Shown here: positions 1-64,000 of the stretch, one piece after another
Layout: each line of letters opens with the position of its first letter
How positions within the stretch are numbered: the first letter of the stretch is position 1
NCBI GenBank assembly: GCA_000964245.1
Contig: LANB01000001.1
Coordinates: 1,700,392-1,764,391 of the forward strand
DNA from: Cellvibrionaceae bacterium 1162T.S.0a.05
GTDB lineage: Bacteria > Pseudomonadota > Gammaproteobacteria > Pseudomonadales > Cellvibrionaceae
Length of the DNA stretch: 64,000 nt
Reading direction: 5' to 3'
Notes under the pieces: model-generated
What the model was told of the DNA's origin: nothing
Database searches by the model: none
Seen by the model: the letters and a program-made list of their open reading frames with translations, nothing else
Position numbers and translations under genes: made by a program

Positions 1-317
1 CAACGAGGTCAGGTTCGTGAGCCACAATTGTTTCGATACTGCTGATATTGTAGCCACCGACACGAGGTAAAGATTGAGCAGCGCTGGGAAAGTCTGCGTA
101 ATCGACGGTAGCAATGATGCGTTTACCGGCACCAATACTAAAAAGGTTTTCCGTAATGTGGGGTGCGAGAGCAACTATGCGCTGTGCGGCTTTCTGTAAG
201 CAGACATTGTTATCTTCATAATCCTTCACACAAAATTGCGGGTTTGCAAGAACGTCGGCAAACAGGGAAACGGCAAGAAGTGATGAAATTAATAGTGTTA
301 ATAAATGTTTAGCCATT
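1..317 (-). CDS. btuF: Periplasmic cobalamin/siderophore-type ABC substrate-binding protein (BtuF/FecB-like). N-terminal part only; the C-terminus runs off the window start.
   Basis: Own translation of the minus strand from the ATG at 317 gives MAKHLLTLLISSLLAVSLFA (signal peptide) followed by RIVALAPHITENLFSIGAGKRIIATVDYADFP, which is a typical BtuF/FhuD-type binding-protein N-terminus. It is last in the btuB-cobO-btuC-btuD operon. Confidence 0.6.
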
Positions 318-342
318 GTTAGGGTGCCGGACTCTTTTTAAC

Positions 343-1116
343 CTATAGATAGACAGGATAGCGGTCCACTGGGTGTGAAAATACCTTGCCGGTTGTGTCG
401 TATAGTGGGTTGAGCACGTCCTCCTTGAATACAGCCTCCGGGCTGCCATCAATGACGGTGCGACCTTGCTTTAAAGCGATAATGCGCTTTGCATAGCGCG
501 AAGCGATATTCACGTCGTGAACGATAAATATTACGCTCAACCCTCGCGCACAAAAATTCTCCAGCAATCGAAATAACATCAGCGCGTGCCCAGGGTCGAG
601 CGCGCTGCAAGGTTCGTCGAGAAGCAAAAGCGAATTTGGGCCGTCTCCGGGCCATATTTGTGCGAGTACGCGCGCAAGTTGGCAGCGCTGCTTTTCTCCG
701 CCAGACAGTTCGGTATAGAACATGTCTGCCTGGTGTGTCATATCCATCGCGTCGAGCGCTTCATCTACAATAGCGACATCCTTACCAAAGCCACTTGCAT
801 GTGGGTAGCGGCCAAGGGTGACGACTTCTCGCACGGTATAGGGAAAAGCCAGCACGCTGTGTTGTGGTAGGACTGCGAGTTGCCGTGCGCGCAATTCCGG
901 AGACCACTCTTTTATTTCGGTCTGTTGAAAATAAATTCGGGAACTCACGGCTATTTCACCACTTATACAACGCAACAAGCTGCTTTTGCCGGCGCCGTTG
1001 GGGCCGATGATTGCGCAAAGCTCACCGCTGTTGAGGTGTAAATTAATTGCATCGAGGACGCAGTGTTGTCCCAGCTTGAGACTGAGTTGTTCAACACAGA
1101 GTAGGGAATCAGGCAT
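343..1116 (-). CDS. btuD: ABC transporter ATP-binding protein, cobalamin/heme/iron-siderophore type (BtuD/HmuV/FecE family)
   Basis: Walker A GPNGAGKSS, ABC signature LSGGEKQR and Walker B LLLLDEP are present. The gene overlaps the permease stop (operon coupling). Confidence 0.85.
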   Translation of the reverse strand: MPDSLLCVEQLSLKLGQHCVLDAINLHLNSGELCAIIGPNGAGKSSLLRCISGEIAVSSRIYFQQTEIKEWSPELRARQLAVLPQHSVLAFPYTVREVVTLGRYPHASGFGKDVAIVDEALDAMDMTHQADMFYTELSGGEKQRCQLARVLAQIWPGDGPNSLLLLDEPCSALDPGHALMLFRLLENFCARGLSVIFIVHDVNIASRYAKRIIALKQGRTVIDGSPEAVFKEDVLNPLYDTTGKVFSHPVDRYPVYL

Positions 1117-2149
1117 GATGACCCCGCCGCAACAACAATATGAAAAAGGGTGCCCCGAGCAGCGCGGTAAGGAGGCCTACTGGTAATTCAGTCGGCGCAA
1201 AAATACTGCGTGAAAATGTATCCGCAAGGCTGAGCAAGATTGCTCCCCCCAGCGCCGAAGCGGGTAAGAGAACGCGGTGATTCGGACCGACTAGTATGCG
1301 CAGTACATGCGGTACGATCAAACCAATAAAAGCGATAGTGCCTGCGAGCGCAACAGCGGTACCAGTGCCCAGGGCGATAAAAATAATAAGATGTTTTTTG
1401 ATCTTTTCGACTTCAATACCGAGGTGACGGGCTTCAGATTCTCCGAGCAAAAAAGCATTGAGCGGCAAAGCATAAAAGCGGTAAGCCAAAAACAGTATGA
1501 ATAAGACGAAAGCGGCAATATACACCGAGAAATAATCCGCTCCCTGAAGGCCACCCATTCGCCACAAACTCATACGGCGCAGTTGTTCACTGTCCGCATA
1601 AAAATCCAGTAAGCCATTGATCGCGGACGTAAAGGCAGTGAGGGCGATACCCACCAATAACATGGTTAACACCGACCCCGGTTGAAGTTGTTGTGCAAGC
1701 TTGTAAACAAACACAACGGCGATAAGCCCCCCGAAAAAAGCGCCGAGTGAGACTAAACTGGCACCGCTGTGCGACAAGGACAAGCCCAAATGCCAACTGG
1801 CAGGCGCAAGTTGCAAAATACCGACAATCACCAGGCTTGCACCGAGTGAAGCGCCCGCAGTAACACCAATAAGCGAAGGGTCTGCCAATGCATTGCGAAA
1901 CAGACCTTGGGAAAGCGTGCCACAAAACGCGAGATTCGCACCTACCAGCGCGGCGAGTAAGGCACGTGGCAAGCGCAATTCAAAAAAGATTAGTTCATGT
2001 TGAACATTGAAATCGCCAAAGGGCAGAGCAACGGCTCCAAAAAAGCATGCAGCCAGTAAACAAAATAACAATATGGCAAACAAAAATGAAAACACCTTAA
2101 CCACAGGAAAACGCTTGTGTGTGAAGGCAGACACTAATGCTTCGCTCAT
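1109..2149 (-). CDS. btuC: FecCD-family ABC permease (BtuC/HmuU-like)
   Basis: 346-aa polytopic membrane protein. The GTLSQGLFRNALADPSLIGV and LLGAPFFILLLRR motifs are typical of the FecCD family. Confidence 0.85.
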   Translation of the reverse strand: MSEALVSAFTHKRFPVVKVFSFLFAILLFCLLAACFFGAVALPFGDFNVQHELIFFELRLPRALLAALVGANLAFCGTLSQGLFRNALADPSLIGVTAGASLGASLVIVGILQLAPASWHLGLSLSHSGASLVSLGAFFGGLIAVVFVYKLAQQLQPGSVLTMLLVGIALTAFTSAINGLLDFYADSEQLRRMSLWRMGGLQGADYFSVYIAAFVLFILFLAYRFYALPLNAFLLGESEARHLGIEVEKIKKHLIIFIALGTGTAVALAGTIAFIGLIVPHVLRILVGPNHRVLLPASALGGAILLSLADTFSRSIFAPTELPVGLLTALLGAPFFILLLRRGHHA

Positions 2150-2161
2150 CGGTCTAAAGGC

Positions 2162-2761
2162 CTAGTAGTCCACGCCTTTGCGTGCTTTGATACCGGCTTC
2201 ATAAGCGTGTTTACTGTTTTTAATTTCTGAAACCGTATCGGCGAGTGCGCGTAGCGCGCTACCACCACCACGGCCGGTGATCACCACGCTGAGTTGCGGA
2301 CTGCGTTTGCGTATGGCTTCTATGACTTGCTCCTCGTCCAGGTATTGGTAGGCAAGCATGTAAGTTAATTCATCCAGTATGAGCAAATCCAGTTGCTTAT
2401 CTTGTAAATGTTTTTCTGCTTCAGACCAGGTGCGTACAGCGGCGGCAGTGTCTTTTTCCCTGTCCTGGGTATCCCAGGTAAACCCGGTTGCCATTTGGTA
2501 AAAGGGAATTGCGGGAAGATGTTGCTTGATATAGATCTCTTCGCCCGATAACTGCTTCCCTTTTATAAATTGAATCACGGCAACTTTCTGCTCATAGCCC
2601 AGGGCGCGCAACACCATTCCAAAGGCCGAAGAAGACTTTCCTTTACCTTCGCCCGTTAATAACAGTACAACACTTTGTTCACTGTCGGCATCCAAAATGG
2701 CAGCGTCAACCGCGGCCTTTTGTTTTTCCATCGCTTTTTTATGTTTACTGTTTTTGTCCAT
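2162..2761 (-). CDS. cobO: Cob(I)yrinic acid a,c-diamide / corrinoid adenosyltransferase (CobO/BtuR/CobA)
   Basis: P-loop-like TGEGKGKSSSAFG and the conserved core IQFIKG...DELTYM are present. The size (199 aa) and position inside a btu operon fit. Confidence 0.8.
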   Translation of the reverse strand: MDKNSKHKKAMEKQKAAVDAAILDADSEQSVVLLLTGEGKGKSSSAFGMVLRALGYEQKVAVIQFIKGKQLSGEEIYIKQHLPAIPFYQMATGFTWDTQDREKDTAAAVRTWSEAEKHLQDKQLDLLILDELTYMLAYQYLDEEQVIEAIRKRSPQLSVVITGRGGGSALRALADTVSEIKNSKHAYEAGIKARKGVDY

Positions 2762-2805
2762 TCTTTACCGCCGTTCTGAAATTGTGATTAACGTTGAAGT
2801 CTGCG

Positions 2806-4689
2806 TTAAAAACGGTATTTAAGCCCGCCGTAGGCCGACGCTTCTGCGGCGTAGTAGCCGGGAACACTTTGGTAGGCTTCATCTGCGATATTTTCCATGC
2901 GCAGATAGAAGTCAAGGTTATCGTTAAATGCGTAGGAGATAGAGGCATCGAGCACAGAATAATTTTCCTGTTCACCAAGCGAAGCGACGTCGTAAATATC
3001 GGCGTTCGCACGCAGGTGCAACGCAAGTTGTAGACGCTCGTTCAACAGGTTTGCCAAAACACTCAAGGCGGCACTGTGTTTGGGAATACGGGAACGAACA
3101 CTACCATCGCTTTGTTCTGTATCTGTGTAACTGTAATTCAAGCGATAAGACCAGGTGGTTGAGAGAGGAACATCGGCGATGAGCTCAAAACCGCTGGCTT
3201 TGCTGTCACCGTCGCCCTGTAAATAGCCGGTGTAACTCAACAAGTCGTAGTAAATTTCATTTTCCACAGTTTGCGAAAAATAGATTGCCTCAAGGTGCAA
3301 ACCCTCACTGCCAAAATATTCCACACCGAGATCGAAGCCGCTGCTCTGCTCTTCTTCAAGTGCGGGCATGTCTACAGGGCCAAAGGCATTATTTAAATAC
3401 TCTTCATAAACAGAGGGTGCGCGAAAACCGGTACCGTAGCTCGCCTTGAATTTTAATTCGTCATCCTGATTAAGAGAGATTAATTTTGCCGCACCCAGGC
3501 GATAGCTGTTGTGGCTTCCAAAATCGTCGTTGTCGTCACGGCGCAAACCGGCATTCACAAAAATGTCGTGAGTGAATTCTCCAAGCAATTCAACATATAC
3601 GCCTTGTTGCCCTCTTTCATACTGGTCTTCACCGCTGATCGAATCGATATCCTCTGTTTTATCATCAAAGCCGAAAATCACACTGTGCTTACCGAGATTG
3701 GCGCGGCCCTTGTAGGCGAGGGTGTCTATGCTTCCTTTGGCGCCAAAAGAAAATTCGCCCTCAGAAAAATTATTGCGTTCAATTTCATTGCGACTATAGG
3801 AAAGTTCGTGAGTGCCGAAACCGTTGTAGTTCAATGCAAGGCGCTGGCTATCCTGCTCATAGTCAGAGAGGCAATTGTGAATAAAAGCAAACGTTGTTGT
3901 GGTGTAGCACCCGTCATATTCACTTTCACCTTCGACATGGCGATACGTGGCTTCCGCTGAGAGCTGCTCAAGAATTTGAACACTCACGCGAGAGTGGATC
4001 GTGGTATTGTCATAACCGTCGTCATCCCTGGTGTCGTCAACCACAAGGGTGTTAAACCCATCAGTTTCAAATTGGTTCGCCTGGATATAGAAGCCAATTT
4101 TTTCATGATTGTAGGCGAGGTCCCCGGCAAGCAGTTGTGTTGCATAACTTCCGGTTTGTGCTTCAATTCCGGCGCTCAAGCCTTCTTCTTCAGGGCGTCG
4201 GGTTTTGATATTTATCACGCCGCCGGCATCGGCACCGTAGGCAAGTCCATGCGGCCCGCGCAGCACTTCAATCCGCGAAAGTCCGCTACTTAAAATGTGT
4301 TCAGTAGACGCGACCGCTTGCGGTGCAGAAGGGTCCGCAAGGTCAATACCGTCCAGAAGAATCAAGGTTCGAAAGCCCGCTTCGCCACGGATACTGACCG
4401 ATGTGGCTTTGCCACGCCCGCCGTTGTTGGACACTGTTGTCGAAGGCAGGGTCGCTAAGGCTTCGCTGACGCTAAGATAACCAAGCTTCTGTAGTTCCGC
4501 TTCTGTGAGTAAGGACACCGATGTCGTCAGCTCGCGAAGCGCTTGCTCACTGCGCGAAGCCACAGTGACAGTCTGTTCTTGCAGGGCACTGGCCTGATCT
4601 TCAGCCTGCGCGAATGACGCAAATAAAGCGACCATACTGCACGTGATACAACGAGAAATTGCTAAGTGTGTAAAAGGTAAGTTCTTCAA
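2806..4689 (-). CDS. btuB: TonB-dependent outer-membrane cobalamin receptor
   Basis: Signal peptide, TonB-box region (EQTVTVASRSEQ), plug domain (NNGGRGKATSVSIRGEAGFRTLILLDGI) and C-terminal aromatic terminus (GGLKYRF). The size (627 aa) matches BtuB-type receptors. Confidence 0.8.
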   Translation of the reverse strand: MKNLPFTHLAISRCITCSMVALFASFAQAEDQASALQEQTVTVASRSEQALRELTTSVSLLTEAELQKLGYLSVSEALATLPSTTVSNNGGRGKATSVSIRGEAGFRTLILLDGIDLADPSAPQAVASTEHILSSGLSRIEVLRGPHGLAYGADAGGVINIKTRRPEEEGLSAGIEAQTGSYATQLLAGDLAYNHEKIGFYIQANQFETDGFNTLVVDDTRDDDGYDNTTIHSRVSVQILEQLSAEATYRHVEGESEYDGCYTTTTFAFIHNCLSDYEQDSQRLALNYNGFGTHELSYSRNEIERNNFSEGEFSFGAKGSIDTLAYKGRANLGKHSVIFGFDDKTEDIDSISGEDQYERGQQGVYVELLGEFTHDIFVNAGLRRDDNDDFGSHNSYRLGAAKLISLNQDDELKFKASYGTGFRAPSVYEEYLNNAFGPVDMPALEEEQSSGFDLGVEYFGSEGLHLEAIYFSQTVENEIYYDLLSYTGYLQGDGDSKASGFELIADVPLSTTWSYRLNYSYTDTEQSDGSVRSRIPKHSAALSVLANLLNERLQLALHLRANADIYDVASLGEQENYSVLDASISYAFNDNLDFYLRMENIADEAYQSVPGYYAAEASAYGGLKYRF

Positions 4690-4699
4690 GGTTCAACCC

Positions 4700-4950
4700 C
4701 GTTTAGTATTGCATTGGGATCGAGGGAGGCAAAAGAAGACGAGACTGCAAATGCAGGAAACAAGTCTGGATGGTAGCCCTCCGCTCCATCGTATTAAGTG
4801 TGATATTCACAGGCCGGTATCGGGCTTAGTACCAGAACTGCGTTCGGCACATCACCGTTGCGGGGGCAGCGTTGGAATGACAATGTTTGATCAGTTAACT
4901 CGAACTGAAGATTGGGTCACCAACTTCCCGTTTACCTTGCCCAGCATCTT
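4700..4950 (-). promoter_or_regulatory. Candidate cobalamin (AdoCbl) riboswitch in the about 470-nt btuB leader
   Basis: The 5' untranslated region upstream of btuB is long. The reverse complement contains GC-rich segments loosely resembling riboswitch core elements (cccGCaACgGTgA..., ...gcagtctcgtcttcttttgcc near the B12-box position). This was not verified by covariance model. Confidence 0.35.
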
Positions 4951-5165
4951 TGCGGCAAGCACCTGTAAACGCGGGCAATGTAGGGGATGTTTATGCTAAT
5001 GTCAACGTGGGGTCTGCTTGTGCTTTTTGGTCGAAGCGTATGATCGTGGCTTTTATTTCTGACTCAAGGCGGTGTCATTTGCTTATGAACATGGATCGTC
5101 TTATTGAAACACCACATCGGATAGCCGTTAATAACATTGCTGAATTAGAAGGGTTTTGAACGATT

Positions 5166-6824
5166 ATGTTTAGAAACTTTGTCATCGTACTCTTAATAGG
5201 CTTTATTGCGTATTTCTTTTATCTGGAAACCGAATTTCAACGCATGCCCAGGTTGAGCAGTGCTGATGCGCTGTTGCCGGATGGTAGCCGCTACTACGGT
5301 GAACTTAAAGACGGTGTTTTACACGGCAAGGGCGAGTTGCACTGGACGAACGGCGCGCGACTTAGCGGTAATTTTGTCGACGGTTTAATCGAAGGTGACG
5401 GGGAGCTAGCGCTTGCCGATGGTGGTCACTACACGGGAGGATTCGTTCAAGGCATGTTTCAAGGTCACGGTCGCTTGGAATATGCCAACGGTGATTGGTA
5501 TGAAGGTGAATTTGAAAAAGGTCTTTTTCAGGGGGTGGGAACCCTCGAAAGTCATGCTTTAGGCCGTTACGACGGTGAATTTAAACGCAATTACTTTGAT
5601 GGCGAAGGTGTGTTCACAGTAAACGGCGTAAGTTATAGTGGTCATTTTGAGAACAACGATTTTGTCAACGGAACAATGCTTGACCAGTCTGGAAACGAAT
5701 TTGAAGGTCAATTTAAAAACTGGATACTGAATGGTTCAGGGAGTTTTCGTAACCCCTCGGGCGACGAATATACCGGTAATTTTGTGGATGGCGTTTTGCA
5801 AGGTGAAGGTGAACACCGTGCTGTCACTGGAGAGTATTATAAAGGCGAGTTTCAGGATTTTTATTATTCAGGCATGGGTAAACTTGAGCTTGCAAATGGT
5901 GATTATTACGAAGGTGAATTTAACTTTGGTGAGTTTGATGGTAAAGGCAGCTACTACACCAAAACCGATAACGATGAACCCAAAGTTCTGAGTGGTACCT
6001 GGCGTTTTGGTGAAATACAACAAGGTTCACGAAATAAAAAGGAATCCGGGGAATATTTATCAAAATTTGAAAAGGCACTTTATCAGCAACCGGAACTTCT
6101 TGAGCAACAAGCGCAATCGGTTCAAGAAGGACAAGCAGGAAAAGCGGAATTATTTTTTCTAAGCGTCGCGGGTTATGGGAGACAAAAAGTCTTTCTTGAA
6201 GAGACAACACGTATTGCTGAACTGATGAATGAACATCAATTTTCAACCAACAGAAATTTTCAATTGGTCAATCATTACCGCGCTATCGACCAATTTCCGT
6301 TGGCAACACAAACGTCACTGAATATCGCCTTGGAAAATATTGCCGGCAAAATGAACCTGGATGAAGATATCCTTTTTCTCTATCTCACCAGCCACGGCAG
6401 TGAAAATCATGAATTCAGTATTGAACTACAAGGTGTAAAACTGCGGGATATTTCTGCAAAAGACCTCGCTGCGAGCCTTGAACAAAGCCCAATAAAATGG
6501 AAAGTCATCATGATTTCAGCCTGTTACTCAGGGGGCTTTATTCCGGAATTGGAAAATGAGCATCACCTGGTAATGACCGCGGCCCGCAAAGACCGTAAAT
6601 CTTTCGGTTGCAGTGATGACAGCACGATGACCTATTTTGCGCGCGCCTATTTCGAAGAAGCGCTGGACAAGAGTGGTGACTTTATCGCCGCTTTCCACCG
6701 AGCAGAAAAATTGGTTGCCGAATGGGAAGCACGTGACTTCCCCGACAGCGATGCATCACTCCCACAAATTTCTGTGGGCGCGGCGATAGAAGTGAAACTG
6801 CATGAGTGGCAACAGGGCTTGTGA
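5166..6824 (+). CDS. MORN-repeat protein fused to a C-terminal clan-CD cysteine peptidase-like domain (C13 legumain/GPI-transamidase-like His-Gly ... Ala-Cys dyad)
   Basis: An N-terminal TM helix is followed by about 12 MORN-type repeats (YxGEfkdGvlhGkGxL...). The C-terminal half has LYLTSHGSEN (His-Gly) and MISACYSGGF (Ala-Cys) at the spacing typical of caspase/legumain-fold peptidases. Confidence 0.65.
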   Translation: MFRNFVIVLLIGFIAYFFYLETEFQRMPRLSSADALLPDGSRYYGELKDGVLHGKGELHWTNGARLSGNFVDGLIEGDGELALADGGHYTGGFVQGMFQGHGRLEYANGDWYEGEFEKGLFQGVGTLESHALGRYDGEFKRNYFDGEGVFTVNGVSYSGHFENNDFVNGTMLDQSGNEFEGQFKNWILNGSGSFRNPSGDEYTGNFVDGVLQGEGEHRAVTGEYYKGEFQDFYYSGMGKLELANGDYYEGEFNFGEFDGKGSYYTKTDNDEPKVLSGTWRFGEIQQGSRNKKESGEYLSKFEKALYQQPELLEQQAQSVQEGQAGKAELFFLSVAGYGRQKVFLEETTRIAELMNEHQFSTNRNFQLVNHYRAIDQFPLATQTSLNIALENIAGKMNLDEDILFLYLTSHGSENHEFSIELQGVKLRDISAKDLAASLEQSPIKWKVIMISACYSGGFIPELENEHHLVMTAARKDRKSFGCSDDSTMTYFARAYFEEALDKSGDFIAAFHRAEKLVAEWEARDFPDSDASLPQISVGAAIEVKLHEWQQGL

Positions 6825-6857
6825 ATCGCGGTCGACCCAATTAAAAGGGTTGCATCA

Positions 6858-8033
6858 TTACTTGCCGGATTGAAAACCGATAAACGTTAATTTACGCCAA
6901 ACCCATTCGAGAGGTCCATAGCGCCGGTGCTGCACGTACCACATGGCGATAAACATTTGGACAAGCCAGCAAAGTATGCCGAGCAGTAAACTCCACGCTT
7001 GCCCAAGGCTGTCGTACCAGGCCAACCCAAAACCATAGTAAAGCGGCACGAATATCACGCTTTGGGCGATATAAAAGCTCAAAGTCATTTTCCCCGCGGG
7101 TGCAAAAGCAGAAAGTATTTTGCCGCCTAAATGTGTCTGGAAAAAAATCACAAAGAGCATGAGTTCAACCACAATCACACAAGAGTTCAAATAGTAGTTA
7201 AACAGTTCATTTGCGGCCCATGCGGCCATTTTCTGAGAAAAAAGTGCGGCGAAGGGGGTAGCGGTAAACTTTAGAATGAAAAACAGGAGGGCGGCTGCAC
7301 TGGCAATAATCAATAAGACGGACTTTTTGTGTACTTTTTCGAAAAACGCAAAACGCCCGAGTAAGTACCCACAAAACATGAGTCCAATAATATTCCATAA
7401 GCGCCCTGTTTCAATAAAAAAGGCCCATTTTCCTTTTTGCCCATTAAACGCATTGTAGTGAATGAGCTCGGGCAAACTGCCATGCGCAAACATCCGAAAG
7501 TTATTACCCATTAATTCCCAAAATGCTGGTTGCTCGTAAGCCTCTGACGGAAAAACACTGTGGTAGAAAATAATAAGAATTTGTGGCACTTGTAGCAGGA
7601 AAAACAAGCATAAGCCGCTAATCGCCCAAACCGGCAAGCGATAACACAGCACCAGAAGAATGCCACACAAGGCCAGGAGCTGAAGAATGTCACCGGCGTA
7701 GAGCAAACTGTGGAGATAGCCAAAAACTAAAAGCAGCGTAATTCGCCAGAGAAAGCGCCCGCGGAAATCAACACCGCGCTGCCGGTAATTGTCGAGAATA
7801 ATAAAAAAACTCAACCCGAAAAGCAGAGCAAACAAGCCGTAAGCCTTGCCACCGAAAATAAAGAAGATCAGATTGTGAATCCAGCCTGGCTCAGGTTTGT
7901 ACCAGTAGAGTTCAAAGTACTCCACCATATGGACAATAAAAAGCCCCATGAGGGCAAAACCGCGTAAGGCATCCGCAACAACAATACGTTCGCGTACGTC
8001 TGCAGTGAATTCTTTCGATTTAATTTCGCGCAT
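6858..8033 (-). CDS. DUF418/YeiB-family polytopic membrane protein
   Basis: The N-terminal RIVVADALRGFALMGLFIVH motif is typical of YeiB/DUF418, with multiple TM helices. The start was chosen at MREIKSKEF; a longer ORF to 8114 exists. Confidence 0.55.
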   Translation of the reverse strand: MREIKSKEFTADVRERIVVADALRGFALMGLFIVHMVEYFELYWYKPEPGWIHNLIFFIFGGKAYGLFALLFGLSFFIILDNYRQRGVDFRGRFLWRITLLLVFGYLHSLLYAGDILQLLALCGILLVLCYRLPVWAISGLCLFFLLQVPQILIIFYHSVFPSEAYEQPAFWELMGNNFRMFAHGSLPELIHYNAFNGQKGKWAFFIETGRLWNIIGLMFCGYLLGRFAFFEKVHKKSVLLIIASAAALLFFILKFTATPFAALFSQKMAAWAANELFNYYLNSCVIVVELMLFVIFFQTHLGGKILSAFAPAGKMTLSFYIAQSVIFVPLYYGFGLAWYDSLGQAWSLLLGILCWLVQMFIAMWYVQHRRYGPLEWVWRKLTFIGFQSGK

Positions 8034-8485
8034 CGACTTGAGGAACCAAGCGTTATTTTTCTTCCTGGAGGGGGAAGTGTACTGGAAAACCTTAAATCGT
8101 GCCTGAATACCCAATAGGTAAGGGTCGGCATTGAGTAGGAAATTCAGCTTATTCGCATTTGCCCATTGTTAACGGTTAGCAGTACGAGGTTGTAGCAGTC
8201 CTGGCATTCGCAGCCTGGTTTAGTGAGCGTAAAACCTCCCCATTCCCGCCAACCGCGCAGTGGAACTGGCTTCCGCTAACTCCCCAATCCAGCAATTCTT
8301 CATTACCAGACGGCCATTGGATTTCGCCTGAGCGGCACTTAAATAGGGGGCTGCGGGTGTATTTGCAAGCCAATCATCATATGATATCATCCATCAATGA
8401 TAATATAATAATATTTTATTCTCCGTTCTGTTCTATATCCAAATTGGTTCTAGCTAAAAATAATGATAATTGGGAGGAGTTCCAA

Positions 8486-11400
8486 ATGTTTAAGCAAAAG
8501 ATACTGACGCGAGCGATACTCGCTGCGATGGGGTCGGCCGGGGTTTGCACGACGGCTCAGGCGCAATCTGACAATCCGGTTTCATTGGAAGAAGTTGTTG
8601 TTACTGGTATTCGAAGCAGTTTAGAGCGCGCAATGGACATCAAAAGATCTTCTACTGGCGTTGTTGACGCGATCTCGGCGGAAGATATCGGTAAGTTTCC
8701 AGATACTAACCTTGCGGAATCACTGCAGCGTATCACGGGTGTTTCGATAGACCGTTCAAACGGCGAGGGCAGCAAAGTCACCGTTCGAGGCTTCGGTGCC
8801 GCCAATAATTTGATCACCTTAAATGGACGTCAATTACCAACCACAACAGGTGATAGAACCTTTGAGTTTGGCAATATCGCTTCGGAGAGTGTTACCGCAG
8901 TTGAGGTCTACAAAACCTCTGATGCCGGCGTAACCTCGGGAGGTATCGGGGCAACAATCAATTTAAAAACGCATAAACCACTTGATAGCCCCGGCTTGAA
9001 AGCGACCGTCGGCGGCAAGCTTTTGGATGACCAATCCACTAACGAAGGTGGAATTACACCGGAGCTTAGCGGTTTATATTCTCAAACTTTTGCTGACGAT
9101 ACCTTTGGTGTGTCTATCTCAGCGAGTTTTCAGGAGCGCGAAAGCGGAACGCAGGAATTTATTGATAGCCAGGGCTATCGTGCTAGCGATTATACAAATA
9201 CCGGTTGGGGTGGTGTTCCTGCAGGTGCTGCGGGTGGTACCAATCGTCCAACTTCCGGTATCTATTCAAACCCGCAACAACCACGTTATTCATTTGAAGA
9301 GCGTCAACGTGAACGTATTAATGGGCAGTTGGTTTTGCAGTACCAACCTGTTGAAGATTTCACTGCGACCTTTGATTACACCATGGTTCAAAACACCACG
9401 GAAGAACAGCACACTGACGCCTCGGTATGGTTTAACTATGCAGGTGATCGCAGTGAATCAGTTTGGGATGGTGAACCCAATGCGGTACCACTGATTTATT
9501 CTGAAATTTATCCGCAAAATGGTGAGCCTTCAGATTTACGGGATACATCGTTAACCGTAGGTGCGTGGGGCCAGGAAGAAACCATTGATTCTCTTGGTTT
9601 AAATCTAGATTGGCAGGCCACAGAAGAATTAAGTTTTGTTTTGGATATTCACAGTTCTGAAGCAGAATTAACGGCAACTGATCCTCGTCACGGTACTCGC
9701 AACAATATTCAGTTGCCTTCCTACACACGTACACGAACCGGTCTGGATTTGCGGGGTGCATTACCTGGTATTGCCACCAGCAATATTGAACAATTCAATC
9801 CCTCTACCATGAGGTTGTCTGGAAGTTGGTTCCAGAACAGCTGGTACACCTCTGAAGTCGATCAGGCACAACTCTCGGGTAAGTTTGAGTTTAGCGAAGA
9901 AGCAAGTATTGATTTTGGCCTTTCTGTTAATACCGTCAACAATCGCTTTCGCTTTACCAACGTAGAACGCGCCGACTGGGGTGGTGTTGGTGTAGTGGGT
10001 GACTTTGCTGATGGCATTGACTGGAGAGAAGATACAATTCTGAATCATTTCCAGGAATCGCCGTCAGATTTTTCCGGTGTTGCATCGCAGTCTGAATACG
10101 ACTTGTTTGATCGAATCTGGTTCGCTGATTTTGACGAAATCGTTGCCGCAGCGGAACTTGCTGACCCTGAAGCGAACCCAACCGGGGGAGTGTTTGGAGA
10201 CTGTCAAGCAGCACCGGGCGCAGCAGCAGGCCCTAACGGTGAAGGGCAATTTTGTCCGAATACCAATTGGGACGGAAACCGTAACGAATTTACCGAAGAG
10301 GAAACCACCGCGCTGTTCGTTAAATTTAATTATGCCGGTGAAATCTCTGACAAACCCTACAGTATGCACTTGGGTTTACGGCATGAAACGACGGATGTCT
10401 TCTCGTCGGCTTCGGCATCTGGCTACAGCAGCGTAGTGTGGACAGAAGGAACGGCCACAGCATTGACGGGAGTGACTGATATCGAAACACTCAGTCAAAG
10501 TGCTGATTACAGTGTCTTTTTACCTAACTTCAATTTCAACATTGAAGCAACGGACGATGTAACTGTTCGCACGGCGATTAGCAAAACAATTTCCCGCGCG
10601 AGTTATCTCGACTTGTTGGGTGGTACAACTCTGAACACCACAGGTACTTTAAGTGGCTATCAGGGTAATTCAGGTAACCCTGGTCTTGAACCCCTTGAAT
10701 CAACCAACTTTGACTTGTCTGTGGAGTGGTATTACGACGAAGGGAGTTACGCGTCGTTGGGTTACTTCAGGAAAGATGTCAAAAACTGGATTTCTGTCGG
10801 TACGGTAGAGTCAACGATTTACGAACTACCTAACCCATTTGACGGAGAGAAGTTTGATGCGGCGGTTGCCGCACTTGGCGAGAATGCGTCTAATCAGTTG
10901 ATAAGGGCATACATTTTTGAAAACTATGCAGACGACCCCTACGTATTGCCGGATGATTCAGTTAACGGTGGAACAATTATTGGTGACCCTGCCACGGACA
11001 ATATTGTCGTCTTTGACATTGAAGTACCAGTGAATGGAGATAGAGAACATACCATTGATGGTATTGAATTTAATGTCCAGCATTTATTTGGTGAGTCCGG
11101 TTTTGGTACGGTATTTAACTACACCATGGTCGACACTGATCTGGAGTACGACAAATCGTCGCTGGGAGACACCGAAGCATTGATTGGTTTGAGTGATACC
11201 AGTAACCTGGTGTTCTTCTATGACAAAAACGGATGGGAAGCACGAATTGCGTATAACTGGCGTGACGAATTCCTGAGCGAGCGTCGAGTTAATGCAGATT
11301 TAACTGCACCTATCTACACAGAAGCCTATTCACAAATTGACTTCAATGTTAGCTATGACATTCCAGCACTTGAGGGCTTAAACGTATTCCTTGAAGGTAT

Positions 11401-11509
11401 CAACATTACTGATGAATATATTAAGACTCATGGTCGTGACGATAGACTTGTTTATCAGCTCACGCAGTCTGGTGCGCGCTATGCAATCGGAGCTCGCTAT
11501 CGATTTTAA
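8486..11509 (+). CDS. TonB-dependent receptor (large, about 1007 aa)
   Basis: A GGAGG RBS lies 8 nt upstream of the ATG at 8486. The signal peptide is MFKQKILTRAILAAMGSAGVCTTAQA. TonB box/plug (VVVTGIRSSLERAMDIKRSSTGVVDAISAEDIGKFPDTNLAESLQRITGV) and the C-terminal ...GARYRF are present. Confidence 0.9.
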   Translation: MFKQKILTRAILAAMGSAGVCTTAQAQSDNPVSLEEVVVTGIRSSLERAMDIKRSSTGVVDAISAEDIGKFPDTNLAESLQRITGVSIDRSNGEGSKVTVRGFGAANNLITLNGRQLPTTTGDRTFEFGNIASESVTAVEVYKTSDAGVTSGGIGATINLKTHKPLDSPGLKATVGGKLLDDQSTNEGGITPELSGLYSQTFADDTFGVSISASFQERESGTQEFIDSQGYRASDYTNTGWGGVPAGAAGGTNRPTSGIYSNPQQPRYSFEERQRERINGQLVLQYQPVEDFTATFDYTMVQNTTEEQHTDASVWFNYAGDRSESVWDGEPNAVPLIYSEIYPQNGEPSDLRDTSLTVGAWGQEETIDSLGLNLDWQATEELSFVLDIHSSEAELTATDPRHGTRNNIQLPSYTRTRTGLDLRGALPGIATSNIEQFNPSTMRLSGSWFQNSWYTSEVDQAQLSGKFEFSEEASIDFGLSVNTVNNRFRFTNVERADWGGVGVVGDFADGIDWREDTILNHFQESPSDFSGVASQSEYDLFDRIWFADFDEIVAAAELADPEANPTGGVFGDCQAAPGAAAGPNGEGQFCPNTNWDGNRNEFTEEETTALFVKFNYAGEISDKPYSMHLGLRHETTDVFSSASASGYSSVVWTEGTATALTGVTDIETLSQSADYSVFLPNFNFNIEATDDVTVRTAISKTISRASYLDLLGGTTLNTTGTLSGYQGNSGNPGLEPLESTNFDLSVEWYYDEGSYASLGYFRKDVKNWISVGTVESTIYELPNPFDGEKFDAAVAALGENASNQLIRAYIFENYADDPYVLPDDSVNGGTIIGDPATDNIVVFDIEVPVNGDREHTIDGIEFNVQHLFGESGFGTVFNYTMVDTDLEYDKSSLGDTEALIGLSDTSNLVFFYDKNGWEARIAYNWRDEFLSERRVNADLTAPIYTEAYSQIDFNVSYDIPALEGLNVFLEGINITDEYIKTHGRDDRLVYQLTQSGARYAIGARYRF

Positions 11510-11542
11510 TTAGCGCTTCACGTAGTTAATAAAAAATAGTTT

Positions 11543-11582
11543 GGGCCACTGGATTTATTACAATTCACGTGGCCCTTTTTAA
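11543..11582 (+). terminator. Rho-independent terminator after the TonB-dependent receptor gene
   Basis: GGGCCAC...GTGGCCC stem followed by a TTTTTAATTTTTTT run. Confidence 0.6.
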
Positions 11583-11608
11583 TTTTTTTATCCTGGTTAT
11601 GTAGCTGT

Positions 11609-13177
11609 ATGAACAGCGTACTTAGAAAAATAACAATACTCGGTGGTGGTTCAGCTGGCTGGTTGAGCGCTGGAATTATTGCAGCGGAACACCTGGTTAA
11701 TGAAAAATCCGGTATCGAAGTGACTCTCATCGAGTCTAGCGATATTGCACCTTTGGGTGTCGGTGAGGGTACCTGGCCTTCAATGCGCGCGACCTTAAAA
11801 AAAATGGGTATTTCCGAGACAGAATTTATTCTTGAATGCGATGCCAGTTTCAAGCAAGGTTCGAGATTTCAAGCGTGGATAAATAATCACAATGACTACT
11901 ATTACCACCCGTTCAGCTTACCCGTAGGGCACGAAAAGCTGGACATCGCACCTTTCTGGCTCCCCTATCACGAAAAAATAAGTTTTGCGGATGCAGTTTG
12001 CGTTCAGTCCAGGCTAGGTGATAAAAATTTGGCACCAAAGCTGATTTCCAGCGGAGAATATGCGTTCAATGCAAATTACGCCTACCATTTGGACGCAGGA
12101 AAATTCGCGGTGCTGTTACGTGAACATTGCGTCGAGAGGCTGGGTGTTAAACATGTTGTCGATCACGTTACCGCGGTAAACAGCACGAGCACAGGGGATA
12201 TAGCCTCTCTTACCACCAAGGAAAACGGTGATATTACTGGTGATCTTTTTATTGATTGTAGCGGTGCGGCATCAGTACTACTGGGTAAGCATTTTAAAGT
12301 GCCTTTCCTGAGTAAAAAAGATGTCTTATTTAATGATACTGCGCTTGCCGCGCAGGCTCCCTACGATTCACCTGAGAGTCCTATTGCATCCTTTACAGTG
12401 TCTACAGCGCAAACAGCAGGTTGGATATGGGATATTGGGCTGCAGTCGCGAAGAGGGATTGGCTATACCTATTCAAGTGCACATACCACTGACGAGCAGG
12501 CTGAAAATATACTGCGCAAATACATCTCACCCACGCCGTCTATGGGCGTACAAAACAAGGATGAAATCCTTGTCAGAAAATTATCCTTTGAGCCCGGACA
12601 CCGTGAGCAATTCTGGTATAAAAATTGTGTAGCGATTGGTGTGTCAGCGGGTTTCATTGAGCCTCTGGAAGCATCGGCACTCGCACTGATTGAACTCTCG
12701 GCAAAGATGGTCAGTGATCAATTGCCCGCAGATAGACGCGCAATGGATATTGTAGCCAGGCGATTTAACGAGAAATTTTTATATCGTTGGCAAAAGATAG
12801 TAGAGTTTTTAAAACTCCACTATGTACTAAGTCAGCGATCAGACAGTGACTATTGGCTCGATAATCGCAAATTAAATACAGTCCCTGATAGCTTACAGGA
12901 CATGCTTGCCTTGTGGCGCTATCAATCACCGAATAAATACGACTTCCCTCAATTGGAAGAGCTATTCCCCTCTGCAAGTTTCCAGTATGTTCTTTATGGT
13001 ATGGGGTTTATACCTGAACTTCCGGAAAGAGTGAAAAGAAAGGATAGTCGTGATTTAGCAAATAAACTAATTGAAGAAAATATACAGCACACAAAGCAAC
13101 TCATGGCTGTTCTTCCAACGAACAGGGGTTTAGTAAATAAACTCAAGCAGTATCACCGGATAGGGCAAGCCTTGTAA
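11609..13177 (+). CDS. Tryptophan-halogenase-family flavin-dependent halogenase homolog (copy 1)
   Basis: N-terminal FAD-binding motif ILGGGSAGW plus GEGTWPS. Size 522 aa. The WxWxIP-like region is GWIWDIGLQ. Confidence 0.8.
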   Translation: MNSVLRKITILGGGSAGWLSAGIIAAEHLVNEKSGIEVTLIESSDIAPLGVGEGTWPSMRATLKKMGISETEFILECDASFKQGSRFQAWINNHNDYYYHPFSLPVGHEKLDIAPFWLPYHEKISFADAVCVQSRLGDKNLAPKLISSGEYAFNANYAYHLDAGKFAVLLREHCVERLGVKHVVDHVTAVNSTSTGDIASLTTKENGDITGDLFIDCSGAASVLLGKHFKVPFLSKKDVLFNDTALAAQAPYDSPESPIASFTVSTAQTAGWIWDIGLQSRRGIGYTYSSAHTTDEQAENILRKYISPTPSMGVQNKDEILVRKLSFEPGHREQFWYKNCVAIGVSAGFIEPLEASALALIELSAKMVSDQLPADRRAMDIVARRFNEKFLYRWQKIVEFLKLHYVLSQRSDSDYWLDNRKLNTVPDSLQDMLALWRYQSPNKYDFPQLEELFPSASFQYVLYGMGFIPELPERVKRKDSRDLANKLIEENIQHTKQLMAVLPTNRGLVNKLKQYHRIGQAL

Positions 13178-13179
13178 TT

Positions 13180-13926
13180 TTGGAATTGAATATGACAAAT
13201 CATGTACTACTGAATAGCATCGACCATAAAGATATAAAGATAGTGACAGAACGATCAGCCGAGTATGGTGACAACCTATGGTATGCGCAGACATTTATTC
13301 AAGAATTCAAACATGTTCAAGCGCACTATCCGATTGTATTTCAGAAAAACCCTGAAAATGACGAATATTTTCCGGTTGCATTATTTGGTTTTAAAAATGA
13401 AGAAAACCTTTTTTTAAAAAACAAGCGCTGGGACGCTCACTATATTCCCCTATCCGTGAAACGTTTGCCTTTTTACATTGGTTTTCAGGAATCTGATTCT
13501 TATGGTGCTAGTGAAAATCAGAGAGTCATCAGTATAGATTTGGATTCGCCCAGGGTCAGTAAAGAAAAAGGCATTGATCTGTTTTTGGAGTTTGGTGGAA
13601 ATAGTCAATATCTCGAAGAAATGGCAAATATTCTGGAAACCCTGCATCACGGTTTACAGGGAAATGCTGCTTTCTGCAAAGCACTGGAATCTCTAAACTT
13701 GATTGAATCATTTACACTTAAAGTTCAGTTACATGATGGCAGTAATAATCAATTAATGGGTTTTTCTACTATCAATGAAGATGCCTTAAATAATTTAAGT
13801 GACGATAAGCTTGTTGAGTTGCATCGGGCGGGCTACTTGCAGGCTGCTTATTTGATGTTGGCCTCTCAAGTACACTTTCAGGATTTGGTTGAGAGAAAAA
13901 ACCGCAATGTTTCCGGGCCGATGTAA
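13180..13926 (+). CDS. SapC-family protein
   Basis: 248 aa; the IVFQKNPENDEYFPVALFG region is typical of SapC. It sits in the canonical position between halogenase and cupin genes. Confidence 0.7.
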   Translation: MELNMTNHVLLNSIDHKDIKIVTERSAEYGDNLWYAQTFIQEFKHVQAHYPIVFQKNPENDEYFPVALFGFKNEENLFLKNKRWDAHYIPLSVKRLPFYIGFQESDSYGASENQRVISIDLDSPRVSKEKGIDLFLEFGGNSQYLEEMANILETLHHGLQGNAAFCKALESLNLIESFTLKVQLHDGSNNQLMGFSTINEDALNNLSDDKLVELHRAGYLQAAYLMLASQVHFQDLVERKNRNVSGPM

Positions 13927-14943
13927 ATGTTAAATGCCAGTCACACTGTGCCGGTTCTGGACGGGTTTAGTCCAGAAAATATTCCCGCAGAAATATTGTC
14001 GTCTGCCATGCCGCTAGTACTAAAAGATTTTTGTGCTAACTGGCAAATTGTTGAGGAAGGTAAAAATTCCGCGCGTAAAGCGGCAAATTACCTAATGGGT
14101 TTTGACCAAGGGAAAAAGTTGAAAGCGAGTTACTTGCCACCAGAGGCCCAGGGACGGGTTTTCTATAATAGTGACATGAGTGGATTTAATTTTACAAATA
14201 AGGAGTTAACCCTGGCTCATATCCTTGTAGATATTTTTTCTCAGAAAAATTTACCTGAACCAGCGGGTATCTATGTCGCATCTACAAGCCTTCACCATTT
14301 CTTTCCTGGCTTAGCAGAGCAAACAGCAGTTACTAATTTAACTAATGATTTATTGGTTAATATCTGGCTTGGTAACCAAAGTCGAATCGCAGCGCATTAT
14401 GATTTTGCACAAAATCTTGCTTGCTCAGTAGTAGGCCATCGGCGATTTACACTTTTTCCACCGGAACAAGGTAAAAACCTTTATGTTGGTCCACTTGATA
14501 AAGCGCCCGGAGGGCAAGAAATCAGCACGGTTGACTTCAGGAATCCCGATTTTGACCGTTATCCAAAATTCAAACAGGCCCTTGCTGTGGCACAGGTTGC
14601 TGAATTAGCGCCAGGAGATGCCCTGGTTTTGCCGAGTATGTGGTGGCACCATGTTGAAGGCCTGGATGAATTTAATGTGTTGATAACCCGTTGGTGGCGT
14701 GATTCCGCAGCGTTTATGGGGCGCCCAACAAATGCGTTGCTACTTGCCATGTTAAGTTTGCGTGACTTGCCCAAGGCGCAGCGAGATGCCTGGCAGGCGA
14801 TTTTTAAACACTATGTTTTTGATTATCAAGCAGAGAATTTCGAACATATTCCCGATAATGCCAAAGGTTATTTAGCAAGCCCGATGAGTGAACTTACAGC
14901 ACGAAAATTACGTGCAGAATTACAAAATAAGTTGAGACGATAG
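13927..14943 (+). CDS. Cupin-like / JmjC-like domain protein (Pass1-type)
   Basis: 338 aa with a WHH...H motif (MWWHHVEGLDEF) in a beta-rich core. It is translationally coupled to SapC (TAAATG). Confidence 0.65.
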   Translation: MLNASHTVPVLDGFSPENIPAEILSSAMPLVLKDFCANWQIVEEGKNSARKAANYLMGFDQGKKLKASYLPPEAQGRVFYNSDMSGFNFTNKELTLAHILVDIFSQKNLPEPAGIYVASTSLHHFFPGLAEQTAVTNLTNDLLVNIWLGNQSRIAAHYDFAQNLACSVVGHRRFTLFPPEQGKNLYVGPLDKAPGGQEISTVDFRNPDFDRYPKFKQALAVAQVAELAPGDALVLPSMWWHHVEGLDEFNVLITRWWRDSAAFMGRPTNALLLAMLSLRDLPKAQRDAWQAIFKHYVFDYQAENFEHIPDNAKGYLASPMSELTARKLRAELQNKLRR

Positions 14944-14979
14944 GCCCAGGCAATTTGTACAAATCAGGTTACAGATAAA

Positions 14980-16485
14980 ATGAATTCAGATGTAATAAAA
15001 AATGTTGTGATAGCAGGGGGTGGTACCGCTGGTTGGATGGCAGCAGCGGCTTTTTCGAAGCTCCTTGGTAAGAATTTAAATGTCACTTTAATTGAATCGG
15101 ATCTTATTCCAACTATTGGTGTTGGTGAGGCTACGATCCCTACGCTACATATTTTTAATGATTTACTCAAAATTAGAGAAGCTGACTTTATGGCTTCTAC
15201 AAATGCGAGTTTCAAGCTGGGAATCTCTTTCGAAAATTGGCGTAACATAAATCAGGATTATATCCATTCCTTTGGCTTTTTAGGCCAGGGATGTTGGGCA
15301 GCAGATTTTCAGCATTTCTGGTTGCGAGGTTTTCAAAATGGATCAGCAAGCGAAATTGGTGATTATGTCCATGAGCATGTCGCTTGCAGAAAGGAGAAAT
15401 TTGCTGTTTTCCCGGGAGAAGACCGAAACCACGCTTTTCATATTGACGCCGGTCTTTATGCAAGGTTTTTACGAAATCTTGCTGAACAGTATGGTACACG
15501 CAGAGTGGAAGGTAAAATTGCTTCGGTTAATCTGGATGAAAACAATGGCTATATAAAATCATTGACTCTTGAGAATGGTCAAACCTGTGAAGGGGACCTA
15601 TTTATCGATTGCACAGGCTTTCGCGGTTTGTTAATTGAACAAGCTCTTCATACCGGCTTTGAAGATTGGAGCCACTGGCTGTCTTGCGATAGAGCAATTG
15701 CCGTACAAACAGAACAAGTGACTCCCGCTGTTCCCTATACACGCTCAATTGCACATCAAAATGGTTGGCAATGGCGAATTCCCTTACAAAATAGAATGGG
15801 TAATGGCAATGTTTATTGCAGCAAATATTTATCGGACGACGCTGCGAAAGAACAATTACTGAGTAGCGTGAGCGGAAAGTTAATCAATGAGCCCAGAGTT
15901 ATCAAGTTTAGAACAGGCACGAGAAGAAAACACTGGAATAAAAATTGTGTTGCCCTGGGTCTCGCTAGCGGTTTTGTCGAACCTTTGGAATCGACCAGCA
16001 TTCATCTTATTCAACAAAGCATTATCAGGCTAATGCTTTTATTACCATCAAAAAAAATCGAGCAAGCGAATGTCGATCGATTCAATGAAAAAATGCAGTT
16101 TGAATTAAATAATATTCGTGACTTTATTGTCCTGCATTATCATGTGACGGAACGAAAAGACAGTGAATTTTGGCGCTATTGTAAAAGTATGCCTATCCCG
16201 GAGTCTTTGCAAGCGCGTATCGATTTGTTTAAACAAAATTCACAGGCATATAAGACAGACGAAGAGTTATTTGGCACAGCTTCCTGGATTCAGGTCATGC
16301 TTGGTCAGGGAATCATGCCTGAGCGTTACCACCCGATAGTAGATATGATGGGCGAAGCTGAATTAAAAGCATTTTTGGATAAAATCAAAAATTCAATTGC
16401 ACGCAGGGTGGACAGTTTACCAAATCACTTGGAGTTCATTAAAAATTATTGTCCTTCTAAGAGCATCAAGGTAAGTGAAGTTTGA
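14980..16485 (+). CDS. Tryptophan-halogenase-family flavin-dependent halogenase homolog (copy 2)
   Basis: IAGGGTAGWMAA and GEATIPT motifs, WQWRIP. 501 aa. Confidence 0.8.
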   Translation: MNSDVIKNVVIAGGGTAGWMAAAAFSKLLGKNLNVTLIESDLIPTIGVGEATIPTLHIFNDLLKIREADFMASTNASFKLGISFENWRNINQDYIHSFGFLGQGCWAADFQHFWLRGFQNGSASEIGDYVHEHVACRKEKFAVFPGEDRNHAFHIDAGLYARFLRNLAEQYGTRRVEGKIASVNLDENNGYIKSLTLENGQTCEGDLFIDCTGFRGLLIEQALHTGFEDWSHWLSCDRAIAVQTEQVTPAVPYTRSIAHQNGWQWRIPLQNRMGNGNVYCSKYLSDDAAKEQLLSSVSGKLINEPRVIKFRTGTRRKHWNKNCVALGLASGFVEPLESTSIHLIQQSIIRLMLLLPSKKIEQANVDRFNEKMQFELNNIRDFIVLHYHVTERKDSEFWRYCKSMPIPESLQARIDLFKQNSQAYKTDEELFGTASWIQVMLGQGIMPERYHPIVDMMGEAELKAFLDKIKNSIARRVDSLPNHLEFIKNYCPSKSIKVSEV

Positions 16486-17177
16486 AAAATATAATCAGCA
16501 AACCTGAACTGGAGTTTATTGGAGAAAGAAAAACACCAATCATTGTTGTCGATAATTATGCTGAGAGTACGGCAAATATTATTGGCAATGCAGTGAATCA
16601 ATGCACATTCAGCCCTGATCGACATACCTATTACCCTGGAATCAGATCTCCCTTACCAAAAGCCTATGTCATAGCGTGCCTAAGGCCGTTTATTCAACGT
16701 TTGTACTCTGTTTATAAAATTCCCCAGGATCTGAAACCGATACCGAAGGACAATTATTATTCACTTATCACCACCAAACCAGAAGATCTTGCGCCAGTCC
16801 AATCACTGCCACATTTTGATACGCTGAACCCTTTTCTTATTGCAGCGATTCACTATTTAAATGAAGGGGAGTACGGCGGAACGGGCTTTTTTCGACATAA
16901 AGTCAGCCAATTTGAATATATCGATGAGTCGCGTAAAGACAGGTACTTTGGGGAAATTGAAAAACATCTGCACACGGTTCGAGACCAGGTCCCCGGTTAC
17001 TGTACCGCCGACCATGACGAGTACGAATGTTACAAAATCATCGACTATAAGCCGAATCGGCTTATCCTGTTTCCGGGCTTTCTCCTGCATTCAACACTCG
17101 TGAATCCAGACACGGATATCAATGCAGATCCAGCAACGGGTCGTCTGACGGCCAATATGTTTATCGAGTTTCAGTAA
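16482..17177 (+). CDS. Putative 2OG-Fe(II) oxygenase-fold protein (HxD...H facial triad candidate)
   Basis: The TTG start overlaps the halogenase stop. HFDTLNP followed later by FLLHS suggests a cupin/2OG oxygenase triad. 231 aa. Confidence 0.5.
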   Translation: MKNIISKPELEFIGERKTPIIVVDNYAESTANIIGNAVNQCTFSPDRHTYYPGIRSPLPKAYVIACLRPFIQRLYSVYKIPQDLKPIPKDNYYSLITTKPEDLAPVQSLPHFDTLNPFLIAAIHYLNEGEYGGTGFFRHKVSQFEYIDESRKDRYFGEIEKHLHTVRDQVPGYCTADHDEYECYKIIDYKPNRLILFPGFLLHSTLVNPDTDINADPATGRLTANMFIEFQ

Positions 17178-17204
17178 GCGTTCGAATTCGCTTGGCAAAA
17201 AAAA

Positions 17205-17221
17205 CCGCTGCAATGCAGCGG
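17205..17221 (-). terminator. Hairpin (CCGCTGCAATGCAGCGG) with an A-run on plus and a U-run on minus
   Basis: The perfect 6-bp stem plus flanking poly-A/T reads as an intrinsic terminator on the minus strand. It is also the 3' boundary of the halogenase cluster. Confidence 0.5.
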
Positions 17222-17448
17222 TATCCTGAATTAGCCCTGTTGCATTCTCCAGGCAGACGGGACCTATTTGGACTAAGCGAGTGAGAAAATTAATACAGCT
17301 AGTATCATAATATAATATGATAATAATATAATACAGTGAATACGTCTCATTGTATATAAGCTGTCATGTGTCTCTGACTATTTAAGAAAGGTGCGTGAAA
17401 GGGAAAATAGGAAAATAGAGGGTTTCGGGAGAATATGGCGATCGAAAG

Positions 17449-17482
17449 CCTATTAGAAATCGGGCTCTGTAAACGCGTGTTT
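17449..17482 (-). terminator. Perfect 15-bp stem hairpin terminator downstream of the methyltransferase gene
   Basis: TCGGGCTCTGTAAAC-gcgt-GTTTACAGAGCCCGA, followed on the minus strand by a U-rich tract. Confidence 0.6.
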
Positions 17483-17531
17483 ACAGAGCCCGATGAGGCA
17501 CCCTAAAATTTTTTGATTTTTAGTTGGTCTT

Positions 17532-18458
17532 TTATTCAGGCTTTTTGAACTTCAGGGTCATACGGTTAGACTCACCCAATTTGCGCAATTTTTCACGCAA
17601 CTCCGGATTATCCTGGCTGGTGTAAAGGCCAGGGGGCAAGCGCCAGACAACATCGGATTCGGTAGGCTTGTCCAAGGGGTTTTCATTCATTGCGCTTTCA
17701 CCAATTAATTCAAAGCCTGCTTCCTGCATTTTCGCAATCACAAAACTTTTCTTCAGGTAGCCATTTTGGCCACCCGCCCATTGGTCGGGCATGTTTTCAC
17801 GCGCTTCGTGCTGCACGATGCCCACAATTCCGCCGGGTTTTAATACTTTATAAGTGGTGGCTAACGCAGAATCCAGATAACCGCCATCGACGTTGAATCT
17901 TGCCAGGTTATGCAGGGCACGAATAAACAAAACGGCATCAGCCGTGCCTTCAAGTTCGGCAGGCAAGCTGCTCAACTCATACGCTTTTACCGGCGCCGTA
18001 CCTTCGATTCCCCATCCAGCGACCTCGTTGGGCCAATCATTTGTCCAGGTTTTCATTTTGGCGAGCGTTTCGTCATTAAAGAAGCCAAACTTGGGCCACA
18101 CTTCATAGTCGTAATTCGCTCCAACCAGCGTGCCTTCCTCGCCGAGTAGGGGCAGTAAAATTTTCGTGTACCAGCCACCACCTGGAAGCGCTTCAACAAC
18201 TGTCATGCCAGGTTCAATGCCAAAGAAAGTTAAAGTTTCATTAGGGTGGCGAAATTGATAGCGCGCTTTTACGTCATCTGGCTGTGAATCCAGAACAATA
18301 TCGAGTTTTCGAGGGCCATCGGTTTTGTTTACCGCGGGTGCTTGCGCTTCGGGTTTTTTCTCTGCATTCTGTGTAGCGCTTTCTGTTGGCTCAGTACTTT
18401 TTCCGCAAGCGGCTACCATACTAAGACCGCAGAAAATTAATAGGATCTTGAGTCGCAT
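17532..18458 (-). CDS. Periplasmic lipoprotein, class I SAM-dependent methyltransferase-like (COG4798-type)
   Basis: Lipobox MVAACG. The motifs VVEALPGGGWYTKILLPLLG and VLKPGGIVGI are typical of the Rossmann MTase fold. Confidence 0.6.
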   Translation of the reverse strand: MRLKILLIFCGLSMVAACGKSTEPTESATQNAEKKPEAQAPAVNKTDGPRKLDIVLDSQPDDVKARYQFRHPNETLTFFGIEPGMTVVEALPGGGWYTKILLPLLGEEGTLVGANYDYEVWPKFGFFNDETLAKMKTWTNDWPNEVAGWGIEGTAPVKAYELSSLPAELEGTADAVLFIRALHNLARFNVDGGYLDSALATTYKVLKPGGIVGIVQHEARENMPDQWAGGQNGYLKKSFVIAKMQEAGFELIGESAMNENPLDKPTESDVVWRLPPGLYTSQDNPELREKLRKLGESNRMTLKFKKPE

Positions 18459-18533
18459 TATTCTCTCCTGATTTTTTGTGAGGGGGCTTTTTACTCCTTA
18501 AGGAGGTGAAGTGTACCCGAGCACAGTGAAAGG

Positions 18534-19736
18534 TTGTATATGTTTACCACACTTAGTCGTCTGCCTGCCAATGTCTGGATTATTGCTTTAAGTTTATCCT
18601 TGGCTTTTTCCGGCGTGCCTTTACTGGTTTTAATCAGCGGCTTGCTTGCAGCTGAGTTAGCACCGGTAAAAGAAATGGCGACCTTGCCCCTTGCATTAAA
18701 TGTAATTGGGGTGGCGGTTTCAAGTATACCGGCAGCATTGCTTGCGAAACGTATTGGTCGCAAAGCGACCGGCTTTACGGGTTTAACGCTTTCGTTTTGT
18801 GGGAGTTTACTCTGTGCATTTTCGACCTTCGTCGGCAGTTTCACTTTTTTGTTGATTGGCGCGTTTTTCATTGGGACTAGTTCGGCTGTTTTTCAGCAGT
18901 TTCGATTTGCTGCGATTGAAAGTCTGCAATACAAGGAAGACACGGGTCCGGCCATTTCCATGATTTTACTTTGTAGTGTTATCGCGGGTTTTATTGGTCC
19001 GGAAATTGGTGAGCGAGGTCGAGATTTAATTCCACAAGCACATTATGCGGGCTCGTTTTTGTTGATGGCTTGCGTCACCATTATCGCAATGCTGGTATGG
19101 ACACGTTTTAGCAACCCCGTTGTTGTCGCGCAGCAGGACGAAGGGAAAGCGCGTCCGCTCAGTGTGATCATCAAGCAACCCGTTTTCTTCATTGCACTCA
19201 GTGCGTCTCTCATTGGATACGCCGTGATGAGTTTTTTAATGACGTCAACGCCCATCAGTATGACGGCGATGCACGGCCACAGTTTGGTTGATTCCAAATG
19301 GGTAATCCAAAGCCACCTTGCCGCCATGTTTGCGCCATCATTGATTACTGGCTTTCTAATCCAGCGCTTTGGTCTCGCCTCCATTCTGGTGACAGGTAGT
19401 TTGTTGTTTATTGCCGTTTTGATCGTGGCCCTGCAAGGGCATGCACTGATGCATTACTGGTGGTCTCTTGTTTTATTAGGTCTGGCCTGGAATTTCCTGT
19501 TCATCAGTGGAACCAGTTTGCTGCCACAAAGTTATCGGCACAGCGAGCGTTTTAAGGTTCAGGCGGTGAATGATTTTGCCGTATTCAGTAGCCAGGCCCT
19601 CGCTTCTCTCAGTGCCGGTTGGGTGCTTTTTCAATTGGGCTGGGAAAAACAGGTGTGGATGTGTGCGCCCCCTTGTTTGCTAATGTTAGGCATTTCCATC
19701 TACTGGCTCCTGCGTGAAAAACACAATTCGCCATAA
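18534..19736 (+). CDS. MFS transporter
   Basis: 400 aa with about 12 TM helices. The LAKRIGRKAT loop motif is present. Confidence 0.75.
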   Translation: MYMFTTLSRLPANVWIIALSLSLAFSGVPLLVLISGLLAAELAPVKEMATLPLALNVIGVAVSSIPAALLAKRIGRKATGFTGLTLSFCGSLLCAFSTFVGSFTFLLIGAFFIGTSSAVFQQFRFAAIESLQYKEDTGPAISMILLCSVIAGFIGPEIGERGRDLIPQAHYAGSFLLMACVTIIAMLVWTRFSNPVVVAQQDEGKARPLSVIIKQPVFFIALSASLIGYAVMSFLMTSTPISMTAMHGHSLVDSKWVIQSHLAAMFAPSLITGFLIQRFGLASILVTGSLLFIAVLIVALQGHALMHYWWSLVLLGLAWNFLFISGTSLLPQSYRHSERFKVQAVNDFAVFSSQALASLSAGWVLFQLGWEKQVWMCAPPCLLMLGISIYWLLREKHNSP

Positions 19737-19820
19737 TTAATCAGTAAAGTGCGCCGTTCCTGCCCTCGCGCGGCCCTTTTTTCTCGCTCTAATAACGTCA
19801 TTAAGAGGGAGGAATAGGCT

Positions 19821-20006
19821 ATGAATACACCCCAACCCCCGAACCTGGAAAAATTACGAGAGCGCCGCAAAGTGCCACTTGAAGGCATTGCATGGCTGAG
19901 CTTTGTGCTACTGACGCTTGCCTTTGGTATTTTTATGACGTTTAAATCTTATGGAGTAAGTACTAACCTGGTTGAGAACCACCAGCAGTATTCGACACGG
20001 AAATAA
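19821..20006 (+). CDS. Small hypothetical membrane protein (61 aa)
   Basis: Strong RBS AAGAGGGAGG and a single TM helix. Confidence 0.3.
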   Translation: MNTPQPPNLEKLRERRKVPLEGIAWLSFVLLTLAFGIFMTFKSYGVSTNLVENHQQYSTRK

Positions 20007-20080
20007 AGAGAGGCTGTTGGCACATAGCGGCTCATGTTATCCTCTTCGTCAATACGAAATGATATTGCCAGGAGGAATAA

Positions 20081-20608
20081 ATGAAAAGGATATTATTGAT
20101 TGCTATTGTGCTTACATCGTCACTGACAAATCTGGCAAGTGCAGAAGATTTTGTTCTGGATTCCGCTAACGAAGGATTAATCGAGAAAAAACTACTTTGG
20201 GGGCCTTCTCGTTTAAGCTTTGACTTGGTGCTCGAGATGCCGGTTTCGGAAGATACCGTACCCAAATTTTTTCTGGAGAGCAACGGTAACTACAGGCATA
20301 ACCTTTTTAAGCTTAGTGTATCGGATGAACAATGCACTGGAGAGTATGAGGTGATGGTTAGTTTCAGGCAGGATAAAAATAAATTAATCACTCATTATTT
20401 TGAATTAAAAGTTCCTTGGCCTGAGGCAATCGAATTGAAACTCGAAGCCAATAGAAAAAGCAAGAAAGGATTTCATCACACGTTAACGGTTAATGGTGAA
20501 TCTAAAGATATTTTTACCTATAAAAAAATTAAGCAGATGGCTTTGCATGGTTCGGGTAAAGCCGAAGTTTTTGATTTAAGTGTTGAAAAAATGGAGAAAG
20601 AGTCATGA
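20081..20608 (+). CDS. Secreted/lipoprotein of unknown function
   Basis: RBS CAGGAGGAATAA and a signal peptide. It is stop/start coupled (ATGA) to the next gene. Confidence 0.5.
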   Translation: MKRILLIAIVLTSSLTNLASAEDFVLDSANEGLIEKKLLWGPSRLSFDLVLEMPVSEDTVPKFFLESNGNYRHNLFKLSVSDEQCTGEYEVMVSFRQDKNKLITHYFELKVPWPEAIELKLEANRKSKKGFHHTLTVNGESKDIFTYKKIKQMALHGSGKAEVFDLSVEKMEKES

Positions 20609-21999
20609 GGGCACTTATATTATTTATTATTCTCGGATGTTCTCTCCCTCTTCGCGCTACTACTATTGAAATTGCTCTCTTTAACTATCAAGAAGGAAAA
20701 TTCTCTGAAGCTTATAAAGCATTTCAGGAACTGGCAGCGATTGGTAACACAAAAGCTCAATTTAATATTGGTGTAATGTATGCTCGTGGAGAACATGTTG
20801 AGACGGATTTTGCCGAATCCTGGGCCTGGTTCAAGTTGACCGAAATGAATCAGGGAGATGATGTTCAGAAAATTATTAACTTGCTTGAAAGCAAAATGAC
20901 AGACCAGAATAAAACGAAAGCTATTCAGCGATTCGAACAATTACGGGAAAGTCATAGTAACGAAGCAATAGCTCAGCGGTATTTACCCCAAAACGAAGCA
21001 ACTGAATCCAGTAGTTTCAAGACAGCACGTAAAATTTTATCAGTACAAGCGCGATATCCCAGTAGAATGCTAAATCGAGGCTTTTCGGGCGCGGTTGATG
21101 TCGAGTTCATGATTGATAAAGATGGTACAGTTCGATATCCCTCGGTGCTTGCTTCTACCAATGCTGCATTTTCTGATGCTTCTATTACGGCAATTTTAAA
21201 AAACCGCTATGAGCCTGCGATGCTCGATGGTAAACCTGTCCACGAATATGGCCGTCGTATGAGGTTTGTATTTAATATGGAGGGTGCTGAAATAAATTAT
21301 AAAAAAGTTGAAAAAATATTTAATCCTTTAAAAGAAAAAGCTGAGACTGGAGGTGGTAGCGATAAATACCAATATGCTTACACTGTTTCTATGGTATTGA
21401 CTATGGGCAATTACATGGATGAAGAAAATAGTTTGCAGCTCGATAACCCGAACTCCTGGTTTTCAAAAGCCGCCCAGGACGGATTCAGCCCCGCGAAATA
21501 TGAATTGGGTAAGCGATTGGCCTATGGTAAATACTGTGCGGTAGATACAAACAAAGCTTTTTTCTGGTTGGAACAAGCAGCCGAGCAAGGCTTGGCTGAA
21601 GCGCAGCTCATGTTGGGGTTGGAATATCTTTCCGGAGTAAGAACTACTAAAGACCCTGTTAAAGGGCTCGATCTTATCAAGAAAGCAGCCGACAAAGGCT
21701 ATGATCATGCAAGTTTACGCTTTGGACTAATTGTGAGTACTAAAACAGAATTGAATCCAAAAGAGTTATCTTTAGCGAAGTCCTTCTTCGAGAAAGTAAA
21801 TGAGAAAGATTACCCTGATAGCCTTTCTTACTATGAAACGGCAGCAACTTTATATTATGCCGTGGGAGAAAAAAAGAAAGCACAAAAAATGTGTAAAAAA
21901 GGATTAAAGGCCGCAAATGAACGAGAGCTGGAAGCGGTGAGGATAACAAAAATTATTACAGCAATAGAGTCTGATCAAAGGTATATCGAGGCAATTTAG
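20605..21999 (+). CDS. Sel1-repeat protein with an embedded TonB C-terminal (TonB_C) domain
   Basis: Sel1/TPR-like repeats (GNTKAQFNIGVMYARGEH; KYELGKRLAYGKYCAVDTNKAFFWLEQAAEQGLAEAQLMLGLEYLSG). The central ARYPSRMLNRGFSGAVDVEFMIDKDGTV...YEPAMLDGKPV is a TonB_C fold. Confidence 0.65.
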   Translation: MRALILFIILGCSLPLRATTIEIALFNYQEGKFSEAYKAFQELAAIGNTKAQFNIGVMYARGEHVETDFAESWAWFKLTEMNQGDDVQKIINLLESKMTDQNKTKAIQRFEQLRESHSNEAIAQRYLPQNEATESSSFKTARKILSVQARYPSRMLNRGFSGAVDVEFMIDKDGTVRYPSVLASTNAAFSDASITAILKNRYEPAMLDGKPVHEYGRRMRFVFNMEGAEINYKKVEKIFNPLKEKAETGGGSDKYQYAYTVSMVLTMGNYMDEENSLQLDNPNSWFSKAAQDGFSPAKYELGKRLAYGKYCAVDTNKAFFWLEQAAEQGLAEAQLMLGLEYLSGVRTTKDPVKGLDLIKKAADKGYDHASLRFGLIVSTKTELNPKELSLAKSFFEKVNEKDYPDSLSYYETAATLYYAVGEKKKAQKMCKKGLKAANERELEAVRITKIITAIESDQRYIEAI

Positions 22000-23184
22000 T
22001 TGAAGTTTGAAGCTCAAGTCCGTGATCTAGCGAGTGACGGGCGTGGTATTGTTGTGTCGCCTGAGGGTGAAAGTTGTTTTGTCGCGGGCGTTTGGAGAGG
22101 CGAAACGGTATATGTCGAAAAGCGCCTGAAAAAATCCAAAGTCGCGGAGGCGAAACTGCTTGACGTGATTGAAGCCAGCGATGCACGCCGTGATGCGCCC
22201 TGTCGTTATCATGGCCACGGGCAACGCTATTGTGGTGGTTGTGCCTGGCAATTTGTCTCGTATGACGCTCAGCTTGAGGCCAAGCAGCAGCGCATTGAAC
22301 AACAAATTGCGCGTATTATTGAAAATGCTCCCATAAAGCAAATCAAGGCATCGCCCGAGGAATGGGCTTATCGTAATCGTGCGCAATTGAAAAGCGATGG
22401 GCAGGTCCTTGGCTTCGAAGCCTCTCAAAGTCATGCACTTATTGAGATTACGGATTGTTTGGTACTGAGTGACAAAAATCGTAAACACCTGCAATCACTT
22501 CTAACACGATTGCCGAATAAAGAATGGCAACCAAAAGGCAAACATCACAAAACGCGGCAAAAAGTTAGGTCCAACGGGCGAGTAAAGTTCTCCCGAAAGA
22601 AATGGACGACGCTGGATATTGATGAAAGTCTTGATATCGGTGAGGTGAGTGTAAATCAGCGTTTGCCTTTCCAGCAGGCAAACACGGCGCAAAATAGCTA
22701 TATGCAAGAATGGTTGCGAGATCACTTGCTCACACTGGACGCAACACAGGAAATTCTTGAGCTTTTTTGTGGGTCAGGTAACTTTACAGACGTTATTAGT
22801 GCAAACGCGAAAGCGTGCATTCGAGCCATTGAGCTGGACGAGCGTGCCGTATCTGCCCTGAACGCACGGCAATTGGCAGGAGTCAAAGCGTTAACTGGAA
22901 ATTTATTTGACGAAGCAGCGATTGAACAATTGGTCCCGGAAATAAAAAATACCAATATTCTGGTGTTGGACCCGCCACGTGATGGTTTTAAACTTATGGC
23001 GGCCTTGTTAAAGAATCTGCCCCGGCTTGAAACTGTGTTTTATATAAGCTGCGATTTGGCTAGTTTTTGTAGGGATACGCGAGCGCTGTTAGAAGCGGGT
23101 TTCGAAATGCAGGAATTGCAACCATTGGATTTATTCCCGCAAACCCCTCATGTTGAAACGCTAGCCTGCTTTAAAAGAATGTAA
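22000..23184 (+). CDS. rlmD: TRAM-domain SAM-dependent RNA (uracil-5) methyltransferase, RlmD/RumA family
   Basis: N-terminal TRAM-like beta domain, Cys cluster CRYHGHGQRYCGGCAWQ and MTase motifs (LELFCGSGNFT; VLDPPRDG). It has a TTG start and an unusual basic insertion KGKHHKTRQKVRSNGRVKFSRKK. Confidence 0.65.
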   Translation: MKFEAQVRDLASDGRGIVVSPEGESCFVAGVWRGETVYVEKRLKKSKVAEAKLLDVIEASDARRDAPCRYHGHGQRYCGGCAWQFVSYDAQLEAKQQRIEQQIARIIENAPIKQIKASPEEWAYRNRAQLKSDGQVLGFEASQSHALIEITDCLVLSDKNRKHLQSLLTRLPNKEWQPKGKHHKTRQKVRSNGRVKFSRKKWTTLDIDESLDIGEVSVNQRLPFQQANTAQNSYMQEWLRDHLLTLDATQEILELFCGSGNFTDVISANAKACIRAIELDERAVSALNARQLAGVKALTGNLFDEAAIEQLVPEIKNTNILVLDPPRDGFKLMAALLKNLPRLETVFYISCDLASFCRDTRALLEAGFEMQELQPLDLFPQTPHVETLACFKRM

Positions 23185-23225
23185 GTGGGATATCCTCTAA
23201 AAAAAGGAATCGGGTGTTTACCTGG

Positions 23226-23822
23226 TTAATAATGCCCGAGTTTTTTAGAAACGGTTTCTCTCGCGAGTCGCAGTGAGTTACGCATATGGTTAGCGTCTGT
23301 ACCCGTCGAGTATGTGTGCTTGAGTAAATTCATATCAAAATAATTTTCAATGCGGTGCTTGTTGGCCGCCTCCTTTCCGTAGAGTATTTTTGCCCAGATA
23401 TTAATGCACTTTAAATACCGTACTGTCGATAAATTCACGTATTTGGAAAAAGCGGAGTGCATACCTTGAATGTTGCGTTCGCCAGGTGGGCGGAAGCCGG
23501 GTGGCAGGTAATAGGTTGAATAGTAACGCCAGGGAAAAATAAGCACACGAAAACCCAACTTCGCGAGCCAGAACAAAAGTATAAGTGGCAGCCCAACCAG
23601 CATAATTATGAAATAGACAAAGCGCGTTAATACGTTGTGTTGCATTGCAACGCGATAGAGAGGCAGTTTGGGCACCAATGCGGCTTTCAAGCCGTCCAGC
23701 ACGTCCTCGCGTTGCAATGCGCGAGCAGCCTTGAAACAAGCAGCCTCGGCATTCGTCATCATGGCGGCCTGCTTTGCCTTATTTGCCTTGTTGGTCATGG
23801 CGTCCATTGCGAGTGTGTGCAA
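23226..23822 (-). CDS. Hypothetical membrane protein
   Basis: 198-aa ORF with one or two TM segments. No recognisable family. Confidence 0.35.
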   Translation of the reverse strand: MHTLAMDAMTNKANKAKQAAMMTNAEAACFKAARALQREDVLDGLKAALVPKLPLYRVAMQHNVLTRFVYFIIMLVGLPLILLFWLAKLGFRVLIFPWRYYSTYYLPPGFRPPGERNIQGMHSAFSKYVNLSTVRYLKCINIWAKILYGKEAANKHRIENYFDMNLLKHTYSTGTDANHMRNSLRLARETVSKKLGHY

Positions 23823-23921
23823 AAAGCGCCTATGTTAAAAACTTGCGCAGTAATTTGGAAGGCTTTTTGGTTTGTCGCGCTTCAGATAAGCAGGTTCCGC
23901 TTCATAGATGTGCACAAACTA

Positions 23922-24767
23922 TCATTTAGTCTGTAAGGCATTTGCGTGAAAGCGAATGTGATCTTCTATAAAACTCGCAATGAAGAAGTAGCTGTGGTCA
24001 TAGCCTGTGTGGCGTCGCAGAGTCAGTTCAACACCTGCATTAGAGGCCGCTTGCTCAAGTAGCTCAGGTTTAAGTTGCTCAGCAAAAAAATTATCTGCTT
24101 CACCTTGATCAACCAGAATGGGTAAATGACAACCACGTGTTTGCAGAAGTGCGCAGCTGTCGTACTCCGACCACTGTTCGCGATCATCCCCTAAATAAAG
24201 TCCGAGGGCCTTATGGCCCCAGGGGCAATTGAGGGGCGAGCAAATTGGTGCAAAGGCAGAAATGGAACTAAAGCGCTCCGGGTTTTTCAATGCAATTGTC
24301 AACGCACCGTGGCCACCCATCGAGTGCCCCATGATGGACTGGCGATCAAGAATTTGCGGAAAATTCGCTGCAACGAGAGCGGGCAACTCTTCGGTAATAT
24401 AGGAATACATTTTGTAGTGCTCTGACCAGGGTGTTGCTGTTGCATCGACATAAAAGCCGGCGCCGAGACCAAAGTCCCAGGCACCGTCAGGGTCGTCAGG
24501 CACGGTCTCGCCCCGTGGGCTGGTATCGGGGCATAAAATGGCGACATAATGTTCGGCTGCAAATTTTTGTGCGCCGGCTTTTTGCACAAAATTTTCATCT
24601 GTACAGGTCAAGCCGGACAGCCAGTAAATTAATGGAACGGGTTGTTCGGCAGACGCCTGCGGTGGCAGGTATAAAGAAAAATGCATTTCACAGGCTGTTG
24701 TTGATGCCTGATGTTTAAAACGCAGCTGCTGACCACCAAAACAAAGATTATTTGAAAGCTGTTCCAT
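23922..24767 (-). CDS. frmB: S-formylglutathione hydrolase (esterase D)
   Basis: GHSMGGHGAL serine motif, 281 aa, immediately downstream of frmA. Confidence 0.85.
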   Translation of the reverse strand: MEQLSNNLCFGGQQLRFKHQASTTACEMHFSLYLPPQASAEQPVPLIYWLSGLTCTDENFVQKAGAQKFAAEHYVAILCPDTSPRGETVPDDPDGAWDFGLGAGFYVDATATPWSEHYKMYSYITEELPALVAANFPQILDRQSIMGHSMGGHGALTIALKNPERFSSISAFAPICSPLNCPWGHKALGLYLGDDREQWSEYDSCALLQTRGCHLPILVDQGEADNFFAEQLKPELLEQAASNAGVELTLRRHTGYDHSYFFIASFIEDHIRFHANALQTK

Positions 24768-24797
24768 TTGTTGTCCCTTTACGACGCCTTTATACGA

Positions 24798-25922
<1,125 letters not shown>

Positions 25923-27023
25923 TTAATTTATTCGATTATGTGGATATTCGTCTGCGAGTTGTTTTTGTTTTTCGCTCACAGTTTTATTGTCAGTAGACCA
26001 TCCTTGAAGATTTTCTTCTATCAAGGATTTTAGAAAAGCAATGTGTTCGGGGCGATCATTCAATGCGGCAATATATTCATAGCTCTCACCGCCGGCTTCA
26101 ATAAAATAGTCTCGATTCTCTTCACCAATTTCTTCAATGGTTTCCAGGCAGTCGGCAGAAAAACCCGGGCAAATTAGCTGTACAGATTTGCAGCCCTCTG
26201 AAGCCAGGGTTTTTAACGTTTCATCTGTATAAGGTTGCAACCAGGCTTCACGGCCGAAGCGCGATTGAAAAGTTGTTATATATTCCTCTTTTTTCAGGCC
26301 TAGTTTTTCAGCAACCATGCGTGTCGTGCGCAAGCATTGACAGTGGTAGGGATCACCGGCGTGCAGATAGCGCAAGGGTACACCATGGTAGGTGAATACT
26401 AATTTTTCAGCGCGGCTGTGGCTTTGCCAATGTTGCTCAATGCTTGAACACAGCGCTGCGATATATGCTGGGTGTGTGTGGTAGCTGTCTACAAAACGTA
26501 AGGCAGGCAGCCAGCGACGTGAAACAAAATCCTTGGCCACGGCGTCAAAAGTAGAGGCTGTTGTGCTTGCGGAATACTGAGGATACAGGGGCAAAACCAA
26601 TAATTTACGAACACCTTGTTCGAGCATGGCGTCAATGCGCTCGGCAATGGCCGGTTTTCCATAACGCATACCCCAGTCGATCAGAACACTTTCACCGAAT
26701 TCAGCACGGAGAGCATCTGCCTGCTTGCGTGTATTCTCCGCGAGAGGTGAGCCCAGAGCGGCATCTTCTGACCAAATACTCTGGTAGGCCTTGGCGGAAC
26801 GCGCGGGACGAAAAATAAGAATAATGCGCAAGATAAACCACCACAGAAGCCGGTTGACCTCAATCACGCGGGGATCTGAAAGGAATTCCTTCAGGTAGCG
26901 CCGAAGGGCCGGGGCAGTGGGGGCATCGGGTGTGCCGAGGTTGGTGATGAGGACCCCGATTCGGGGAGGTTCACTGTGATCAAACTGACTGCGTCCGGAA
27001 TATTTCACGACTTCTTGTCCCAA
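25923..27023 (-). CDS. hemH: Ferrochelatase
   Basis: N-terminal IGVLITNLGTPDAPTAPALRRYLKEFLSDPRVIEV is the ferrochelatase signature. 366 aa. Confidence 0.85.
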   Translation of the reverse strand: MGQEVVKYSGRSQFDHSEPPRIGVLITNLGTPDAPTAPALRRYLKEFLSDPRVIEVNRLLWWFILRIILIFRPARSAKAYQSIWSEDAALGSPLAENTRKQADALRAEFGESVLIDWGMRYGKPAIAERIDAMLEQGVRKLLVLPLYPQYSASTTASTFDAVAKDFVSRRWLPALRFVDSYHTHPAYIAALCSSIEQHWQSHSRAEKLVFTYHGVPLRYLHAGDPYHCQCLRTTRMVAEKLGLKKEEYITTFQSRFGREAWLQPYTDETLKTLASEGCKSVQLICPGFSADCLETIEEIGEENRDYFIEAGGESYEYIAALNDRPEHIAFLKSLIEENLQGWSTDNKTVSEKQKQLADEYPHNRIN

Positions 27024-27149
27024 GTGAGTGCAGTGCAGATTATAGGCCAGCCCTGCGGTTCGCCAAAGTCATATACGAAGAAGATGATAAGAGAGATCTA
27101 AATGCGCTTGTTTTTTAACTTTTTCCTTAATAATCAAGGCATTAAATTT

Positions 27150-27220
27150 CAAAATCCTGTTACATGTAATAAATTTGTTTTTGTTACATGTAAAACGCTT
27201 TACATATCACATGTAATAGA
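27150..27220 (+). promoter_or_regulatory. Three phased palindromic TTACATGTAA-type operator candidates upstream of the 27226 operon
   Basis: TTACATGTAA at 27160-27169 and 27184-27193, cACATGTAAt at 27208-27217, and a TTACATAT half-site at 27200. The spacing is about 24-25 bp, and the sites lie 20-75 bp upstream of the start codon. Confidence 0.45.
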
Positions 27221-27225
27221 TTAAA

Positions 27226-27876
27226 GTGGGCCTCATGAAAGCGAAGTCTTCAGCGCATTACCAAAGAGAATATCGTCGTCGTTTGCGCGAGCAGGGCCTT
27301 GTGAAAAAGGAAGTCTGGATTCGCCCTGAAAACGCGAAGCAGCTGGCCGTATTCGAAAAAATCCTGCGTGATGTCATCGAGACACCGCTGGACCCTAACA
27401 AACTGTTGCGTAAAGGAGAGCACACAATGACAGACTTGAAATGTTGGACGACAGACTCTCTCTACGAGGCCATGAAAGATGAAGAGTTGATTCTCAGTGG
27501 GCAGGCCTCGGTAGAACTTATAGGTGGCGTGCATCCAACCTTGCATATCGTGATGCATGAGTACGGGGATTTACCCCTTTTTATGACCGTAGCCGGGGAG
27601 CAGCTTGTCGTTGAAGCCGTACTGTGGTCAACAGAGGAAGTCAGCGATCTTGCGAAATTTAATGATGCTGTGCTGCGAACACACAAGTATTTTCCGCTGT
27701 CCACCATAAGCCTGGACACTCTGGGCGACGGCAAGGATTACTACCACATGTTTGGCGCCTTGAGCTCCGCCTCGATTTTGCCGAACGTGATTTTTGAAAT
27801 TGAAACACTCGCTGCCAATGTGATTCAGGCAACGGAAGCCTACAGCGATCTGTTAAACCCCGCCAAAGAAGCTTAG
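27226..27876 (+). CDS. Hypothetical protein. An N-terminal basic, probably DNA-binding segment is fused to a YjfI/DUF2170-like domain (assignment tentative).
   Basis: The N-terminus KSSAHYQREYRRRLREQGLVKKEVWIRPE resembles RHH/phage-repressor-like basic motifs. It is followed immediately by a PspA/IM30 gene, as in E. coli yjfI-yjfJ. The ATG at 27235 is an alternative start. Confidence 0.4.
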   Translation: MGLMKAKSSAHYQREYRRRLREQGLVKKEVWIRPENAKQLAVFEKILRDVIETPLDPNKLLRKGEHTMTDLKCWTTDSLYEAMKDEELILSGQASVELIGGVHPTLHIVMHEYGDLPLFMTVAGEQLVVEAVLWSTEEVSDLAKFNDAVLRTHKYFPLSTISLDTLGDGKDYYHMFGALSSASILPNVIFEIETLAANVIQATEAYSDLLNPAKEA

Positions 27877-27892
27877 TGCTGAGGAGATAGAA

Positions 27893-28576
27893 ATGAATAT
27901 CTGGGCGAAAATGATGACCGCTTTGCGCGGAGGCATTAACGAAGCCGGCGAAGCCATCGTCGACACGCAAGCCTTGCGCATTTTGGACCAGGAAGTCCGT
28001 GAGGCTACGGATGAGCTTGAGCAATCCAGGGATGGTTTGGCGGCAATTTTGGCTCGCCAAAAACTGGCCGAAGAAAAAGCGGCAAGTTTAAAAAAACAAA
28101 TTGGTGAATACGAAGGCTATGCCACCCAGGCGCTGGAAAAAGGTGACGACGCGCTTGCGCTTGAAGTCGCGCAGAAAATTGCCGACCTGGAGAACCAATT
28201 GCAAACTGAAAATGATGCGGCTGCGGGTTTTGCTGACAGTGCGAAGGATTTACGTTCCGCTATCAAGCAGGCAGAGAGCAATATCAAACGTATCAAGCAG
28301 CAAATCGATACAGTCAAAGCCAAGGAAAGTGTGCAAAAAGCACAAACGGCGGTTGCCGAAAGGCACAGTGGTTCCAATTCAAAAATGCGCACGGCGATGG
28401 ATTCACTGGAGCGCATTAAGGAAAAGCAAGCACTTAAAGATGCGCAAATAAAAGCGGCTGCTGAAATGTCACGTGAAAAAGGTGATGACAGCCTGCAAAC
28501 AAAACTGGAAGAAGCCGGGATCGCACCGACGGGTAAAAAAGCACAAGAGGTGCTGGACCGACTGAAAAAGAAATAG
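27893..28576 (+). CDS. PspA/IM30-family protein (YjfJ-like)
   Basis: The MNIWAKMMTALRGGINEAGEAIVD N-terminus and the long coiled coil (227 aa) are typical of PspA/Vipp1/YjfJ. Confidence 0.8.
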   Translation: MNIWAKMMTALRGGINEAGEAIVDTQALRILDQEVREATDELEQSRDGLAAILARQKLAEEKAASLKKQIGEYEGYATQALEKGDDALALEVAQKIADLENQLQTENDAAAGFADSAKDLRSAIKQAESNIKRIKQQIDTVKAKESVQKAQTAVAERHSGSNSKMRTAMDSLERIKEKQALKDAQIKAAAEMSREKGDDSLQTKLEEAGIAPTGKKAQEVLDRLKKK

Positions 28577-28759
28577 CAAAACAGCTGTTACACGGACGTT
28601 GGGCCTGACTGCAAAGCAGGTACACGAAGGACCGACATGGAAGAGGCCTAATGATTAGGAAATGTATCACAGGACGTGATCCATGGATGAAGCGATTGGC
28701 TCAAGGATGAGCGCACTTAAACAACCCGCCTGATCTGGGCTGTAGAAAAGGAAAGTGAT

Positions 28760-28972
28760 ATGGATCGTTTTGAAAAAATTGCCTACAGCATTCTCTTTAT
28801 TCTCGCCGTCTTATACGGGCTCGCTTTGATTGTTGGCATGATGGCCGCTTTCCCTTTCGGTCTGCTTGGTCTGGCTGCAATGGTGGCTTTTGGCTTGCTC
28901 TTTATCAAAGTGCTGTGTGAGCGCATGAATAGCAAGGAAGACGATTATTACGATAAGCACGTGGAGAAATAG
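28760..28972 (+). CDS. Small two-TM membrane protein
   Basis: 70 aa with two hydrophobic helices. It is stop/start adjacent to the ybjQ-like gene (28972/28974). Confidence 0.4.
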   Translation: MDRFEKIAYSILFILAVLYGLALIVGMMAAFPFGLLGLAAMVAFGLLFIKVLCERMNSKEDDYYDKHVEK

Positions 28973-28973
28973 C

Positions 28974-29288
28974 ATGATTATCACCACCCAGGATCGCATT
29001 GAAGAAAAAGAAATCGTTGAAACGCTCGGTCTTGTTCGGGGAAATACAATTCGGGCAAGGCACATTGGTAAGGATATTCTCGCGGGGCTGCGCACTATCG
29101 TCGGTGGTGAAATCAGTGAATACACCAAAATGCTGGCGGAAGCGCGTGAACAGGCCATTGACCGCATGACGGAAGAAGCAAGGAAGTTAGGTGCTGACGC
29201 GATTGTATGTTTACGTTTTACGACGTCGCCGGTTCTACAAGGCGCGGCGGAACTTCTAGCCTATGGAACAGCTGTAAAATTAAATTAA
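28974..29288 (+). CDS. YbjQ/UPF0145 (DUF74) family protein
   Basis: 104 aa; the EIVETLGLVRGNTIRARHIGKDILAGLRTIVGGEI core is typical of YbjQ. Confidence 0.75.
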   Translation: MIITTQDRIEEKEIVETLGLVRGNTIRARHIGKDILAGLRTIVGGEISEYTKMLAEAREQAIDRMTEEARKLGADAIVCLRFTTSPVLQGAAELLAYGTAVKLN

Positions 29289-29341
29289 GTTTGCTGGCTT
29301 AAGCTTCCATAGCTAAGTAATGACAGATACAGGAGCATCCC

Positions 29342-30283
29342 ATGTTTAATCTCATTCTAATTTTTATATTATTTGTATTGTCAGTGCTTAGCGTGACGAA
29401 AATAGCGAGCGCTGTACAGGAAAAAGAAGCCGCACCCGTGTTTAGATACGGAGGCTATTTAGGTCTGGCAGCAGCGACAGTGTGGTTGGCATTCAGCTGT
29501 GTGATGACCGTGCCTGCAGGCCACGTCAAAGTGGCTACGCTCTTTGGTAAAGTACTTGATAATACCTATAAAGAAGGGTTTCATGTCGTCAATCCGCTAC
29601 TCGACTTTACGGTATTTGACCTCCGCCAAAAAACGCATAAAGAAACGGCAGGCATTCCTGCTGAGGATAAGTTGATTACCCGTATGGATGTGTCTGTGCA
29701 ATATCGAACTATCGGTAGCATGGCACCAGACATACTGAGAAACACCGGTACGACAGAATCACTTATCCAGGTTCATATGATTCCCAAGTTGCGTTCAATC
29801 TTGAGAGAGCAGGGTAAAGGAGTGCCGATGTCACAGGATTTTTTCAAGGAGTCGATTCAAAGACAGCTACAAGAGAGTTTACAAGTTGGCTTGGCGGATT
29901 TTCTTGCGGATAAAGGTATTCAGGTTGAGACTGTGCTTATTCGTGAAGTGCAACTGCCAGAAGTGATTCGCACGGCGATTACCGAAACCAAAAAACGTGA
30001 ACAGGAAGTATTAAAGCAGCAAGCAGAATTGGAGCGTTTCGCGACAGAGCAAGATCAGAAAGTGAAACAAGCCGAATCAGAGTTAAAAGCTGCGAAGCTT
30101 GAAGCTCAGAAAATCAAGGAGTTAGCTGATGCTGAAGCCTACAAAATCAAGGTGATTAACGAAACCCTGGCGAAATCACCTAACTACATTGAATTAAAGC
30201 GTGTTGAGCAATGGAATGGCGTTCTGCCAGTATACGCAGGCGGAGAAAACATCCCGATGATTGACTTAAGAAAACCACGCTAA
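29342..30283 (+). CDS. SPFH/band-7 (prohibitin-like) membrane protein
   Basis: N-terminal TM helix, then the SPFH core (VPAGHVKVATLFGKV...FHVVNPLLDFTVFDLRQ) and a C-terminal coiled coil. Confidence 0.8.
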   Translation: MFNLILIFILFVLSVLSVTKIASAVQEKEAAPVFRYGGYLGLAAATVWLAFSCVMTVPAGHVKVATLFGKVLDNTYKEGFHVVNPLLDFTVFDLRQKTHKETAGIPAEDKLITRMDVSVQYRTIGSMAPDILRNTGTTESLIQVHMIPKLRSILREQGKGVPMSQDFFKESIQRQLQESLQVGLADFLADKGIQVETVLIREVQLPEVIRTAITETKKREQEVLKQQAELERFATEQDQKVKQAESELKAAKLEAQKIKELADAEAYKIKVINETLAKSPNYIELKRVEQWNGVLPVYAGGENIPMIDLRKPR

Positions 30284-30336
30284 CAATTACAGGAGCAGCC
30301 GCGCAGCGGTTGCTCTAAAGACCAAAAGGGAAATTT

Positions 30337-31023
30337 ATGTTTGCAATTCTCGTCACTGACAAAATGGATGTGTTCTACGGAAACATTACCAGCTTCCCCA
30401 CGGTCGTTTTCACCGTTTTACTTTTGTTTTGTTTTCTCTATTGGTTGGTTGCCGTCATTGGTTTGATCGACTTTGATTTTCTTGATTTCGATTTGCCGTC
30501 CGATGATATTGACCTGGGTGGAAACGATAGCCTCGAAAACGTGAATGTGCTGGCGGGCTTGCTGTTAAGGTTGGGCTTAAACGGTGTTCCCTTTCCCATT
30601 GTTTTTTCTATCATAACCATTATTGGCTGGCTAATCTGCTACTACGCGGTGTACTTTATTTTTCCGCTTGTGCCGGGCAGTGTACTCGAGTTTCTGGTCG
30701 GTATACCCATTCTTATAGCAACGTTTTATTTCAGTGCGTTAATTACCGGGAAAATCATTAAGCCACTCAAGTCTATATTTCGAGCTGCCAATCAGGAAGT
30801 TCAGAAAACCATCCTGGGAAAAGTTGCCATTGTTCGTACAGCAAGAGTGGATGCAGATTTTGGTGAAGCGGTTGTGGAAGATGGGGGTGCAGGTCTCATA
30901 GTGAAGGTAAGGCCGTACAAAAAACAAACCTTTACGCGCGGCGACCGTGTTGTATTACTGGAACACGTACGGGAAGAAAATATTTATAAAGTGATATCAG
31001 AACAAGAATTTAGCGATTCTTAA
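30337..31023 (+). CDS. NfeD/YqiJ-like membrane protein with a C-terminal OB-fold (flotillin partner)
   Basis: Multi-TM N-terminal half with an acidic DFDFLDFDLPSDDIDLGG loop. The C-terminal GKVAIVRTARVDADFGEAVVEDGGAGLIVKVRP is an NfeD-type OB fold. It sits immediately upstream of flotillin, as yqiJ does with yqiK. Confidence 0.6.
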   Translation: MFAILVTDKMDVFYGNITSFPTVVFTVLLLFCFLYWLVAVIGLIDFDFLDFDLPSDDIDLGGNDSLENVNVLAGLLLRLGLNGVPFPIVFSIITIIGWLICYYAVYFIFPLVPGSVLEFLVGIPILIATFYFSALITGKIIKPLKSIFRAANQEVQKTILGKVAIVRTARVDADFGEAVVEDGGAGLIVKVRPYKKQTFTRGDRVVLLEHVREENIYKVISEQEFSDS

Positions 31024-31036
31024 AAGGAGAAAAGAA

Positions 31037-32965
31037 ATGTCAGAATATATTGGCGCATTGGGAGGCATAATGGTGGCGGTTTTTGCCATCTTTATATTTC
31101 TCGTGGTTGTGGCTGCGCTGTTTAAATCTTTCTATGTAAAGGTTGAGCAGGGCACCGCGTTAATTAAAAACGACCTTAGCACTCGTCCAAAAGTGTTTTT
31201 TACTGGTGCCTGGATTATTCCTGTCATCCATAAAAAGGAATTAATGCGTATCTCCTTGATTACCATGGAGGTCGATCGGCGAGGTAAAGATGGCTTGATC
31301 TGTAAGGACAATATGCGGGCGGATATCACGGTTGCGTTTTACCTGCGAGTCAATGAAACACCTGAAGATGTACTCAAAGTCGCCAAGTCACTCGGCTCCA
31401 GTCGCGCATCAAATAAAGATGCCGTAAATGAACTCTTCAATGCCAAATTTTCTGAGGCGTTGAAAACAGTGGGTAAGCGCTTTGACTTTGTGAACCTTTT
31501 TGAAAATCGTCAGGAGTTTCGCGACGCGATCATCGAAGTTATCGGCAACGACTTGAACGGTTACGTACTGGAAGACGTTGCAATTGATTATCTGGAGCAA
31601 ACGCCAAAAGTCTCACTGGACCCAAGCAATATTCTTGATGCAGAGGGTATTCGCAAGATCACTGAACTGACAGCGACTCAAAATGTACAAACCAATAATT
31701 ATGAGCGTGACGAAGAGCTCGCAATTAAGAAGAAAAACGTAGAAACCGTTGAAGCGATGCTGGAACTCGAACGCCAGCAGGCAGATGCGGAAGCCAAACA
31801 GCAACGTGAAATTGCCACCATTCAAGCGCGAGAAGAAGCGGAAACCATTAAAGTTCAGGAAGAAGAACGCAAAAAATCCTCTTCAGCAACCATCCAGGTT
31901 GACCAGGATCTCGCCGTACAAAAAGAAAATCAACAGCGTGAAATCGAAGTGGCCGAACAAAATCGCCAACGTGCAGTGGTTATTGAGGTCGAAAAAGTCA
32001 CGCGCGCACGAGATCTTGAAATTGTCGCCCGTGAACGCGAGGTCGAACTGCAACGTATTGATGCAGAAAAAGCAGTTGAAGTTGAGAAGAAAGAAATTGC
32101 CAATGTCATTCGGGAACGTGTTGCGGTTGATAAAACGGTTGCGATTGAAGAAGAGCGTATCAAGGAAGTGCGTGAAGTGTCTGAAGCAGATCGCCTGAAG
32201 CAAACCCAGGTATTGGCAGCAGAAGCTAAAGCGGAAGAAGAGAAAGTTAAACGTGTGAAAGAAGCGGAAGCTGAAGAGATTGCAGCGAAGCATAAAGCGG
32301 TTGAGGTCACCACTATCGCGCAGGCCGATCTCGAAGCGGCTGCGAAAGAAGCCGATGCCAAGAAGAAACTTGCAGAAGGTGTACAGGCTGAACGTGCAGC
32401 GCCGGGGCTTGCGGATGCCAAAGTGCAGGAAGCTAAAGCGGATGCGCTAGAGAAAGAAGGCCTTGCTGAAGCGAAAGTGATTGCATCAAAAGGTCAGAGC
32501 GAAGCGGAAGTGATTGCTGCGAAAGGCGATGCCGAGGCGCGTGCTACGAAAGAAACAGGTCTTGCGGGTGCTGAAGTTATTCGTCAGAAGTTCAAAGCGG
32601 AAGCGGACGGCCTTGTAGATAAATTCGAAGCGATGGGCACTATGAGTGATCAGGCGCGTAATCACGAAGAATTCCGTATGGCGCTGGAAACAGCTCTCAA
32701 GGAAGCGCTGGCCTCGATTGAAGCGGGTAAGGAAATCGCGAAGGAAAATGCCGAAGTGCTGGCCACAGCGCTGCAAAAAGCGAAGATCGATATTGTCGGT
32801 GGAGAAGATCACTTCTTCGATAACTTTGCGAAATCGCTTTCCATTGGTAAAGCGGTCGACGGGTTGGCCAACAAGAGCAGCACGATTTCGACTTTGTTGG
32901 AAAAAGTGATGGCCTTCTCTGCGGGTGCGCAGGCTACGAAAAGCTCCGATTTGGAAACCCAATAA
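31037..32965 (+). CDS. Flotillin-family protein (YqiK-like)
   Basis: N-terminal TM and SPFH domain (VEQGTALIKNDLSTRPKVFFTGAWIIPVIHK...), then a very long E/A/K-rich coiled-coil tail. 642 aa. Confidence 0.85.
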   Translation: MSEYIGALGGIMVAVFAIFIFLVVVAALFKSFYVKVEQGTALIKNDLSTRPKVFFTGAWIIPVIHKKELMRISLITMEVDRRGKDGLICKDNMRADITVAFYLRVNETPEDVLKVAKSLGSSRASNKDAVNELFNAKFSEALKTVGKRFDFVNLFENRQEFRDAIIEVIGNDLNGYVLEDVAIDYLEQTPKVSLDPSNILDAEGIRKITELTATQNVQTNNYERDEELAIKKKNVETVEAMLELERQQADAEAKQQREIATIQAREEAETIKVQEEERKKSSSATIQVDQDLAVQKENQQREIEVAEQNRQRAVVIEVEKVTRARDLEIVAREREVELQRIDAEKAVEVEKKEIANVIRERVAVDKTVAIEEERIKEVREVSEADRLKQTQVLAAEAKAEEEKVKRVKEAEAEEIAAKHKAVEVTTIAQADLEAAAKEADAKKKLAEGVQAERAAPGLADAKVQEAKADALEKEGLAEAKVIASKGQSEAEVIAAKGDAEARATKETGLAGAEVIRQKFKAEADGLVDKFEAMGTMSDQARNHEEFRMALETALKEALASIEAGKEIAKENAEVLATALQKAKIDIVGGEDHFFDNFAKSLSIGKAVDGLANKSSTISTLLEKVMAFSAGAQATKSSDLETQ

Positions 32966-32996
32966 AAATTAACTCAAAACCTCGTAAGGAATTAGC

Positions 32997-33488
32997 ATGA
33001 AAACTCTAGTGAAAATTAGCCTTTTACTCATTCTGTCAGTGCCGGTATTTGCTGCAGATAACGAAAAGGCCGCACGCGCCGAACTGGATAAAATGTTCGA
33101 ACTAACGAATATGACTGCAATGGTCGATCAAATGTACGCCCAAATTGGGAATATGTGGCAACAAATGGCGGCGCAGCAAAATATTCCTGCTGACAAAGCG
33201 GGTGTCACTAAAAAATATTTTGAGAGACTCGAAGCCATAATGCGTGAAGACATGAGCTGGGAAAAAATGAAAGAACCAATGATGCAGGTCTACATTCGCG
33301 CTTTCAGTCTTGAAGAAATAAAAGCCATGAATGAATTCTACGAAACACCGGCAGGTTCTGCGATGTTGAAAAAAATGCCCCAGGTCATGCAGGAAAGCAT
33401 GATGGTGGGTCAACAACTTGCACAAGCAATGATGCCTAAAATCCAGGCTTTATCGCAGGAAATGTCTGCCGAACTGCAAGCGAAATAA
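32997..33488 (+). CDS. Periplasmic DUF2059-like protein
   Basis: Signal peptide and Met/Gln-rich helices (FYETPAGSAMLKKMPQVMQESMM). Confidence 0.55.
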   Translation: MKTLVKISLLLILSVPVFAADNEKAARAELDKMFELTNMTAMVDQMYAQIGNMWQQMAAQQNIPADKAGVTKKYFERLEAIMREDMSWEKMKEPMMQVYIRAFSLEEIKAMNEFYETPAGSAMLKKMPQVMQESMMVGQQLAQAMMPKIQALSQEMSAELQAK

Positions 33489-33512
33489 AGTCAACAGAAA
33501 AAGGAAGCTCAG

Positions 33513-36500
33513 GTGTCAATAGAACGGGAAAGCGCACAAGTCGATCAAGCCGTTGCTGAAGGTGGCGCATACGAGGTTCTGCGCAAGCGCTTGCTTGAGC
33601 AGGGTACAGCGCTGGAGACTGCGATCAAAGCGCTCAATACAGCACGGCTGGATGAATTTGGTTCGTCAGATATGGAAGTCTGCGCGCGGGTTCGTATCCG
33701 CACGGAGAACAATTGTGTAGCGCGTGACATTGTCCAGGTTGGCCCTTTGCTTCTTTTTGGTTACAACGTTTTTATCGGTTTAAAAAAAGAAACACGCGTA
33801 GAGGATGTTTTTTCTGTTTTTTCACTAAAGGGTGAGGGAAAGGACCTGACGCTTGAAGAGGTCAAAGCAGAAAACTGCTTCCTGGCAAACAAGGCCTTCC
33901 GCAAAGACTTTAAAGAACTTTATCATTATTACAGCCAAACCAAATTGCTGGAGCTCACTGTCAAGGACGGCAAATTATTGATGGGCTTTCAAATCGGCGA
34001 GCGCCTGGAAGACCAGCGTGTTTTCCGTTGGGCATTTTCTCCAGACGGCACACAACTGGAATACATTGATAATCGCGGTGAGCGTGATATCGCGTTGCCA
34101 CCTTCCTATGATTTTGAATGGTTGAAACTCGGCCGTGACGATACCGTACATGGCAAACACGCGCATGTGAATGTGCTCGACAAGGTTTTTGTTGAAACAA
34201 CACGCGGCGATCTTACCATCAAAATTGAAAACAATACTGAAAGTGGATTGGGTATTTACAGCGAAGCGGTCGAAGAACCAAACCAATCCATAGACGACGC
34301 TGAATATTATTACGCTGCACTGGGGGATTTGATTCTTTTAAAAATCTTACCCTACAAAGAAGATCACTTCCGTTATTTTATTTTTAATACCCTAACGAAT
34401 GATATCCGCCGGCTTGATGCCATTGGCGGTTCTTGTGTGCAGCTCCCGGAAGATCACGGCGTGGTTTTTCCAGGTGGTTATTACTTGCAAAGTGGTGAAT
34501 ACAAAACCTTCGATAGCAATAGCGAAAACCTTCGTTTCAAACGGGTATTGAAATCGCCCAACGGCGAAGATGTACTTTACGTTTTCTACGAGCCTGAAAA
34601 GGGTATTTGCGGCCTGTTTGCTTACAACATGATCAATAAGAGCTTGCAAAACCCGATTTACGGGCATGGCTACGCGCTCAGAAACGACGGCAAGCTCATC
34701 ATATTTTCAGCCGAAAAAGAGGCGACACGTGTTCACCCCATGCAAATTTGGGAAACACCCTATTTCAGTGACGAGTACGCGAGCACCCAGCCCGCGAGTC
34801 AAAGTTACTATGGCCGTATTGGTAACGCTGCTCTGGTCCGAGGCATATCTGACGTTCTGTCTGTTGTCCGCATGATTAAAAACCAGAGTGTTAGCTCGCG
34901 GCTTTACGAAGAAATGGCCAGAGCCTCGCTCAAGGTGTTTGATGATCACTATTGGTTAGCGGAAGATGAATGTGCGGAAATTCAGGCACAGCTCAAAGAC
35001 ATTGCTTCGAGCGCCAATCTTGCAATTGATGAATTTGAGAAAGTCAAAAGCATTCAAAAACAAAGTGCACAGGCACTAAGAGAAGCGGATAGCAAACAGA
35101 AGGCGCTGGTATCGCGCATTCGCACAGCGAGTTGGGAAAATGCAGAAGACTATGTGAAAGCGCTCGATGAATGTCGCCACCAGCGTGGTCGTCTGGCAAC
35201 AATTAAAGATTACCGTTATATCGATCTCGAAAAAATCGGCGCGCTGGATGAAGAAATTGCTGAAGTCCAGGAGCAGCTTGGTGTTAAAACGATAGAATTT
35301 CTGAGCGCTGGCGATGCGCTAGCGCCCTACCTGGAAAAAATCAGTGGCATCGACAGTGAGGTGCAAGAAGCAGAAACGATTGCAACGCTAACCCCCTTGG
35401 TTGAGCAGATCGAAAACATTGCCTCTGGTCTGGACTTGCTGTCGGAATTACTTGCGAGCTTACAAGTTGGTGATACCACAGTACGCACCCGCATCGTCGA
35501 CAGCATCTCTGAAGTGTATGCGAAGCTGAACCAGAGTAAGGCGCAAGCACAACACAAGCAAAAAAATCTTGGCTCCGAAGAGGCCATCGCACAATTTGCC
35601 GCGCAATTTAAGTTGTTCTCACAAAGCATTACCAATGCCTTGGGTTTGGCAACAAGCCCGGAAGCTTGCGACGAGCAAATGTCGCGCTTGCTCATTCAGC
35701 TGGAAGAACTTGAAAGCCAATTCAGTGAATACGAACAATTCCTCGCAGATATTATGGAAAAGCGCGAGGAAATTTACGAAACCTTTGAAAGTCACAAGCA
35801 AAAATTGTTAGACGATTGTCAGCGGCGCGCGCAAGGCATTGCTGATGCGGCAGACAGGGTTCTGAGCAGTATTCAGCGGCGCAGCCAAAAATTTACCGAC
35901 CAGGATGAGCTCAATACCTATTTTGCTTCTGATGCTCTGGTGCTCAAGGTACGTGAATTCGTTGCGCAATTGCACAAACTGGATGCCAGTGTAAGCGCTG
36001 AAGACATCGATGCCCGTTTTAAAGCCCTGAAAGAACAAAGCATCCGAATTTTGCGTGATAAAAGTGATATTTACGAAGAGGGCGGTGCGGTTATCAAGTT
36101 GGGGCCGCGTCATAAATTTTCGGTGAATACCCAGGAGCTGGATCTCACCATCATACCCCGCAAAGATGCACTCTTTATTCATTTATCGGGAACAGATTAC
36201 TACCAGCGCATTGAGCATGAAGAGCTCAACGCGTTAAAACCCTGGTGGCATGTCAATCTGGAATCAGAAAGCGACGAGGTGTATCGCGCAGAATATCTGG
36301 CTGCCAGTATTTTGTGGGCAGCCCAATCCCGGCGCGATGATCTGGATATGGAGACCTTGCGTCTTGCCAGCTCAGACGACAAAGCGTTGAATAAACTTTG
36401 CCGAAATTTTGCCGCGCCACGCTACAAGGAAGGCTATGAAAAAGGCATACACGACCACGATGCTGCGCGGATTCTTTCTGCTCTTATTCCTGCAATGGAA

Positions 36501-38831
36501 AGTGCAGACTTGCTGCGTTTTGATCCGCAATGCCGGGGTTTTGCTCAGGTATTTTGGGCAAACATTGAAAGAATTTCGGCAGAACTAAAGAACAAACGCC
36601 TCACGTTTGAGACCTGGGTTGAGCGCGCGCAATCAGCACATCAGATGCAAGCTCAGCTACAAAGCCGCGACGCCGCTGAATTGCTCGCAGAAGAAGTGTT
36701 TGCAGCAATGCAGGAGTTTATCGCCTATCACCCCTTTGACCTCAGCGAACTGGAGTTAAAACGTGCTGCTGATTATCTTGTGGCTGAGTTGGGCGAGGAC
36801 CGACCGCAATTTGTTGGCTCAAAATATGCGAGAACACTGGCAGATGAATTAAAACGCTCATTGAATGATGAAAGCTGGCGGCAATTTCAAACCGCACTGA
36901 AGAAAATGCAGGGTTGGCCAGCAGAACGTTGGAAGCTCAGTTGTGCCTGGTTGAAAGCGATGGTCAAGGAGCGGAACCTGGAATCCTTGATGCGCTATGT
37001 CCCCGAAGCGGCAGCACTGATCAATGCAGACGAACGGATCGAACGACGCCCCTCGGAAGTGGATTTGGAATTAAATGTTGAAAAGCTCCTTGGGGATCAC
37101 AAACGTATCCAGAACCAATGTTTGCAACTAGGCGTCGATGAATTCCTTTTGCGTATGCACAAACATCGCAATGAATTTATTCCATCCTACCAGCGCTTTC
37201 ATCACTTGCGTCAGCGCATTGCCGATGAACAAAAGGCCCGCTTGCGCTTGCAGGAATTCAAAGCCAGGCCCTTGAGCTCGTTCGTACGCAACAAACTGAT
37301 TAACGAAGCCTACCTGCCTATTATTGGCGACAACCTGGCAAAACAAATGGGAACGGTCGGCGACAGTAAGCGCACGGATTTGATGGGCTTATTAATGATG
37401 ATCTCGCCTCCCGGCTACGGTAAAACCACATTAATGGAATATGTGGCGAGCCGCCTGGGATTGATATTCATGAAAATAAATTGCCCGGCCCTTGGACATG
37501 ATGTGCTATCACTGGACCCACAACAAGCGCCAAACGCAACGGCGGCTCAGGAGTTGAACAAACTCAATCTGGGTCTTGAAATGGGCAACAATGTCATGCT
37601 GTATCTGGATGATATTCAACATACTCATCCGGAATTTCTGCAAAAATTTATTTCTCTTTGCGATGGTACGCGCCGTATAGAAGGGGTATGGGACGGTCAA
37701 ACAAAAACCTACGATATGCGTGGCAAAAAATTCTGCGTTGTTATGGCCGGTAACCCCTACACCGAGTCTGGGGAAGTGTTCAAAATTCCGGACATGTTGG
37801 CTAACCGCGCCGACATTTATAATCTTGGTGATATTCTGGGCGGCATGGATGAGGCGTTCGCACTCAGTTATGTGGAGAACAGCCTAACATCAAACTCCGT
37901 GCTCGCGCCTCTCGCGACTCGGGATTTGAAAGACGTGTACCTTTTTGCGCGCATGGCACAAGGTGAAGATGTCGCGACCACAGATCTGAGCCATCAGTAT
38001 TCAGCGGCAGAAATCGGTGAAATTGTCGATGTCCTGAAAAAACTTTTCATGATTCGCGATGTCGTGTTGAAAATTAATCAACAATACATCGCCTCCGCAG
38101 CACAAGCGGACAAGTATCGCGTAGAGCCGCCCTTTAAACTGCAAGGTAGCTATCGCAACATGAATAAAATGGCAGAAAAGGTTTCTGCCATCATGAATGA
38201 AAAAGAACTTCAACAACTTATTGAAGATCATTACCTCGGTGAAGCACAGTTATTAACAACAGGTGCCGAAGAAAACCTGTTGAAACTGATGGAATTGCGC
38301 GGCGTTCTTCAAGGTGAAAAAGCGCAACGTTGGCAAGCCATTAAGAAAGATTTCTTGCGCGTTAAATCTCTTGGTGGAGACGACGCAGATACCGGAACCA
38401 AAATCATAACGCAGCTCGGCGTGTTGGGTGAAAGCTTGAATAGCATTGCTGTGGCTACCCAGCGAGCGGGCAAGGATTTTGGTAAGGCGGTGAGTAAAAC
38501 AGACAAAAGTCGTGATCATGCTGCTATGGATTCAAGAGTGGCGGACGCATTACTCGCCTTAAAATCCGTAATCGAGAAAATTGAATCAACAACAAAAAAT
38601 ACGCCACCTCCCAAGGTTGAAGTTATCAATCAACCCGTACCTGGCGTTGATAAAATATTGAGAGTGTTGGCAAAAACTATCGAAGGAACAATCTTTCCAC
38701 TGGTTCGCAGTATGGATAAGAAGCTGGAAATCGACCTGCGAACCCATGAAAAAATGTCTGAAGTTTCGAACCAACTCAGAGAACTGGAAAAGGAAGTTCG
38801 TACAGGTAGTTTTGAAAAAGGTCAGTCCTGA
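33513..38831 (+). CDS. Giant (1772 aa) protein with an N-terminal beta-rich domain, a long coiled coil and a C-terminal MoxR/AAA_5-like ATPase domain
   Basis: GTG start with an AGGAAG RBS. Walker A MMISPPGYGKTTLM, Walker B MLYLDDIQH and the MoxR-like sensor block VVMAGNPYTESGEVFKIPDMLANRADIYNLGD are present. About 600 aa of heptad-rich helix precede the ATPase. Confidence 0.8.
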   Translation: MSIERESAQVDQAVAEGGAYEVLRKRLLEQGTALETAIKALNTARLDEFGSSDMEVCARVRIRTENNCVARDIVQVGPLLLFGYNVFIGLKKETRVEDVFSVFSLKGEGKDLTLEEVKAENCFLANKAFRKDFKELYHYYSQTKLLELTVKDGKLLMGFQIGERLEDQRVFRWAFSPDGTQLEYIDNRGERDIALPPSYDFEWLKLGRDDTVHGKHAHVNVLDKVFVETTRGDLTIKIENNTESGLGIYSEAVEEPNQSIDDAEYYYAALGDLILLKILPYKEDHFRYFIFNTLTNDIRRLDAIGGSCVQLPEDHGVVFPGGYYLQSGEYKTFDSNSENLRFKRVLKSPNGEDVLYVFYEPEKGICGLFAYNMINKSLQNPIYGHGYALRNDGKLIIFSAEKEATRVHPMQIWETPYFSDEYASTQPASQSYYGRIGNAALVRGISDVLSVVRMIKNQSVSSRLYEEMARASLKVFDDHYWLAEDECAEIQAQLKDIASSANLAIDEFEKVKSIQKQSAQALREADSKQKALVSRIRTASWENAEDYVKALDECRHQRGRLATIKDYRYIDLEKIGALDEEIAEVQEQLGVKTIEFLSAGDALAPYLEKISGIDSEVQEAETIATLTPLVEQIENIASGLDLLSELLASLQVGDTTVRTRIVDSISEVYAKLNQSKAQAQHKQKNLGSEEAIAQFAAQFKLFSQSITNALGLATSPEACDEQMSRLLIQLEELESQFSEYEQFLADIMEKREEIYETFESHKQKLLDDCQRRAQGIADAADRVLSSIQRRSQKFTDQDELNTYFASDALVLKVREFVAQLHKLDASVSAEDIDARFKALKEQSIRILRDKSDIYEEGGAVIKLGPRHKFSVNTQELDLTIIPRKDALFIHLSGTDYYQRIEHEELNALKPWWHVNLESESDEVYRAEYLAASILWAAQSRRDDLDMETLRLASSDDKALNKLCRNFAAPRYKEGYEKGIHDHDAARILSALIPAMESADLLRFDPQCRGFAQVFWANIERISAELKNKRLTFETWVERAQSAHQMQAQLQSRDAAELLAEEVFAAMQEFIAYHPFDLSELELKRAADYLVAELGEDRPQFVGSKYARTLADELKRSLNDESWRQFQTALKKMQGWPAERWKLSCAWLKAMVKERNLESLMRYVPEAAALINADERIERRPSEVDLELNVEKLLGDHKRIQNQCLQLGVDEFLLRMHKHRNEFIPSYQRFHHLRQRIADEQKARLRLQEFKARPLSSFVRNKLINEAYLPIIGDNLAKQMGTVGDSKRTDLMGLLMMISPPGYGKTTLMEYVASRLGLIFMKINCPALGHDVLSLDPQQAPNATAAQELNKLNLGLEMGNNVMLYLDDIQHTHPEFLQKFISLCDGTRRIEGVWDGQTKTYDMRGKKFCVVMAGNPYTESGEVFKIPDMLANRADIYNLGDILGGMDEAFALSYVENSLTSNSVLAPLATRDLKDVYLFARMAQGEDVATTDLSHQYSAAEIGEIVDVLKKLFMIRDVVLKINQQYIASAAQADKYRVEPPFKLQGSYRNMNKMAEKVSAIMNEKELQQLIEDHYLGEAQLLTTGAEENLLKLMELRGVLQGEKAQRWQAIKKDFLRVKSLGGDDADTGTKIITQLGVLGESLNSIAVATQRAGKDFGKAVSKTDKSRDHAAMDSRVADALLALKSVIEKIESTTKNTPPPKVEVINQPVPGVDKILRVLAKTIEGTIFPLVRSMDKKLEIDLRTHEKMSEVSNQLRELEKEVRTGSFEKGQS

Positions 38832-38834
38832 TCT

Positions 38835-39392
38835 ATGGCCAGCGAGAGTATAGTTGCGCGCGTAAAATTGCTGTTCAGCTTATGCATGTTTCTGATTCTG
38901 GTTCATGCAGCGAATGTGTTTCTACAAGGCTATTTACTGCAATTCGGCATTTTACCGCGGGAACCCACTAGCCTGCCTTTTATATTCACCACCGTATTTA
39001 TTCATGGGTCCTGGGCGCATTTATTTAACAACCTCTTCGGCCTTGTAATTTTTGGTTCGCTTTGTCTTTTGCGCGGTCGCCGATATTTCATTAACGCCAG
39101 CCTCTTTATTATTGTAGTCGGTGGGCTACTGGTATGGGCGTTTGGTCGGCCAGCAATACACATCGGTGCGAGTGGATGGATATTTGGCTTGTGGAGTTTA
39201 AGTATTGCTCTTGCCTGGTACCAAAAAAGCTTTATCAACTTCGCTATAGCGGTGCTTGTTCTATTTTTTTATGGCGGGATGATATACGGCGTACTGCCAG
39301 CGGATAAAGCGATTTCATTTGAAGCGCACCTGGCGGGCGCCTTCGCAGGCATTCTATGTGCTGCAAATAGCAGAACACGAAAAATACGGTAA
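38835..39392 (+). CDS. Rhomboid-family intramembrane serine protease
   Basis: GASGWIFGL (GxSG) and AHLAGAFAGIL (catalytic His helix) with 6 TM helices. The start lies 4 nt after the giant ORF stop. Confidence 0.8.
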   Translation: MASESIVARVKLLFSLCMFLILVHAANVFLQGYLLQFGILPREPTSLPFIFTTVFIHGSWAHLFNNLFGLVIFGSLCLLRGRRYFINASLFIIVVGGLLVWAFGRPAIHIGASGWIFGLWSLSIALAWYQKSFINFAIAVLVLFFYGGMIYGVLPADKAISFEAHLAGAFAGILCAANSRTRKIR

Positions 39393-39452
39393 ACATACAC
39401 CTCAGAGCAATTTTTTTAACAAAGGAGAGTTACAAAAAGGAAAGGAGAAAAA

Positions 39453-39704
39453 ATGAAAAGGAAATTTTCAGTAAAAGTCAATCATTATGCAGCAAAAGCA
39501 ATAGATGTAAATTTTAATAGTAATGAAGAGACAATCGCAATCAACCTTGTTTTATTGATGATTGTTGGTGGAGTCGCATGGTATGGAATCGAACATAAAA
39601 TATGGGGATTGTTCTGGTTTTTTATCGTTGCCGGTACCCTTATAGGGATATCCCTGTTAATCGATTTATACTTGCTTATTAAGAAAAAGATATGTCCAGA
39701 TTAA
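39453..39704 (+). CDS. Small two-TM membrane protein
   Basis: RBS AAAGGAGAAAAAATG. 83 aa. It overlaps the start of the PLD-like gene. Confidence 0.4.
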   Translation: MKRKFSVKVNHYAAKAIDVNFNSNEETIAINLVLLMIVGGVAWYGIEHKIWGLFWFFIVAGTLIGISLLIDLYLLIKKKICPD

Positions 39705-40387
39705 AAGAGCTTGAACAAAAACTTCTAATCACATTCGAAGATCTGCGTTTATCCAAGCTGGAAAAATATGAGTTGCAGAAGCTTGTGACTGAATGCTCGG
39801 AAGAGGAGCGTCGTTTTCTCAAGAATCGGGCTTTTGCTATTTTCAGGGAGCATTTAAATCATTTTGAAGATGCTGCTGATGCTTATTCGTGGCTTGAGCG
39901 TTGCGTAAAGGCACTAGCGCTTCCGCAAAATCATTTGGCGAAACCACGGGTCTATTTTTCGCCAGGTGAAACGTGCCGGCAGGCCATCGTACATGAAATA
40001 AAAAACGCCCGAGAGAAAATACAGATTTGCGTGTTTACCATTTCAGACAACGTAATAAGTGAAGCACTATTGCAAGCTTTTGAAAAGGGTATAGACCTAA
40101 AAATTATTACCGACAATGAAAAAAAGGAAGATCGGGGATCCGATATTAATGCGCTAAAAAACGCGGGCATCGCAGTAAGAGAAGATGCGAGCCCGGATCA
40201 TATGCATCACAAATTTGCGATTTTTGATAACGACGTACTTATAAATGGCAGTTTCAATTGGACGCGAAGTGCAAGCCTTCGAAACCACGAGAATATCGTG
40301 GTCCACCGCCAACCGCAGCTTGTTGCTGAATTTCAAAGAGAGTTTGCTAGACTGTGGACTCAATTTTCCAAAGAGGGGAGACGATAA
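39692..40387 (+). CDS. Phospholipase-D-superfamily (single HKD, Nuc-like) protein with an N-terminal helical extension
   Basis: HKD motif HHKFAIFDNDVLINGSFNWTRSA. About 140-aa PLD core after a 90-aa coiled-coil N-terminus. Confidence 0.7.
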   Translation: MSRLKELEQKLLITFEDLRLSKLEKYELQKLVTECSEEERRFLKNRAFAIFREHLNHFEDAADAYSWLERCVKALALPQNHLAKPRVYFSPGETCRQAIVHEIKNAREKIQICVFTISDNVISEALLQAFEKGIDLKIITDNEKKEDRGSDINALKNAGIAVREDASPDHMHHKFAIFDNDVLINGSFNWTRSASLRNHENIVVHRQPQLVAEFQREFARLWTQFSKEGRR

Positions 40388-40917
40388 TGCATTGCCCGGT
40401 ATGTAAAGAACCCGATCTGGAGCCCAGAGAACTTGAACGTGGACTGGTAGGCGCAGTGTGTCAATCTTGCGAAGGCGCACTTTTATCATTGATACAGTAC
40501 CGCTATTGGGTCGATCATCATGATGACAAGGAACTTAAACCTTTGGAGGAGGGGCCAATCAAGGAAAGTGAAAATGCCTTGCTGTGCCCAAAGTGCCAAA
40601 AAATGATGACTAAATATCGCTTGGGGGCTGGAACTCGCCACCGTATAGATCTTTGCGGTCATTGCGATGAGGCCTGGCTTGACAAGGGGGAATGGCAATT
40701 GCTCAAACAATTGGATTTACACAATCAATTGCCTTCTGTTTTTACCGAGGCTTGGCAGCGCAATATTCGTAAACAAAAAGAACGTCAAAGCCTGGAAAAA
40801 CACTATGAACAAGAAATTGGAGAAGAAGATTTTTTAAAAGTAAAAACATTTAAAGAGTGGCTCGACAAGCATCCGAAACTGGGGCAGATAAAACACTATA
40901 TCAATATCAAGTTTTAA
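40387..40917 (+). CDS. Zinc-ribbon protein with four CxxC pairs
   Basis: CPVCKE...CQSCEG and CPKCQK...CGHCDE. The start ATG overlaps the PLD stop (TAATG). Confidence 0.6.
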   Translation: MHCPVCKEPDLEPRELERGLVGAVCQSCEGALLSLIQYRYWVDHHDDKELKPLEEGPIKESENALLCPKCQKMMTKYRLGAGTRHRIDLCGHCDEAWLDKGEWQLLKQLDLHNQLPSVFTEAWQRNIRKQKERQSLEKHYEQEIGEEDFLKVKTFKEWLDKHPKLGQIKHYINIKF

Positions 40918-40929
40918 GGGGAGTGATTA

Positions 40930-41165
40930 TGACTGAAGCAAGAGACTATCTGGAGTTAACCTTTCGTTCGATCAATTGCTTTGCCGACGATGGCAAGCTC
41001 GATGTTCAGGAGTTGGATAGTTTAATCAGCATCGCGCTACGCGATGGTGTTGTTGATGATAACGAAAAGCGTGTTTTGCAAGCGATTATCGGTCGATTGA
41101 ACCAACAAGAGCTGACTGAGGAAATGCAGGCTAGAATCAAACAAATCCAGAACACTTATTTCTGA
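40930..41165 (+). CDS. TerB-like (tellurite-resistance TerB fold) small protein
   Basis: [38 protein letters not shown] is a TerB/DjlA-N type acidic helix pair. 78 aa. Confidence 0.5.
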
Positions 41166-41272
41166 TCCCGGTGTTCATTTTGAGAGGGTTTGCGATTGTG
41201 AATGCCGTCACGCAACTTTCTCCTTTCATTTTGCGTATAGATTCAGGACTTTCCAACAAAAGGATGTACGCA

Positions 41273-41470
41273 ATGTTAGTGTTAACTCGAAAAATCGGCG
41301 AAACCGTCATGATCGGCGATGATACTGCTGTAACCGTGTTGGGCATGCGCGGTGGCCATGTCCGTATCGGAATCGCCGCACCAAAGGAACTGCCCGTTCA
41401 TCGTGAAGAAGTGTATATAAAAATCAAGCGTGGGATGGGTGTACCCGGCTATACCTTCGAGAATTGCTGA
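41273..41470 (+). CDS. csrA: Carbon storage regulator CsrA
   Basis: [48 protein letters not shown] is near-identical in pattern to E. coli CsrA. 65 aa. Confidence 0.9.
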
Positions 41471-41709
41471 ACGTTGATAAAACAGGGCCCTCATCAAACG
41501 GGCAAATGCGGGCCTTGTATATTCGTGCAGCCCCTGTATATTCGATAGTACAGGCATAACAGCGCTCAGACGCCGATCAAACAGCCGCAGTCTATGCCTA
41601 CTTGCATAGCGTGGCGAGTTGGCATTTCAAACGCCCTTTCCCCCCTAAAAGCGGTTTTTTTGGTATAAAGTGCCCTCCCAAATTTCCTGCACTTTGTCAT
41701 GGAGGCCAT

Positions 41710-43317
41710 ATGCGCTTACTTTTCGGGCTAATCGGCACAGTTCTTTTAATTTCCTGCAGCACCAGGGACGCTGAACTCTTTAATGAAGATCGCTATCGTG
41801 AGCATATTAAAGTGCTTGCATCAGATGAATTCGAGGGGCGCGCACCAGCGTCGGCAGGCGAAGTTAAAACCATAAACTATCTCTCTGAACAATTTGCAGC
41901 ACTGGGCATACCAGGTGCAAATAACGGTTCTTATACTCAAGGCGTTCCCCTCACATCTTTGGAAGTCACGAATAAACCTGTACTTAAAATCCATGGCCAG
42001 GGTGAACACGCCGAATATGCTTACCAACAAGACTTTATGGTCGCGTCATTTCAACAGCAAGCGCGTATAGGCCTGGACTCTGAACTGGTTTTTGTCGGGT
42101 ATGGCATTAATGCACCGGAGCGCAATTGGAACGATTACGAGGGCCTGGATGTAAAAGGTAAAACCGTGATCGTGTTGGTGAACGATCCGGGCTTTGCGAC
42201 CCAGGACCCCGCCATCTTCAATGGCAATGCAATGACCTACTACGGCCGTTGGACTTATAAATATGAAGAAGCGGCGAGGCAAGGTGCTGCAGCGGCAATC
42301 ATTGTTCACGAAACGGCGCCAGCTTCCTACCCCTGGTCTGTGGTCACGGGAAGTTGGTCGGGTAAACAATTTGATATTCAACGCGAAGACGGTGGTAAAA
42401 ACCTGTTAAAGGCTGAAGCCTGGATAAATATTGACACCGCGCAACAGGTGTTCGGCATGGCCGGGATGGACTTCAATAAACTGAAACTTGCTGCACAACA
42501 GCCAGGGTTTCGCGCAGTGAATTTGAATTTACGCGCGCAGACTGAATTGGAAATGGCAATTGAGCACACCGCTTCCAATAATATTGCCGCTTATATTGAA
42601 GGCAGCGAAAAACCCGATGAAGTCTTTATTTTTACCGCACACTGGGATCACCTTGGTGTAAACCCGCAGTTGGAAGGTGACCAAATTTACAATGGCGCTA
42701 TCGACAATGCCACCGGAACGGCTGCACTTCTGGAGCTGGCTGCCGCGTATAAAAATGATAAAACACCGCCGAAACGCAGTGTGCTCTTCCTTGCTGTGAC
42801 GGCAGAGGAACAAGGGCTATTAGGGTCGAACTACTATGCGGAATTCCCCTTGTTTCCAATCGAAAAAACCGTCGCGGGTTTAAATATGGATGCCTTGAGA
42901 GCGATAGGCCCTGTAAAGGATGTGGTTGTGATGGGTTACGGTTTTAGTGATTTGGACAACTACCTCAAAGATGCGGCAGTGCAATTAGACCGCGAAATAT
43001 TACCGGATGATAAACCGCAAAATGGTTACTACTTTCGCTCGGACCATTTTGAATTAGCAAAAAAAGGCGTGCCCATGATTTATGCTCGTGGCGGTATCAA
43101 TCATTTGGAAAAGGGGCCGGAATATGGCAAGGAAATGTCGCAAGCCTATTCAGAAAATGAATACCACCAAGTGTCTGATGAATACCGTGAAGACTGGGAT
43201 TTACGTGGCGCCTTGCGTGACCTTGAACTGTATTACCGTACTTCGCGCTTGATTGTTGATGGTGATAATTGGCCTGCCTGGAGCGAAGGCAGTGAATTCA
43301 AAAAACTTCGTCCCTAA
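41710..43317 (+). CDS. M28-family aminopeptidase with a PA domain, lipoprotein
   Basis: A GGAGG RBS precedes the ATG at 41710. The lipobox is LISCST. M28 metal ligands are in HWDHLG...DNATG...EEQGLLGS. Confidence 0.8.
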   Translation: MRLLFGLIGTVLLISCSTRDAELFNEDRYREHIKVLASDEFEGRAPASAGEVKTINYLSEQFAALGIPGANNGSYTQGVPLTSLEVTNKPVLKIHGQGEHAEYAYQQDFMVASFQQQARIGLDSELVFVGYGINAPERNWNDYEGLDVKGKTVIVLVNDPGFATQDPAIFNGNAMTYYGRWTYKYEEAARQGAAAAIIVHETAPASYPWSVVTGSWSGKQFDIQREDGGKNLLKAEAWINIDTAQQVFGMAGMDFNKLKLAAQQPGFRAVNLNLRAQTELEMAIEHTASNNIAAYIEGSEKPDEVFIFTAHWDHLGVNPQLEGDQIYNGAIDNATGTAALLELAAAYKNDKTPPKRSVLFLAVTAEEQGLLGSNYYAEFPLFPIEKTVAGLNMDALRAIGPVKDVVVMGYGFSDLDNYLKDAAVQLDREILPDDKPQNGYYFRSDHFELAKKGVPMIYARGGINHLEKGPEYGKEMSQAYSENEYHQVSDEYREDWDLRGALRDLELYYRTSRLIVDGDNWPAWSEGSEFKKLRP

Positions 43318-43493
43318 CCAGGGCAGAGCATAAGGCGTTCGGGTAGGCGTGTGTTTCTACCGCAGGGCTGAACACACCGCCCGCTACCCGGCCCCTAAAG
43401 CGCAGCGTCACGTGTCGAGCCCTGCTATAATAGCGGTTTTTTACAGGAAGGCCCTAAGGGCCTTCCGCTTCCAGTTGTACATTTCGGACTAGC

Positions 43494-44903
43494 ATGAACT
43501 CCAGATATTTAAGCCTGATTGCGACGTTTATCGTAAGCACATTGATTTACATCCCCACCGCCCACGCCGGCTTTATTGATTATTTCAAAGACGAAGAGGG
43601 CGAAACCAAGTGGCAATACGTCGCGAACTTCACAGGGTCGGTGTTGATTGTCTTGCTGACCATCACCGCTCTGGCCCTGCTGGTGAATTCTTTTAAATTA
43701 CGTCGTTCCAACCGGGCACTTCGTGAGATTCGTAAAAACCTCCAGCGTATGGTTGATGAGCGCACTGCGAATTTAAATGAATCCAATCGCCTCTTGCAAA
43801 AATCAATGGATGACCTCGAAATGTCCGAGGCCTACCTGAAGAGTATTCTTGATTCGATGCCGCTGATGCTTATCGGCCTGGACAGTGAATTAAAGATCAC
43901 CCAATGGAATGCCAGCGCTGAAAAAATTTCTGGTGTAAATAGCGAGAAAGTATTGGGCCAGTATTTATGGGATGCCTACCCCACCATCAGCATCATGCCC
44001 GACCAGGTAAAAGAAGCGATGGAAGAGAAAAAACCTGTGAACATTCGTCAGGGCCAACGCGGCATGTTCTATTTCGATATCACACTGTATGCGCTCAAAA
44101 CATCGCGCGGCAAAGGCATGGTGATTCTTGTTGACGATGTTACACAGCAAACCAAAACTGAAAACCTCGCAATACAACGCGATAAAATGTCTGCGATTGG
44201 TGAATTAACCTCCACCATGGGCTACGATCTTTTACCACCCTTGCGTGCGATTTTAAGCGGCCTGGATTTATTGCAAAATCAAATTGGCAGTGAAGGAGAA
44301 GCACTCAGCAAAGGCACAATAGCACCCGTTTTAATTGATGCAGTAGAACACGGTAAACAAGCTTCAGCCATTATTAACAATTTATTGCATTTCTCTCGCA
44401 GCCTGGATGATAAAAAACAAAAAGCCGCTTTGCCCGAGCTTATTGATCATTCGCTTGACTTGGCTGAATCACTTTTCAGTTCCTCATCGGGTTTGCGATT
44501 CAAGGAAATAAAAATCATAAAAAATTATTCACCCGACTTACCTCAAGTACCCTGTTTTGCTGTGGGCTTGCAGCAAGTGTTCCTGAGTTTATTTCGCCAC
44601 GCTTTTCAAACTTTTGATCGCGGTGAAAAAGCCAATATCGAGCCGACTATCACCGTTGATTTAAGCATGTTCTATGATTCACTCTGGATCAAAGTCCAAC
44701 ACAACGGACGCGGTTTGAGCGGCGAAGAACAGCAGGTCATTTTCGAGCCCTTTTTTCAAAGCGAGCAGAATCCGGACGAAAACGTTGAAAATCGATTGTC
44801 GTTTTCCTACTTTATTATCACGGAAGACCACGGAGGGCGTATGTCAGTGACCTCCGACCTGGAAATCGGAACCACCTTCCATATTCAATTGGAACTGCGC
44901 TAA
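43494..44903 (+). CDS. Sensor histidine kinase (TM-anchored, PAS domain, HisKA, HATPase_c)
   Basis: A PAS-like segment (ILDSMPLMLIGLDSELKITQWNASAEKISG), an H-box region and the G-boxes of the ATPase domain are present. Confidence 0.75.
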   Translation: MNSRYLSLIATFIVSTLIYIPTAHAGFIDYFKDEEGETKWQYVANFTGSVLIVLLTITALALLVNSFKLRRSNRALREIRKNLQRMVDERTANLNESNRLLQKSMDDLEMSEAYLKSILDSMPLMLIGLDSELKITQWNASAEKISGVNSEKVLGQYLWDAYPTISIMPDQVKEAMEEKKPVNIRQGQRGMFYFDITLYALKTSRGKGMVILVDDVTQQTKTENLAIQRDKMSAIGELTSTMGYDLLPPLRAILSGLDLLQNQIGSEGEALSKGTIAPVLIDAVEHGKQASAIINNLLHFSRSLDDKKQKAALPELIDHSLDLAESLFSSSSGLRFKEIKIIKNYSPDLPQVPCFAVGLQQVFLSLFRHAFQTFDRGEKANIEPTITVDLSMFYDSLWIKVQHNGRGLSGEEQQVIFEPFFQSEQNPDENVENRLSFSYFIITEDHGGRMSVTSDLEIGTTFHIQLELR

Positions 44904-44928
44904 CAGAGCGTGGCGGGGAAATGAAAAA

Positions 44929-44947
44929 GGGCTTGTGAAACAAGCCC
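44929..44947 (-). terminator. Terminator hairpin between convergent genes
   Basis: GGGCTTG-tgaaa-CAAGCCC with a poly-T on the minus strand. Confidence 0.55.
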
Positions 44948-44956
44948 CTGGTAATC

Positions 44957-45187
44957 TTACTCAGCGTCGCCTTCAGAAGCTTCCGCTTCAGCTGCAACTT
45001 CTTCTTCAGCCGCGGCTTCGGGTTCAGGTTCTGGCTTGGGCTCTGGCTTCTTCAGCAGGCCTTCTTTTTGCAGAATTGCGACTTTCTCTTCGCCATTGAT
45101 CCACTTTCTGCCAGCAGCACGAATCGCGTAACGCTTGTCATTGCGCTCGAAAATGGCGTACTCGGCGGTCTTCTTTACTAGTTTCAT
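44957..45187 (-). CDS. Small hypothetical protein with a PEPK/E-A-rich acidic tail
   Basis: RBS GAGGAAAGG. 76 aa (MKLVKKTAEYAIFERNDKRYAIRAAGRKWINGEEK...). The longer annotated ORF would overlap the tRNA and is rejected. Confidence 0.45.
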   Translation of the reverse strand: MKLVKKTAEYAIFERNDKRYAIRAAGRKWINGEEKVAILQKEGLLKKPEPKPEPEPEAAAEEEVAAEAEASEGDAE

Positions 45188-45283
45188 TTGCCTTTCCTCG
45201 TTGATTAAAGGGTGCGCGATTGTATAGCGTGTTTTGACTGGTTGCAATAATGGCCTAAGGCCAGGTATCATTCGTGCCGCACC

Positions 45284-45360
45284 GCACCCGTAGCTCAGCT
45301 GGATAGAGTAGGTGGCTTCGAACCACTTGGTCGGGAGTTCGAATCTCTCCGGGTGCGCCA
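45284..45360 (+). tRNA. tRNA-Arg (anticodon reads TCG)
   Basis: Manual cloverleaf: 7-bp acceptor stem GCACCCG/CGGGTGC, D-arm GCTC/GAGT, anticodon stem GGTGG/CCACT with loop CTTCGAA, T-arm GGGAG-TTCGAAT-CTCTC, 3' CCA. It is near-identical in architecture to E. coli tRNA-Arg(ACG). Confidence 0.85.
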
Positions 45361-45364
45361 AATA

Positions 45365-45398
45365 AAAAAACCCCTGCAGAAATGCAGGGGTTTTTTTA
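45365..45398 (+). terminator. Bidirectional intrinsic terminator after the tRNA
   Basis: A-run, CCCCTGCA-gaaa-TGCAGGGG, T-run. Confidence 0.7.
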
Positions 45399-45492
45399 TT
45401 TGGTGGTCCTGGAAGATGAAAACTCCTCAGTTCGACAAATTTGACAGGATCAAATTTGGGCGCCCAAAGGGCGGGCGAAGCCCGAGCCACAG

Positions 45493-45558
45493 GGAGGTGG
45501 CGAGTCCATCTCTCCGGTTGCACCAGATCAAAACCCCTGCAGAAATGCAGGGGTTTTT
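45493..45558 (+). repeat. Direct repeat of the tRNA-Arg 3' end (degenerate T-arm/acceptor) plus a second copy of the terminator hairpin; att-like remnant
   Basis: GGCGAGTCCATCTCTCCGGTTGCACCA compares with the tRNA GGGAGTTCGAATCTCTCCGGGTGCGCCA. It is followed by an identical CCCCTGCAGAAATGCAGGGG hairpin. Confidence 0.6.
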
Positions 45559-45569
45559 GATTCCAGGGC

Positions 45570-46085
45570 CTACTGCAAACAATCTGCGGGGCTCAATACA
45601 CCTTTACCCCCTCTATTCACGACATGTGTATAGATTTCTGTTGTAGAAATATCAGCGTGCCCTAACAATTCCTGAATAGTACGGAGATCATAGCCAGACT
45701 CGAGTAGGTGCGTAGCAAAACTATGTCGGAAACCATGAGCCTTGGCAGGTTTATGAATTTTCGCTGCTTTTAGCGCCTTTCGAATTTGCTTGCTCAGTGC
45801 GCTTGCGTGTAGATGATGTCGTCGGAGTTCACCATTCCTGGGGTCAGGCCCTATGCGGGAAGATGGAAAAAGAAATTGCCAGGCAGTTTCGCGTGAAGCA
45901 CTCGGGTACTTCCTTTCAAGGGCATCCGGTAAATAAACACTGCCAAAGCCATTGCTAATATCTTTACGGTGTAAGCGCTCAGCTTTTTTAATTTGTTCTT
46001 TCAAATCTGGAACAAGTTTTTGTGGAAGTATCGTTGTACGATCCTTGTTTCCTTTTCCAGCCCTTACATAAATGTTATTGGCATA
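45570..46085 (-). pseudogene. intI: Integron integrase (IntI) fragment; the C-terminal about 170 aa are intact and the N-terminal about 150 aa are missing
   Basis: The translation matches the IntI-specific C-terminus, including the additional domain and catalytic residues. This window reads [18 protein letters not shown]...[41 protein letters not shown]...[12 protein letters not shown]. Recalled IntI1 reads SGIDPRSGVRRRHHMY...[56 protein letters not shown]. Upstream in frame, [18 protein letters not shown] is like IntI1 IIVREGKGSKDRALMLPE. An in-frame stop follows, with no N-terminal homolog in any frame. Confidence 0.8.
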
Positions 46086-46213
46086 GAAACCTATATTCCA
46101 TTTTCAATTGTCCTGCGGCAATATAATTCGAAATGCTTAGAGTTAAGTTACTGATTTGATTTAACTTTTGAATTTGTTCAAGGGACCCCTGAAATTAATT
46201 CCCCGTAGATCGC

Positions 46214-46361
46214 TTGGCTTGTTAATTCTGAGCTGTTAAAGTCATAGACAAACCTATGTTATTGAATTTAAATAGGAATTTTTTAATTTCAAGATTTCAT
46301 TAGCCGAGTTATAAGGCGAGGTGTTATGTGGCCTCTTGGCTTATTAATTAACTGTTAAGGC
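46214..46361 (+). promoter_or_regulatory. attI-like region with two imperfect 27-bp direct repeats and a GTTAAGG core at the first cassette junction
   Basis: cttggcttgttaattctgagctgttaaagtc (46214-46244) versus cttggcttattaattaactgttaaggc (46335-46361). GTTAAGG at 46354-46360 lies 8 bp before the first cassette ATG. Confidence 0.5.
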
Positions 46362-46367
46362 TACCTA

Positions 46368-46703
46368 ATGAAGAAAGCACTACTTTTCTGCATATTTATA
46401 TCAAGCTGCGCGTTTAATAACGGATATTTCGTGGCAAGGGAATTCTATGGCAAGCCCTATAACATTCCTGTTTACGATGGCCTAGATTTAGGTGAAGCAG
46501 AAAGCGCAGTTAGCTTTGTTCAAACAATCATTGATGAAAATGAATATATTATGAATGTATCAACTGTCACAAGTTATGTAGTTATTAGGACTCATGTTGG
46601 CATTCCAAATAAGAACCAAGCCGGAAAAGCGGGCCCCAGCTACTATCTTCGAAAAACTGAGTCTGGATGGGAAGCAAATGAACCAGTCACATGGATAGAA
46701 TAA
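46368..46703 (+). CDS. Integron cassette ORF 1: small lipoprotein/secreted hypothetical
   Basis: Signal/lipobox MKKALLFCIFISSCAF. 111 aa. The stop lies 10 bp before the attC inverse core. Confidence 0.5.
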   Translation: MKKALLFCIFISSCAFNNGYFVAREFYGKPYNIPVYDGLDLGEAESAVSFVQTIIDENEYIMNVSTVTSYVVIRTHVGIPNKNQAGKAGPSYYLRKTESGWEANEPVTWIE

Positions 46704-46712
46704 ATTCTACAT

Positions 46713-46804
46713 GCCTTAACAAGCCAAAGCACTATTCGCCGCAAAAAGCGCGGCGCGGACTCGCTACACGTTGTTTCGCTCGCCCGTGTTTGGGGCGTTA
46801 AGGC
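46713..46804 (+). repeat. attC site 1 (92 bp)
   Basis: Inverse core GCCTTAAC-AAGCC at the 5' end and GGGGC-GTTAAGGC at the 3' end form an imperfect palindrome. The next ORF starts 6 bp after the core. Confidence 0.7.
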
Positions 46805-46809
46805 TCACT

Positions 46810-47262
46810 ATGAAAAAATTAATAACAAGTACACTGTTTTTGTTTTCTCTAAATGTTCATGCCATTGAATGCCCTGAGTCGGATAAGCTCGATCTAAATG
46901 GATTTTGGGATAAGTCCATCGAAGTGTTTCTTGGCAGGGTTGTTTCTTCGAAGTTAATTGAAAGCAGTGACCCAGAACTAATTGAAATAACAATAAAAGT
47001 TAAAGAAGTATTTAAAGGCAATCCGAAAGCAGAAATTACAACCAAATCATACGAGTCACTTTCTTGGGCAGGAACTACGGTTGGAATGAACTCAATCTAC
47101 TTCAGTGATGGTAAAAACTATATTGATGTATGCTCAAAAATACTTGAAATAAACCCAGGAGAAATTGATTTAGAGGAATTATTCGTTTACACAGACAGAG
47201 CAGATATAACATATGCAAAGGATATTGAGAAAGTGCTTAAGCTTTCCGGGAAAATGCCTTAA
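46810..47262 (+). CDS. Integron cassette ORF 2: secreted hypothetical protein
   Basis: Signal peptide MKKLITSTLFLFSLNVHA. The stop codon TAA lies inside the next attC inverse core GCCTTAAC. Confidence 0.5.
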   Translation: MKKLITSTLFLFSLNVHAIECPESDKLDLNGFWDKSIEVFLGRVVSSKLIESSDPELIEITIKVKEVFKGNPKAEITTKSYESLSWAGTTVGMNSIYFSDGKNYIDVCSKILEINPGEIDLEELFVYTDRADITYAKDIEKVLKLSGKMP

Positions 47263-47380
47263 CAAGCCGGTGAACTACAGGCAGCAAGCTGCCCCGGACC
47301 TCCACCGCGTGGTTCGCTTATGTGCTTTAATAGCACAACGGAAACAACTCCATTCCGGCCCGTTACCGGAACGTTATGTT
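47256..47380 (+). repeat. attC site 2 (about 125 bp)
   Basis: It begins GCCTTAACAAGCCGG and ends ...CCGGAACGTTATG, with an internal palindromic segment (GGTTCGC / CGGAAC). Confidence 0.5.
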
Positions 47381-47777
47381 TCGAGTAATTTAATCTGCAA
47401 ATGTTTCGCGTAACTAATGAAGTCTTTATCGGTAGTAAAAATATTTAATCTAAGGCGCACAGATACGGCGCAAATTAGAAAATCTGTATGTGAACCCTGA
47501 ACGCCTTTCGCACGGCAAAAATTTGAATACTCAGCAGCACATTCATAATCAGCGTCTAACACTGGCTCATTGGGAAAATACTGGAGTTTTTGTCTGAGCT
47601 TATAGTACTTGTTTTTATCAGAGTACCCAGAGAGCAACTCTTGGCGTATCGGTCCAATTTCCTTACTTGGTTGTCATCTATTATCTGGGATAGCTGGGTC
47701 GCTATAGAGGTCTCTTTGGGGGTGCTGCCTCGTAACGCTAGGGACCAAACGCAAGTATCTACAAGTACCCCGCTCAT
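47374..47777 (-). pseudogene. vapC: PIN-domain toxin VapC, frameshifted (N-terminal ORF 47556-47777 and C-terminal ORF 47374-47637 overlap out of frame)
   Basis: N-terminal LVDTCVWS (PIN Asp motif) and C-terminal TDKDFISYAKHLQIKLLE are split over two frames. The ATG overlaps the vapB stop (ATGA). Confidence 0.6.
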
Positions 47778-47968
47778 TTGCGGCCCTTTTTGTAGTCATA
47801 ATCAGTATCTTGGGGTAGGCTGCCAAATAGAGAAGTTATTTCTCGTTGTTTGCGGCGCTGTACGAACTCCATAAGTGCTTGATTTGCAGTGTCTTTTTTC
47901 GTGGAGAGCCCACTAATTATGAGGGCTTCATTTAATAGTTCAGTATCAATTGAAAGGTTGGTAGCCAT
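47774..47968 (-). CDS. vapB: VapB-type RHH antitoxin
   Basis: MATNLSIDTELLNEALIISG is an Arc/MetJ-type N-terminus. 64 aa. Confidence 0.6.
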   Translation of the reverse strand: MATNLSIDTELLNEALIISGLSTKKDTANQALMEFVQRRKQREITSLFGSLPQDTDYDYKKGRK

Positions 47969-48014
47969 GCTCACACCTCTTGGCACACAAGTATCCACAC
48001 AAAGCGTTACACAA

Positions 48015-48128
48015 AGCTAACAAGGCAGTCAACCTGACGCCGCGTGCTACGTTCAGCTTTGGGATGGCTACGCCATTTTACTCCAAAGCTTCTCTCCACA
48101 CGCAACGCAGGTTACTGCGACGTTAAGA
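48015..48128 (+). repeat. attC site 3
   Basis: AGCTAACAAGGCAG at 5' and CTGCGACGTTAAGAG at 3'. The GTTA overlaps the parE stop codon on the opposite strand. Confidence 0.45.
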
Positions 48129-48425
48129 GTTTTTGAGATTTCTCGCGACGTCCATTCGCTTGTGAAGAATGCGAATTATTTCAATGTGAGAGCCGGAGCC
48201 ATCTTTATAAAAAATAACATGGCTTCCTTGAGGAAATTTTTTATATCCTGGCAAAATGTAATCGCACTTAGCGCCGAGGTCAGGAGATTCAGCTAAAGCA
48301 TGAAAAATTTCATCTAATTGTTTTAGGTATATGTTTCGTTGGTTTCGACCCCACTCTTCTTCAGTGTAAATTGCAATATTCTTTAGGTCTGCTTTAGCTT
48401 TGGCCGTAAGCTTGAAAGGAATCAT
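48123..48425 (-). CDS. parE: ParE/RelE-family toxin
   Basis: 100 aa; the IAIYTEEEWGRNQRNIYLKQLDEIFHALAESPDLG pattern is typical of ParE. Confidence 0.7.
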   Translation of the reverse strand: MIPFKLTAKAKADLKNIAIYTEEEWGRNQRNIYLKQLDEIFHALAESPDLGAKCDYILPGYKKFPQGSHVIFYKDGSGSHIEIIRILHKRMDVARNLKNS

Positions 48426-48426
48426 T

Positions 48427-48666
48427 TTAATGGCTGTCTTCGTCCAACTCAGATATCAAACCTTCAAGGCTGTAATCTACAAAACCACTTTCTTCCCCTT
48501 CATTAAGCAAGCGTCTCAAGGTCCCAAGCTTAGATTCGGTATCTTCCAACATTCTCAATCCGGCTCTCACCACTTCACTAGCAGAGCCATACCGTCCGGA
48601 CTCAATTTGCTGGGCAATAAAATCCTCAAAGTGCTCCCCAAGGGTTATGCTCGTGTTTTTAGCCAT
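48427..48666 (-). CDS. parD: ParD-family RHH antitoxin
   Basis: [41 protein letters not shown] is the canonical ParD/CC2985 pattern. It is 1 bp from parE. Confidence 0.75.
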
Positions 48667-48699
48667 AATTCACCACCAGTAGTACCAAATATTGGTATA

Positions 48700-48810
48700 T
48701 ATTGGTATAAAGCTCTTGGCAAGTCAATTAACTTAGAGCCTTTGGCGCCGGACAGCCTGCACGCCGCTTTGCTCTGTTCCGGTTGACGGTTATTGAGGTG
48801 TTATGGCCCT
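48700..48810 (+). repeat. attC site 4 (boundaries approximate)
   Basis: The 3' core GGTGTTATGGCCCTCACTA parallels the attC1 3' end GGGCGTTAAGGCTCACTA. The internal CTCTTGGC...AATTAAC echoes the attI repeats. Confidence 0.35.
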
Positions 48811-48834
48811 CACTAAACGAGAGATATTTAGCTA

Positions 48835-49374
48835 ATGCTAATTTGGTTTATTATTGCTTGCGAGGTTGGTTTTTGGGTAGTTCTTGTATTAGGCCTATTT
48901 GTTAGATTTGTACTGAAATTACATGTTCTAAGTAAATATATTTTACTATGCGTACCGCTTTTAGACCTCATGCTTCTCGTAGCAACTGCTATAGATCTCA
49001 ATAATGGAGCATCAGCAGAGTTTGCACATGGATTAGCTGCGGTATATTTAGGCTTTACAGTGGTGTACGGAAATAGGGTTATTAGATGGGCGGATAGTTA
49101 TGTATCTTATAAATTCTATTCTGGCAAGAACCCTAAAAGCCAAGTCTATGGTTGGTCATATGCTAAATACGAGTGGTTTGAGTGGTTTAATGGGCTATTA
49201 GCGTGCGCTGTAGCTGTAATACTGCTAAGCATTGCAATACTTTATATTGATAATTCTGAAAGGACTGAGGCCTTGGTTCAGTGGTTCTCACACTTATTTT
49301 GGTTGTTGCTCATTTGGCTTTTAGGTTGGCCTGTTTGGTATACAGTATTTCCAAAAAAAGAGAAAAAGCCATAA
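48835..49374 (+). CDS. Integron cassette ORF 5: polytopic membrane protein of unknown function
   Basis: 179 aa with about 5 TM helices. The stop TAA lies inside GCCATAACAAACGGC, an inverse-core-like motif. Confidence 0.45.
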   Translation: MLIWFIIACEVGFWVVLVLGLFVRFVLKLHVLSKYILLCVPLLDLMLLVATAIDLNNGASAEFAHGLAAVYLGFTVVYGNRVIRWADSYVSYKFYSGKNPKSQVYGWSYAKYEWFEWFNGLLACAVAVILLSIAILYIDNSERTEALVQWFSHLFWLLLIWLLGWPVWYTVFPKKEKKP

Positions 49375-49421
49375 CAAACGGCTCCACGCAAACGGCCAAA
49401 CCTACGCTGCGTCATTCTTGA

Positions 49422-50114
49422 CTAAAGACGACGCACTTTTATATTACGAAACCAGACCTTTTCCCCATGATGTTGAAACATGATATGCCCTTCGCGAGAC
49501 TGGCCGAAGATGGGGTTATCTTTGAATTTACTGTCTTTAATTTTTCTTTTTAATTCATCACTGCCAATAGTAAAATCCAGAACTTTAACGCCATTCAAAT
49601 AATGTGTTACCCGTCCGTTATCAACTACCAAGCGAGCCTCGTTAAACTCACCCCAGGGCCGGACAGCACGACTTGCAGGAGCGATCAGATCATATAAAGA
49701 ACCTGCAGAGCGTTCTGGGTCTTTATCATAGAAATTTACATCATCCTGAATCTGTATTTCGAAATCATTTAGCCAATTGGGGCTATTGCCATTTCCTGAT
49801 TCCATATCGTTAAGTTCTTTAACATGAAAAAATAGCCCGCTGTTTCCTGCTTTTGATACCTTCCAATCGTAAACCAGTTCAAAACTTTCAAATGTATCTC
49901 GCGTTACGATGTCTACGTTGTCTACATCCGAAAGTGTCGCCAGTGTACCGTCCTCGATCGCCCATGCGTTCGCTGGAAACGTCTCCATCCGGTAACCACG
50001 CAATAAACTTGTATCCTGTCCATCAAATAATACAATCCACTTTGGTTCAGCTTGAACTGAATAAACAGACAACATACAGATGAGGCTTAGCAAGCCTTTA
50101 GCTTTATTTATCAT
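49422..50114 (-). CDS. DUF1080 (3-keto-disaccharide hydrolase / LamG-like) secreted protein
   Basis: Signal peptide; the ...GHIMFQHHGEKVWFRNIKV C-terminus is typical of DUF1080. Confidence 0.7.
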   Translation of the reverse strand: MINKAKGLLSLICMLSVYSVQAEPKWIVLFDGQDTSLLRGYRMETFPANAWAIEDGTLATLSDVDNVDIVTRDTFESFELVYDWKVSKAGNSGLFFHVKELNDMESGNGNSPNWLNDFEIQIQDDVNFYDKDPERSAGSLYDLIAPASRAVRPWGEFNEARLVVDNGRVTHYLNGVKVLDFTIGSDELKRKIKDSKFKDNPIFGQSREGHIMFQHHGEKVWFRNIKVRRL

Positions 50115-50654
50115 TATTGTTACCTTTTTTGATTTTTAACCCTGGTCTGCTATCTAAGAGATAATGGAGTTATTGAGACCACGATTAGTGAAATAGTTGG
50201 TTCACTTTTGTGGCCGTGAAGCGTAAGTAGTTCTCACGAGGTTATCACCCTTATGGTTAAGACTCGGTGGAAACAAGGCCATACATTGTGATTTCACCAA
50301 ATATTGCTGAAGTAGAACCCATGCTATTGTTTTATAAGTATTTTTTTTGTTTGCGGAAACACTTATTTCGCCTGCCCATTGACAATGGGTGCGATTTGTA
50401 GCGTTGGTTTAACATGATAGACTCTTAATTTCTTTATTAGCTTTTTCGTTTTTGGCAGCAGTAAATGAAATTTAATCTAAAGAAGAGAAAGTTCATACTT
50501 GGGGCCATGGCTTACGCTATCAGCAGCCTATATGCTCGAGTTATGAAGGTTTGAGTCTATAGAGCTTGTTCTCACAGCGCTATGAATGGCTATCCAGCGC
50601 CTCTGTGGCCCATGCACCCCAGTCAAAACGCAACTCACAAAGCGATAGAAGCTT

Positions 50655-51320
50655 ATGAAAATCGTTCTCCTACCAGGGCTAGACGGTACAGGTAATTTAT
50701 TTGATTCGTTAATAAGGTTCTTACCTGCAGAGGATGTAGAAGTTATTGCATTACCGGATACAGGTGAACAAACATACGAAGCCTTAGTTGAATATTGCCA
50801 AGCAAAGATGCCAAAGGAACCTTACATTTTGGTTGCTGAATCCTTTTCAGGTCCCATAGGTATCAAGCTGGCTGAAAGCGATATTGGAATAATGACGAGG
50901 CTTGTACTTGTTGCAACTTTTGCCGCCCCACCAAAACCCCTTTTATCGAGAATTTGTTCATTACTTCCCATGAAGGGGCTTTTGCGCTTACCTTTTTCGA
51001 TGCTAGTGTCGCGAACACTATTCCTGGGATTTAACACGTCTAAAGAAGTCCTGGAAAAATTTCTAAGCTCCATTGCTAGTGTTCCATCGGAAATTTTAGC
51101 GCAACGCTTGCGCGTGGCGTCTTCATTTGAGTGTGGAGTAGCATCTATAAAAGTGCCAGTAATCTATATCCAAGCGACAAACGATGTATTAGTTCCTAAA
51201 AAATGTTTTGGCCTGGTAGAGAAGCTTGCACATAATTTAGAGCTAAAAAGGGTGGATGGACCACATTTTATATTGCAATCCAATCCTGAAGAATGTGCAC
51301 AAATCATTGTTTCTGAGTAA
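50655..51320 (+). CDS. Alpha/beta-hydrolase-fold protein (serine esterase-like)
   Basis: Nucleophile elbow VAESFSG. 221 aa. Confidence 0.55.
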   Translation: MKIVLLPGLDGTGNLFDSLIRFLPAEDVEVIALPDTGEQTYEALVEYCQAKMPKEPYILVAESFSGPIGIKLAESDIGIMTRLVLVATFAAPPKPLLSRICSLLPMKGLLRLPFSMLVSRTLFLGFNTSKEVLEKFLSSIASVPSEILAQRLRVASSFECGVASIKVPVIYIQATNDVLVPKKCFGLVEKLAHNLELKRVDGPHFILQSNPEECAQIIVSE

Positions 51321-51406
51321 GGCTTCTTGAAAAAACATGTGATGGCTGAATCCCAAACGAACCTCGAAAATACCTGGTTGGCTTTCGCCTTTTATGACGA
51401 GTTGCT

Positions 51407-52489
51407 TTAGGGCAGATCAACCACTTCCACCCAGCTTGGATTTTTGCCAACAGCGTAACGAGCCAAATGAGTGAGTTGGCCACTGGATTGATCAATTTTG
51501 TATACGCTCAGATGGTTTGAGAGCTGTCCCGCTGATAGTAAGAACTTTCCATCAGGGCTTAAGGTAAAACTTCGGGGTTTGGTTTCGGTGGGAACGCTTT
51601 CAATCAAGGTCAGGAGACCGCTTTGTTGGTCTCGCTGAAAAACATTGATTGTATTTGTGCGGCGCTCAGAGGTGTAAACAAACTTTCCATTCGGTGTAAT
51701 CTGAATTTCCGCTGCTGAGGGTTTTTCCTTGAAGGGTTTCTTTGCCATGAGAATCGATTGTTTCTCGGTGAGTACACCGCGGGCCTTATCGAAGGCATAA
51801 ACATTGACTGTGCCATCCAGCTCGTTAAGTAGGTACACAAATTTTTGATCTGGTGAAAAGCGTATATGGCGGGGGCCTGACTCCTTAGCTGTTTTAATGC
51901 TGGCAGGAGAGTTCGGGCTCACTTTTCCTGTACTGGCATCGAATTTAAATTGCATGACCTGGTCGCTGCCCTTGTTGGCAACAAAAAGAAATTGGTTGCT
52001 GCTATCAAGCAAGAGTGAGTGCGCATAGAGCCCCGTGGGGTACACACTCACACTTGCTTCCTGTACGAGGCGCTTGTCATCGAGCCTGTTAACCATCAAT
52101 GCGGAACTGCCATAAGAGGTTGTTAATACATTTTTTCCGGAAGTATCGGCGTGTACAAAGCAAATATCGTGGGGAAGCACGGCTTGCGATTGCTCGGTCA
52201 GTTCGCCGTTAGTGGACTGTATTGAAAATGATACGATGGAATAAGGCGTAGAACGAATGGCGGCGTAGAGGGTTTTTTTATCGGGGCTTACCGCGAGGGG
52301 CATAACGGAATCGCCTGCTTTAACGCGTTGCGCTAAATGAAGTTTGCCCGTTTCTTTGTCCATGTTGTAGGCAGCAATTTCACCGTCATCTGCATTGGAA
52401 ACGTATACCATGGTGCGTGCAAGTGATGTATTGCTGAAAAATAAAACCGACAATACAGACAAACAATAGCTAAAAAAAAGTGATTTCAT
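51407..52489 (-). CDS. Lactonase, 7-bladed beta-propeller (6-phosphogluconolactonase/Pgl-like), secreted
   Basis: Signal peptide MKSLFFSYCLSVLSVLFFSNTSLA. Repeated propeller blades (YVSNADDGEIAAYNMDKETGKL...). The start was chosen at the M of MKSLFF. Confidence 0.75.
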   Translation of the reverse strand: MKSLFFSYCLSVLSVLFFSNTSLARTMVYVSNADDGEIAAYNMDKETGKLHLAQRVKAGDSVMPLAVSPDKKTLYAAIRSTPYSIVSFSIQSTNGELTEQSQAVLPHDICFVHADTSGKNVLTTSYGSSALMVNRLDDKRLVQEASVSVYPTGLYAHSLLLDSSNQFLFVANKGSDQVMQFKFDASTGKVSPNSPASIKTAKESGPRHIRFSPDQKFVYLLNELDGTVNVYAFDKARGVLTEKQSILMAKKPFKEKPSAAEIQITPNGKFVYTSERRTNTINVFQRDQQSGLLTLIESVPTETKPRSFTLSPDGKFLLSAGQLSNHLSVYKIDQSSGQLTHLARYAVGKNPSWVEVVDLP

Positions 52490-55451
52490 GATGAACTCTT
52501 CGTTTGGGTATTCTTCACTTAGGCATTTTTTATTTAAAACGTTATTTAGATCTTTATTCAGGAGTGGCCTGATACTTGTTGTATGCAGCGTGGGTATGCA
52601 CCCCTGTTTTGGCGCGTCCTTTGTTGAAACGAGCCCTGACCAGTATACCCAGGACGAAGTGGTCATTTCGGCAGGAGAACGCCTCTACGGCCGCTATTGT
52701 GCAAGTTGTCACTTACTTGAGGGCGAAAGTTTTGGTCCGCAATTGGGCGGCGTTACCCAGGTAGTGTCAACAGAGGACCTGCACGATTTTATTCGCAACC
52801 CGGCCTCGATCATGGCCTCCGGGAATCCACGTGCCTCAGCGTTAATGCAGCGCTACAAAGTCATGATGCCGGGGTTTGATCAGCTTAAGCAGCAAGAAAT
52901 CCAGGCAATTCTGGCCTACATTCACCTGCAATCCAACAAACGTGAAATTGCAGCTCTCACACTGGACGCCATTTTAAATACAGGCAGCCACAAGCGCCTT
53001 CTCCCGCCGGTGGTGCAGTCGGGCATTGTGGTCGAGCTGGAAGAGTTTGCTCGCCTCCCGACCCTGGAAAATCGCCCTGCCTATAAAGGCATTACCTCCA
53101 TGCGTGTGGACCCACGCAGAAAATCAGCGTATTTCGTTAATGAACTTATGGGGATTTTGTATTCTGTAAGGAAGGGCAAGCATGCAGTTTTTCTGGATTT
53201 GCGGCCCCACTTCCCGAAATTTATGTATGAACCGGGCGTGGCCAGTGGGCTCGGTAGTTTTGCGATGCACCCCAACTTTAAAGAAAACGGAATTTTTTAT
53301 ACCACGCACTCGGAAATTCGTCGCGGCTCGCCCGCCATCAATGAAGACGATATACCCGCAGATGTGCCTGAACATGAATCGCCCCCCCTTGAGTGGGTGC
53401 TAAGTGAATGGACTTTAAAGCAACCCGCTGCACCGCACTTTGAAGGCAGCCGACGAGAAGTGTTGCGTTTTGTGACGCCAACCACTGCGCACGGCGCCCA
53501 GGAAATTAAATTTTCGCCCGTGCGTGACCCACATCATCCGGATTACGGCATGCTTTACATCGCTTGTGGTGACGGTGGTGCAATTAATCTAAAACGCCCT
53601 GATATGGCAGGCCATCCGCATACCCTTCTGGGCACGATTATGCGTATTGATCCCGCCGGCACCAATGGTAAAGGCGGTGGTTATGGCATTCCTGAAGACA
53701 ACCCTTTTGCAAACAGTGAAGACCCGATGGTGCACAAGGAAATCTGGGCCTACGGTTTTCGCAACCCTCATCGTTTTTCCTGGGATGCCAAAAAATACAA
53801 ACCGATGATTGCGATTGATATTGGTGAATCCAATATTGAAGAGATCAATATTATTAAAGCCGGTGGTAATTATGGTTGGGGGCAGGGCGGCCTTGAAGGA
53901 ACTATGGCCATCGACCCCATAAAAGACCCGACACAGGTTTCACCAGCGAGTGCTGAACTTTTGCGTCAACATTTATCGCCCTACGGGCAATATGATCACA
54001 ACGATGGCACGGCCATTACGGGGGGCTATATTTACCGTGGCCCACTCAAAGCATTGCAGGGAAAATATATTTTTGGCGATATCGTCAATGGCCGATTGTT
54101 TTATATGAATATGGATGCGCATCAATTTGCCGGTGTGAGGGACAAAACGATTTACGAAATACAAATACAACAAAAGGGCCAGCTCACCAGTGTACGTGAA
54201 ATGTCGCAAGTTGAACGGGCGCATTTACGCCTTGCTTACGATGCAGCTAAAGGCGAACTTTTTATACTGACAAAAGATGACGGACGTATTCGGCGTATTG
54301 TTTCAGCACGTTATAGCGAAGACGCGAAGAGTGATAGTGCGAGTGAAAACACAGCCCATGCCCAAATAAAAGGAAAAGAAAAAGAAAAAACAAAAACCTT
54401 CGGCATCCACAGTGAAACTTTTGGTTTAAATGAAGCTGGCGAAATGGTCACGCAATACAGCCTCACCAACAAACAAGGTAGCCAGGTCAATATCATTGAT
54501 TACGGCGCAACAGTAGTTTCGCTTTTTGTTCCCGACCGTAAGGGGAACTTGGCCGACGTGGTAATAGGCTACGACAACATGCCGGACTATGAACAGCGCA
54601 GTCACAATTTTGGCTCCACCATTGGACGCGTTGCCGGGCGCATTGCGAATGCGCAATTTGAATTGGACGGCAAACGTTATCAACTACCGAAAAATTTGGG
54701 TGAGCATACACTTCACGGTGGCCCGCAAGGTTTTGATAAAGTGATGTGGCATATGACGGAGCAAAGTTATACCAGCGAAGGTGCAACACTGACATTGCGC
54801 TATGAAAGTGCAGATGGTGAAATGGGTTTTCCCGGTAACTTGATTGCTTATGTCAGTTATACCTTTACGGAAGACAATGCTCTAAAAATACAGTATTCCG
54901 CCACCAGCGATAAGCCGACACCCTACAACCCCACCCATCACAGTTATTTCAATTTAAAGGGGGAGGGCAAGGGCAATATTTTTGATCACAGCCTACAAAT
55001 TTTTGCTTCAAAAACGCCTGCCACGCTCAATGTTTTTCCGACAGGCGAGATTAAAAATATAGAAGGCAGTGTGCTGGATTTTCGACGCCCCACATTGATT
55101 GGAAAGCGTATTCTCGACCCGAGCCTGGAAGCACGAAGAGGTTACAATGATTTTTATATTTTCGATAAGGTCGGCGATGAGCTTGCGCACGTGGCGACCC
55201 TGGCGGAAGAAAAAAGTGGGCGCAAAATGGAAGTGTGGACAACCGAGCCTGGCTTGCAACTCTACACCGGGAATTGGTTGAATGATCAATTAGTGGGTAA
55301 AAGTGGTGTGCCCTACGTGCAGTATGGCGGTGTGTGTTTGGAAGCGCAGCACTACCCGGATTCACCCAACCAGCCCTTGTTTCCCGATACGATTTTAAGG
55401 CCAGGTGAAAAATTTGAATCGACAACGGTTTATAAATTTTCAGCGCGATAA
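52488..55451 (+). CDS. Tri-domain periplasmic oxidoreductase: cytochrome c, PQQ-dependent (soluble) sugar dehydrogenase beta-propeller and aldose 1-epimerase (mutarotase)
   Basis: CASCH heme motif. An sGDH-like region (GLGSFAMHPNF...GGNYGWGQGG). The C-terminal galactose-mutarotase fold has VCLEAQHYPDSPNQ. The exact start is uncertain, since the annotated start overlaps the divergent lactonase start. Confidence 0.7.
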   Translation: MMNSSFGYSSLRHFLFKTLFRSLFRSGLILVVCSVGMHPCFGASFVETSPDQYTQDEVVISAGERLYGRYCASCHLLEGESFGPQLGGVTQVVSTEDLHDFIRNPASIMASGNPRASALMQRYKVMMPGFDQLKQQEIQAILAYIHLQSNKREIAALTLDAILNTGSHKRLLPPVVQSGIVVELEEFARLPTLENRPAYKGITSMRVDPRRKSAYFVNELMGILYSVRKGKHAVFLDLRPHFPKFMYEPGVASGLGSFAMHPNFKENGIFYTTHSEIRRGSPAINEDDIPADVPEHESPPLEWVLSEWTLKQPAAPHFEGSRREVLRFVTPTTAHGAQEIKFSPVRDPHHPDYGMLYIACGDGGAINLKRPDMAGHPHTLLGTIMRIDPAGTNGKGGGYGIPEDNPFANSEDPMVHKEIWAYGFRNPHRFSWDAKKYKPMIAIDIGESNIEEINIIKAGGNYGWGQGGLEGTMAIDPIKDPTQVSPASAELLRQHLSPYGQYDHNDGTAITGGYIYRGPLKALQGKYIFGDIVNGRLFYMNMDAHQFAGVRDKTIYEIQIQQKGQLTSVREMSQVERAHLRLAYDAAKGELFILTKDDGRIRRIVSARYSEDAKSDSASENTAHAQIKGKEKEKTKTFGIHSETFGLNEAGEMVTQYSLTNKQGSQVNIIDYGATVVSLFVPDRKGNLADVVIGYDNMPDYEQRSHNFGSTIGRVAGRIANAQFELDGKRYQLPKNLGEHTLHGGPQGFDKVMWHMTEQSYTSEGATLTLRYESADGEMGFPGNLIAYVSYTFTEDNALKIQYSATSDKPTPYNPTHHSYFNLKGEGKGNIFDHSLQIFASKTPATLNVFPTGEIKNIEGSVLDFRRPTLIGKRILDPSLEARRGYNDFYIFDKVGDELAHVATLAEEKSGRKMEVWTTEPGLQLYTGNWLNDQLVGKSGVPYVQYGGVCLEAQHYPDSPNQPLFPDTILRPGEKFESTTVYKFSAR

Positions 55452-55754
55452 AAATCGACAAGGAATCTGAACCGTACTCTGCCGGTTGCGAATGTTTCTC
55501 GTTATCAATTGGCTAGGTCTTGCCTGTGCGCTGTTTGTGCGTCCACCTTGAAAGACATCCATTTTTGTTATGCCTCCGTATACTTTTATGAGCCTAAGCC
55601 AGTTGTCCTGGCTCCATACGGTGTTAAAGGGTGGCCGAAACGCGCATTCACTGGTATTTGCGGGCGATTTTGCCCCTGGTTACTGCTAGCGGCAGCATTT
55701 GCCGCTATAATTCAGCCACAAATTTTGAACTGACTGATTCTTAAGGTGAATTAC

Positions 55755-56153
55755 ATGAAAAAAGTGTCCTGGTTGGCGCTAGCAGTTGTGGCTTTGGCGT
55801 CATTTGCCTCGGCGGAAACGGTTGAAGATCGTATCAAGCCAGTGGGTTCTGTCTGTATGGCAGGCGATGATTGTGCTTCGGGCGCAATACAGTTGGCTGC
55901 GGCTGACGGCCCTCGTAGTGGTGAAGATGTGTATAAGAAAGCGTGTACAACCTGTCACGCAGCAGGTATTGCCGGCGCACCCAAGTTGGGTGATGTGGCG
56001 GCATGGGCGCCTCGCATCGAGAAAGGTATTGATGTGCTGTACACCAGCGCGATCAAGGGTTTGAACGGGATGCCTGCGAAAGGTATGTGTTTTGACTGTT
56101 CTGACGACGAGCTGAAGGCATCCGTTGATTATATGGTGGAAAACTCCAAATAA
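55755..56153 (+). CDS. Cytochrome c5-family monoheme cytochrome
   Basis: RBS AGGTG, signal peptide, CTTCHAAG heme-binding motif. Confidence 0.8.
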   Translation: MKKVSWLALAVVALASFASAETVEDRIKPVGSVCMAGDDCASGAIQLAAADGPRSGEDVYKKACTTCHAAGIAGAPKLGDVAAWAPRIEKGIDVLYTSAIKGLNGMPAKGMCFDCSDDELKASVDYMVENSK

Positions 56154-56177
56154 GCGTAACGTGTCAGATGAATTGCA

Positions 56178-56207
56178 AACGGGGGCCTTGGCCCCCGTTT
56201 TTGTTTT
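56178..56207. terminator. Bidirectional intrinsic terminator
   Basis: AAACGGGGGCC-tt-GGCCCCCGTTT with a TTTTGTTTTT run. It lies between convergent genes. Confidence 0.7.
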
Positions 56208-56227
56208 TGAGGTCTCTGTTTTCGTCT

Positions 56228-57466
56228 TTACTGGAAGAGTGTGAGGTCTACGGCACTTCCCATAATGACGTAGCCATTTTCATTCGGGTGCAAATGATCA
56301 CCGGTATCACCATCCGCCCGCAGTAAACCGGGTTGTTCGGGGTCGGTCATAACGGCTTCGAAATCGATCACTGCATCAAACTCGCCACTGTTTCGAATCC
56401 AGCTATTGACCGTGCGCCAGGCGTCGAGTCGTTCAGGTGTATCGTAAAAGGAGGTGGCAAAGGGCAACAGGGTTGCGCCATAAACCTTGATGTTGGCAGC
56501 ATGCGCCTGGTTGATCATACTTTGATAGGCGGCAATTAACGCATCAGCAATTTTTTCGGCGTCTTCGGCATTTTTTGCCTGGCCGATATCATTTATGCCT
56601 TCAAAAATAATCAGCCATTTCACACCTGCCTGATTCAGCACATCGCGCTCGAAGCGGTCCAGTGCCGAAGGCCCCAGACAAGCGCGGGTAACGCAGTTGC
56701 CACCAATTCCCTGATTAATGACCGCAATGTTTTGTGTGTTCGCATTCGCGCGTAATTTTTCGGCAAAAATATCGGGCCAACGATTTTGTTTGTTTGTGCC
56801 CGATCCGCGTCCATCGGTAATTGAATCACCGAGCACGACCACGGCCGCTGCATTTTCCGGCGCTTGCACTTCAATACCCGTTACAACATACCAGCGGTCT
56901 GCCGTAACCTGCGTACTCAAATCCGCAGCATTGAGTTGATTACCCTCAGCAATATAAGACGTTGTGCGGGAGCCGGGGTGGCCGGTAACATCTTTTGAGG
57001 TTTCAGCGAAATAAATATTAATTGCAACGGTTGAACCAGCTTGGAGATTAAAATCCAAAGGGTCTGATACGTGCTCACTACCGGGAGCCATCGTAATGGC
57101 TTCCGCACCCGAAAATAAAACGGGTCTCGCTGTTTGTGGATCAATCTCACCGGCGTGTCGATGTTGCGCGATACTGACTTTTTGTAGTGTCACGGGCTCA
57201 CTGCTGAAGGCATTTGAAAAGCGCAAGCGGATGTGATCTCCACCTTGCGTAACGCGAACGATACTGCGCAAGGTATTGTTGCTGAGGCCGGGCTCGGGTG
57301 GCATGTTGTGAGGCTCAACCAGTTGGGGCCCGGTGCTCCAGGTAGCGAGCCATTGTGTGGCTGCGGTGTCTTTTTCTGTTGGCGCGTTATCGTTGGTACA
57401 CGCACCAAGCAGTAAAAGCATTGCCAGGGAACAGCAATACAGGTGGAGTTTAAAAGAATTTGTCAT
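56228..57466 (-). CDS. Secreted SGNH/GDSL-family hydrolase with an N-terminal beta domain
   Basis: Signal/lipobox LLLGACT. The GDSITDG block (VVVLGDSITDGRG) and the C-terminal DxxH (DTGDHLHPN) are present. Confidence 0.7.
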   Translation of the reverse strand: MTNSFKLHLYCCSLAMLLLLGACTNDNAPTEKDTAATQWLATWSTGPQLVEPHNMPPEPGLSNNTLRSIVRVTQGGDHIRLRFSNAFSSEPVTLQKVSIAQHRHAGEIDPQTARPVLFSGAEAITMAPGSEHVSDPLDFNLQAGSTVAINIYFAETSKDVTGHPGSRTTSYIAEGNQLNAADLSTQVTADRWYVVTGIEVQAPENAAAVVVLGDSITDGRGSGTNKQNRWPDIFAEKLRANANTQNIAVINQGIGGNCVTRACLGPSALDRFERDVLNQAGVKWLIIFEGINDIGQAKNAEDAEKIADALIAAYQSMINQAHAANIKVYGATLLPFATSFYDTPERLDAWRTVNSWIRNSGEFDAVIDFEAVMTDPEQPGLLRADGDTGDHLHPNENGYVIMGSAVDLTLFQ

Positions 57467-57531
57467 GTGCTTCCCCCTATCATTTATTGTTGCTTTTTAT
57501 TTTGCTTTTTCGATTTATTTTCAGAGGTTCC

Positions 57532-60297
57532 CTAGTTGTGCTCATTACCGGAAAGCAAAGTAAAGCCGGTGATAATAAACAGCGCTTTGTCGGCATTTTT
57601 ATCATCGTTTCTGAAAATAAAGGTGAGTTTGTGTTGGCCTTGTTGTTGATTAATCGCAATGGTTTTACTGAAGCCTCTGCCAGCAATATCCTTCGCATCA
57701 AAGTACGCCGTCTTGCCGAGTAGTGTGCCGTGTTCATCACCAAGTCGAAGTTCAATATACCCCCCCACAGTAAATTCCGGGTCAGCATTACCGTGAATGT
57801 GTAATCCGCTTACACCGTTTAAATCCATTTCCGGGAATTGTAGAAAAGCGCCATCTTTAAGCCCCACTTTAAGTGAAATAGGTGGGTCAGATACTGTAAG
57901 GAAATTAATTTCCTTTTCGGCAATGATTTCATTTGCATCAATGTAGGGGTTGTCCAGTGTCAGGGTTTTTTCTGTTTTAATTGAAGGTAAGTCCCCGGCA
58001 CCCTTGTCTTCATACGCAGCGCGTAAAATGACTGTGCCATCGCGTGCAATAATGTCTTCTTGCTTAATGGTGTATTCGCCCGCTAAGGGAAGAGGGATAC
58101 CGATTTTTTCTTCATCTACTGCGAGAATATATTTCACTGCAAGGCGGGCCTCAACGACGCTCATATCCTGATGGGGCGGCATCGCCGTTTCGCCCCACAC
58201 ACCGCTGCCACCCTGAATAATTTTATCGACCAGGTGGGCCTGGGCGTTGAGCGTGTTTTTATCGTTGTTCTCTTTGTAGTAGCGCGCAATATCCACATAG
58301 CTTGGCCCAATCGACGCCCCGTGTTTTTTGTGGCACGCGGTGCAGTCGCTTTGGCTTATGACTTTTTCTCCGGCAGACATATTGGCTGCGTTTTCTGCTG
58401 CAAGATGCCCTTGTTGAATATCAACCTTATCGAAACCGACAGGAAGAAAATCGAGCGTGAGTGCAACGTCCTCTGCTTTTACGTCACCGTCTTCACTATC
58501 ACTCACACGCGCTTGATAACGAATGGGGGTATTCGGGAAAAAGAACATACTGTTGCCCTCAACAATATCAAGATGCACTTCCGGTGGGCTGTTCCCCGCT
58601 AACAGTTCAAAACTTGTTTGACTATGTGCTGCATGCTGATCTGTCACGGTGAGCAAGGCTTGATACTGTCCGGCTTGTGTCAGACGATAGTGAAAATCTT
58701 TTTCGCTGCTTTCGGCAATGGCTTGGCCTTCTGCGTTTTTAATTTGCCAGAGATAGCTCAGTTGATCGCCATCGGGGTCGGTACTGCCTTCAGCACTTAA
58801 GGACACCTCAAAAGGGAGGGCGCCGTGTTGCGCAGCCAGCGTCGCGCGCGCCACGGGGTTGCGATTACCTTGAATGTAGTCGACGCGCACGATACGCGCA
58901 TCGGCATTTGGCTGAAACCAGGCACGACCGTACTCAAGAATATAAAGGCTGCCGTCGGGGCCGAATAACATATCGACCGGTGCACTGAAAGACATCTCCG
59001 GCAAAAAACGTTGCATGGAAACGTAGTCACCACTTTCACTTAGCGTGACAGTATTGACCCAGCCGCGCATCCATTCGTAAATAAATAATTTATTGTCGAA
59101 CCAGGCGGGAAAGGGCGAGGGCTGGTCTGCATAAAACTGATGACGATAGACCGGCCCTGCCATTGCGGTACGGCCACCTTTGCCTAGCTCGGGGAAGGAA
59201 GATGATTTCGCATAGGAATACCAGATAAACGCACCTTGTGCCGGTGGCAAGCTTTGCAAGCCGGTGTTATTCGGTGAATTGTTTATTGGTGTGTGTGGAT
59301 TAAAATTTCCAAGGGATTTTTTTGTTGCAAAATCAAATTCTGCATAGGCCTGATTGTCGCCAATAAAATAGGGCCAGCCAAAAAAACCGGGTTCGCGTAA
59401 TTGATTGATTTCATCGTAACCTATAGGTCCCTTTTCTTTTATTAGGCGGCTCGCATCCGGGCCGACATCGCCCCAATACAGATAGGATGTAACGGGGTCG
59501 ATTGAAATGCGATAGGGGTTGCGCACACCCATTGCGTAAATTTCCGGGCGGGTATTGGCGGTTCCAGGAGGGAAAAGATTACCTTCTGGAATGGCGTAGC
59601 TGCCGTCAGCGAGTGGCAATATGCGCAGAATTTTTCCACGTAAATCATTGGTGTTGGCTGAGCTTTTTTGTGCATCCCAGGGTGAGCGCCCGGGGCGTTC
59701 ATCAATGGGGGCGTAGTGCGAGGCGTGTGGGTTGGTATTGTCACCCGTTGATAGATACAGGTGGCCTTCACGGTCGAATTCTATCGCGCCGCCGGTATGG
59801 CAACACTGCTCGCGTTGCACGGGGACTTCCAAAACACGTTTTCCGGAGCCTGCTTGCAAGGCATCGTTTTTAAATGTCCAGCGCGTTAGGACGTTAACGG
59901 GTTTATCGCCTGCCAGTGAATAATACAAATACAACCAGCCGTTAGTGGCAAAGTTCGGGTCTAGCGCGAGGCCGAGGAGTCCGTCTTCGGAGCCGCCGCC
60001 GTCGACAAGTGTTGTGTTCACGTCAAGGCTATGAATGGTCTTTATTTTTTGAATTTTTGGATCGAGTAAGCGAAGCCTGCCAGTGCGCTCTATAAACAGA
60101 ATGCGCCCATCGGGCAAGATATCGAATTCGAGTGGCTCATTGAGATTGTTTGCCAGAACCTTGACTTGAAAACGGCTGGGGTCGGGAGCTGATGTCTGGT
60201 CTGTAACCGCAGCTGAATTTTCGTTGGTGGAATTCGAGTCTGTTTGCGTGCACGCTACCAACAGCAACGCTGTGGCGAGAGAGGAAAATATTTTCAC
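57532..60297 (-). CDS. Multi-domain PQQ-dependent sugar dehydrogenase: beta-propeller, PKD-like, cytochrome c, and a C-terminal carbohydrate-binding-like domain
   Basis: Lipoprotein signal. The sGDH-like propeller (GDVGPDASR...EINQL) is followed by a PKD-like segment (LSAEGSTDPDGDQLSYLW) and the heme motif CTACH. Confidence 0.7.
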   Translation of the reverse strand: MKIFSSLATALLLVACTQTDSNSTNENSAAVTDQTSAPDPSRFQVKVLANNLNEPLEFDILPDGRILFIERTGRLRLLDPKIQKIKTIHSLDVNTTLVDGGGSEDGLLGLALDPNFATNGWLYLYYSLAGDKPVNVLTRWTFKNDALQAGSGKRVLEVPVQREQCCHTGGAIEFDREGHLYLSTGDNTNPHASHYAPIDERPGRSPWDAQKSSANTNDLRGKILRILPLADGSYAIPEGNLFPPGTANTRPEIYAMGVRNPYRISIDPVTSYLYWGDVGPDASRLIKEKGPIGYDEINQLREPGFFGWPYFIGDNQAYAEFDFATKKSLGNFNPHTPINNSPNNTGLQSLPPAQGAFIWYSYAKSSSFPELGKGGRTAMAGPVYRHQFYADQPSPFPAWFDNKLFIYEWMRGWVNTVTLSESGDYVSMQRFLPEMSFSAPVDMLFGPDGSLYILEYGRAWFQPNADARIVRVDYIQGNRNPVARATLAAQHGALPFEVSLSAEGSTDPDGDQLSYLWQIKNAEGQAIAESSEKDFHYRLTQAGQYQALLTVTDQHAAHSQTSFELLAGNSPPEVHLDIVEGNSMFFFPNTPIRYQARVSDSEDGDVKAEDVALTLDFLPVGFDKVDIQQGHLAAENAANMSAGEKVISQSDCTACHKKHGASIGPSYVDIARYYKENNDKNTLNAQAHLVDKIIQGGSGVWGETAMPPHQDMSVVEARLAVKYILAVDEEKIGIPLPLAGEYTIKQEDIIARDGTVILRAAYEDKGAGDLPSIKTEKTLTLDNPYIDANEIIAEKEINFLTVSDPPISLKVGLKDGAFLQFPEMDLNGVSGLHIHGNADPEFTVGGYIELRLGDEHGTLLGKTAYFDAKDIAGRGFSKTIAINQQQGQHKLTFIFRNDDKNADKALFIITGFTLLSGNEHN

Positions 60298-60442
60298 TGG
60301 CGAACCTGAATTATTGTTATGCAGTTTTAATTATCTACCAAACGTAGGTAGAACACGGAAAAGGCAGAATAACAGTCAGCAATGCGAATTCAAAGGCTAT
60401 GACCTATGGGGTGGTAACAACGAGCAGTTGGTAGCAAGAAAA

Positions 60443-60970
60443 TTATTGCCGTTCGCTGCTCTCAAGAATAACAACTTTCCTGCCTTGGCGTTCGCTGTGG
60501 TGCTTTTGCGTTTTTTGTTGCGCAAGTGTCTTTCCAGCCTGAATGAGCCCAACCTGAACGGGCCCAACCTGAATGGGTAATTCGAAAACACGCCGGAGCT
60601 CACGGCCACTGGTATCAACAGTGGAGACATGGATTCCGATATAGTGTTTACCATTTTGTACCGCAGTCACTTGCAGTGGCAGACTGGATGTATGTGCGTC
60701 GAAGTCACCTTTCTGTATTTGCAGGCCTGCAGGTGTATGGATTTTCACATCGAATTTCAGGATGTCCTCGGCTTTCCGAAATGTCAGTAACAGCTGTTCG
60801 AGCTCGCCGATGTCACTCCGGCCATCGTAGTTGTGGCTGAACGCTACATTTGCACCGGGCTTTTCCATGCGGCCTTCATCGTGGGCGTGGACAAACCAGG
60901 CGCTGACGATCAGGGCGAAACTTAATGTTGCCTTTGAAAAATGTGCGGATAGGGATTTGACGTTTTTCAT
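60443..60970 (-). CDS. Secreted hypothetical protein
   Basis: Signal peptide. The PIQVGPVQVGLIQAG tail is encoded by a 15-bp tandem duplication. Confidence 0.4.
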   Translation of the reverse strand: MKNVKSLSAHFSKATLSFALIVSAWFVHAHDEGRMEKPGANVAFSHNYDGRSDIGELEQLLLTFRKAEDILKFDVKIHTPAGLQIQKGDFDAHTSSLPLQVTAVQNGKHYIGIHVSTVDTSGRELRRVFELPIQVGPVQVGLIQAGKTLAQQKTQKHHSERQGRKVVILESSERQ

Positions 60971-60988
60971 CTGTATTCTCCGCTTGAC

Positions 60989-63001
60989 CTAGTTGCTGCT
61001 CATGCTGACATTAAAGCAAACGTTGCCACCGCCACTTTCGTTGTCGTAGTTGCTGGCTTCCCACACAATAATTAAACCCGGGCCGGCGTTATACACACGG
61101 GTCAACTCTTCATTATTTTGCTGTGAACCATCGGCGATACCGAAAAGGGCACCTTCTTGCATGAACCAAAAATCCGGATCGGAACCTGTCATGCCGGAAC
61201 TGCGCACGACATTAATGTCGTAACTGCCAAGACTGGGAACATCGACGCGAATGTAATTGGCATTCCCCAATTTGTTGTACTCGCCTCCAGTGTTGGTGCT
61301 GCAAACGGTTGTCGCGGCACCATCGACAGTCAGGCTGTGGTAGATCGGGAGGGCAATGCTCACTCCGCCATCGTTGCTTTCGCTGCTGCCATAAATATCG
61401 CTGAGCGTAAAACCATGTTCACTGGCAAGTTGATCGACGACAGATACGAGGCCGGTATTTTGCGCTTTTAGAATTGAACCGAATGTGTGAACACTGGTGA
61501 GTGCGGCTGTGTTCACGTAGTCATCGCTCGCCAGGGTATTAAACATCGCAGCAAAATTATTCGCGCCGGCCTGGTGAATGGCGTACACAAAGGCATGCAC
61601 TGAGGCTTCATTAAACCAGCCGGGGTTGGCGTTACTGCCTTCAGACACATCGAAAACGAAGCCCACTGACTGGGAACTTCCGGATGAATCCCGGTATTCA
61701 GGATCATTCAATGACATCGCAGCAAAGGCATTGGCATAACCCTCACCAAAGGCCACCCGCATATCCAACTCTTCTGACAGTGTGTGCGTGCCGCCAATGG
61801 AATCGGAGCGGAAAACGTTGTAATCCAGGTAGTGGCCAAACTCATGCGTAACAACGTGGCGATCATATTCATCGGTGTCGTTGTTGGCGGAGCCGAGGAG
61901 GTAAATGGCGTTGTCACCACTGAAAAAGTGACTGTTGCCGATATCACCATCGGCATTCGCGCCCGGCGTTGCGCGGTTATTCGGGCTCCAGAAAATATCC
62001 ATCGCGGGCAATACGATATCCGGATCTGCTTGCTGAATAATACTCAGGCTTTCGTAGACGGCATCCAGGATGGCGAAAGGCGCGGCAGAGCGTGTACCTG
62101 TATAGGCATTGACCCCGTTCCAGCCGGAACTGGCGTGCAAGTGTCGTTCGGAATTTTCAGTGCCCGAGGACGCGAGTGTGCCTTGAATCGCATAAAGGGC
62201 ATTGCCGTCGGTATTGTCGCCAACTTCGATATCCCAGGCGGGGCTATCACTTTGCATGGACGCATAAGCGCGAATACGCACATTGGTTTCGGCATCAACA
62301 ATCACGCTGTAGGCCCCCGCGCTGTCAGTCACAGTAGACGCAAGAACCTGGTCGGACGCATTCAAGGCTTCAACCACAATACCGCGCGCTGGCGCTTCGA
62401 TGGTGGCGTTGTAGTTCAAACCATTGGTGAATTCATTGTGTGGGACCAAATCAAAGGTGATGGTGCCGGAAATGGCCACACTGCTCCCCGTCAGTACTTT
62501 GCTTACGTTGGAAACAATAGTCTGGCCGACATTGCCCGCGCTGTCGGCGAGCTGTAGGGCGATTTGTATCTGGCCCTCGGCAAAACTACTGAGATCGAGG
62601 GTTTCGGTGATTTCTGCTGAAGTCACGACGGCGTTATTGGACGCTGTGCCTGTAGCGCTGTCGCTCCAGCTCAAGGTGTAGGTCGCACCGACTTCCAGAC
62701 CTGTGAGCGTCACATCAAAGCTGCTTTGGTTGCTCTCGCTCACCACGGCGTTCTCCGGCGTCAGTTCATATCCGCTGGGTGCGGTTGTATCGGCCCCGCC
62801 GGAGCTTGAACTGGCGCTGGAGCTGGAACTGCTGCTTGAACTACTGCTGGAAGCGCTTGAGGCGCTGCTGCTTGATGTTGCACTGGATGCCGAACTTGAG
62901 GAAGACGACGAACCACCGCTATCGTCGCCACCGCCGCCGCACGAGGCTAAAAATAAACTGAAAACAAGCAGAGAATAGGGTGCAAACCTGAATGACAACA
63001 T
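60989..63001 (-). CDS. Secreted/lipoprotein zinc metalloprotease (HEFGH) with an N-terminal polyserine linker
   Basis: Lipobox LASCGGGG. About 45 consecutive Ser/Ala residues. HExxH (VVTHEFGHYLD) is present. Confidence 0.6.
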   Translation of the reverse strand: MLSFRFAPYSLLVFSLFLASCGGGGDDSGGSSSSSSSASSATSSSSASSASSSSSSSSSSSSASSSSGGADTTAPSGYELTPENAVVSESNQSSFDVTLTGLEVGATYTLSWSDSATGTASNNAVVTSAEITETLDLSSFAEGQIQIALQLADSAGNVGQTIVSNVSKVLTGSSVAISGTITFDLVPHNEFTNGLNYNATIEAPARGIVVEALNASDQVLASTVTDSAGAYSVIVDAETNVRIRAYASMQSDSPAWDIEVGDNTDGNALYAIQGTLASSGTENSERHLHASSGWNGVNAYTGTRSAAPFAILDAVYESLSIIQQADPDIVLPAMDIFWSPNNRATPGANADGDIGNSHFFSGDNAIYLLGSANNDTDEYDRHVVTHEFGHYLDYNVFRSDSIGGTHTLSEELDMRVAFGEGYANAFAAMSLNDPEYRDSSGSSQSVGFVFDVSEGSNANPGWFNEASVHAFVYAIHQAGANNFAAMFNTLASDDYVNTAALTSVHTFGSILKAQNTGLVSVVDQLASEHGFTLSDIYGSSESNDGGVSIALPIYHSLTVDGAATTVCSTNTGGEYNKLGNANYIRVDVPSLGSYDINVVRSSGMTGSDPDFWFMQEGALFGIADGSQQNNEELTRVYNAGPGLIIVWEASNYDNESGGGNVCFNVSMSSN

Positions 63002-63049
63002 TGAATTTCCCGCGATAAAAACGGACGCATTACGAAAAGTATAGACAGA

Positions 63050-64000
63050 CTAATCGAAGAGATTCATCAATGTAGTTATCGTTTCTTCACCTTTTTGTGC
63101 AATTTGTTCTTTAGAGGCCTCGCTAAAGCCTTCGCGTTCGACGTCCTCCTGAGGCAATTCCTCGATAAAACGACTGGCTTCCGTTTCAATTTTTTCGCCG
63201 AACTGTTTACGTGAGGCTGCCAGTGTCATGGTGAGTTTGCGCTGTGCGCGGGTAATACCGACATAGGCCAAGCGGCGTTCTTCTTCGATATTGTCTTCTT
63301 CGATACTGCTGCGATGGGGTAATAAATTCTCTTCCATGCCGACTAGAAACACAAAGGGAAACTCCAGACCTTTGGATGCATGCAAGGTCATCAATTGTAC
63401 ACGGTCGGTTAAATCTTCTTCTTCCTGGCGTTCAAGGAGATCCTGTAACAACAATTTACTCAGGGCGCGTTTTAATTGTTCTTCGTTGTCGAGTTCTTCT
63501 TCAACGAATTCATCGCCAAATTCATTTTCCTGTTTTCGTTTGAGTGAATTGTTAATCGAGTCGACAAGGAAATTAACATTTTCCCAGCGGCGCTCAGCGA
63601 CTGAGGCGGCACTTGCATTCTGATGCAGCCAGCCCTCGTAATCCATGTCGCTGAGCATTTCGCGGATTGCTGCTATCGGTTCATTATCGTGGCAGTTTGT
63701 GCGTACGGCATGCAACCAACTGACAAATTTGCGTAAACGCTCAAGGCCGTTCTTGGGGAGCACGCTTTGCAGCCCAACTTCATCGCAGGCGTTGAGTAAA
63801 CTGATTTCACGTTCAGTTGCATAGCGACTGAGCGCTTCCAGTGTGCCGGTTCCGATTTGTCGGCGCGGTGTGTTAACGATACGCAAAAACGCATTGTCAT
63901 CGTCGGGGTTAACCACAATGCGCAAATAAGCCATAACGTCCTTGACTTCAGTGCGCGAAAAAAAGCTTGTTCCACCGCTAATGTTGTAGGGGATTTGATG
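63050..64000 (-). CDS. rep: ATP-dependent DNA helicase Rep/UvrD, C-terminal part; the gene continues past the window end
   Basis: UvrD_C motifs LMTLHASKGLEFPFVFLVGMEE and RRLAYVGITRAQ are present. The ORF is open to position 64000. Confidence 0.7.
   Translation of the reverse strand, partial: HQIPYNISGGTSFFSRTEVKDVMAYLRIVVNPDDDNAFLRIVNTPRRQIGTGTLEALSRYATEREISLLNACDEVGLQSVLPKNGLERLRKFVSWLHAVRTNCHDNEPIAAIREMLSDMDYEGWLHQNASAASVAERRWENVNFLVDSINNSLKRKQENEFGDEFVEEELDNEEQLKRALSKLLLQDLLERQEEEDLTDRVQLMTLHASKGLEFPFVFLVGMEENLLPHRSSIEEDNIEEERRLAYVGITRAQRKLTMTLAASRKQFGEKIETEASRFIEELPQEDVEREGFSEASKEQIAQKGEETITTLMNLFD

Follow-up and report, generated by a model that had tools for sequence, protein, structure and literature searches.

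A predicted rhomboid protease as an optional distal component of a bac-type PspA/flotillin/AAA+ operon in a member of the Cellvibrionaceae

Gene content of the locus

The window analysed here is a 64,000-nucleotide stretch of contig LANB01000001.1 from Cellvibrionaceae bacterium 1162T.S.0a.05. From 27226 to about 41165 its genes all lie on one strand and are separated by short gaps:

27226–27876, + strand: DUF2170/YjfI protein, CesT/Tir-like chaperone, bacA type (Pfam DUF2170, E=2e-49); conserved operon head
27893–28576, + strand: PspA/IM30 family protein, YjfJ/bacB type (Pfam PspA_IM30, E=6e-45); conserved
28760–30283, + strand: lineage-specific insert encoding a 70-aa protein with two transmembrane (TM) segments (orf70), a YbjQ_1 protein and a 313-aa SPFH/Band_7 protein (Pfam YbjQ_1, Band_7)
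30337–31023, + strand: YqiJ/YuaF (NfeD-like) multi-TM protein, 228 aa, bacC type (synteny with the flotillin gene; family as in PMC11237479)
31037–32965, + strand: flotillin-like protein, 642 aa, bacD/YqiK type (synteny, annotated homologues)
32997–33488, + strand: secreted DUF2059 protein, lineage-specific, between the flotillin and giant ATPase genes (Pfam DUF2059)
33513–38831, + strand: giant DUF3686 + DUF7902 + AAA+ ATPase, 1772 aa, bacE type (Pfam DUF3686, E=4e-198; DUF7902; AAA/AAA_5)
38829–38837, + strand: TGA-TCT-ATG junction of giant stop, 3-nt spacer and rhomboid start, a probable termination-reinitiation site (sequence)
38835–39392, + strand: rhomboid intramembrane serine protease, 185 aa, minimal 6-TM core (Pfam PF01694, catalytic residues, AlphaFold2 fold)
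39453–39704, + strand: lineage-specific gene between those for the rhomboid and the PLD protein, 83 aa, two predicted TM segments, overlapping the PLD start (translation)
39692–40387, + strand: PLD/HKD-superfamily hydrolase, bacF type, a frequent operon tail (Pfam PLDc_2, E=5e-32)
40354–41165, + strand: two recurrent tail genes, for a 187-aa double zinc-ribbon protein and a 102-aa protein with weak TerB similarity (Pfam Zn_ribbon_TFIIB)

Ravi et al. (2024; PMC11237479) have reported operons of the arrangement CesT/Tir(YjfI)-PspA(YjfJ)-Band7/flotillin-AAA+-YqiJ(-PLD) and present this type of giant ATPase as a novel AAA+. The version found in P. aeruginosa is bacABCDEF (PMC2587700; PMC10948618), and in P. 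aeruginosa PA14 the genes bacA to bacF, including those for the giant (bacE) and the PLD protein (bacF), are co-transcribed as determined by RT-PCR (PMC10948618). The window matches this operon both in its gene families and in their order (DUF2170, PspA_IM30, YqiJ-like, flotillin-like, DUF3686/AAA+, PLD), with the DUF2170-PspA dyad at the head and a large AAA+ protein with N-terminal DUF3686, two of the features by which membership of the operon was judged. It differs from bacABCDEF in that a rhomboid gene sits between the bacE and bacF homologues, and in the extra orf70-YbjQ-SPFH and DUF2059 inserts. No sigma-54 -24/-12 match was found 5' of the first operon gene in the window. The published descriptions of the operon consulted here do not mention a rhomboid (the word occurs 0 times in PMC11237479), and within 10 kb of the giant no rhomboid is present in L034, the locus of P. 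aeruginosa type. The operon itself is already known; the rhomboid is a previously unreported component of it. Judging from strand, spacing and synteny, the rhomboid gene is probably co-transcribed as a distal cistron of this bacABCDEF-type membrane-stress operon.

The giant ATPase has a Walker A motif, SPPGYGKTT, at about residues 1298–1306. By Pfam and sequence it has neither a protease domain nor a TM segment, and it is predicted to be soluble. Homologues at 63–79% identity are widespread (1718–1882 aa among the top matches), and those of the Pseudomonas group are 55–57% identical to it. The flotillin-like protein consists of a single N-terminal TM segment, an SPFH-like region and a long coiled coil. 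Neither this protein nor the YqiJ-like protein had a direct Pfam, NCBIfam or PDB sequence match, and an hhalign comparison with the Band_7 protein of the window was negative. Homologues of the flotillin-like protein at 51–53% identity are labelled “flotillin family protein” or “SPFH domain-containing protein”, the flotillin-like and YqiJ-like genes have orthologues in 80 related loci (the best 80 matches of the scan), and wherever the sequence of a locus reaches far enough upstream, a flotillin gene lies 5' of the giant.

Among the related loci, those of Agarilytica (L009, L167) alone contain orf70 and YbjQ. The DUF2059 gene and the gene for the 83-aa protein had no homologue across 160 related loci (best 80 matches per scan), the latter occurring only in near-identical contigs. 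In many related loci the PLD gene comes next after either the rhomboid or the giant, and the zinc-ribbon and 102-aa genes are co-located with the operon in many. The TerB match of the 102-aa protein is weak and below cutoff; its homologue in Pseudomonas lies between the flotillin and giant genes. PADLOC defence models did not match the rhomboid, giant, flotillin-like or YqiJ-like proteins; the PLD gene drew only generic PLD-domain matches, and the PspA protein only two weak coiled-coil ones.

The rhomboid protein

A preliminary description of the locus had recognised a rhomboid with six TM helices and a GxSG...H dyad, and this was borne out by Pfam, by an alignment with 151 relatives and by an AlphaFold2 model. 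Residues 50–176 match Pfam Rhomboid (PF01694; MEROPS S54) at 74.6 bits (cutoff 22.6; E=1.2e-20). The GxSG motif is G111-A-S113-G114, the catalytic histidine is H165 and TM2 carries the motif H57..H62..N66, the H/N residues of the oxyanion region. Residues S113, H165, H57, H62 and N66 are invariant in the alignment, and G168 and G172 vary little or not at all. Catalytically dead orthologues, named beforehand as evidence that would speak against the reading, were not encountered; the dyad is intact in every orthologue examined. The product of 38835–39392 is apparently an active rhomboid, as far as its residues allow this to be predicted.

The AlphaFold2 model (pLDDT 90, pTM 0.86) contains six long helices, and its top 33 Foldseek matches in the PDB are all GlpG (TM 0.63–0.72). 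The best of these, to E. coli GlpG, extend over ~180 columns at ~20% identity (TM about 0.7); a profile search against PDB sequences did not pick up GlpG. The protein shares with E. coli GlpG, the S54 prototype, a 6-TM core with the serine of GxSG at the start of TM4, the histidine in TM6 and H..H...N in TM2, whereas it lacks the N-terminal cytoplasmic domain, has a short L1 loop and stands in another genomic context. No extramembrane domain able to dock an ATPase was found in the sequence or the model, and homologues among the top matches are 167–223 aa long. Rhombosortase (TIGR03902), likewise a short bacterial rhomboid and the sole NCBIfam model to match at all, was ruled out at 34.3 bits against an equivalog cutoff of 84, and no GlyGly-CTERM context was seen.

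The junction between the giant ATPase and rhomboid genes

The giant ORF ends with TGA at 38829–38831, which is followed by the spacer TCT (38832–38834) and the rhomboid ATG at 38835. The 4-nt gap reported earlier is correct as the distance from the last base of the stop to the start, although the spacer itself is 3 nt. In other genomes and metagenomes the gap has a median of 4 nt (56 junctions); it is <=30 nt at 50 of the 56 junctions, and 16 of them are 4-nt ATGA/GTGA overlaps. An overlap or a spacer of a few nucleotides, as expected of a translationally coupled pair, is found here and is kept in orthologous loci. Gaps this short are ordinary among operon genes.

Because the spacer is 3 nt long and the rhomboid ATG has no well-placed Shine-Dalgarno sequence, ribosomes that end the 1772-codon ATPase gene most likely reinitiate on the rhomboid. 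Such probable translational coupling of the two genes would keep the rhomboid in a fixed, low proportion to the ATPase. It was overstated to say that the rhomboid has no room for its own promoter, since a promoter could sit within the giant ORF; a consensus scan, which is weak evidence, found none on the + strand of its last 3 kb.

The ORFs beginning at 33513 and 38835 share a reading frame and are parted only by TGA-TCT, an arrangement in which readthrough of the in-frame TGA would yield a giant ATPase-rhomboid fusion protein. The 16 overlapping orthologous junctions, however, put the two ORFs in different frames, other junction gaps are not multiples of three, and the top matches of both proteins, at the lengths given above, include no fused homologue. 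Readthrough is thus scarcely credible.

Distribution of the pairing

The linkage was surveyed in the best 80 matches of each of two scans, one with the giant and one with the rhomboid; since many of these loci are close to one another phylogenetically, the percentages should not be read as frequencies in the population at large. Among the best 80 giant matches, a rhomboid orthologue lies immediately 3' of the giant in 27 of the 75 informative loci and is absent within 10 kb in 43 (about 57%). Among the best 80 rhomboid matches, the orthologue directly follows the giant in 29 of 66 informative loci from metagenomes, and in 29 of the 66 (about 44%), for instance in Teredinibacter turnerae, it stands in an unrelated, non-conserved context. 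The 27 paired loci among the giant matches come from Cellvibrionaceae, Hahella, Oleiphilaceae, Saccharospirillaceae and many Pseudomonas-group genera, as well as from Pragia, Limnobaculum, Xenorhabdus and Entomomonas. In L135 the giant and the rhomboid are separated by a gene for an M90 peptidase. The pairing is therefore not absent from related genomes, an outcome that had been named as contrary evidence, and its conservation holds for several gammaproteobacterial groups. It is optional, however, and the picture of a rhomboid hard-wired to an AAA motor gives way to that of a facultative neighbour.

Placement near the same module also takes other forms. In two Kangiellaceae loci (L031, L060) the rhomboid is directly 5' of the YqiJ-like gene, with PspA before the rhomboid in L031, and in two MAGs (L017, L046) it is divergent to yjfI. 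In L152–L160 it directly follows PspA in a different (polyamine/K-channel) yjfIJ operon, with neither flotillin nor giant ATPase within 10 kb. The arrangements in Kangiellaceae and L152–L160 indicate a link to the whole PspA/flotillin module and not specifically to the AAA motor.

The rhomboid might instead be a hitch-hiking housekeeping enzyme, a general quality-control protease for membrane proteins that in some lineages is parked at the 3' end of the operon, shares its regulation at most and has no particular interplay with flotillin, PspA or the AAA+ ATPase. Several results are consistent with this: the orthologues without conserved neighbours and the majority of giant loci lacking a rhomboid (both among the best 80 matches), the bare 6-TM core, and a tree in which unlinked copies interleave with operon-linked ones, so that the latter make up no subfamily of their own. 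Closeness to the module is nevertheless kept in at least four arrangements and in two PspA operon classes, which inherited synteny alone hardly explains, and the stop/start overlap is retained in many lineages. Mere hitch-hiking is accordingly somewhat unlikely. Judged by its gene neighbourhoods, the rhomboid belongs to the PspA/flotillin/AAA+ membrane-maintenance module as an optional accessory that varies between lineages, and is not an obligate partner of the motor. As the pairing is optional, it is a useful lead to the job of the rhomboid and not proof of a protease-motor machine.

Candidate substrates

The preliminary description had proposed that the AAA+ motor feeds SPFH/flotillin scaffolds to the rhomboid, cleavage serving turnover or quality control, and had taken the co-occurrence of rhomboids with SPFH/flotillin proteins to be known in a few bacteria. 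No paper on bacterial rhomboid-flotillin operons was found, and known SPFH-rhomboid-AAA associations are eukaryotic. NfeD/STOPP-stomatin operons, in which an SPFH-family gene lies beside genes for a membrane serine protease and an NfeD-type protein, count in favour of such feeding in that the protease cleaves stomatin, its operon partner. That protease is a ClpP-like fold fused to NfeD and not a rhomboid, and the YqiJ-like protein of the window lacks a protease domain.

The 313-aa SPFH/Band_7 gene occurs in 0 of 160 related loci (best 80 matches per scan) and is unique to this genome. Its product cannot be a conserved substrate, since it is absent from all of them, and its candidacy is weakened. 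The flotillin-like protein is predicted to have one Gly/Ala-rich N-terminal TM segment with N-out/C-in orientation, the orientation in which the bacterial rhomboid substrate TatA is cleaved (as cited in PMC7232013), and eukaryotic SPFH-rhomboid-AAA assemblies exist (PMC10818064; PMC12615303); both points favour the motor-feeding proposal. Against it, no feature of the flotillin anchor separates rhomboid-linked from rhomboid-less loci, which leaves this anchor a candidate substrate only, and some YjfI-PspA operons that include the rhomboid have neither flotillin nor giant in their vicinity. In addition, a soluble protein is predicted for the ATPase, while the rhomboid lacks a cytoplasmic domain for docking and its active site would face the periplasmic side, as in the GlpG topology, opposite the cytoplasmic motor. 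Delivery of scaffolds by the ATPase is therefore improbable.

Proposed role of the rhomboid

The reading favoured here, with moderate confidence, is that the rhomboid is a predicted catalytically competent distal cistron, likely coupled to the ATPase gene, and an optional accessory of the module that provides its intramembrane proteolytic arm. It builds on the established identity of the rhomboid, its intact active site, its operon position, and the conservation and variability of its linkage; coupling, co-function and substrates we infer. As the proteolytic arm of the PspA/flotillin/AAA+ membrane-maintenance system, the rhomboid would, upon induction of the operon, clip exposed or destabilised TM helices near the periplasmic face. 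Possible targets are damaged or orphan membrane proteins collected in a patch organised by flotillin and PspA. GlpG and Rhom7 cleave orphan complex subunits in membrane-protein quality control (PMC7232013). Alternatively, the N-out/C-in anchor of flotillin or the YqiJ-like protein itself might be cleaved. The products would then be handled by cytoplasmic factors, either the AAA+ ATPase or, in some relatives, the adjacent M90 metallopeptidase.

The closest bacterial example of a rhomboid working with an AAA+ enzyme is YqgP (GluP) of B. subtilis. In membrane-protein quality control it binds physically to FtsH, an ATP-dependent metalloprotease of the membrane (PMC7231995). In contrast, the AAA+ protein of the window shows no protease domain or TM segment, and the link is genomic only. 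YqgP also differs in carrying extra cytosolic and C-terminal domains, and its gene is not known to share an operon with ftsH.

Among eukaryotic systems, the mitochondrial SPY complex comprises SLP2/STOML2, PARL and YME1L (PMC10818064), and in the ER RHBDL4 assembles with erlin1/2 and p97 (PMC12615303). Both share with the window the three classes of SPFH scaffold, rhomboid and AAA+ enzyme; they are physically demonstrated, whereas the window presents a facultative gene neighbourhood with orthology not shown. It is conceivable, though unlikely, that these assemblies have a bacterial counterpart, made up of the giant AAA+, the rhomboid, the flotillin scaffold and PspA/YjfJ, which is ESCRT-III-like. 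A flotillin-delimited patch would then be the site where the rhomboid clips TM helices, the ATPase would extract or disassemble the clipped products in envelope repair, and the scaffold anchor (flotillin or YqiJ-like) would be a regulated substrate.

Significance

Just a few physiological substrates or partners have been established for bacterial rhomboids (PMC7232013; PMC7231995). If the link described here is one of co-regulation only, this rhomboid would be an ordinary operon-tail gene. Its recurrent placement in a PspA/flotillin/AAA+ membrane-stress operon provides a short list of candidate partners and inducing conditions, and culturable carriers include Stutzerimonas stutzeri, several Pseudomonas-group species, Cellvibrio, Agarilytica and Xenorhabdus. 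The bac/Psp-flotillin operon thereby gains a component, and with it a hint that bacteria may have something similar to the triads of SPFH protein, rhomboid and AAA+ enzyme in mitochondria and the ER.

Organization of the operon

Every gene between 27226 and approximately 41165 lies on the forward strand, in the order listed in the table. The core gene set of this operon has already been described by Ravi et al. (PMC11237479), where the word "rhomboid" is absent, and the same genes form the bac cluster of P. aeruginosa (PMC10948618; PMC2587700). RT-PCR in strain PA14 demonstrated a single bacABCDEF transcript, extending over the genes for the giant ATPase (bacE) and the PLD (bacF) (PMC10948618). 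Reported bac phenotypes concern membrane stress, biofilm and rhamnolipids (PMC2587700). Unlike that cluster, the window has a rhomboid gene between the bacE and bacF homologues.

Table. Genes of the operon in the window, in 5' to 3' order
first gene, forward: DUF2170 protein (YjfI-like)
second gene, forward: PspA/IM30 (YjfJ-like)
28760-30283, forward: lineage-specific inserts between the PspA and YqiJ-like genes, namely a 70-aa protein with two transmembrane (TM) segments, YbjQ, and a 313-aa SPFH/Band_7 protein
30337-31023, forward: 228-aa multi-TM protein (YqiJ-like)
31037-32965, forward: 642-aa protein with an N-terminal TM segment and a long coiled coil (flotillin)
32997-33488, forward: secreted DUF2059 protein, a lineage-specific insert between the flotillin and giant genes
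33513-38831, forward: giant ATPase, 1772 aa, DUF3686 + DUF7902 + AAA+
38835-39392, forward: rhomboid, 185 aa
39453-39704, forward: 83-aa predicted two-TM protein between the rhomboid and PLD genes
overlapping the preceding gene by 13 nt, forward: PLD/HKD hydrolase
40354-41165, forward: 187-aa double zinc-ribbon protein; small 102-aa protein, weakly TerB-like

Among related loci, the pair encoding the 70-aa protein and YbjQ is shared with Agarilytica only (L009, L167), and neither the 313-aa SPFH nor the DUF2059 gene occurs in the 160 related loci searched. The two tail genes recur with the operon across many lineages (homologues in many of L001-L160); in Pseudomonas-group loci, the 102-aa homologue is found between flotillin and giant, the position of DUF2059 in the window. 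The 83-aa gene is preceded by a strong GGAG-rich ribosome-binding region, and homologues of its product were found only in near-identical contigs. A CsrA-family ORF (41171-41470) follows the operon tail; because its Pfam match begins only at residue 35, translation probably starts from the internal Met of MLVLTRK and not from the listed GTG. Membership of the locus in a known defence system was rejected by a PADLOC search.

A sigma-54 site has been proposed for P. aeruginosa bacA (PMC10948618), whereas no -24/-12 consensus match was found 5' of the first operon gene of the window, and counts in this search were below chance. Scans for sigma-70 promoters and terminators were likewise uninformative near the giant/rhomboid junction, with counts at or below shuffle expectation. 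Three TTACATGTAA-type palindromes (27150-27160, 27184-27194 and 27200-27217) lie within 27140-27225, directly 5' of the first operon gene, and resemble the operators of a dimeric regulator.

The flotillin label comes from annotated homologues and from PMC11237479. The 642-aa protein has no Pfam, NCBIfam or PDB match; homologues sharing 51-53% identity with it carry the annotation "flotillin family protein" or "SPFH domain-containing protein", and hhalign comparison of its family with the Band_7 protein of the window was negative (probability 1.3%). PDB profile and sequence searches with the giant, flotillin and YqiJ-like proteins returned no match, and an AlphaFold2 model of the AAA+/C-terminal 593 residues of the giant (pLDDT 55, pTM 0.31) was too poor for fold search or ATPase classification. 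Large plasmids or chromids of distant phyla (CP029777.1; AP021850.1, Deinococcus; NC_009444.1, P. fluorescens SBW25 pQBR103; Streptomyces plasmids) carry homologues of the window's flotillin at 51-62% identity, suggesting that the flotillin(-giant) module is horizontally mobile.

The rhomboid protein and its junction with the ATPase gene

The 185-aa ORF matches Pfam Rhomboid (E=1.2e-20) and carries H57/H62/N66 in TM2, G111-A-S113-G114 in TM4 and H165/G168/G172 in TM6. It was aligned with 31 rhomboids encoded in related genomic loci and with 119 homologues taken from databases (n=151). S113, H165, H57, H62 and N66 are invariant in this alignment, so that a Ser or His substitution in the active site is seen in none of the 151 sequences. 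AlphaFold2 modelling with 32 homologues as input gave six long helices (pLDDT 90, pTM 0.86), and GlpG structures make up all of its 33 best PDB matches (TM ~0.7, identity ~20%). PDB sequence-profile searches gave no match. Because of this combination of structural and profile results, the modelled ORF is considered a divergent, bona fide rhomboid core, and it has no additional domains. Identity as a rhombosortase was rejected (score 34 bits, cutoff 84).

When the sequence is read directly, the giant ORF ends with TGA at 38829-38831 and the rhomboid ATG stands at 38835. The short gap given in the preliminary description is thus confirmed, with a spacer of 3 nt (TCT) in place of 4. The only Shine-Dalgarno-like bases are AAGG (38818-38821), approximately 13 nt 5' of the ATG, and for this reason ribosomes terminating on the giant may reasonably be expected to reinitiate at the rhomboid start. 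Across 56 giant-to-rhomboid junctions pooled from the giant-locus and metagenome sets, with start codons assigned heuristically, the median gap is 4 nt; ATGA/GTGA overlaps occur in 16 and gaps of at most 30 nt in 50. The two ORFs share one reading frame in the window, but this is not conserved across the 56 junctions, and a giant-rhomboid fusion by TGA readthrough was therefore excluded.

Recurrence of the rhomboid beside the operon

Homologues of the giant were collected as the best 80 matches of a scan, one per species and 51-67% identical. The YqiJ-like, flotillin and giant genes occur together in every such locus with enough upstream sequence, and DUF2170-PspA also lies upstream in most. 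Pairing of giant and rhomboid does recur in other genomes, as an option: among the 75 informative loci of this best-80 sample (at least 1 kb of downstream sequence), which are phylogenetically non-independent, an orthologous short rhomboid lies immediately 3' of the giant on the same strand in 27, whereas 43 have no linked short rhomboid even by iterated HMM search. The 27 include Cellvibrionaceae, Hahella, Oleiphilaceae, Saccharospirillaceae, many Pseudomonas-group genera, Pragia, Limnobaculum, Xenorhabdus and Entomomonas; the rhomboid-less loci include the P. aeruginosa type, Lysobacteraceae, Lampropedia, Gilliamella and Longimicrobium. In the two Kangiellaceae loci, the rhomboid is directly upstream of the YqiJ-like gene, preceded by PspA in L031 and with no PspA detected in L060, and in two MAGs it is divergent and adjoins the DUF2170 gene.

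Iterated HMM search of the "rhomboid-less" loci found a divergent rhomboid in L055 only; in L046 it also detected a second copy, which is unlinked. The L055-type protein (476 aa) has an N-terminal extension, a C-terminal helical domain and an intact GxSG/H, and is partnered by a ~500-aa zinc-ribbon/TPR membrane protein. The pair lies ~270-320 nt 3' of the giant in two related Cellvibrionaceae contigs (L055, 15583-18557; L163, 8001-10960) and elsewhere in Motiliproteus and Cellvibrio; since it adjoins the giant in those two contigs only, the juxtaposition is probably incidental.

The converse search used the rhomboid alignment to fetch the best 80 metagenomic loci, 66 of them with enough upstream sequence and, again, not phylogenetically independent. 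The rhomboid directly follows the giant in 29/66, is separated from it by an M90 peptidase in one, and in another 29 sits in an unrelated context with no conserved neighbour. In seven (L152-L155, L158-L160; e.g. L158, 8518-11608), where neither flotillin nor giant lies within 10 kb, it directly follows PspA in the order DUF2170-PspA-rhomboid-K+ channel(-YjfL...), in agreement with the "polyamine" yjfIJ operon class of Ravi et al. (PMC11237479). The GC content of these seven loci is 0.58-0.61, Pseudomonas-like.

An MtfA-like Peptidase_M90 gene, not present in the window, adjoins the rhomboid in approximately 19 related loci: L162 (10567-11406), L002, L091, L096, L098, L100, L103, L107, L108, L111-L113, L116, L118, L124, L126, L135, L142 and L151. 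The L162 copy has a C-terminal SEC-C motif, and M90 and rhomboid overlap by 4 nt in L162, L096 and L103. In L096, L103 and L126, the pair is separate from the giant operon, suggesting that rhomboid and metallopeptidase are a unit.

In complete genomes, the junction is present in Agarilytica rhodophyticola (3-nt gap), and the rhomboid orthologue of Teredinibacter turnerae is located elsewhere. Tractable bacteria with the giant-to-rhomboid junction include Stutzerimonas stutzeri, Aquipseudomonas alcaligenes and Cellvibrio mixtus. Orphan and operon-linked rhomboids interleave in a neighbour-joining tree, so there is no dedicated operon subfamily, and the pairing is facultative. A housekeeping rhomboid purely hitch-hiking in the operon is a serious alternative here, if a rather unlikely one. 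The rhomboid recurs beside one or other half of the PspA/flotillin/AAA+ module in at least four distinct arrangements. The reading that we moderately favour is an active rhomboid co-expressed with, and functionally connected to, this membrane-maintenance module.

Candidate mechanisms and substrates

Hard-wiring of the protease to an AAA motor, as proposed in the preliminary description, is not supported. The link persists without the ATPase in the seven PspA-rhomboid loci, and the rhomboid has no docking domain. Its active site would also face away from the ATPase: GlpG-type rhomboids have theirs on the periplasmic side, whereas the giant is predicted to be cytoplasmic.

Cleavage of the scaffold proteins themselves, as initially suggested, is possible, unsupported and in our estimate improbable. 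An N-out/C-in flotillin with a Gly/Ala-rich anchor is plausible in principle as a rhomboid target, but the N-terminal TM anchors show no feature discriminating rhomboid-linked from rhomboid-less loci. The 313-aa SPFH protein cannot explain a conserved link, because it is unique to this genome among the 160 related loci.

For the favoured functional connection, a quality-control or licensing role would be the most economical mechanism, given known precedents: YqgP works with the AAA+ protease FtsH (PMC7231995), and orphan complex subunits are cleaved by GlpG and Rhom7 (PMC7232013). The closest analogies are eukaryotic SPFH-rhomboid-AAA+ assemblies, namely SLP2-PARL-YME1L (PMC10818064) and the combination of RHBDL4, erlins and p97 (PMC12615303).

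Significance

Neither the operon nor the enzyme family is new. No report of a recurrent, optional rhomboid in the bac/Psp-flotillin operon was found in the literature searched, and nothing relevant was found on DUF3686, bacterial rhomboid-flotillin operons or PspA-flotillin-rhomboid-AAA sets. The arrangement places a bacterial rhomboid in a specific setting that can be tested, and adds an extra component to the poorly understood bac/Psp-flotillin system.

Follow-up and report, generated by a model that had tools for sequence, protein, structure and literature searches.

The window, which is the whole 64-kb stretch of DNA analysed here, contains an operon of 13 genes that lie on one strand over 13.9 kb (27226-41165) with tiny gaps or overlaps, a spacing compatible with a single transcript (Table 1). 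The product of its first gene matches the NCBIfam model 'biofilm formation regulator BacA' with 316 bits against a cutoff of 300, and the gene for PspA begins 17 nt past it. A YqiJ-like protein, hydrophobic over residues 12-49 and 71-127 (five 19-residue windows), and a flotillin-like protein follow at the BacC and BacD positions. In each of the 36 evaluable DUF3686 loci a homologue of the former stands at this position, and the flotillin gene is likewise found in 36/36, the window flotillin being 53% identical to the product of a pQBR103 gene named 'SPFH domain-containing protein' in RefSeq. In the giant ATPase, which carries the database name 'DNA repair ATPase', the Pfam AAA match covers residues 1295-1372. 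A PDB search with its AAA+ region revealed no close solved relative, only matches at the level of Walker A (p97/Rix7), and literature searches for DUF3686 and PF12458 yielded no papers. The DUF3686 part of ATPases of this operon type constitutes the beta-propeller/coiled-coil N-terminal portion. The nearest named homologues come from genera such as Marinibactrum, Thalassocella and Cellvibrio, which belong to the Cellvibrionales.

Table 1. Operon genes and upstream element in the window, with the basis of each assignment
Feature	Coordinates	Strand	Basis and remarks
10-bp palindrome T[TC]ACATGT[AG]A, three copies, candidate operator	27160..27216	+	just upstream of first gene; spacing 24 and 23 bp
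BacA/YjfI homologue (DUF2170, CesT/Tir-like), first operon gene	27226..27876	+	Pfam DUF2170 2.3e-49
PspA/IM30 (YjfJ/BacB-type)	27893..28576	+	Pfam PspA_IM30 6.1e-45
YbjQ-family protein, lineage-specific insertion	28974..29288	+	Pfam YbjQ_1 6.3e-40; none in other loci
Additional SPFH/Band-7 protein, lineage-specific insertion	29342..30283	+	Pfam Band_7 3.4e-18; without counterpart in other loci
YqiJ/YuaF-like (NfeD-like) multi-TM protein, BacC position	30337..31023	+	homology and position; no Pfam match
Flotillin-like SPFH protein with N-terminal TM segment, BacD/PaFlo3 position	31037..32965	+	homology and position; window protein without Pfam match
DUF2059 protein, lineage-specific insertion	32997..33488	+	Pfam DUF2059 1.2e-18
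Giant DUF3686 + DUF7902 + AAA+ ATPase (BacE), 1772 aa	33513..38831	+	Pfam DUF3686 4.3e-198, DUF7902 6.6e-28, AAA 1.8e-5
Rhomboid intramembrane protease, optional accessory	38835..39392	+	Pfam Rhomboid 1.2e-20
2-TM peptide, 83 aa, lineage-specific	39453..39704	+	two predicted TM segments
Single-HKD PLD6/Zucchini-like protein (HKD), 231 aa, N-terminal four-helix domain, BacF orthologue	39692..40387	+	Pfam PLDc_2 5.3e-32
Soluble double zinc-ribbon protein (ZnR), 176 aa, PF13453-type, conserved helical C-terminal half	40387..40917	+	Pfam Zn_ribbon_TFIIB 7.5e-9
TerB-like four-helix protein, 78 aa, two acidic DG-x-[LV]-D-x-x-E loops	40929..41165	+	family profile, weak Pfam TerB

The 3' end of the operon was originally predicted to contain a PLD-like, a zinc-ribbon and a TerB-like gene preceded by one for a small two-TM protein, and this order is upheld, all four being plus-strand ORFs at the positions given in Table 1. 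The 2-TM peptide has its hydrophobic segments at residues 26-44 and 49-67, its ORF overlaps the HKD start by 13 nt, and no homologue of it was observed outside the window's genome among the fetched loci; a small TM protein ahead of HKD in locus L090 is non-homologous to it. The zinc-ribbon gene overlaps the HKD stop with its ATG (TAATG) and its product has the four anticipated CxxC pairs (C4/C7, C26/C29, C68/C71 and C91/C94 in the numbering of the family alignment), while the TerB-like ORF begins 11 nt beyond the ZnR stop, preceded by GGGGAG and hence within the 12 bp originally noted. None of the HKD, ZnR and TerB-like proteins has a predicted TM segment. In profile searches the first two matched PLDc_2 and Zn_ribbon_TFIIB, respectively, and the third gave a sub-threshold match to TerB.

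The single-HKD nature of the PLD protein was confirmed by an intact HxK(x)4D(x)6GSxN motif (H172, K174, D179, G186, S187 and N189), whose catalytic residues are all invariant across the family. Its N-terminus, taken before for a coiled-coil extension, is instead predicted to form a compact four-helix bundle (residues 3-75, pLDDT about 80-93), and hhalign relates this domain to the TerB-like protein with a probability of 87%, over one helix-loop-helix only and with a pairwise E-value. In this clade, nuclease activity has been shown in vitro for Nuc, NucT and Zucchini, and by analogy with Nuc and Zucchini the HKD protein probably works as a dimer with one shared active site. Its closest solved relatives are MitoPLD/Zucchini (profile E 1.4e-38 in the PDB), followed by Nuc and NucT. 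The top Foldseek match is mouse Zuc (TM 0.70), and PLD6 is 37% identical to the HKD domain over a gapless alignment of 136 residues. The HKD domain is near neutral, with a net charge of -5 to +1 over the family, rather than basic overall as a protein that binds nucleic acid might be; because mammalian PLD6 has a similar charge, neither charge nor pI separates a nuclease from a lipase.

The TerB-like protein is the most conserved of the three, with 59-75% identity, and its genes are sometimes solitary. The TerB fold proposed for it is sustained in part, since sub-threshold matches to Pfam TerB (PF05099) occur in 19/26 family members, while the window protein scores 17.8 bits, below the cutoff of 24.4, and some members match EF-hand models instead. 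Homologues are named 'TerB family' or 'DjlA N-terminal domain' by some sources, and the part of P0501 to which the family profile aligns is a Pfam-significant TerB match. A search of the PDB with the TerB-like profile gave nothing significant, and none of the Ter cluster partners TerC, TerD, TerZ and TelA was found among the ORFs from 20 to 45 kb of the window.

Upstream of the first gene, the three copies of the palindrome are the only matches to T[TC]ACATGT[AG]A in the window. In 29/31 loci, including the P. aeruginosa-type locus L144, the same element precedes the DUF2170 gene by no more than about 70 bp, and the 2.79 Mb of fetched loci contain only 60 copies. A sigma-54 consensus was not seen ahead of the first operon gene in the window, and a scan of the operon for promoters and terminators gave counts equal to those in shuffled sequence.

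Linkage of these genes was followed in 80 species genomes with the HKD family, a set without the window's own genome. The HKD gene is located 36-1358 bp downstream of DUF3686 in 42 of them and is solitary in 38; the TerB-like gene can be solitary too, so that linkage is not obligatory for either. ZnR and TerB-like genes were seen in none of the 38 HKD loci without DUF3686. Where DUF3686 is present their positions vary, for example in the gap between flotillin and DUF3686 or ahead of the YqiJ-like gene, and ZnR is present in DUF3686 operons both with and without HKD. In a second set of 36 evaluable metagenome loci, anchored on DUF3686, HKD was found in 12, TerB-like in nine, rhomboid in eight and ZnR in three; a rhomboid gene follows DUF3686 in 27 of the 42 HKD-linked loci as compared to 8/36 of the DUF3686-anchored ones. 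The co-occurrence of the trio elsewhere, a point on which the original prediction could be examined, was observed in the window order in the Cellvibrio loci L048 and L054 and in another order in L090. HKD, ZnR and TerB-like proteins each have many full-length homologues and are thus real genes rather than chance ORFs. All-against-all clustering of the neighbours of solitary HKD genes revealed no conserved partner beyond closely related genomes. In 13 loci the gene cluster also includes a gene for a Mokosh-like SF1 helicase, just past HKD in 12 of them; in L002 the helicase gene and the HKD stop codon share one base, the first of the former and the last of the latter, and in the divergent locus L126 the helicase is placed between DUF3686 and HKD. 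A gene for an M90 peptidase recurs in five related metagenome loci.

A known counterpart of this operon is bacABCDEF, the biofilm-associated cluster of P. aeruginosa (PA3732-PA3727/PA14_16140-16200), in which the same families follow in the same order with HKD as the last conserved gene. The window contains DUF2170 first, PspA next, then the YqiJ-like protein and flotillin, the DUF3686 AAA+ ATPase and a downstream HKD gene on the same strand, with identities to L144 of 51% for BacA, 55% for BacB, 35% for BacC, 67% for BacD and 55% for BacE, and the same palindromic element precedes the first gene in both. In L144, the primers published for the bacE/bacF junction have exact matches at the DUF3686 3' end and where the HKD ORF starts, and the window HKD (231 aa) is 42.5% identical to the product of this ORF (230 aa), which together identify the window HKD as BacF. 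The window differs in that the rhomboid and 2-TM genes intervene between the ATPase and HKD, and its extras as compared to L144 comprise these two, ZnR and TerB-like around and after BacE/BacF, and YbjQ, the second SPFH protein and DUF2059 inside. The CesT/Tir-PspA-flotillin-AAA+ operon has been described computationally, with a PLD (HKD) hydrolase in some Proteobacteria, and it was suggested that flotillin is recruited to cardiolipin-rich domains, where it interfaces with PspA (Ravi 2024). Experimentally, bacA-F are co-transcribed in P. aeruginosa and BacB-F are elevated 6- to 13-fold in a bacA mutant (Wallart 2024). Expression of PA3728-PA3732 rises upon phage infection and that of PA3731 upon osmotic shock, and bac mutants exhibit surface and secretion phenotypes concerning rhamnolipid, biofilm and swarming. 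The rhomboid is mentioned in neither the Ravi nor the Wallart paper on this operon, and TerB is absent from the former.

Thus, HKD, ZnR, TerB-like, the rhomboid and the 2-TM peptide very probably make up a variable set of accessory genes at the 3' end of a large and widely conserved envelope-stress operon of Psp type. The original prediction had instead placed a compact module between the rhomboid and csrA, and in its strongest form this would be an autonomous, horizontally inserted anti-phage effector-sensor unit composed of HKD, ZnR and TerB-like proteins. PLD-domain matches to the defence proteins MkoC, DrmC and DpdK are in its favour, as are a GC content of the trio (0.42-0.43) slightly below that of the DUF3686 gene (0.46-0.49) and the same gene order in Cellvibrio. 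However, the three genes are the 3' end of a 13-gene operon, the rhomboid itself belongs to the optional accessory set, and ZnR and TerB-like never accompany HKD outside DUF3686 operons (0/38) and shift position inside them. PADLOC, with which the link to phage defence could be checked, did not bear it out: HKD matches at the level of the PLD domain only (MkoC 3.5e-12, DrmC 1.6e-11, MkoB 9.3e-9 and also DpdK), ZnR and TerB-like match nothing, and for a named defence system PADLOC and NCBIfam together gave only such PLD-domain matches. Furthermore, full-length HKD family members were found neither on phages nor on conjugative plasmids, the only extrachromosomal copies being those on Vibrio and Photobacterium chromids, where they adjoin DUF3686, and the P. 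aeruginosa HKD is co-transcribed with bacA-E. The inserted module is therefore largely refuted and highly improbable; of the proposed defence or stress setting, the stress part stands, as an envelope-stress operon of Psp type, and the free-standing defence module does not.

It could also be argued that the trio represents functionally unrelated passengers, which would have collected in the 3' part of a long operon as a place where read-through transcription is tolerated. Such a view would accommodate the fact that each gene is optional and can occur alone elsewhere, and that the window operon also carries the lineage-specific YbjQ, extra SPFH and DUF2059 genes. Yet in Gamma- and Betaproteobacteria alike these three families are repeatedly found with DUF3686, at varied positions, which argues for selection for linkage rather than accidental adjacency; the TerB-like gene is under strong purifying selection, and the stop/start overlaps within the set indicate translational coupling. 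We regard the passenger explanation as improbable.

Taking HKD, ZnR and TerB-like as accessory members of the BacA-PspA-YqiJ-flotillin-DUF3686 operon, we infer the following mechanism for what lies beyond operon membership. Envelope stress would switch the operon on, as shown for the P. aeruginosa orthologue with osmotic shock and phage infection, probably with BacA and the conserved palindrome, as candidate operator, mediating the switch. On the inner membrane a platform would then form from PspA, flotillin, the YqiJ-like protein and the AAA+ ATPase, as may be deduced after Ravi et al. The soluble HKD dimer with its one active site could use its N-terminal four-helix TerB-like domain to stay bound to this platform or to come off it. 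The TerB-like protein would be a putative sensor of divalent cations or a ligand by way of its acidic DG loops (D21/E28 and D39/E46), with the double zinc-ribbon protein as a presumed adaptor, and HKD would finally cleave phosphodiester bonds. As a whole, that is with HKD as BacF, controlled by the platform, acting on nucleic acid and served by adaptors, this explanation is plausible and falls a little short of being probable.

Concerning the substrate taken by itself, we lean towards nucleic acid (RNA or membrane-near ssDNA) as somewhat the more probable, with an anionic phospholipid being possible and less so. The same operon could accordingly harbour BacF as a lipid phosphodiesterase, which would convert cardiolipin or PG to phosphatidic acid at CL/PG-rich patches marked by flotillin and PspA. 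The altered curvature and fusogenicity would help to mend or remodel the membrane, a role like that put forward for MitoPLD when mitochondria fuse, and TerB-like and ZnR would tune recruitment. This alternative is a reasonable possibility that we hold to be less than probable. It draws on the observation that every other conserved gene is linked to membranes or lipids (PspA, flotillin, YqiJ-like, rhomboid), which favours a lipid substrate and is a point against the nuclease, on the deposition of the closest solved relatives as 'mitochondrial cardiolipin hydrolase', on the suggested flotillin/cardiolipin-rich domains (Ravi 2024), and on the rhamnolipid, biofilm and swarming phenotypes of bac mutants. 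The window operon has no helicase, which was counted against the nuclease reading. On the other side, the robust in vitro activities of Nuc, NucT and Zucchini are nucleolytic, a helicase adjoining HKD in 12 loci and lying in the same cluster in a 13th would be senseless for a lipase, and HKD has neither a TM segment nor an obvious amphipathic anchor.

Physiologically, the operon is of importance since in P. aeruginosa it affects biofilm, swarming, rhamnolipid secretion and virulence and responds to phage infection. New handles on it are a MitoPLD/Zucchini-like BacF with a TerB-like N-domain, four optional partner families (rhomboid, double zinc ribbon, TerB-like mini-protein and Mokosh-like helicase) and a strongly conserved palindromic candidate operator ahead of bacA. 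A bolder proposal, which we consider unlikely to hold in its entirety, is that a membrane-damage platform of ESCRT-III-like PspA, flotillin and the giant AAA+ ATPase directly controls a Zucchini/MitoPLD-type phosphodiesterase via a cation-sensing TerB-like protein and a zinc-ribbon adaptor. Envelope injury, phage entry included, would then lead to local cleavage of cardiolipin or of nucleic acid, the latter in some lineages together with a Mokosh/piRNA-like helicase. Among prokaryotic proteins the BacF clade would stand nearest to PLD6, of which it could possibly be the source. Whether PLD6 acts on lipid or nucleic acid has long been debated, and a soluble, small and genetically tractable bacterial orthologue could help in this matter.

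Among other known systems, the pspA-ydjGHI (samGHI) operon of B. subtilis resembles the window operon in coupling PspA with an SPFH protein and YdjG, a protein with two zinc ribbons (Ravi 2024). YdjG/H are reported to bring in the SPFH protein, which then recruits PspA, and this chain provides a functional precedent for a zinc-ribbon adaptor. However, both an AAA+ ATPase and HKD are missing from the B. subtilis operon, and YdjG is membrane-anchored with an NTF2-like domain, whereas ZnR of the window is soluble with a helical C-terminal half. With Mokosh (the Upf1-like SF1 helicase MkoA and MkoB PLD, or the fused MkoC) the operon shares a PLD-type HKD domain and, in the 13 related loci, neighbouring SF1 helicases that match MkoC/MkoA with 1e-43 to 1e-26 (among them 1.7e-43 and 7e-43). 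It differs in that the match of HKD to PLD6 is far better than that to the Mko models and in that HKD is located in a Psp/flotillin operon rather than a defence island. Mokosh was rejected for the window itself, where tblastn with two operon-linked helicases found no SF1 helicase in the 64 kb and where ZnR and TerB-like adjoin HKD. DISARM, in which DrmC would be accompanied by the DrmA helicase, DrmB (DUF1998) and a methyltransferase, was likewise set aside, since PADLOC over the six genes from the AAA+ ATPase to TerB-like (33513-41165) gave no Drm match but the PLD domain, and the remaining operon genes belong to other Pfam families.

The TerB-like protein has in common with TerB and DjlA N-terminal domains the repeated helix - DG-x-h-D-x-x-E - helix motif and differs in having about half the length of a TerB domain, forming a discrete family of stand-alone proteins of about 80 aa. 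The HKD protein departs from the Nuc-type bacterial endonuclease, which is secreted, has about 155 aa and a signal peptide and is often encoded near conjugation genes: it is 231 aa long, its N-terminal domain is helical and a hydrophobic leader is missing, and plasmid Nuc-like genes adjoining virB11 match its HKD domain only (29-39% identity). PLD6 is the closest match in both sequence and structure, with Nuc and NucT of bacteria ranking behind it. Where PLD6 carries a transmembrane anchor at its N-terminus, the bacterial protein has a soluble four-helix domain without a TM segment, and the genomic context is another one. Both contain a single HKD domain, which works at the surface of a membrane in PLD6 and is predicted to do so in HKD, and in some contexts each has a helicase as partner, Armitage/MOV10L1 in the one case and the SF1 helicase of 13 bacterial loci in the other.

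The original prediction described a small two-TM protein followed by a tightly coupled trio of genes, and four + strand ORFs are indeed present in this order, the first encoding a peptide of 83 aa in which two segments are hydrophobic. The second product, a 231-aa single-HKD PLD protein (HKD), matches PLDc_2 (5.3e-32) and retains the complete catalytic motif HxK(x)4D(x)6GSxN, which is invariant across homologues. It overlaps the gene for a 176-aa double zinc-ribbon protein (ZnR), starting with the ATG of TAATG at 40387, and containing four CxxC pairs and a Zn_ribbon_TFIIB match, while a 78-aa helical TerB-like protein, in which the loop DG-x-[LV]-D-x-x-E occurs twice, starts eleven bases further on, within the 12 bp initially noted. 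Since full-length homologues of HKD, ZnR and TerB-like are abundant, these three are real genes.

These genes are the distal part of a long operon, whose genes share one strand and follow one another at short distances (table), and their membership in it is established by conserved linkage. The product of the DUF2170 gene scores above the cutoff of the NCBIfam equivalog model for BacA of P. aeruginosa. Databases call the DUF3686/AAA+ protein a 'DNA repair ATPase', and sequences of its ATPase region from Gamma- and Betaproteobacteria share 65-82% identity; no close solved relative was found, nor any mention of DUF3686 in the literature search. Genes for YbjQ, the second SPFH/Band-7 protein and DUF2059 are extra in this operon and were not seen in other loci.

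Features of the operon and of its surroundings in the window
Feature	Position	Strand	Remark
Cobalamin riboswitch	4795-4981	-	unrelated to the finding
Palindrome, three copies	27160-27216		immediately upstream of first gene
DUF2170/YjfI	from 27226	+	first gene of operon
PspA	from 27893	+	
YbjQ-family protein	28974-29288	+	
SPFH/Band-7 protein	29342-30283	+	second SPFH of operon
Multi-TM YqiJ-like protein	from 30337	+	
Flotillin-like protein	from 31037	+	
DUF2059 protein	32997-33488	+	between flotillin and ATPase
DUF3686 + DUF7902 + AAA+ protein	33513-38831	+	1772 aa
Rhomboid	from 38835	+	3 nt past ATPase stop
2-TM peptide, HKD, ZnR, TerB-like	39453-41165	+	end of operon
csrA	41273-41470	+	107-nt gap after operon
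tRNA-Arg(TCG)	45284-45360	+	unrelated to the finding

An operon class with CesT/Tir(YjfI)-PspA, TM-band-7-flotillin, a YqiJ/YuaF protein and a novel AAA+ ATPase carrying a coiled coil and a beta-propeller was described by Ravi et al. 2024 (PMC11237479), whose paper contains no mention of rhomboid or TerB. The P. aeruginosa genes PA3732-PA3729 have been termed a biofilm-associated cluster, and a mutant in PA3731 (PspA-like) shows defects in biofilm, swarming, rhamnolipid production and virulence (PMC2587700). For this orthologous operon, co-transcription, co-regulation by BacA and induction by osmotic shock and phage have been shown by others: the six genes bacA-bacF (PA14_16140-16200) are co-transcribed and mutation of bacA raises BacB-F levels 6- to 13-fold (Wallart et al. 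2024, PMC10948618), the PA3731 protein is induced by osmotic shock (PMC2587700) and phage infection up-regulates PA3728-PA3732 (PMC12041424). BacE (PA14_16190) carries the annotation 'ATPase involved in DNA repair', corresponding to the description of DUF3686, and is reported to be regulated by RsmA, a CsrA homologue (PMC8855297). In the window, csrA itself adjoins the operon; this adjacency may be coincidence, and csrA was not found beside the operon in other loci.

The identity of the last P. aeruginosa gene follows from published bacE/bacF junction primers, which match exactly in three metagenome loci (L144, of P. aeruginosa type, L146 and L147), where the forward primer maps to the 3'-terminal part of DUF3686 and the reverse primer to the opening codons (MDFDGLD) of an HKD ORF of 230 aa. 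Because this ORF product is 42.5% identical to the HKD protein of the window, the latter is, as judged from sequence, the orthologue of BacF. No function has been reported in the literature for either BacE or BacF.

When the HKD alignment was used as a query with one genome per species, at least 596 relatives were found in Gamma- and Betaproteobacteria, Planctomycetota, Bacteroidota and Myxococcota, and linkage was counted in the best 80 of these loci. A DUF3686 gene lies 36-1358 bp upstream of HKD in 42 of the 80, with flotillin, the YqiJ-like gene and usually PspA also upstream, and these 42 contain rhomboid (27), TerB-like (21) and ZnR (9), the last two being present in none of the 38 loci without DUF3686. 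In those 38, counted at the level of neighbourhoods, the HKD family including its N-terminal four-helix domain is encoded by a solitary gene in unrelated contexts (such as L003, L042, L050, L060, L063 and L080; Hahella, Teredinibacter, Planctomycetota, Bacteroidota, Myxococcota). A second scan, of metagenomes and anchored on the DUF3686 ATPase, gave 36 fully evaluable loci, all with the YqiJ-like gene and flotillin, 21 with YjfI-PspA, 12 with HKD, nine with TerB-like, eight with rhomboid and three with ZnR. The trio does co-occur outside this genome in the order HKD-ZnR-TerB in Cellvibrio (L048, L054). Other arrangements are TerB-YqiJ-Flot-DUF3686-rhomboid-ZnR-HKD in Litoribrevibacter (L006), Litoribacillus (L018) and an Oceanospirillaceae MAG (L013), Flot-TerB-DUF3686-rhomboid-HKD in Pseudomonas-group genomes, and ZnR before DUF3686 in Betaproteobacteria; ZnR is present in HKD-less DUF3686 operons of Hahella and Bacterioplanoides, and TerB-like is solitary in some cases. 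Given this optional presence and varying position, the trio is not a unit, and each of its genes is an add-on that the DUF3686/flotillin/PspA operon may carry or lack. The observation of the genes and their coupling is confirmed, while the interpretation first given to them is upheld only in part.

The variable part of the operon holds further genes. An SF1 helicase (AAA_11/AAA_12) of ~905 aa is in the same gene cluster in 13 loci, directly after HKD in 12 of them; in L002 (10687-13398) it begins on the final base of the HKD stop codon, and in L126 (6393-9110) it lies between DUF3686 and HKD, flanked by DUF3686 and a DUF2339 membrane protein, another accessory seen in other loci. No Mokosh-type SF1 helicase is present in the 64-kb window. 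L090 (11062-11922), L092, L097, L098 and L100 encode an MtfA-like protein of the Peptidase_M90 family with a SEC-C motif at its C-terminus, the gene lying just upstream of ZnR where ZnR is present and adjoining the rhomboid gene in L097. Full-length HKD family members were found on no phages, and in the plasmid collection only on Vibrio and Photobacterium chromids, beside DUF3686; the thousands of matches on conjugative plasmids are Nuc-like, with the HKD domain alone matched. DUF3686 also occurs on megaplasmids, including pQBR103 (L168, P. fluorescens SBW25, 425 kb), where at 87112-106296 a flotillin-DUF3686 pair without adjacent HKD directly follows yjfK/L/M/C-type polyamine genes (DUF2491, DUF350, DUF1190, glutathionylspermidine synthase family), which fuses the two operon classes of YjfJ type that Ravi et al. 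distinguish.

The three palindrome copies are the only matches to T[TC]ACATGT[AG]A (10 bp) in the 64-kb window. Two to three tandem copies spaced ~22-24 bp apart also occupy the 70 bp ahead of DUF2170 in other loci, such as L021, L043, L088, L094-L096, L101 and the P. aeruginosa-type L144; the element is conserved in 29 of 31 loci, and just 60 copies exist in 2.79 Mb of fetched loci. This element, which is not mentioned in Wallart et al. 2024, is likely an operator, and possibly one for BacA itself, since residues 5-49 of BacA weakly match UrfF, a repressor family, and BacA acts as a negative regulator of the operon.

HKD has a PLD6-like sequence and fold, an intact catalytic motif and a soluble N-domain, with no TM segment predicted. 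Among solved structures, its family profile matches MitoPLD/Zucchini (PLD6) best (9lkx 1.4e-38, 4ggj 3.9e-37), with Nuc of Salmonella (6.3e-21) and NucT of H. pylori (2.3e-14) ranking lower, and the window sequence aligns with mammalian PLD6 without gaps over 136 residues at 37% identity. The AF2 model (pLDDT 80.7), whose top Foldseek match is mouse Zucchini, comprises a flexible linker and the HKD fold preceded by a four-helix N-domain (residues 3-75) instead of the coiled coil first proposed. Residues 2-41 of this domain align in hhalign with residues 24-63 of TerB-like (probability 87%), which suggests that the two are related. The TerB-like proteins form a discrete family of ~80 aa, with 293 representatives (E <=0.001) in a search of 1.84 billion proteins; members share 59-75% identity with the one in the window. 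For the TerB-fold assignment the matches stay below threshold: the window protein scores 17.8 bits against a cutoff of 24.4, and 19 of 26 members have weak TerB matches, a few having EF-hand matches. P0501, a 1336-aa protein with six TerB-like motif copies and many TPR repeats, links the family to bona fide TerB repeats, as its residues 550-594, matched by the family profile, lie in a region above the Pfam TerB threshold. ZnR has two ribbons (the second missing in some divergent members), followed by a WLDxGEW motif and a conserved helical C-terminal half; its only solved relative found is an 82-aa 'transcription factor zinc-finger' protein.

Mechanistically, an HKD dimer would be the effector held via its N-domain on a PspA/flotillin/AAA+ platform, with TerB-like as a putative cation or ligand sensor. 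The known in vitro activities of the single-HKD clade are nucleolytic, and with the helicase in the same cluster in 13 loci we lean modestly towards nucleic acid as the substrate. The membrane context of the operon speaks for a lipid, with cardiolipin or PG converted to PA, which we hold as a tentative alternative of lower probability. The Mokosh system is composed of a PLD nuclease and an SF1 helicase (bioRxiv 10.1101/2025.07.10.664194). The operon-linked helicases strongly match the PADLOC Mokosh models MkoC (1.7e-43) and MkoA, and the 13 related loci join a Mokosh/piRNA-like helicase with a Zucchini-like PLD inside a Psp/flotillin operon. ZnR may serve as an adaptor, by analogy with YdjG, the two-ZnR protein of the B. 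subtilis pspA-ydjGHI operon. Systems of this kind have been described by computation and, in part, by experiment; new are the placement of BacF in a PLD6-like clade whose N-domain is TerB-like, the finding that rhomboid, ZnR, TerB-like, M90 peptidase and Mokosh-like helicase are further genes of the variable part of the operon, and the conserved palindromic candidate operator upstream of bacA.

Follow-up and report, generated by a model that had tools for sequence, protein, structure and literature searches.

Does the DNA just downstream of a tRNA-Arg gene in a Cellvibrionaceae-like gammaproteobacterium derive from a genuine integron, and can its cassettes still be rearranged? We addressed this in a 64-kb stretch of chromosome (the window), in which an initial annotation, made by reading the sequence, had proposed a 5'-truncated integrase gene (intI), an attI site and at least five cassettes, probably frozen. 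This reading stands, as tests of both the integrase and the attC sites came out in its favor, and the locus is very probably a degenerate chromosomal integron.

The integrase gene is an IntI pseudogene

The integrase remnant and the DNA that replaces its missing part are as follows:

45570..46103, minus strand: intI pseudogene, ~178 C-terminal codons (TIGR02249, VchIntIA 2A3V, translation)
46104..46212, no strand: AT-rich filler in place of the 5' half of intI (homology undetectable)

The fragment had been described as the C-terminal half of IntI with its specific insertion, and a closer kinship to XerC/XerD had been named as the finding that would overturn this. Several results favor IntI: firstly, the fragment matches TIGR02249 with E=1.9e-73 (247.6 bits, model positions 148-314 of 315), as compared to E=1.4e-26 (93.6 bits) for the XerD model; secondly, it aligns with residues 149-318 of VchIntIA (2A3V) in one continuous stretch, including the IntI-specific segment between patches II and III (VWLPTALKEKYPNAPYEFRWHYLFPS in the fragment, aligned to 26 VchIntIA residues); thirdly, this alignment runs without a break over fragment residues 6 to 174, whereas Xer structures align only over residues 94-168. 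The fragment therefore belongs to a tyrosine recombinase carrying the additional segment specific to IntI.

The catalytic region was correctly recognized in that K, H, R, H and Y are kept, but the box I arginine (LxYGxGxR region) lies in the part that is lost, together with the N-terminal core-binding domain; a full-length IntI with the complete catalytic set (R-K-H-R-H-Y) is not encoded here. About 147 N-terminal positions of TIGR02249 have no counterpart at the locus, in agreement with the ~150 missing residues noted before. Homology to intI stops at an in-frame TGA (46104-46106), the longest ORF begins at a TTG at 46004, and DNA homology to relatives is confined to 45576-46079. This truncation and a frameshift in vapC (see below) are read from one assembly; an independent read set yielded a 945-bp contig with the same 144-aa ORF. 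Because the N-terminal domain and the box I arginine are missing, the predicted product would neither bind nor cleave DNA properly and cannot be active.

Four attC sites mark the cassette junctions

We searched both strands of the window with a covariance model (R2) whose sole training set was 13 attC sites of relatives. Covariation validates the structure of these sites, with 89.9% paired as compared to 62% in shuffled sequences and compensatory changes in 9 pairs. The scan, which the initial annotation had called for, returned exactly four attC sites (E=6.7e-7 to 0.016), all on the plus strand expected and at the predicted junctions, with no further match in the window at E<=10; in ~720 kb of non-integron Cellvibrionales loci, the same model gave 0 matches at E<=1. 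An independent PWM-plus-pairing scan recovers the same four sites, three of them far above the maximum of 20 shuffles.

46714-46803, plus strand: attC1 (R2 36.4 bits, E=6.7e-7; PWM-plus-pairing score 35.7)
47257-47379, plus strand: attC2 (R2 35.0 bits, E=1.5e-6; also in the PWM-plus-pairing scan)
48015-48128, plus strand: attC3 (R2 33.3 bits, E=4.1e-6)
48714-48806, plus strand: attC4 (R2 19.3 bits, E=0.016; degenerate R'', TCTTGGC)
49369-49392: 5' remnant of attC5 (half-site score 10.5, not exceptional within the window)

In all four attC an extrahelical base occurs, always at the same position, and the array thereby offers what a complete integron requires, at least one cassette bounded by an attC with R''/L''/L'/R' boxes and such a base. 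The bottom strand of attC3 folds at -28.1 kcal/mol into the canonical shape. The fourth site is marginal at E=0.016, with a PWM-plus-pairing score of 24.7 just above the shuffle maximum of 22.6; its weakness comes from the degenerate R'' box, which lacks AAC. The putative attC5 is recognized from its context, and a 3' half of it was found nowhere in the window. The cores GTTAAGG and GTTATGG read earlier at the junctions are present at 46354 and 46797 and at 48800, respectively, alongside GTTATGT (47373) and GTTAAGA (48122). GC skew stays positive across nearly all of the window, so that the attC bottom strands would lie on the leading-strand template, a placement reported as conserved in chromosomal integrons and one that the locus would share with sedentary integrons (Richard et al., 2024, PMC13108822).

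The attI site resembles those of metagenomic relatives

Between the filler and the first cassette lies a region that had been noted for its 27-bp direct repeats:

46213..46241, plus strand: upstream copy of the attI crossover region (CTTGGCTTGTTAATTCTGAGCTGTTAAAG), a direct repeat ending at the expected position of the intI start codon
46243..46360, plus strand: native intI-attI spacer and attI (aligns with the corresponding DNA of L002 and L061)

The repeats are there, at ~27-30 nt (46213-46241 and 46335-46360). The attI itself spans 46301-46360, with four GTTA-type boxes and a crossover core, GTTAAGG, at 46354-46360. It aligns box for box with the attI sites of the closest integrons found, the metagenomic L002 (79% IntI identity, 8 attC) and L061 (75%, at least 6 attC), and is apparently intact; its position adjoining the 5' end of intI is that of a complete integron. 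A crude consensus scan of the plus strand over 46104-46368 found no sigma-70-like site as a candidate cassette promoter (Pc).

We also observed that the copy of the attI crossover core (46213-46241) sits exactly at the intI deletion junction. Loss of the 5' half of intI by the integron's own off-target recombination at a GTT core, a speculative reading, would fit this arrangement.

The likeness to these marine gammaproteobacterial integrons includes membership of the same IntI clade, the four-box attI layout with its GTTA(A/G) crossover, and the attC architecture (TAAC-AAG, 5 bp, extrahelical base, at least 4 bp, GGC-GTTA). In contrast, the chromosomal contexts are unrelated and no cassette is held in common. 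The damage to intI also differs: truncation in the window, a frameshift in L002, and loss of the ATG in L061.

Five cassettes carry one intact toxin-antitoxin pair

46355..46797, plus strand: cassette 1 (ORF 46368-46703, 111 aa, lipobox ISSC; attC1)
46798..47373, plus strand: cassette 2 (ORF 46810-47262, 150 aa, signal peptide; attC2)
47374..48122, minus strand: cassette 3, inverted (vapB 47774-47998, vapC 47374-47777; attC3 on the plus strand)
48123..48800, minus strand: cassette 4, inverted (parE 48123-48425, parD 48427-48666, both intact; attC4 on the plus strand)
48801..49400, plus strand: cassette 5 (YmcC-like membrane protein 48835-49374; only a 5' attC remnant)

The ORFs of cassettes 1 and 2 gave no family match, and neither they nor the YmcC-like protein of cassette 5 matched a known defense system. 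Lipoproteins had been proposed among the products; by eye, a lipobox is present only in the first, a small lipoprotein, and the second has the plain signal peptide of a secreted protein. Two toxin-antitoxin pairs had likewise been proposed. The parDE pair is a type II module with both genes intact, its ORFs 1 nt apart (ParD PF03693, 6.8e-33; ParE PF05016, 7.4e-19). VapB is also recognizable (VapB_antitoxin, PF09957, 2.6e-14), and vapC matches the Pfam PIN domain and positions 43-124 of the NCBIfam VapC model, but a single frameshift near 47650-47665 divides vapC between two frames, leaving no intact PIN toxin downstream of VapB and no working VapBC unit. Homologs of the YmcC-like protein are found in array-like contexts.

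Forward ORFs had been said to stop inside inverse cores; two of the three do so, within GCCTTAAC (cassette 2) and GCCATAAC (the YmcC-like ORF), while that of cassette 1 stops 10 nt before the core. In the inverted vapC and parE, the stop codon is complementary to the TTA of the R' core, and the packing as a whole is cassette-like. Cassettes 1-3 would in principle still be open to excision; the missing AAC of attC4 and the cut through attC5 have probably left cassettes 4 and 5 fused.

As nothing but the 5' part of an attC is left in the fifth cassette, the array stops near 49400 and not at 50650, where the initial annotation had placed its right edge. The interval 49422-50650 consists of a single gene and non-coding DNA, without attC:

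49422..50114, minus strand: DUF1080 / 3-keto-disaccharide hydrolase gene, right flank (Pfam 5.4e-43)

We rejected this gene and a 535-bp spacer as further cassettes, as neither R2 nor the PWM-plus-pairing scan finds an attC there. Homologs of the DUF1080 gene occur in ordinary chromosomal contexts, and a group of sugar-oxidation genes follows it, running to 55451.

A complete integron appears to have decayed in place

We propose that a once-complete integron, with intI, attI and a cassette array, stood just downstream of the tRNA-Arg terminator, and would have lost the first ~150 codons of intI, in whose place ~140 bp of AT-rich, unrelated DNA is now found, as well as its distal array, cut inside the fifth attC. 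Each part of what is left can be named: the intI pseudogene without its N-terminus, attI, three canonical attC, one attC with a degenerate R'' and five cassettes. We infer that the array cannot rearrange alone, and that only an integron integrase acting in trans could mobilize it. The parDE cassette, intact and self-promoted, would act as an addiction module disfavoring loss of the array, as vapBC would once have done; the forward cassettes would need read-through or a promoter within the 118 bp of spacer that are left, and may be silent.

IntegronFinder defines a CALIN (cluster of attC sites lacking an integron integrase) as two or more attC spaced by no more than 4 kb, in a neighborhood that lacks an intact intI, and a nearby intI pseudogene accompanies 15 of 279 CALIN (~5%) (Cury et al., 2016, PMC4889954). 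With four attC within 2.1 kb and only a truncated intI, the locus is a CALIN with a recognizable intI pseudogene, an already known class, which it resembles in the C-terminal IntI pseudogene less than 10 kb away, the small array (~5 sites), unknown cassettes and the lack of resistance genes. It differs in having kept attI and the native intI-attI spacer in position, which indicates that a complete integron decayed in situ rather than that an array became detached. Sedentary chromosomal integrons have >19 attC or occur in 100% of the genomes of a species (Cury et al., 2016, PMC4889954); here there are four complete attC and none elsewhere in the window. Self-promoted type II toxin-antitoxin cassettes (ParDE and VapBC types) are interspersed in the array as they are in the Vibrio cholerae superintegron and other sedentary integrons (Richard et al., 2024, PMC13108822). 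Unlike that superintegron, the locus has five cassettes instead of hundreds, heterogeneous attC (90-123 nt, with dissimilar centers) and a dead integrase.

It is possible, though unlikely, that the array is still active, as a satellite CALIN serviced by an intact integron integrase from another locus of the genome. The attI site and attC1-3 look structurally competent, half of the CALIN of Cury et al. (2016, PMC4889954) are in IntI-encoding genomes, and the intI remnant runs 178 codons without an internal stop, which suggests a recent truncation. Against this stands the decay seen in vapC, attC4 and attC5; the window contains no other intI or attC, and the 120 best-matching IntI relatives in the protein database include no second IntI from the same 4.4-Mb contig, which is weak evidence.

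An island at the tRNA-Arg site is not supported

45284..45360, plus strand: tRNA-Arg (anticodon TCG), left landmark (ARAGORN; Rfam tRNA 63.9 bits)
45367..45395, plus strand: terminator-like hairpin copy 1, directly 3' of tRNA-Arg (12-bp perfect stem, same as copy 2)
45459..45525, plus strand: decayed direct copy of tRNA-Arg (16/18 identity over the last 18 nt; 5' part weaker, with indels)
45530..45558, plus strand: terminator hairpin copy 2, identical to copy 1, 12 nt from the intI stop codon

The duplication of the tRNA 3' end and terminator reported earlier is borne out by repeat matches of 85% (45343-45368 with 45508-45533) and 29/29 (45367-45395 with 45530-45558), where chance would yield no such match. 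The integron had been described as the cargo of an island at tRNA-Arg, which we find unsupported: the sole tRNA-end repeat (45508-45525) lies 165 bp from tRNA-Arg, between the tRNA and intI, so that the array is not bracketed. No further tRNA-end repeat is present at 49.4, 50.65 or 55.7 kb, and the ORF and Pfam listing contains no phage- or P4-type integrase, leaving neither the bracketing repeats nor the integrase of a tRNA-integrated island. GC is lowered as claimed, but only mildly (0.40-0.42 versus a window mean of ~0.46), and is equally low at 12-18 kb and 20-22 kb.

We consider it unlikely that the DNA from the tRNA-Arg 3' end to ~55.7 kb arrived as a single tRNA-targeted island, bringing the integron remnant and the sugar-oxidation genes together and since deprived of its own integrase. 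In its favor, the closest genome sharing this neighborhood (L004, whose flanking kinase is 75% identical in amino acids) has small76, tRNA-Arg and the cytochrome c gene side by side, with no counterpart to the 10.3 kb (45361-55697) that lies between them in the window; yet L004 is distant and its tRNA inverted relative to the window, and the segment may be missing from L004 through loss or rearrangement. The search yielded no conspecific genome. Over 46-52 kb GC is somewhat low, over 52-55.5 kb it equals the genome background, and the tRNA-end repeats that adjoin tRNA-Arg recur at none of the candidate right ends. A precedent exists in L059, in which an intact tRNA-Met island of 5.9 kb, bounded by perfect repeats and encoding a P4-type integrase, carries a 5'-truncated intI as cargo. 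Our locus resembles such islands in its position at a tRNA 3' end beside a degenerate tRNA-end duplicate; it differs in having no island integrase and no repeats that bracket the integron.

The parallel with L059 is an observation in its own right, in that the intI remnant of the window abuts a scarred tRNA-Arg site (a decayed tRNA copy, duplicated terminators and a tRNA inverted relative to L004). That integron fragments in this clade are moved around by tRNA-targeting integrative elements is, in our view, quite unlikely; if such islands did capture and relocate intI/attI/cassette segments, CALIN and integron remnants would have a means of spreading between chromosomal sites and genomes.

Finally, we reject the reading of the gene as a generic Xer- or phage-type recombinase of a tRNA island with chance palindromes as attC: it adjoins a tRNA and Pfam assigns only the general Phage_integrase domain, but the TIGR02249 score (247.6 versus 93.6 bits for XerD), the continuous VchIntIA alignment, and four covariance-model attC matches with E down to 6.7e-7 and none elsewhere in the window leave it practically no chance.

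Implications

The locus alone makes no open question testable, and represents a known type of genomic relic in a clean but ordinary form. It offers one well-resolved case of the in-place decay of a chromosomal integron, with a truncated integrase, a kept attI, one degenerating attC and a clipped array. The intact toxin-antitoxin cassette within this decayed array fits the view that such cassettes help arrays outlive their integrase. The locus also adds to the record of integrons a Cellvibrionaceae lineage for which metagenomes are the only known source of close integron relatives.

Four attC sites lie in the window

The closest integrons that we found lie on two metagenomic contigs, L002 (79% IntI identity) and L061 (75%); exact-protein look-ups returned short contigs of identical sequence only. 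Thirteen attC sites, taken from the L002 and L061 arrays, served as a training set, aligned in a register of xxxTAAC, AAG, 5 bp, a single extrahelical base, 4 bp or more, a variable centre, the complementary arm, GGC and GTTAxxx. Across these sites 89.9% of cells are paired, as compared to 62.4% when shuffled and 26–47% with a slid partner, and nine pairs carry compensatory changes; the predicted pairing of this register is strongly supported by covariation.

A covariance model that omitted the variable centre (R1) had zero matches in the window, yet most of the L002 and L061 sites it had been trained on escaped it too. The fault lay in its design: without the centre R1 could not tolerate an insert, so its blank is no evidence of absence. 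Its replacement (R2), in which centres were masked as N and insert lengths learnt, was run unfiltered over both strands of the whole window and returned exactly four matches at E≤10, all on the + strand and at the predicted junctions. On ~720 kb of non-integron loci of related bacteria, R2 had zero matches at E≤1. A separate position-weight and pairing scan recovered the same four sites (scores 36.9, 35.7, 35.7 and 24.7) against a 20-shuffle maximum of 22.6 and a next real-sequence match of 19.1. A cruder scan for 6/7 R''/R' complementarity and an MFE hairpin recovered attC1 alone and was abandoned, since within an array the outer bases of R' are part of the following cassette. The attC sites proposed in the initial annotation were thus located by a model trained on relatives only.

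attC sites of the window (R2 scores; half-site score for the remnant)
46714-46803, + strand: attC1, 36.4 bits, E=6.7e-7
47257-47379, + strand: attC2, 35.0 bits, E=1.5e-6
48015-48128, + strand: attC3, 33.3 bits, E=4.1e-6
48714-48806, + strand: attC4, 19.3 bits, E=0.016
After ORF5: attC5 remnant, 5' attC-like half only (CCATAACAAACGGCTCCACG), half-site score 10.5

The bottom strand of attC3 is predicted to fold into a textbook hairpin (-28.1 kcal/mol). attC4 retains R' and its L box; in R'', however, TCTTGGC stands in place of the expected TAAC, so this site is probably impaired. The 5' end of attC4 (CTCTTGGCAAGTCAATTAACT, 48713-48733) resembles the attI repeat (CTCTTGGCTTATTAATTAACT, 46333-46353); the R'' of attC4 has GGC where AAC is expected. 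A search across the window for the 3' half of attC5 gave chance-level matches only.

The integrase gene is truncated

The open frame of intI translates on the minus strand from 46103 to a stop codon at 45570-45572, and its DNA similarity to relatives covers 45576-46079 only. The fragment matched TIGR02249, the integron-integrase model, at E=1.9e-73 over positions 148-314 of the 315 in that model, whereas the best Xer model reached only E=1.4e-26 over a short stretch. In a search of solved structures, it aligned in one piece with residues 149-318 of the 320 of VchIntIA, the Vibrio cholerae integrase (2A3V), including the segment exclusive to integron integrases; matches to the XerC, XerD and XerA structures were confined to the surroundings of the catalytic motifs. 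The fragment had been read as IntI rather than Xer, and these comparisons agree. By position in the VchIntIA alignment it keeps the conserved Lys, His-x-x-Arg, His and nucleophile Tyr. Because the box I arginine and the entire N-terminal domain are absent, and homology stops at an in-frame TGA (46104-46106), the gene is, judged from its sequence, an IntI remnant incapable of activity.

A natural split of intI into 132-aa and 193-aa ORFs in the clade was ruled out: L002 and the contig grouped with it, L003, are frameshifted, and the recurrent 193-aa 'IntI' proteins of the database owe their length to a start at the Met conserved in LMYGSG. A C-terminal 'mini-IntI' as a conserved protein was likewise ruled out, as short database ORFs begin at differing residues.

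The closest relatives carry damaged copies as well: the intI of L002/L003 (L002 4484-5463) has a frameshift in the GLDIG/DLAFKPAQ region, that of L061 (~9880-10825) has CTG in place of its ATG start, and that of L059, a tRNA-Met island locus, is 5'-truncated; intI decay therefore looks common in the clade. The L059 copy (238 aa, 71% identity to the window's fragment) is cargo of a ~5.9-kb integrative element at tRNA-Met (L059 9319-15258; GCA_021773435.1, JAJFKC010000020.1; also L060). The tRNA bounds this element on one side and a perfect direct repeat of the tRNA 3' end (24 nt or more exact, ~48 nt by eye) on the other. It encodes an HTH_17 protein and a replication protein besides a P4-type integrase, and contains no attC; its genes recur on a 5872-bp contig from another sample.

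attI is conserved beside a deletion junction

In L002 and L061, a short spacer separates the intI start from a site ending ...AATAAAC(T/C)GTTA(A/G). Window positions 46262-46360 can be aligned to both attI regions, an alignment that places the expected intI start codon at ~46243-46245.

attI features of the window
46213-46241: ~30-nt copy of the crossover region of attI, with a GTTAA core, repeating 46335-46360
46301-46360: four GTTA-type boxes, from alignment with L002 and L061
46354-46360: crossover core GTTAAGG

Between the end of intI homology and the expected start (46104-46242, ~140 bp), there were no matches except the ~30-nt copy, which accounts for the 27-bp direct repeats noted earlier in the attI region. 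The copy ends exactly at the expected intI start, where the deletion of the 5' half of the integrase gene has its junction. Read as its reverse complement (AATTAACAAGCCAAG), the copy is also similar to attC1 and attC2 in their R''-L'' half. There was no support for a longer tandem duplication, since decayed, of the attI region: TRF was negative, and pairwise alignment was good over the last ~30 nt only.

Cassette content

Cassette limits were set by the G|TT crossover points.

Cassettes of the array
46355-46797: cassette 1, 111-aa protein with a lipobox
46798-47373: cassette 2, 150-aa secreted protein
47374-48122, inverted: cassette 3, vapBC
48123-48800, inverted: cassette 4, parDE
48801 onward: cassette 5, 179-aa YmcC-like membrane protein

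PADLOC found no defence-system match among the cassette proteins. Two toxin-antitoxin pairs had been recognised; parD and parE are both intact, but vapC is split over two frames near 47650-47665, so the VapC toxin would be inactive unless this is a sequencing error. ORF stops had been placed inside inverse cores, and those of ORF2 and ORF5 do fall within GCCTTAAC and GCCATAAC, respectively; ORF1 ends 10 nt ahead of its core. In vapC and parE the stop codon is the TTA of the R' core read on the complementary strand, and the packing of the predicted ORFs is typical of cassettes. Upstream of parD (48667-48712), two direct copies of TTGGTATA overlap a palindrome (ACCAAATATTGGT), an arrangement that looks like an autoregulatory operator for the promoter of the parDE cassette itself.

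The membrane protein of cassette 5 has homologues (75-78% identity) in runs of small co-oriented genes on two metagenomic contigs, L064 and L065; the homologues have a 5' leader (ATTTAGCTAATGCTA) in common. Attachment-like sites on these contigs are mostly too diverged for R2; in L065, a weak attC-like site begins at the homologue's stop codon (best R2 score 13.4 bits). This array-like context and the L065 site support the reading of the window's YmcC-like gene as a cassette with a cut attC.

The remnant ends near 49400

The right limit had been set at 50650, a span that takes in a DUF1080 gene.

Features to the right of the array
49422-50114, - strand: DUF1080/3-keto-disaccharide hydrolase gene, starting ~30 nt past the attC remnant
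55698-56150: cytochrome c gene and its promoter

Neither R2 nor the position-weight and pairing scan found an attC in the DUF1080 gene or the 535-bp spacer up to 50654, and the nearest homologues lie in ordinary chromosomal neighbourhoods, beside GMC oxidoreductase genes or the dcw cluster. DUF1080 was therefore ruled out as a sixth, inverted cassette, and on these grounds we place the end of the remnant at ~49400. The closest named homologues are from Bacteroidota (55-62% identity). Neighbouring genes in the window encode an alpha/beta hydrolase and a 7-bladed lactonase; another encodes a 987-aa protein in which cytochrome c, glucose/sorbosone dehydrogenase and aldose 1-epimerase are fused. 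Genes of sugar-oxidation type span 49422-55451, with the integron remnant on one side and the conserved cytochrome c gene on the other, and plausibly form one sugar-oxidation group; they are absent from L004, a Cellvibrionaceae MAG sharing the neighbourhood.

The tRNA-Arg side of the locus

tRNA-Arg(TCG) (45284-45360, + strand; ARAGORN) is the sole tRNA in the window, and an Rfam scan gave nothing else above threshold. Its last ~30 nt and the terminator hairpin are repeated 165 bp downstream, the tRNA end decayed (16 of its last 18 nt match, and indels occur further 5') and the hairpin at 29/29 identity. Since this repeat is placed on the tRNA side of the intI stop codon, the integron is not bracketed by it; the repeat records an older event at the tRNA.

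L004 is the nearest neighbourhood relative (75% amino acid identity in the flanking histidine kinase), with none closer in the genome collection. There a small upstream gene (76 aa), tRNA-Arg and the cytochrome c gene are mutually adjacent; L004 therefore lacks 10.3 kb found in the window, and the comparison shows a variable tRNA-Arg/cytochrome c interval. In L004 the tRNA (18698-18774, compared with 45275-45397 of the window) is 78/78 identical, but its orientation relative to the two conserved flanking genes is reversed. The window's tRNA end and terminator form an inverted repeat with 31-nt arms (45348-45378 / 45383-45413, 87% complementary), which may be a footprint of that inversion. Arrival of the integron on a tRNA-targeted island is beyond what this single distant comparator can show. 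The segment had also been described as low in GC; the drop is mild (0.40-0.42 versus ~0.46), and equally low values occur elsewhere in the window.

State of the array

The integrase gene at this locus is dead and the attI conserved; of the attC sites three are sound, one is weak and one is cut, and of the two toxin-antitoxin pairs one is intact and one broken. The overall observation of an integron remnant is confirmed and its interpretation supported, with the right boundary and several details corrected. In a survey of integrons, intI pseudogenes lay near 15/279 CALIN (clusters of attC sites lacking an integron integrase), and CALIN were proposed to be able to arise through integrase loss (Cury et al., 2016; PMC4889954). 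In IntegronFinder's terms, the window holds a CALIN with a neighbouring intI pseudogene, and as such is no departure from a known kind. It differs in that attI and its spacer are still in place, so the sequence makes it a clear in-situ intermediate.

GC skew is positive across the window, which would place the bottom strands of the attC sites on the template of the leading strand, an orientation reported to be conserved and excision-limiting in chromosomal integrons (PMC13108822). Stabilisation by toxin-antitoxin pairs through post-segregational killing has been proposed for chromosomal integrons (PMC13108822), and parDE may stabilise the segment in this way. The array would be static unless IntI were supplied in trans, in which case cassettes 1-3 could still be excisable.
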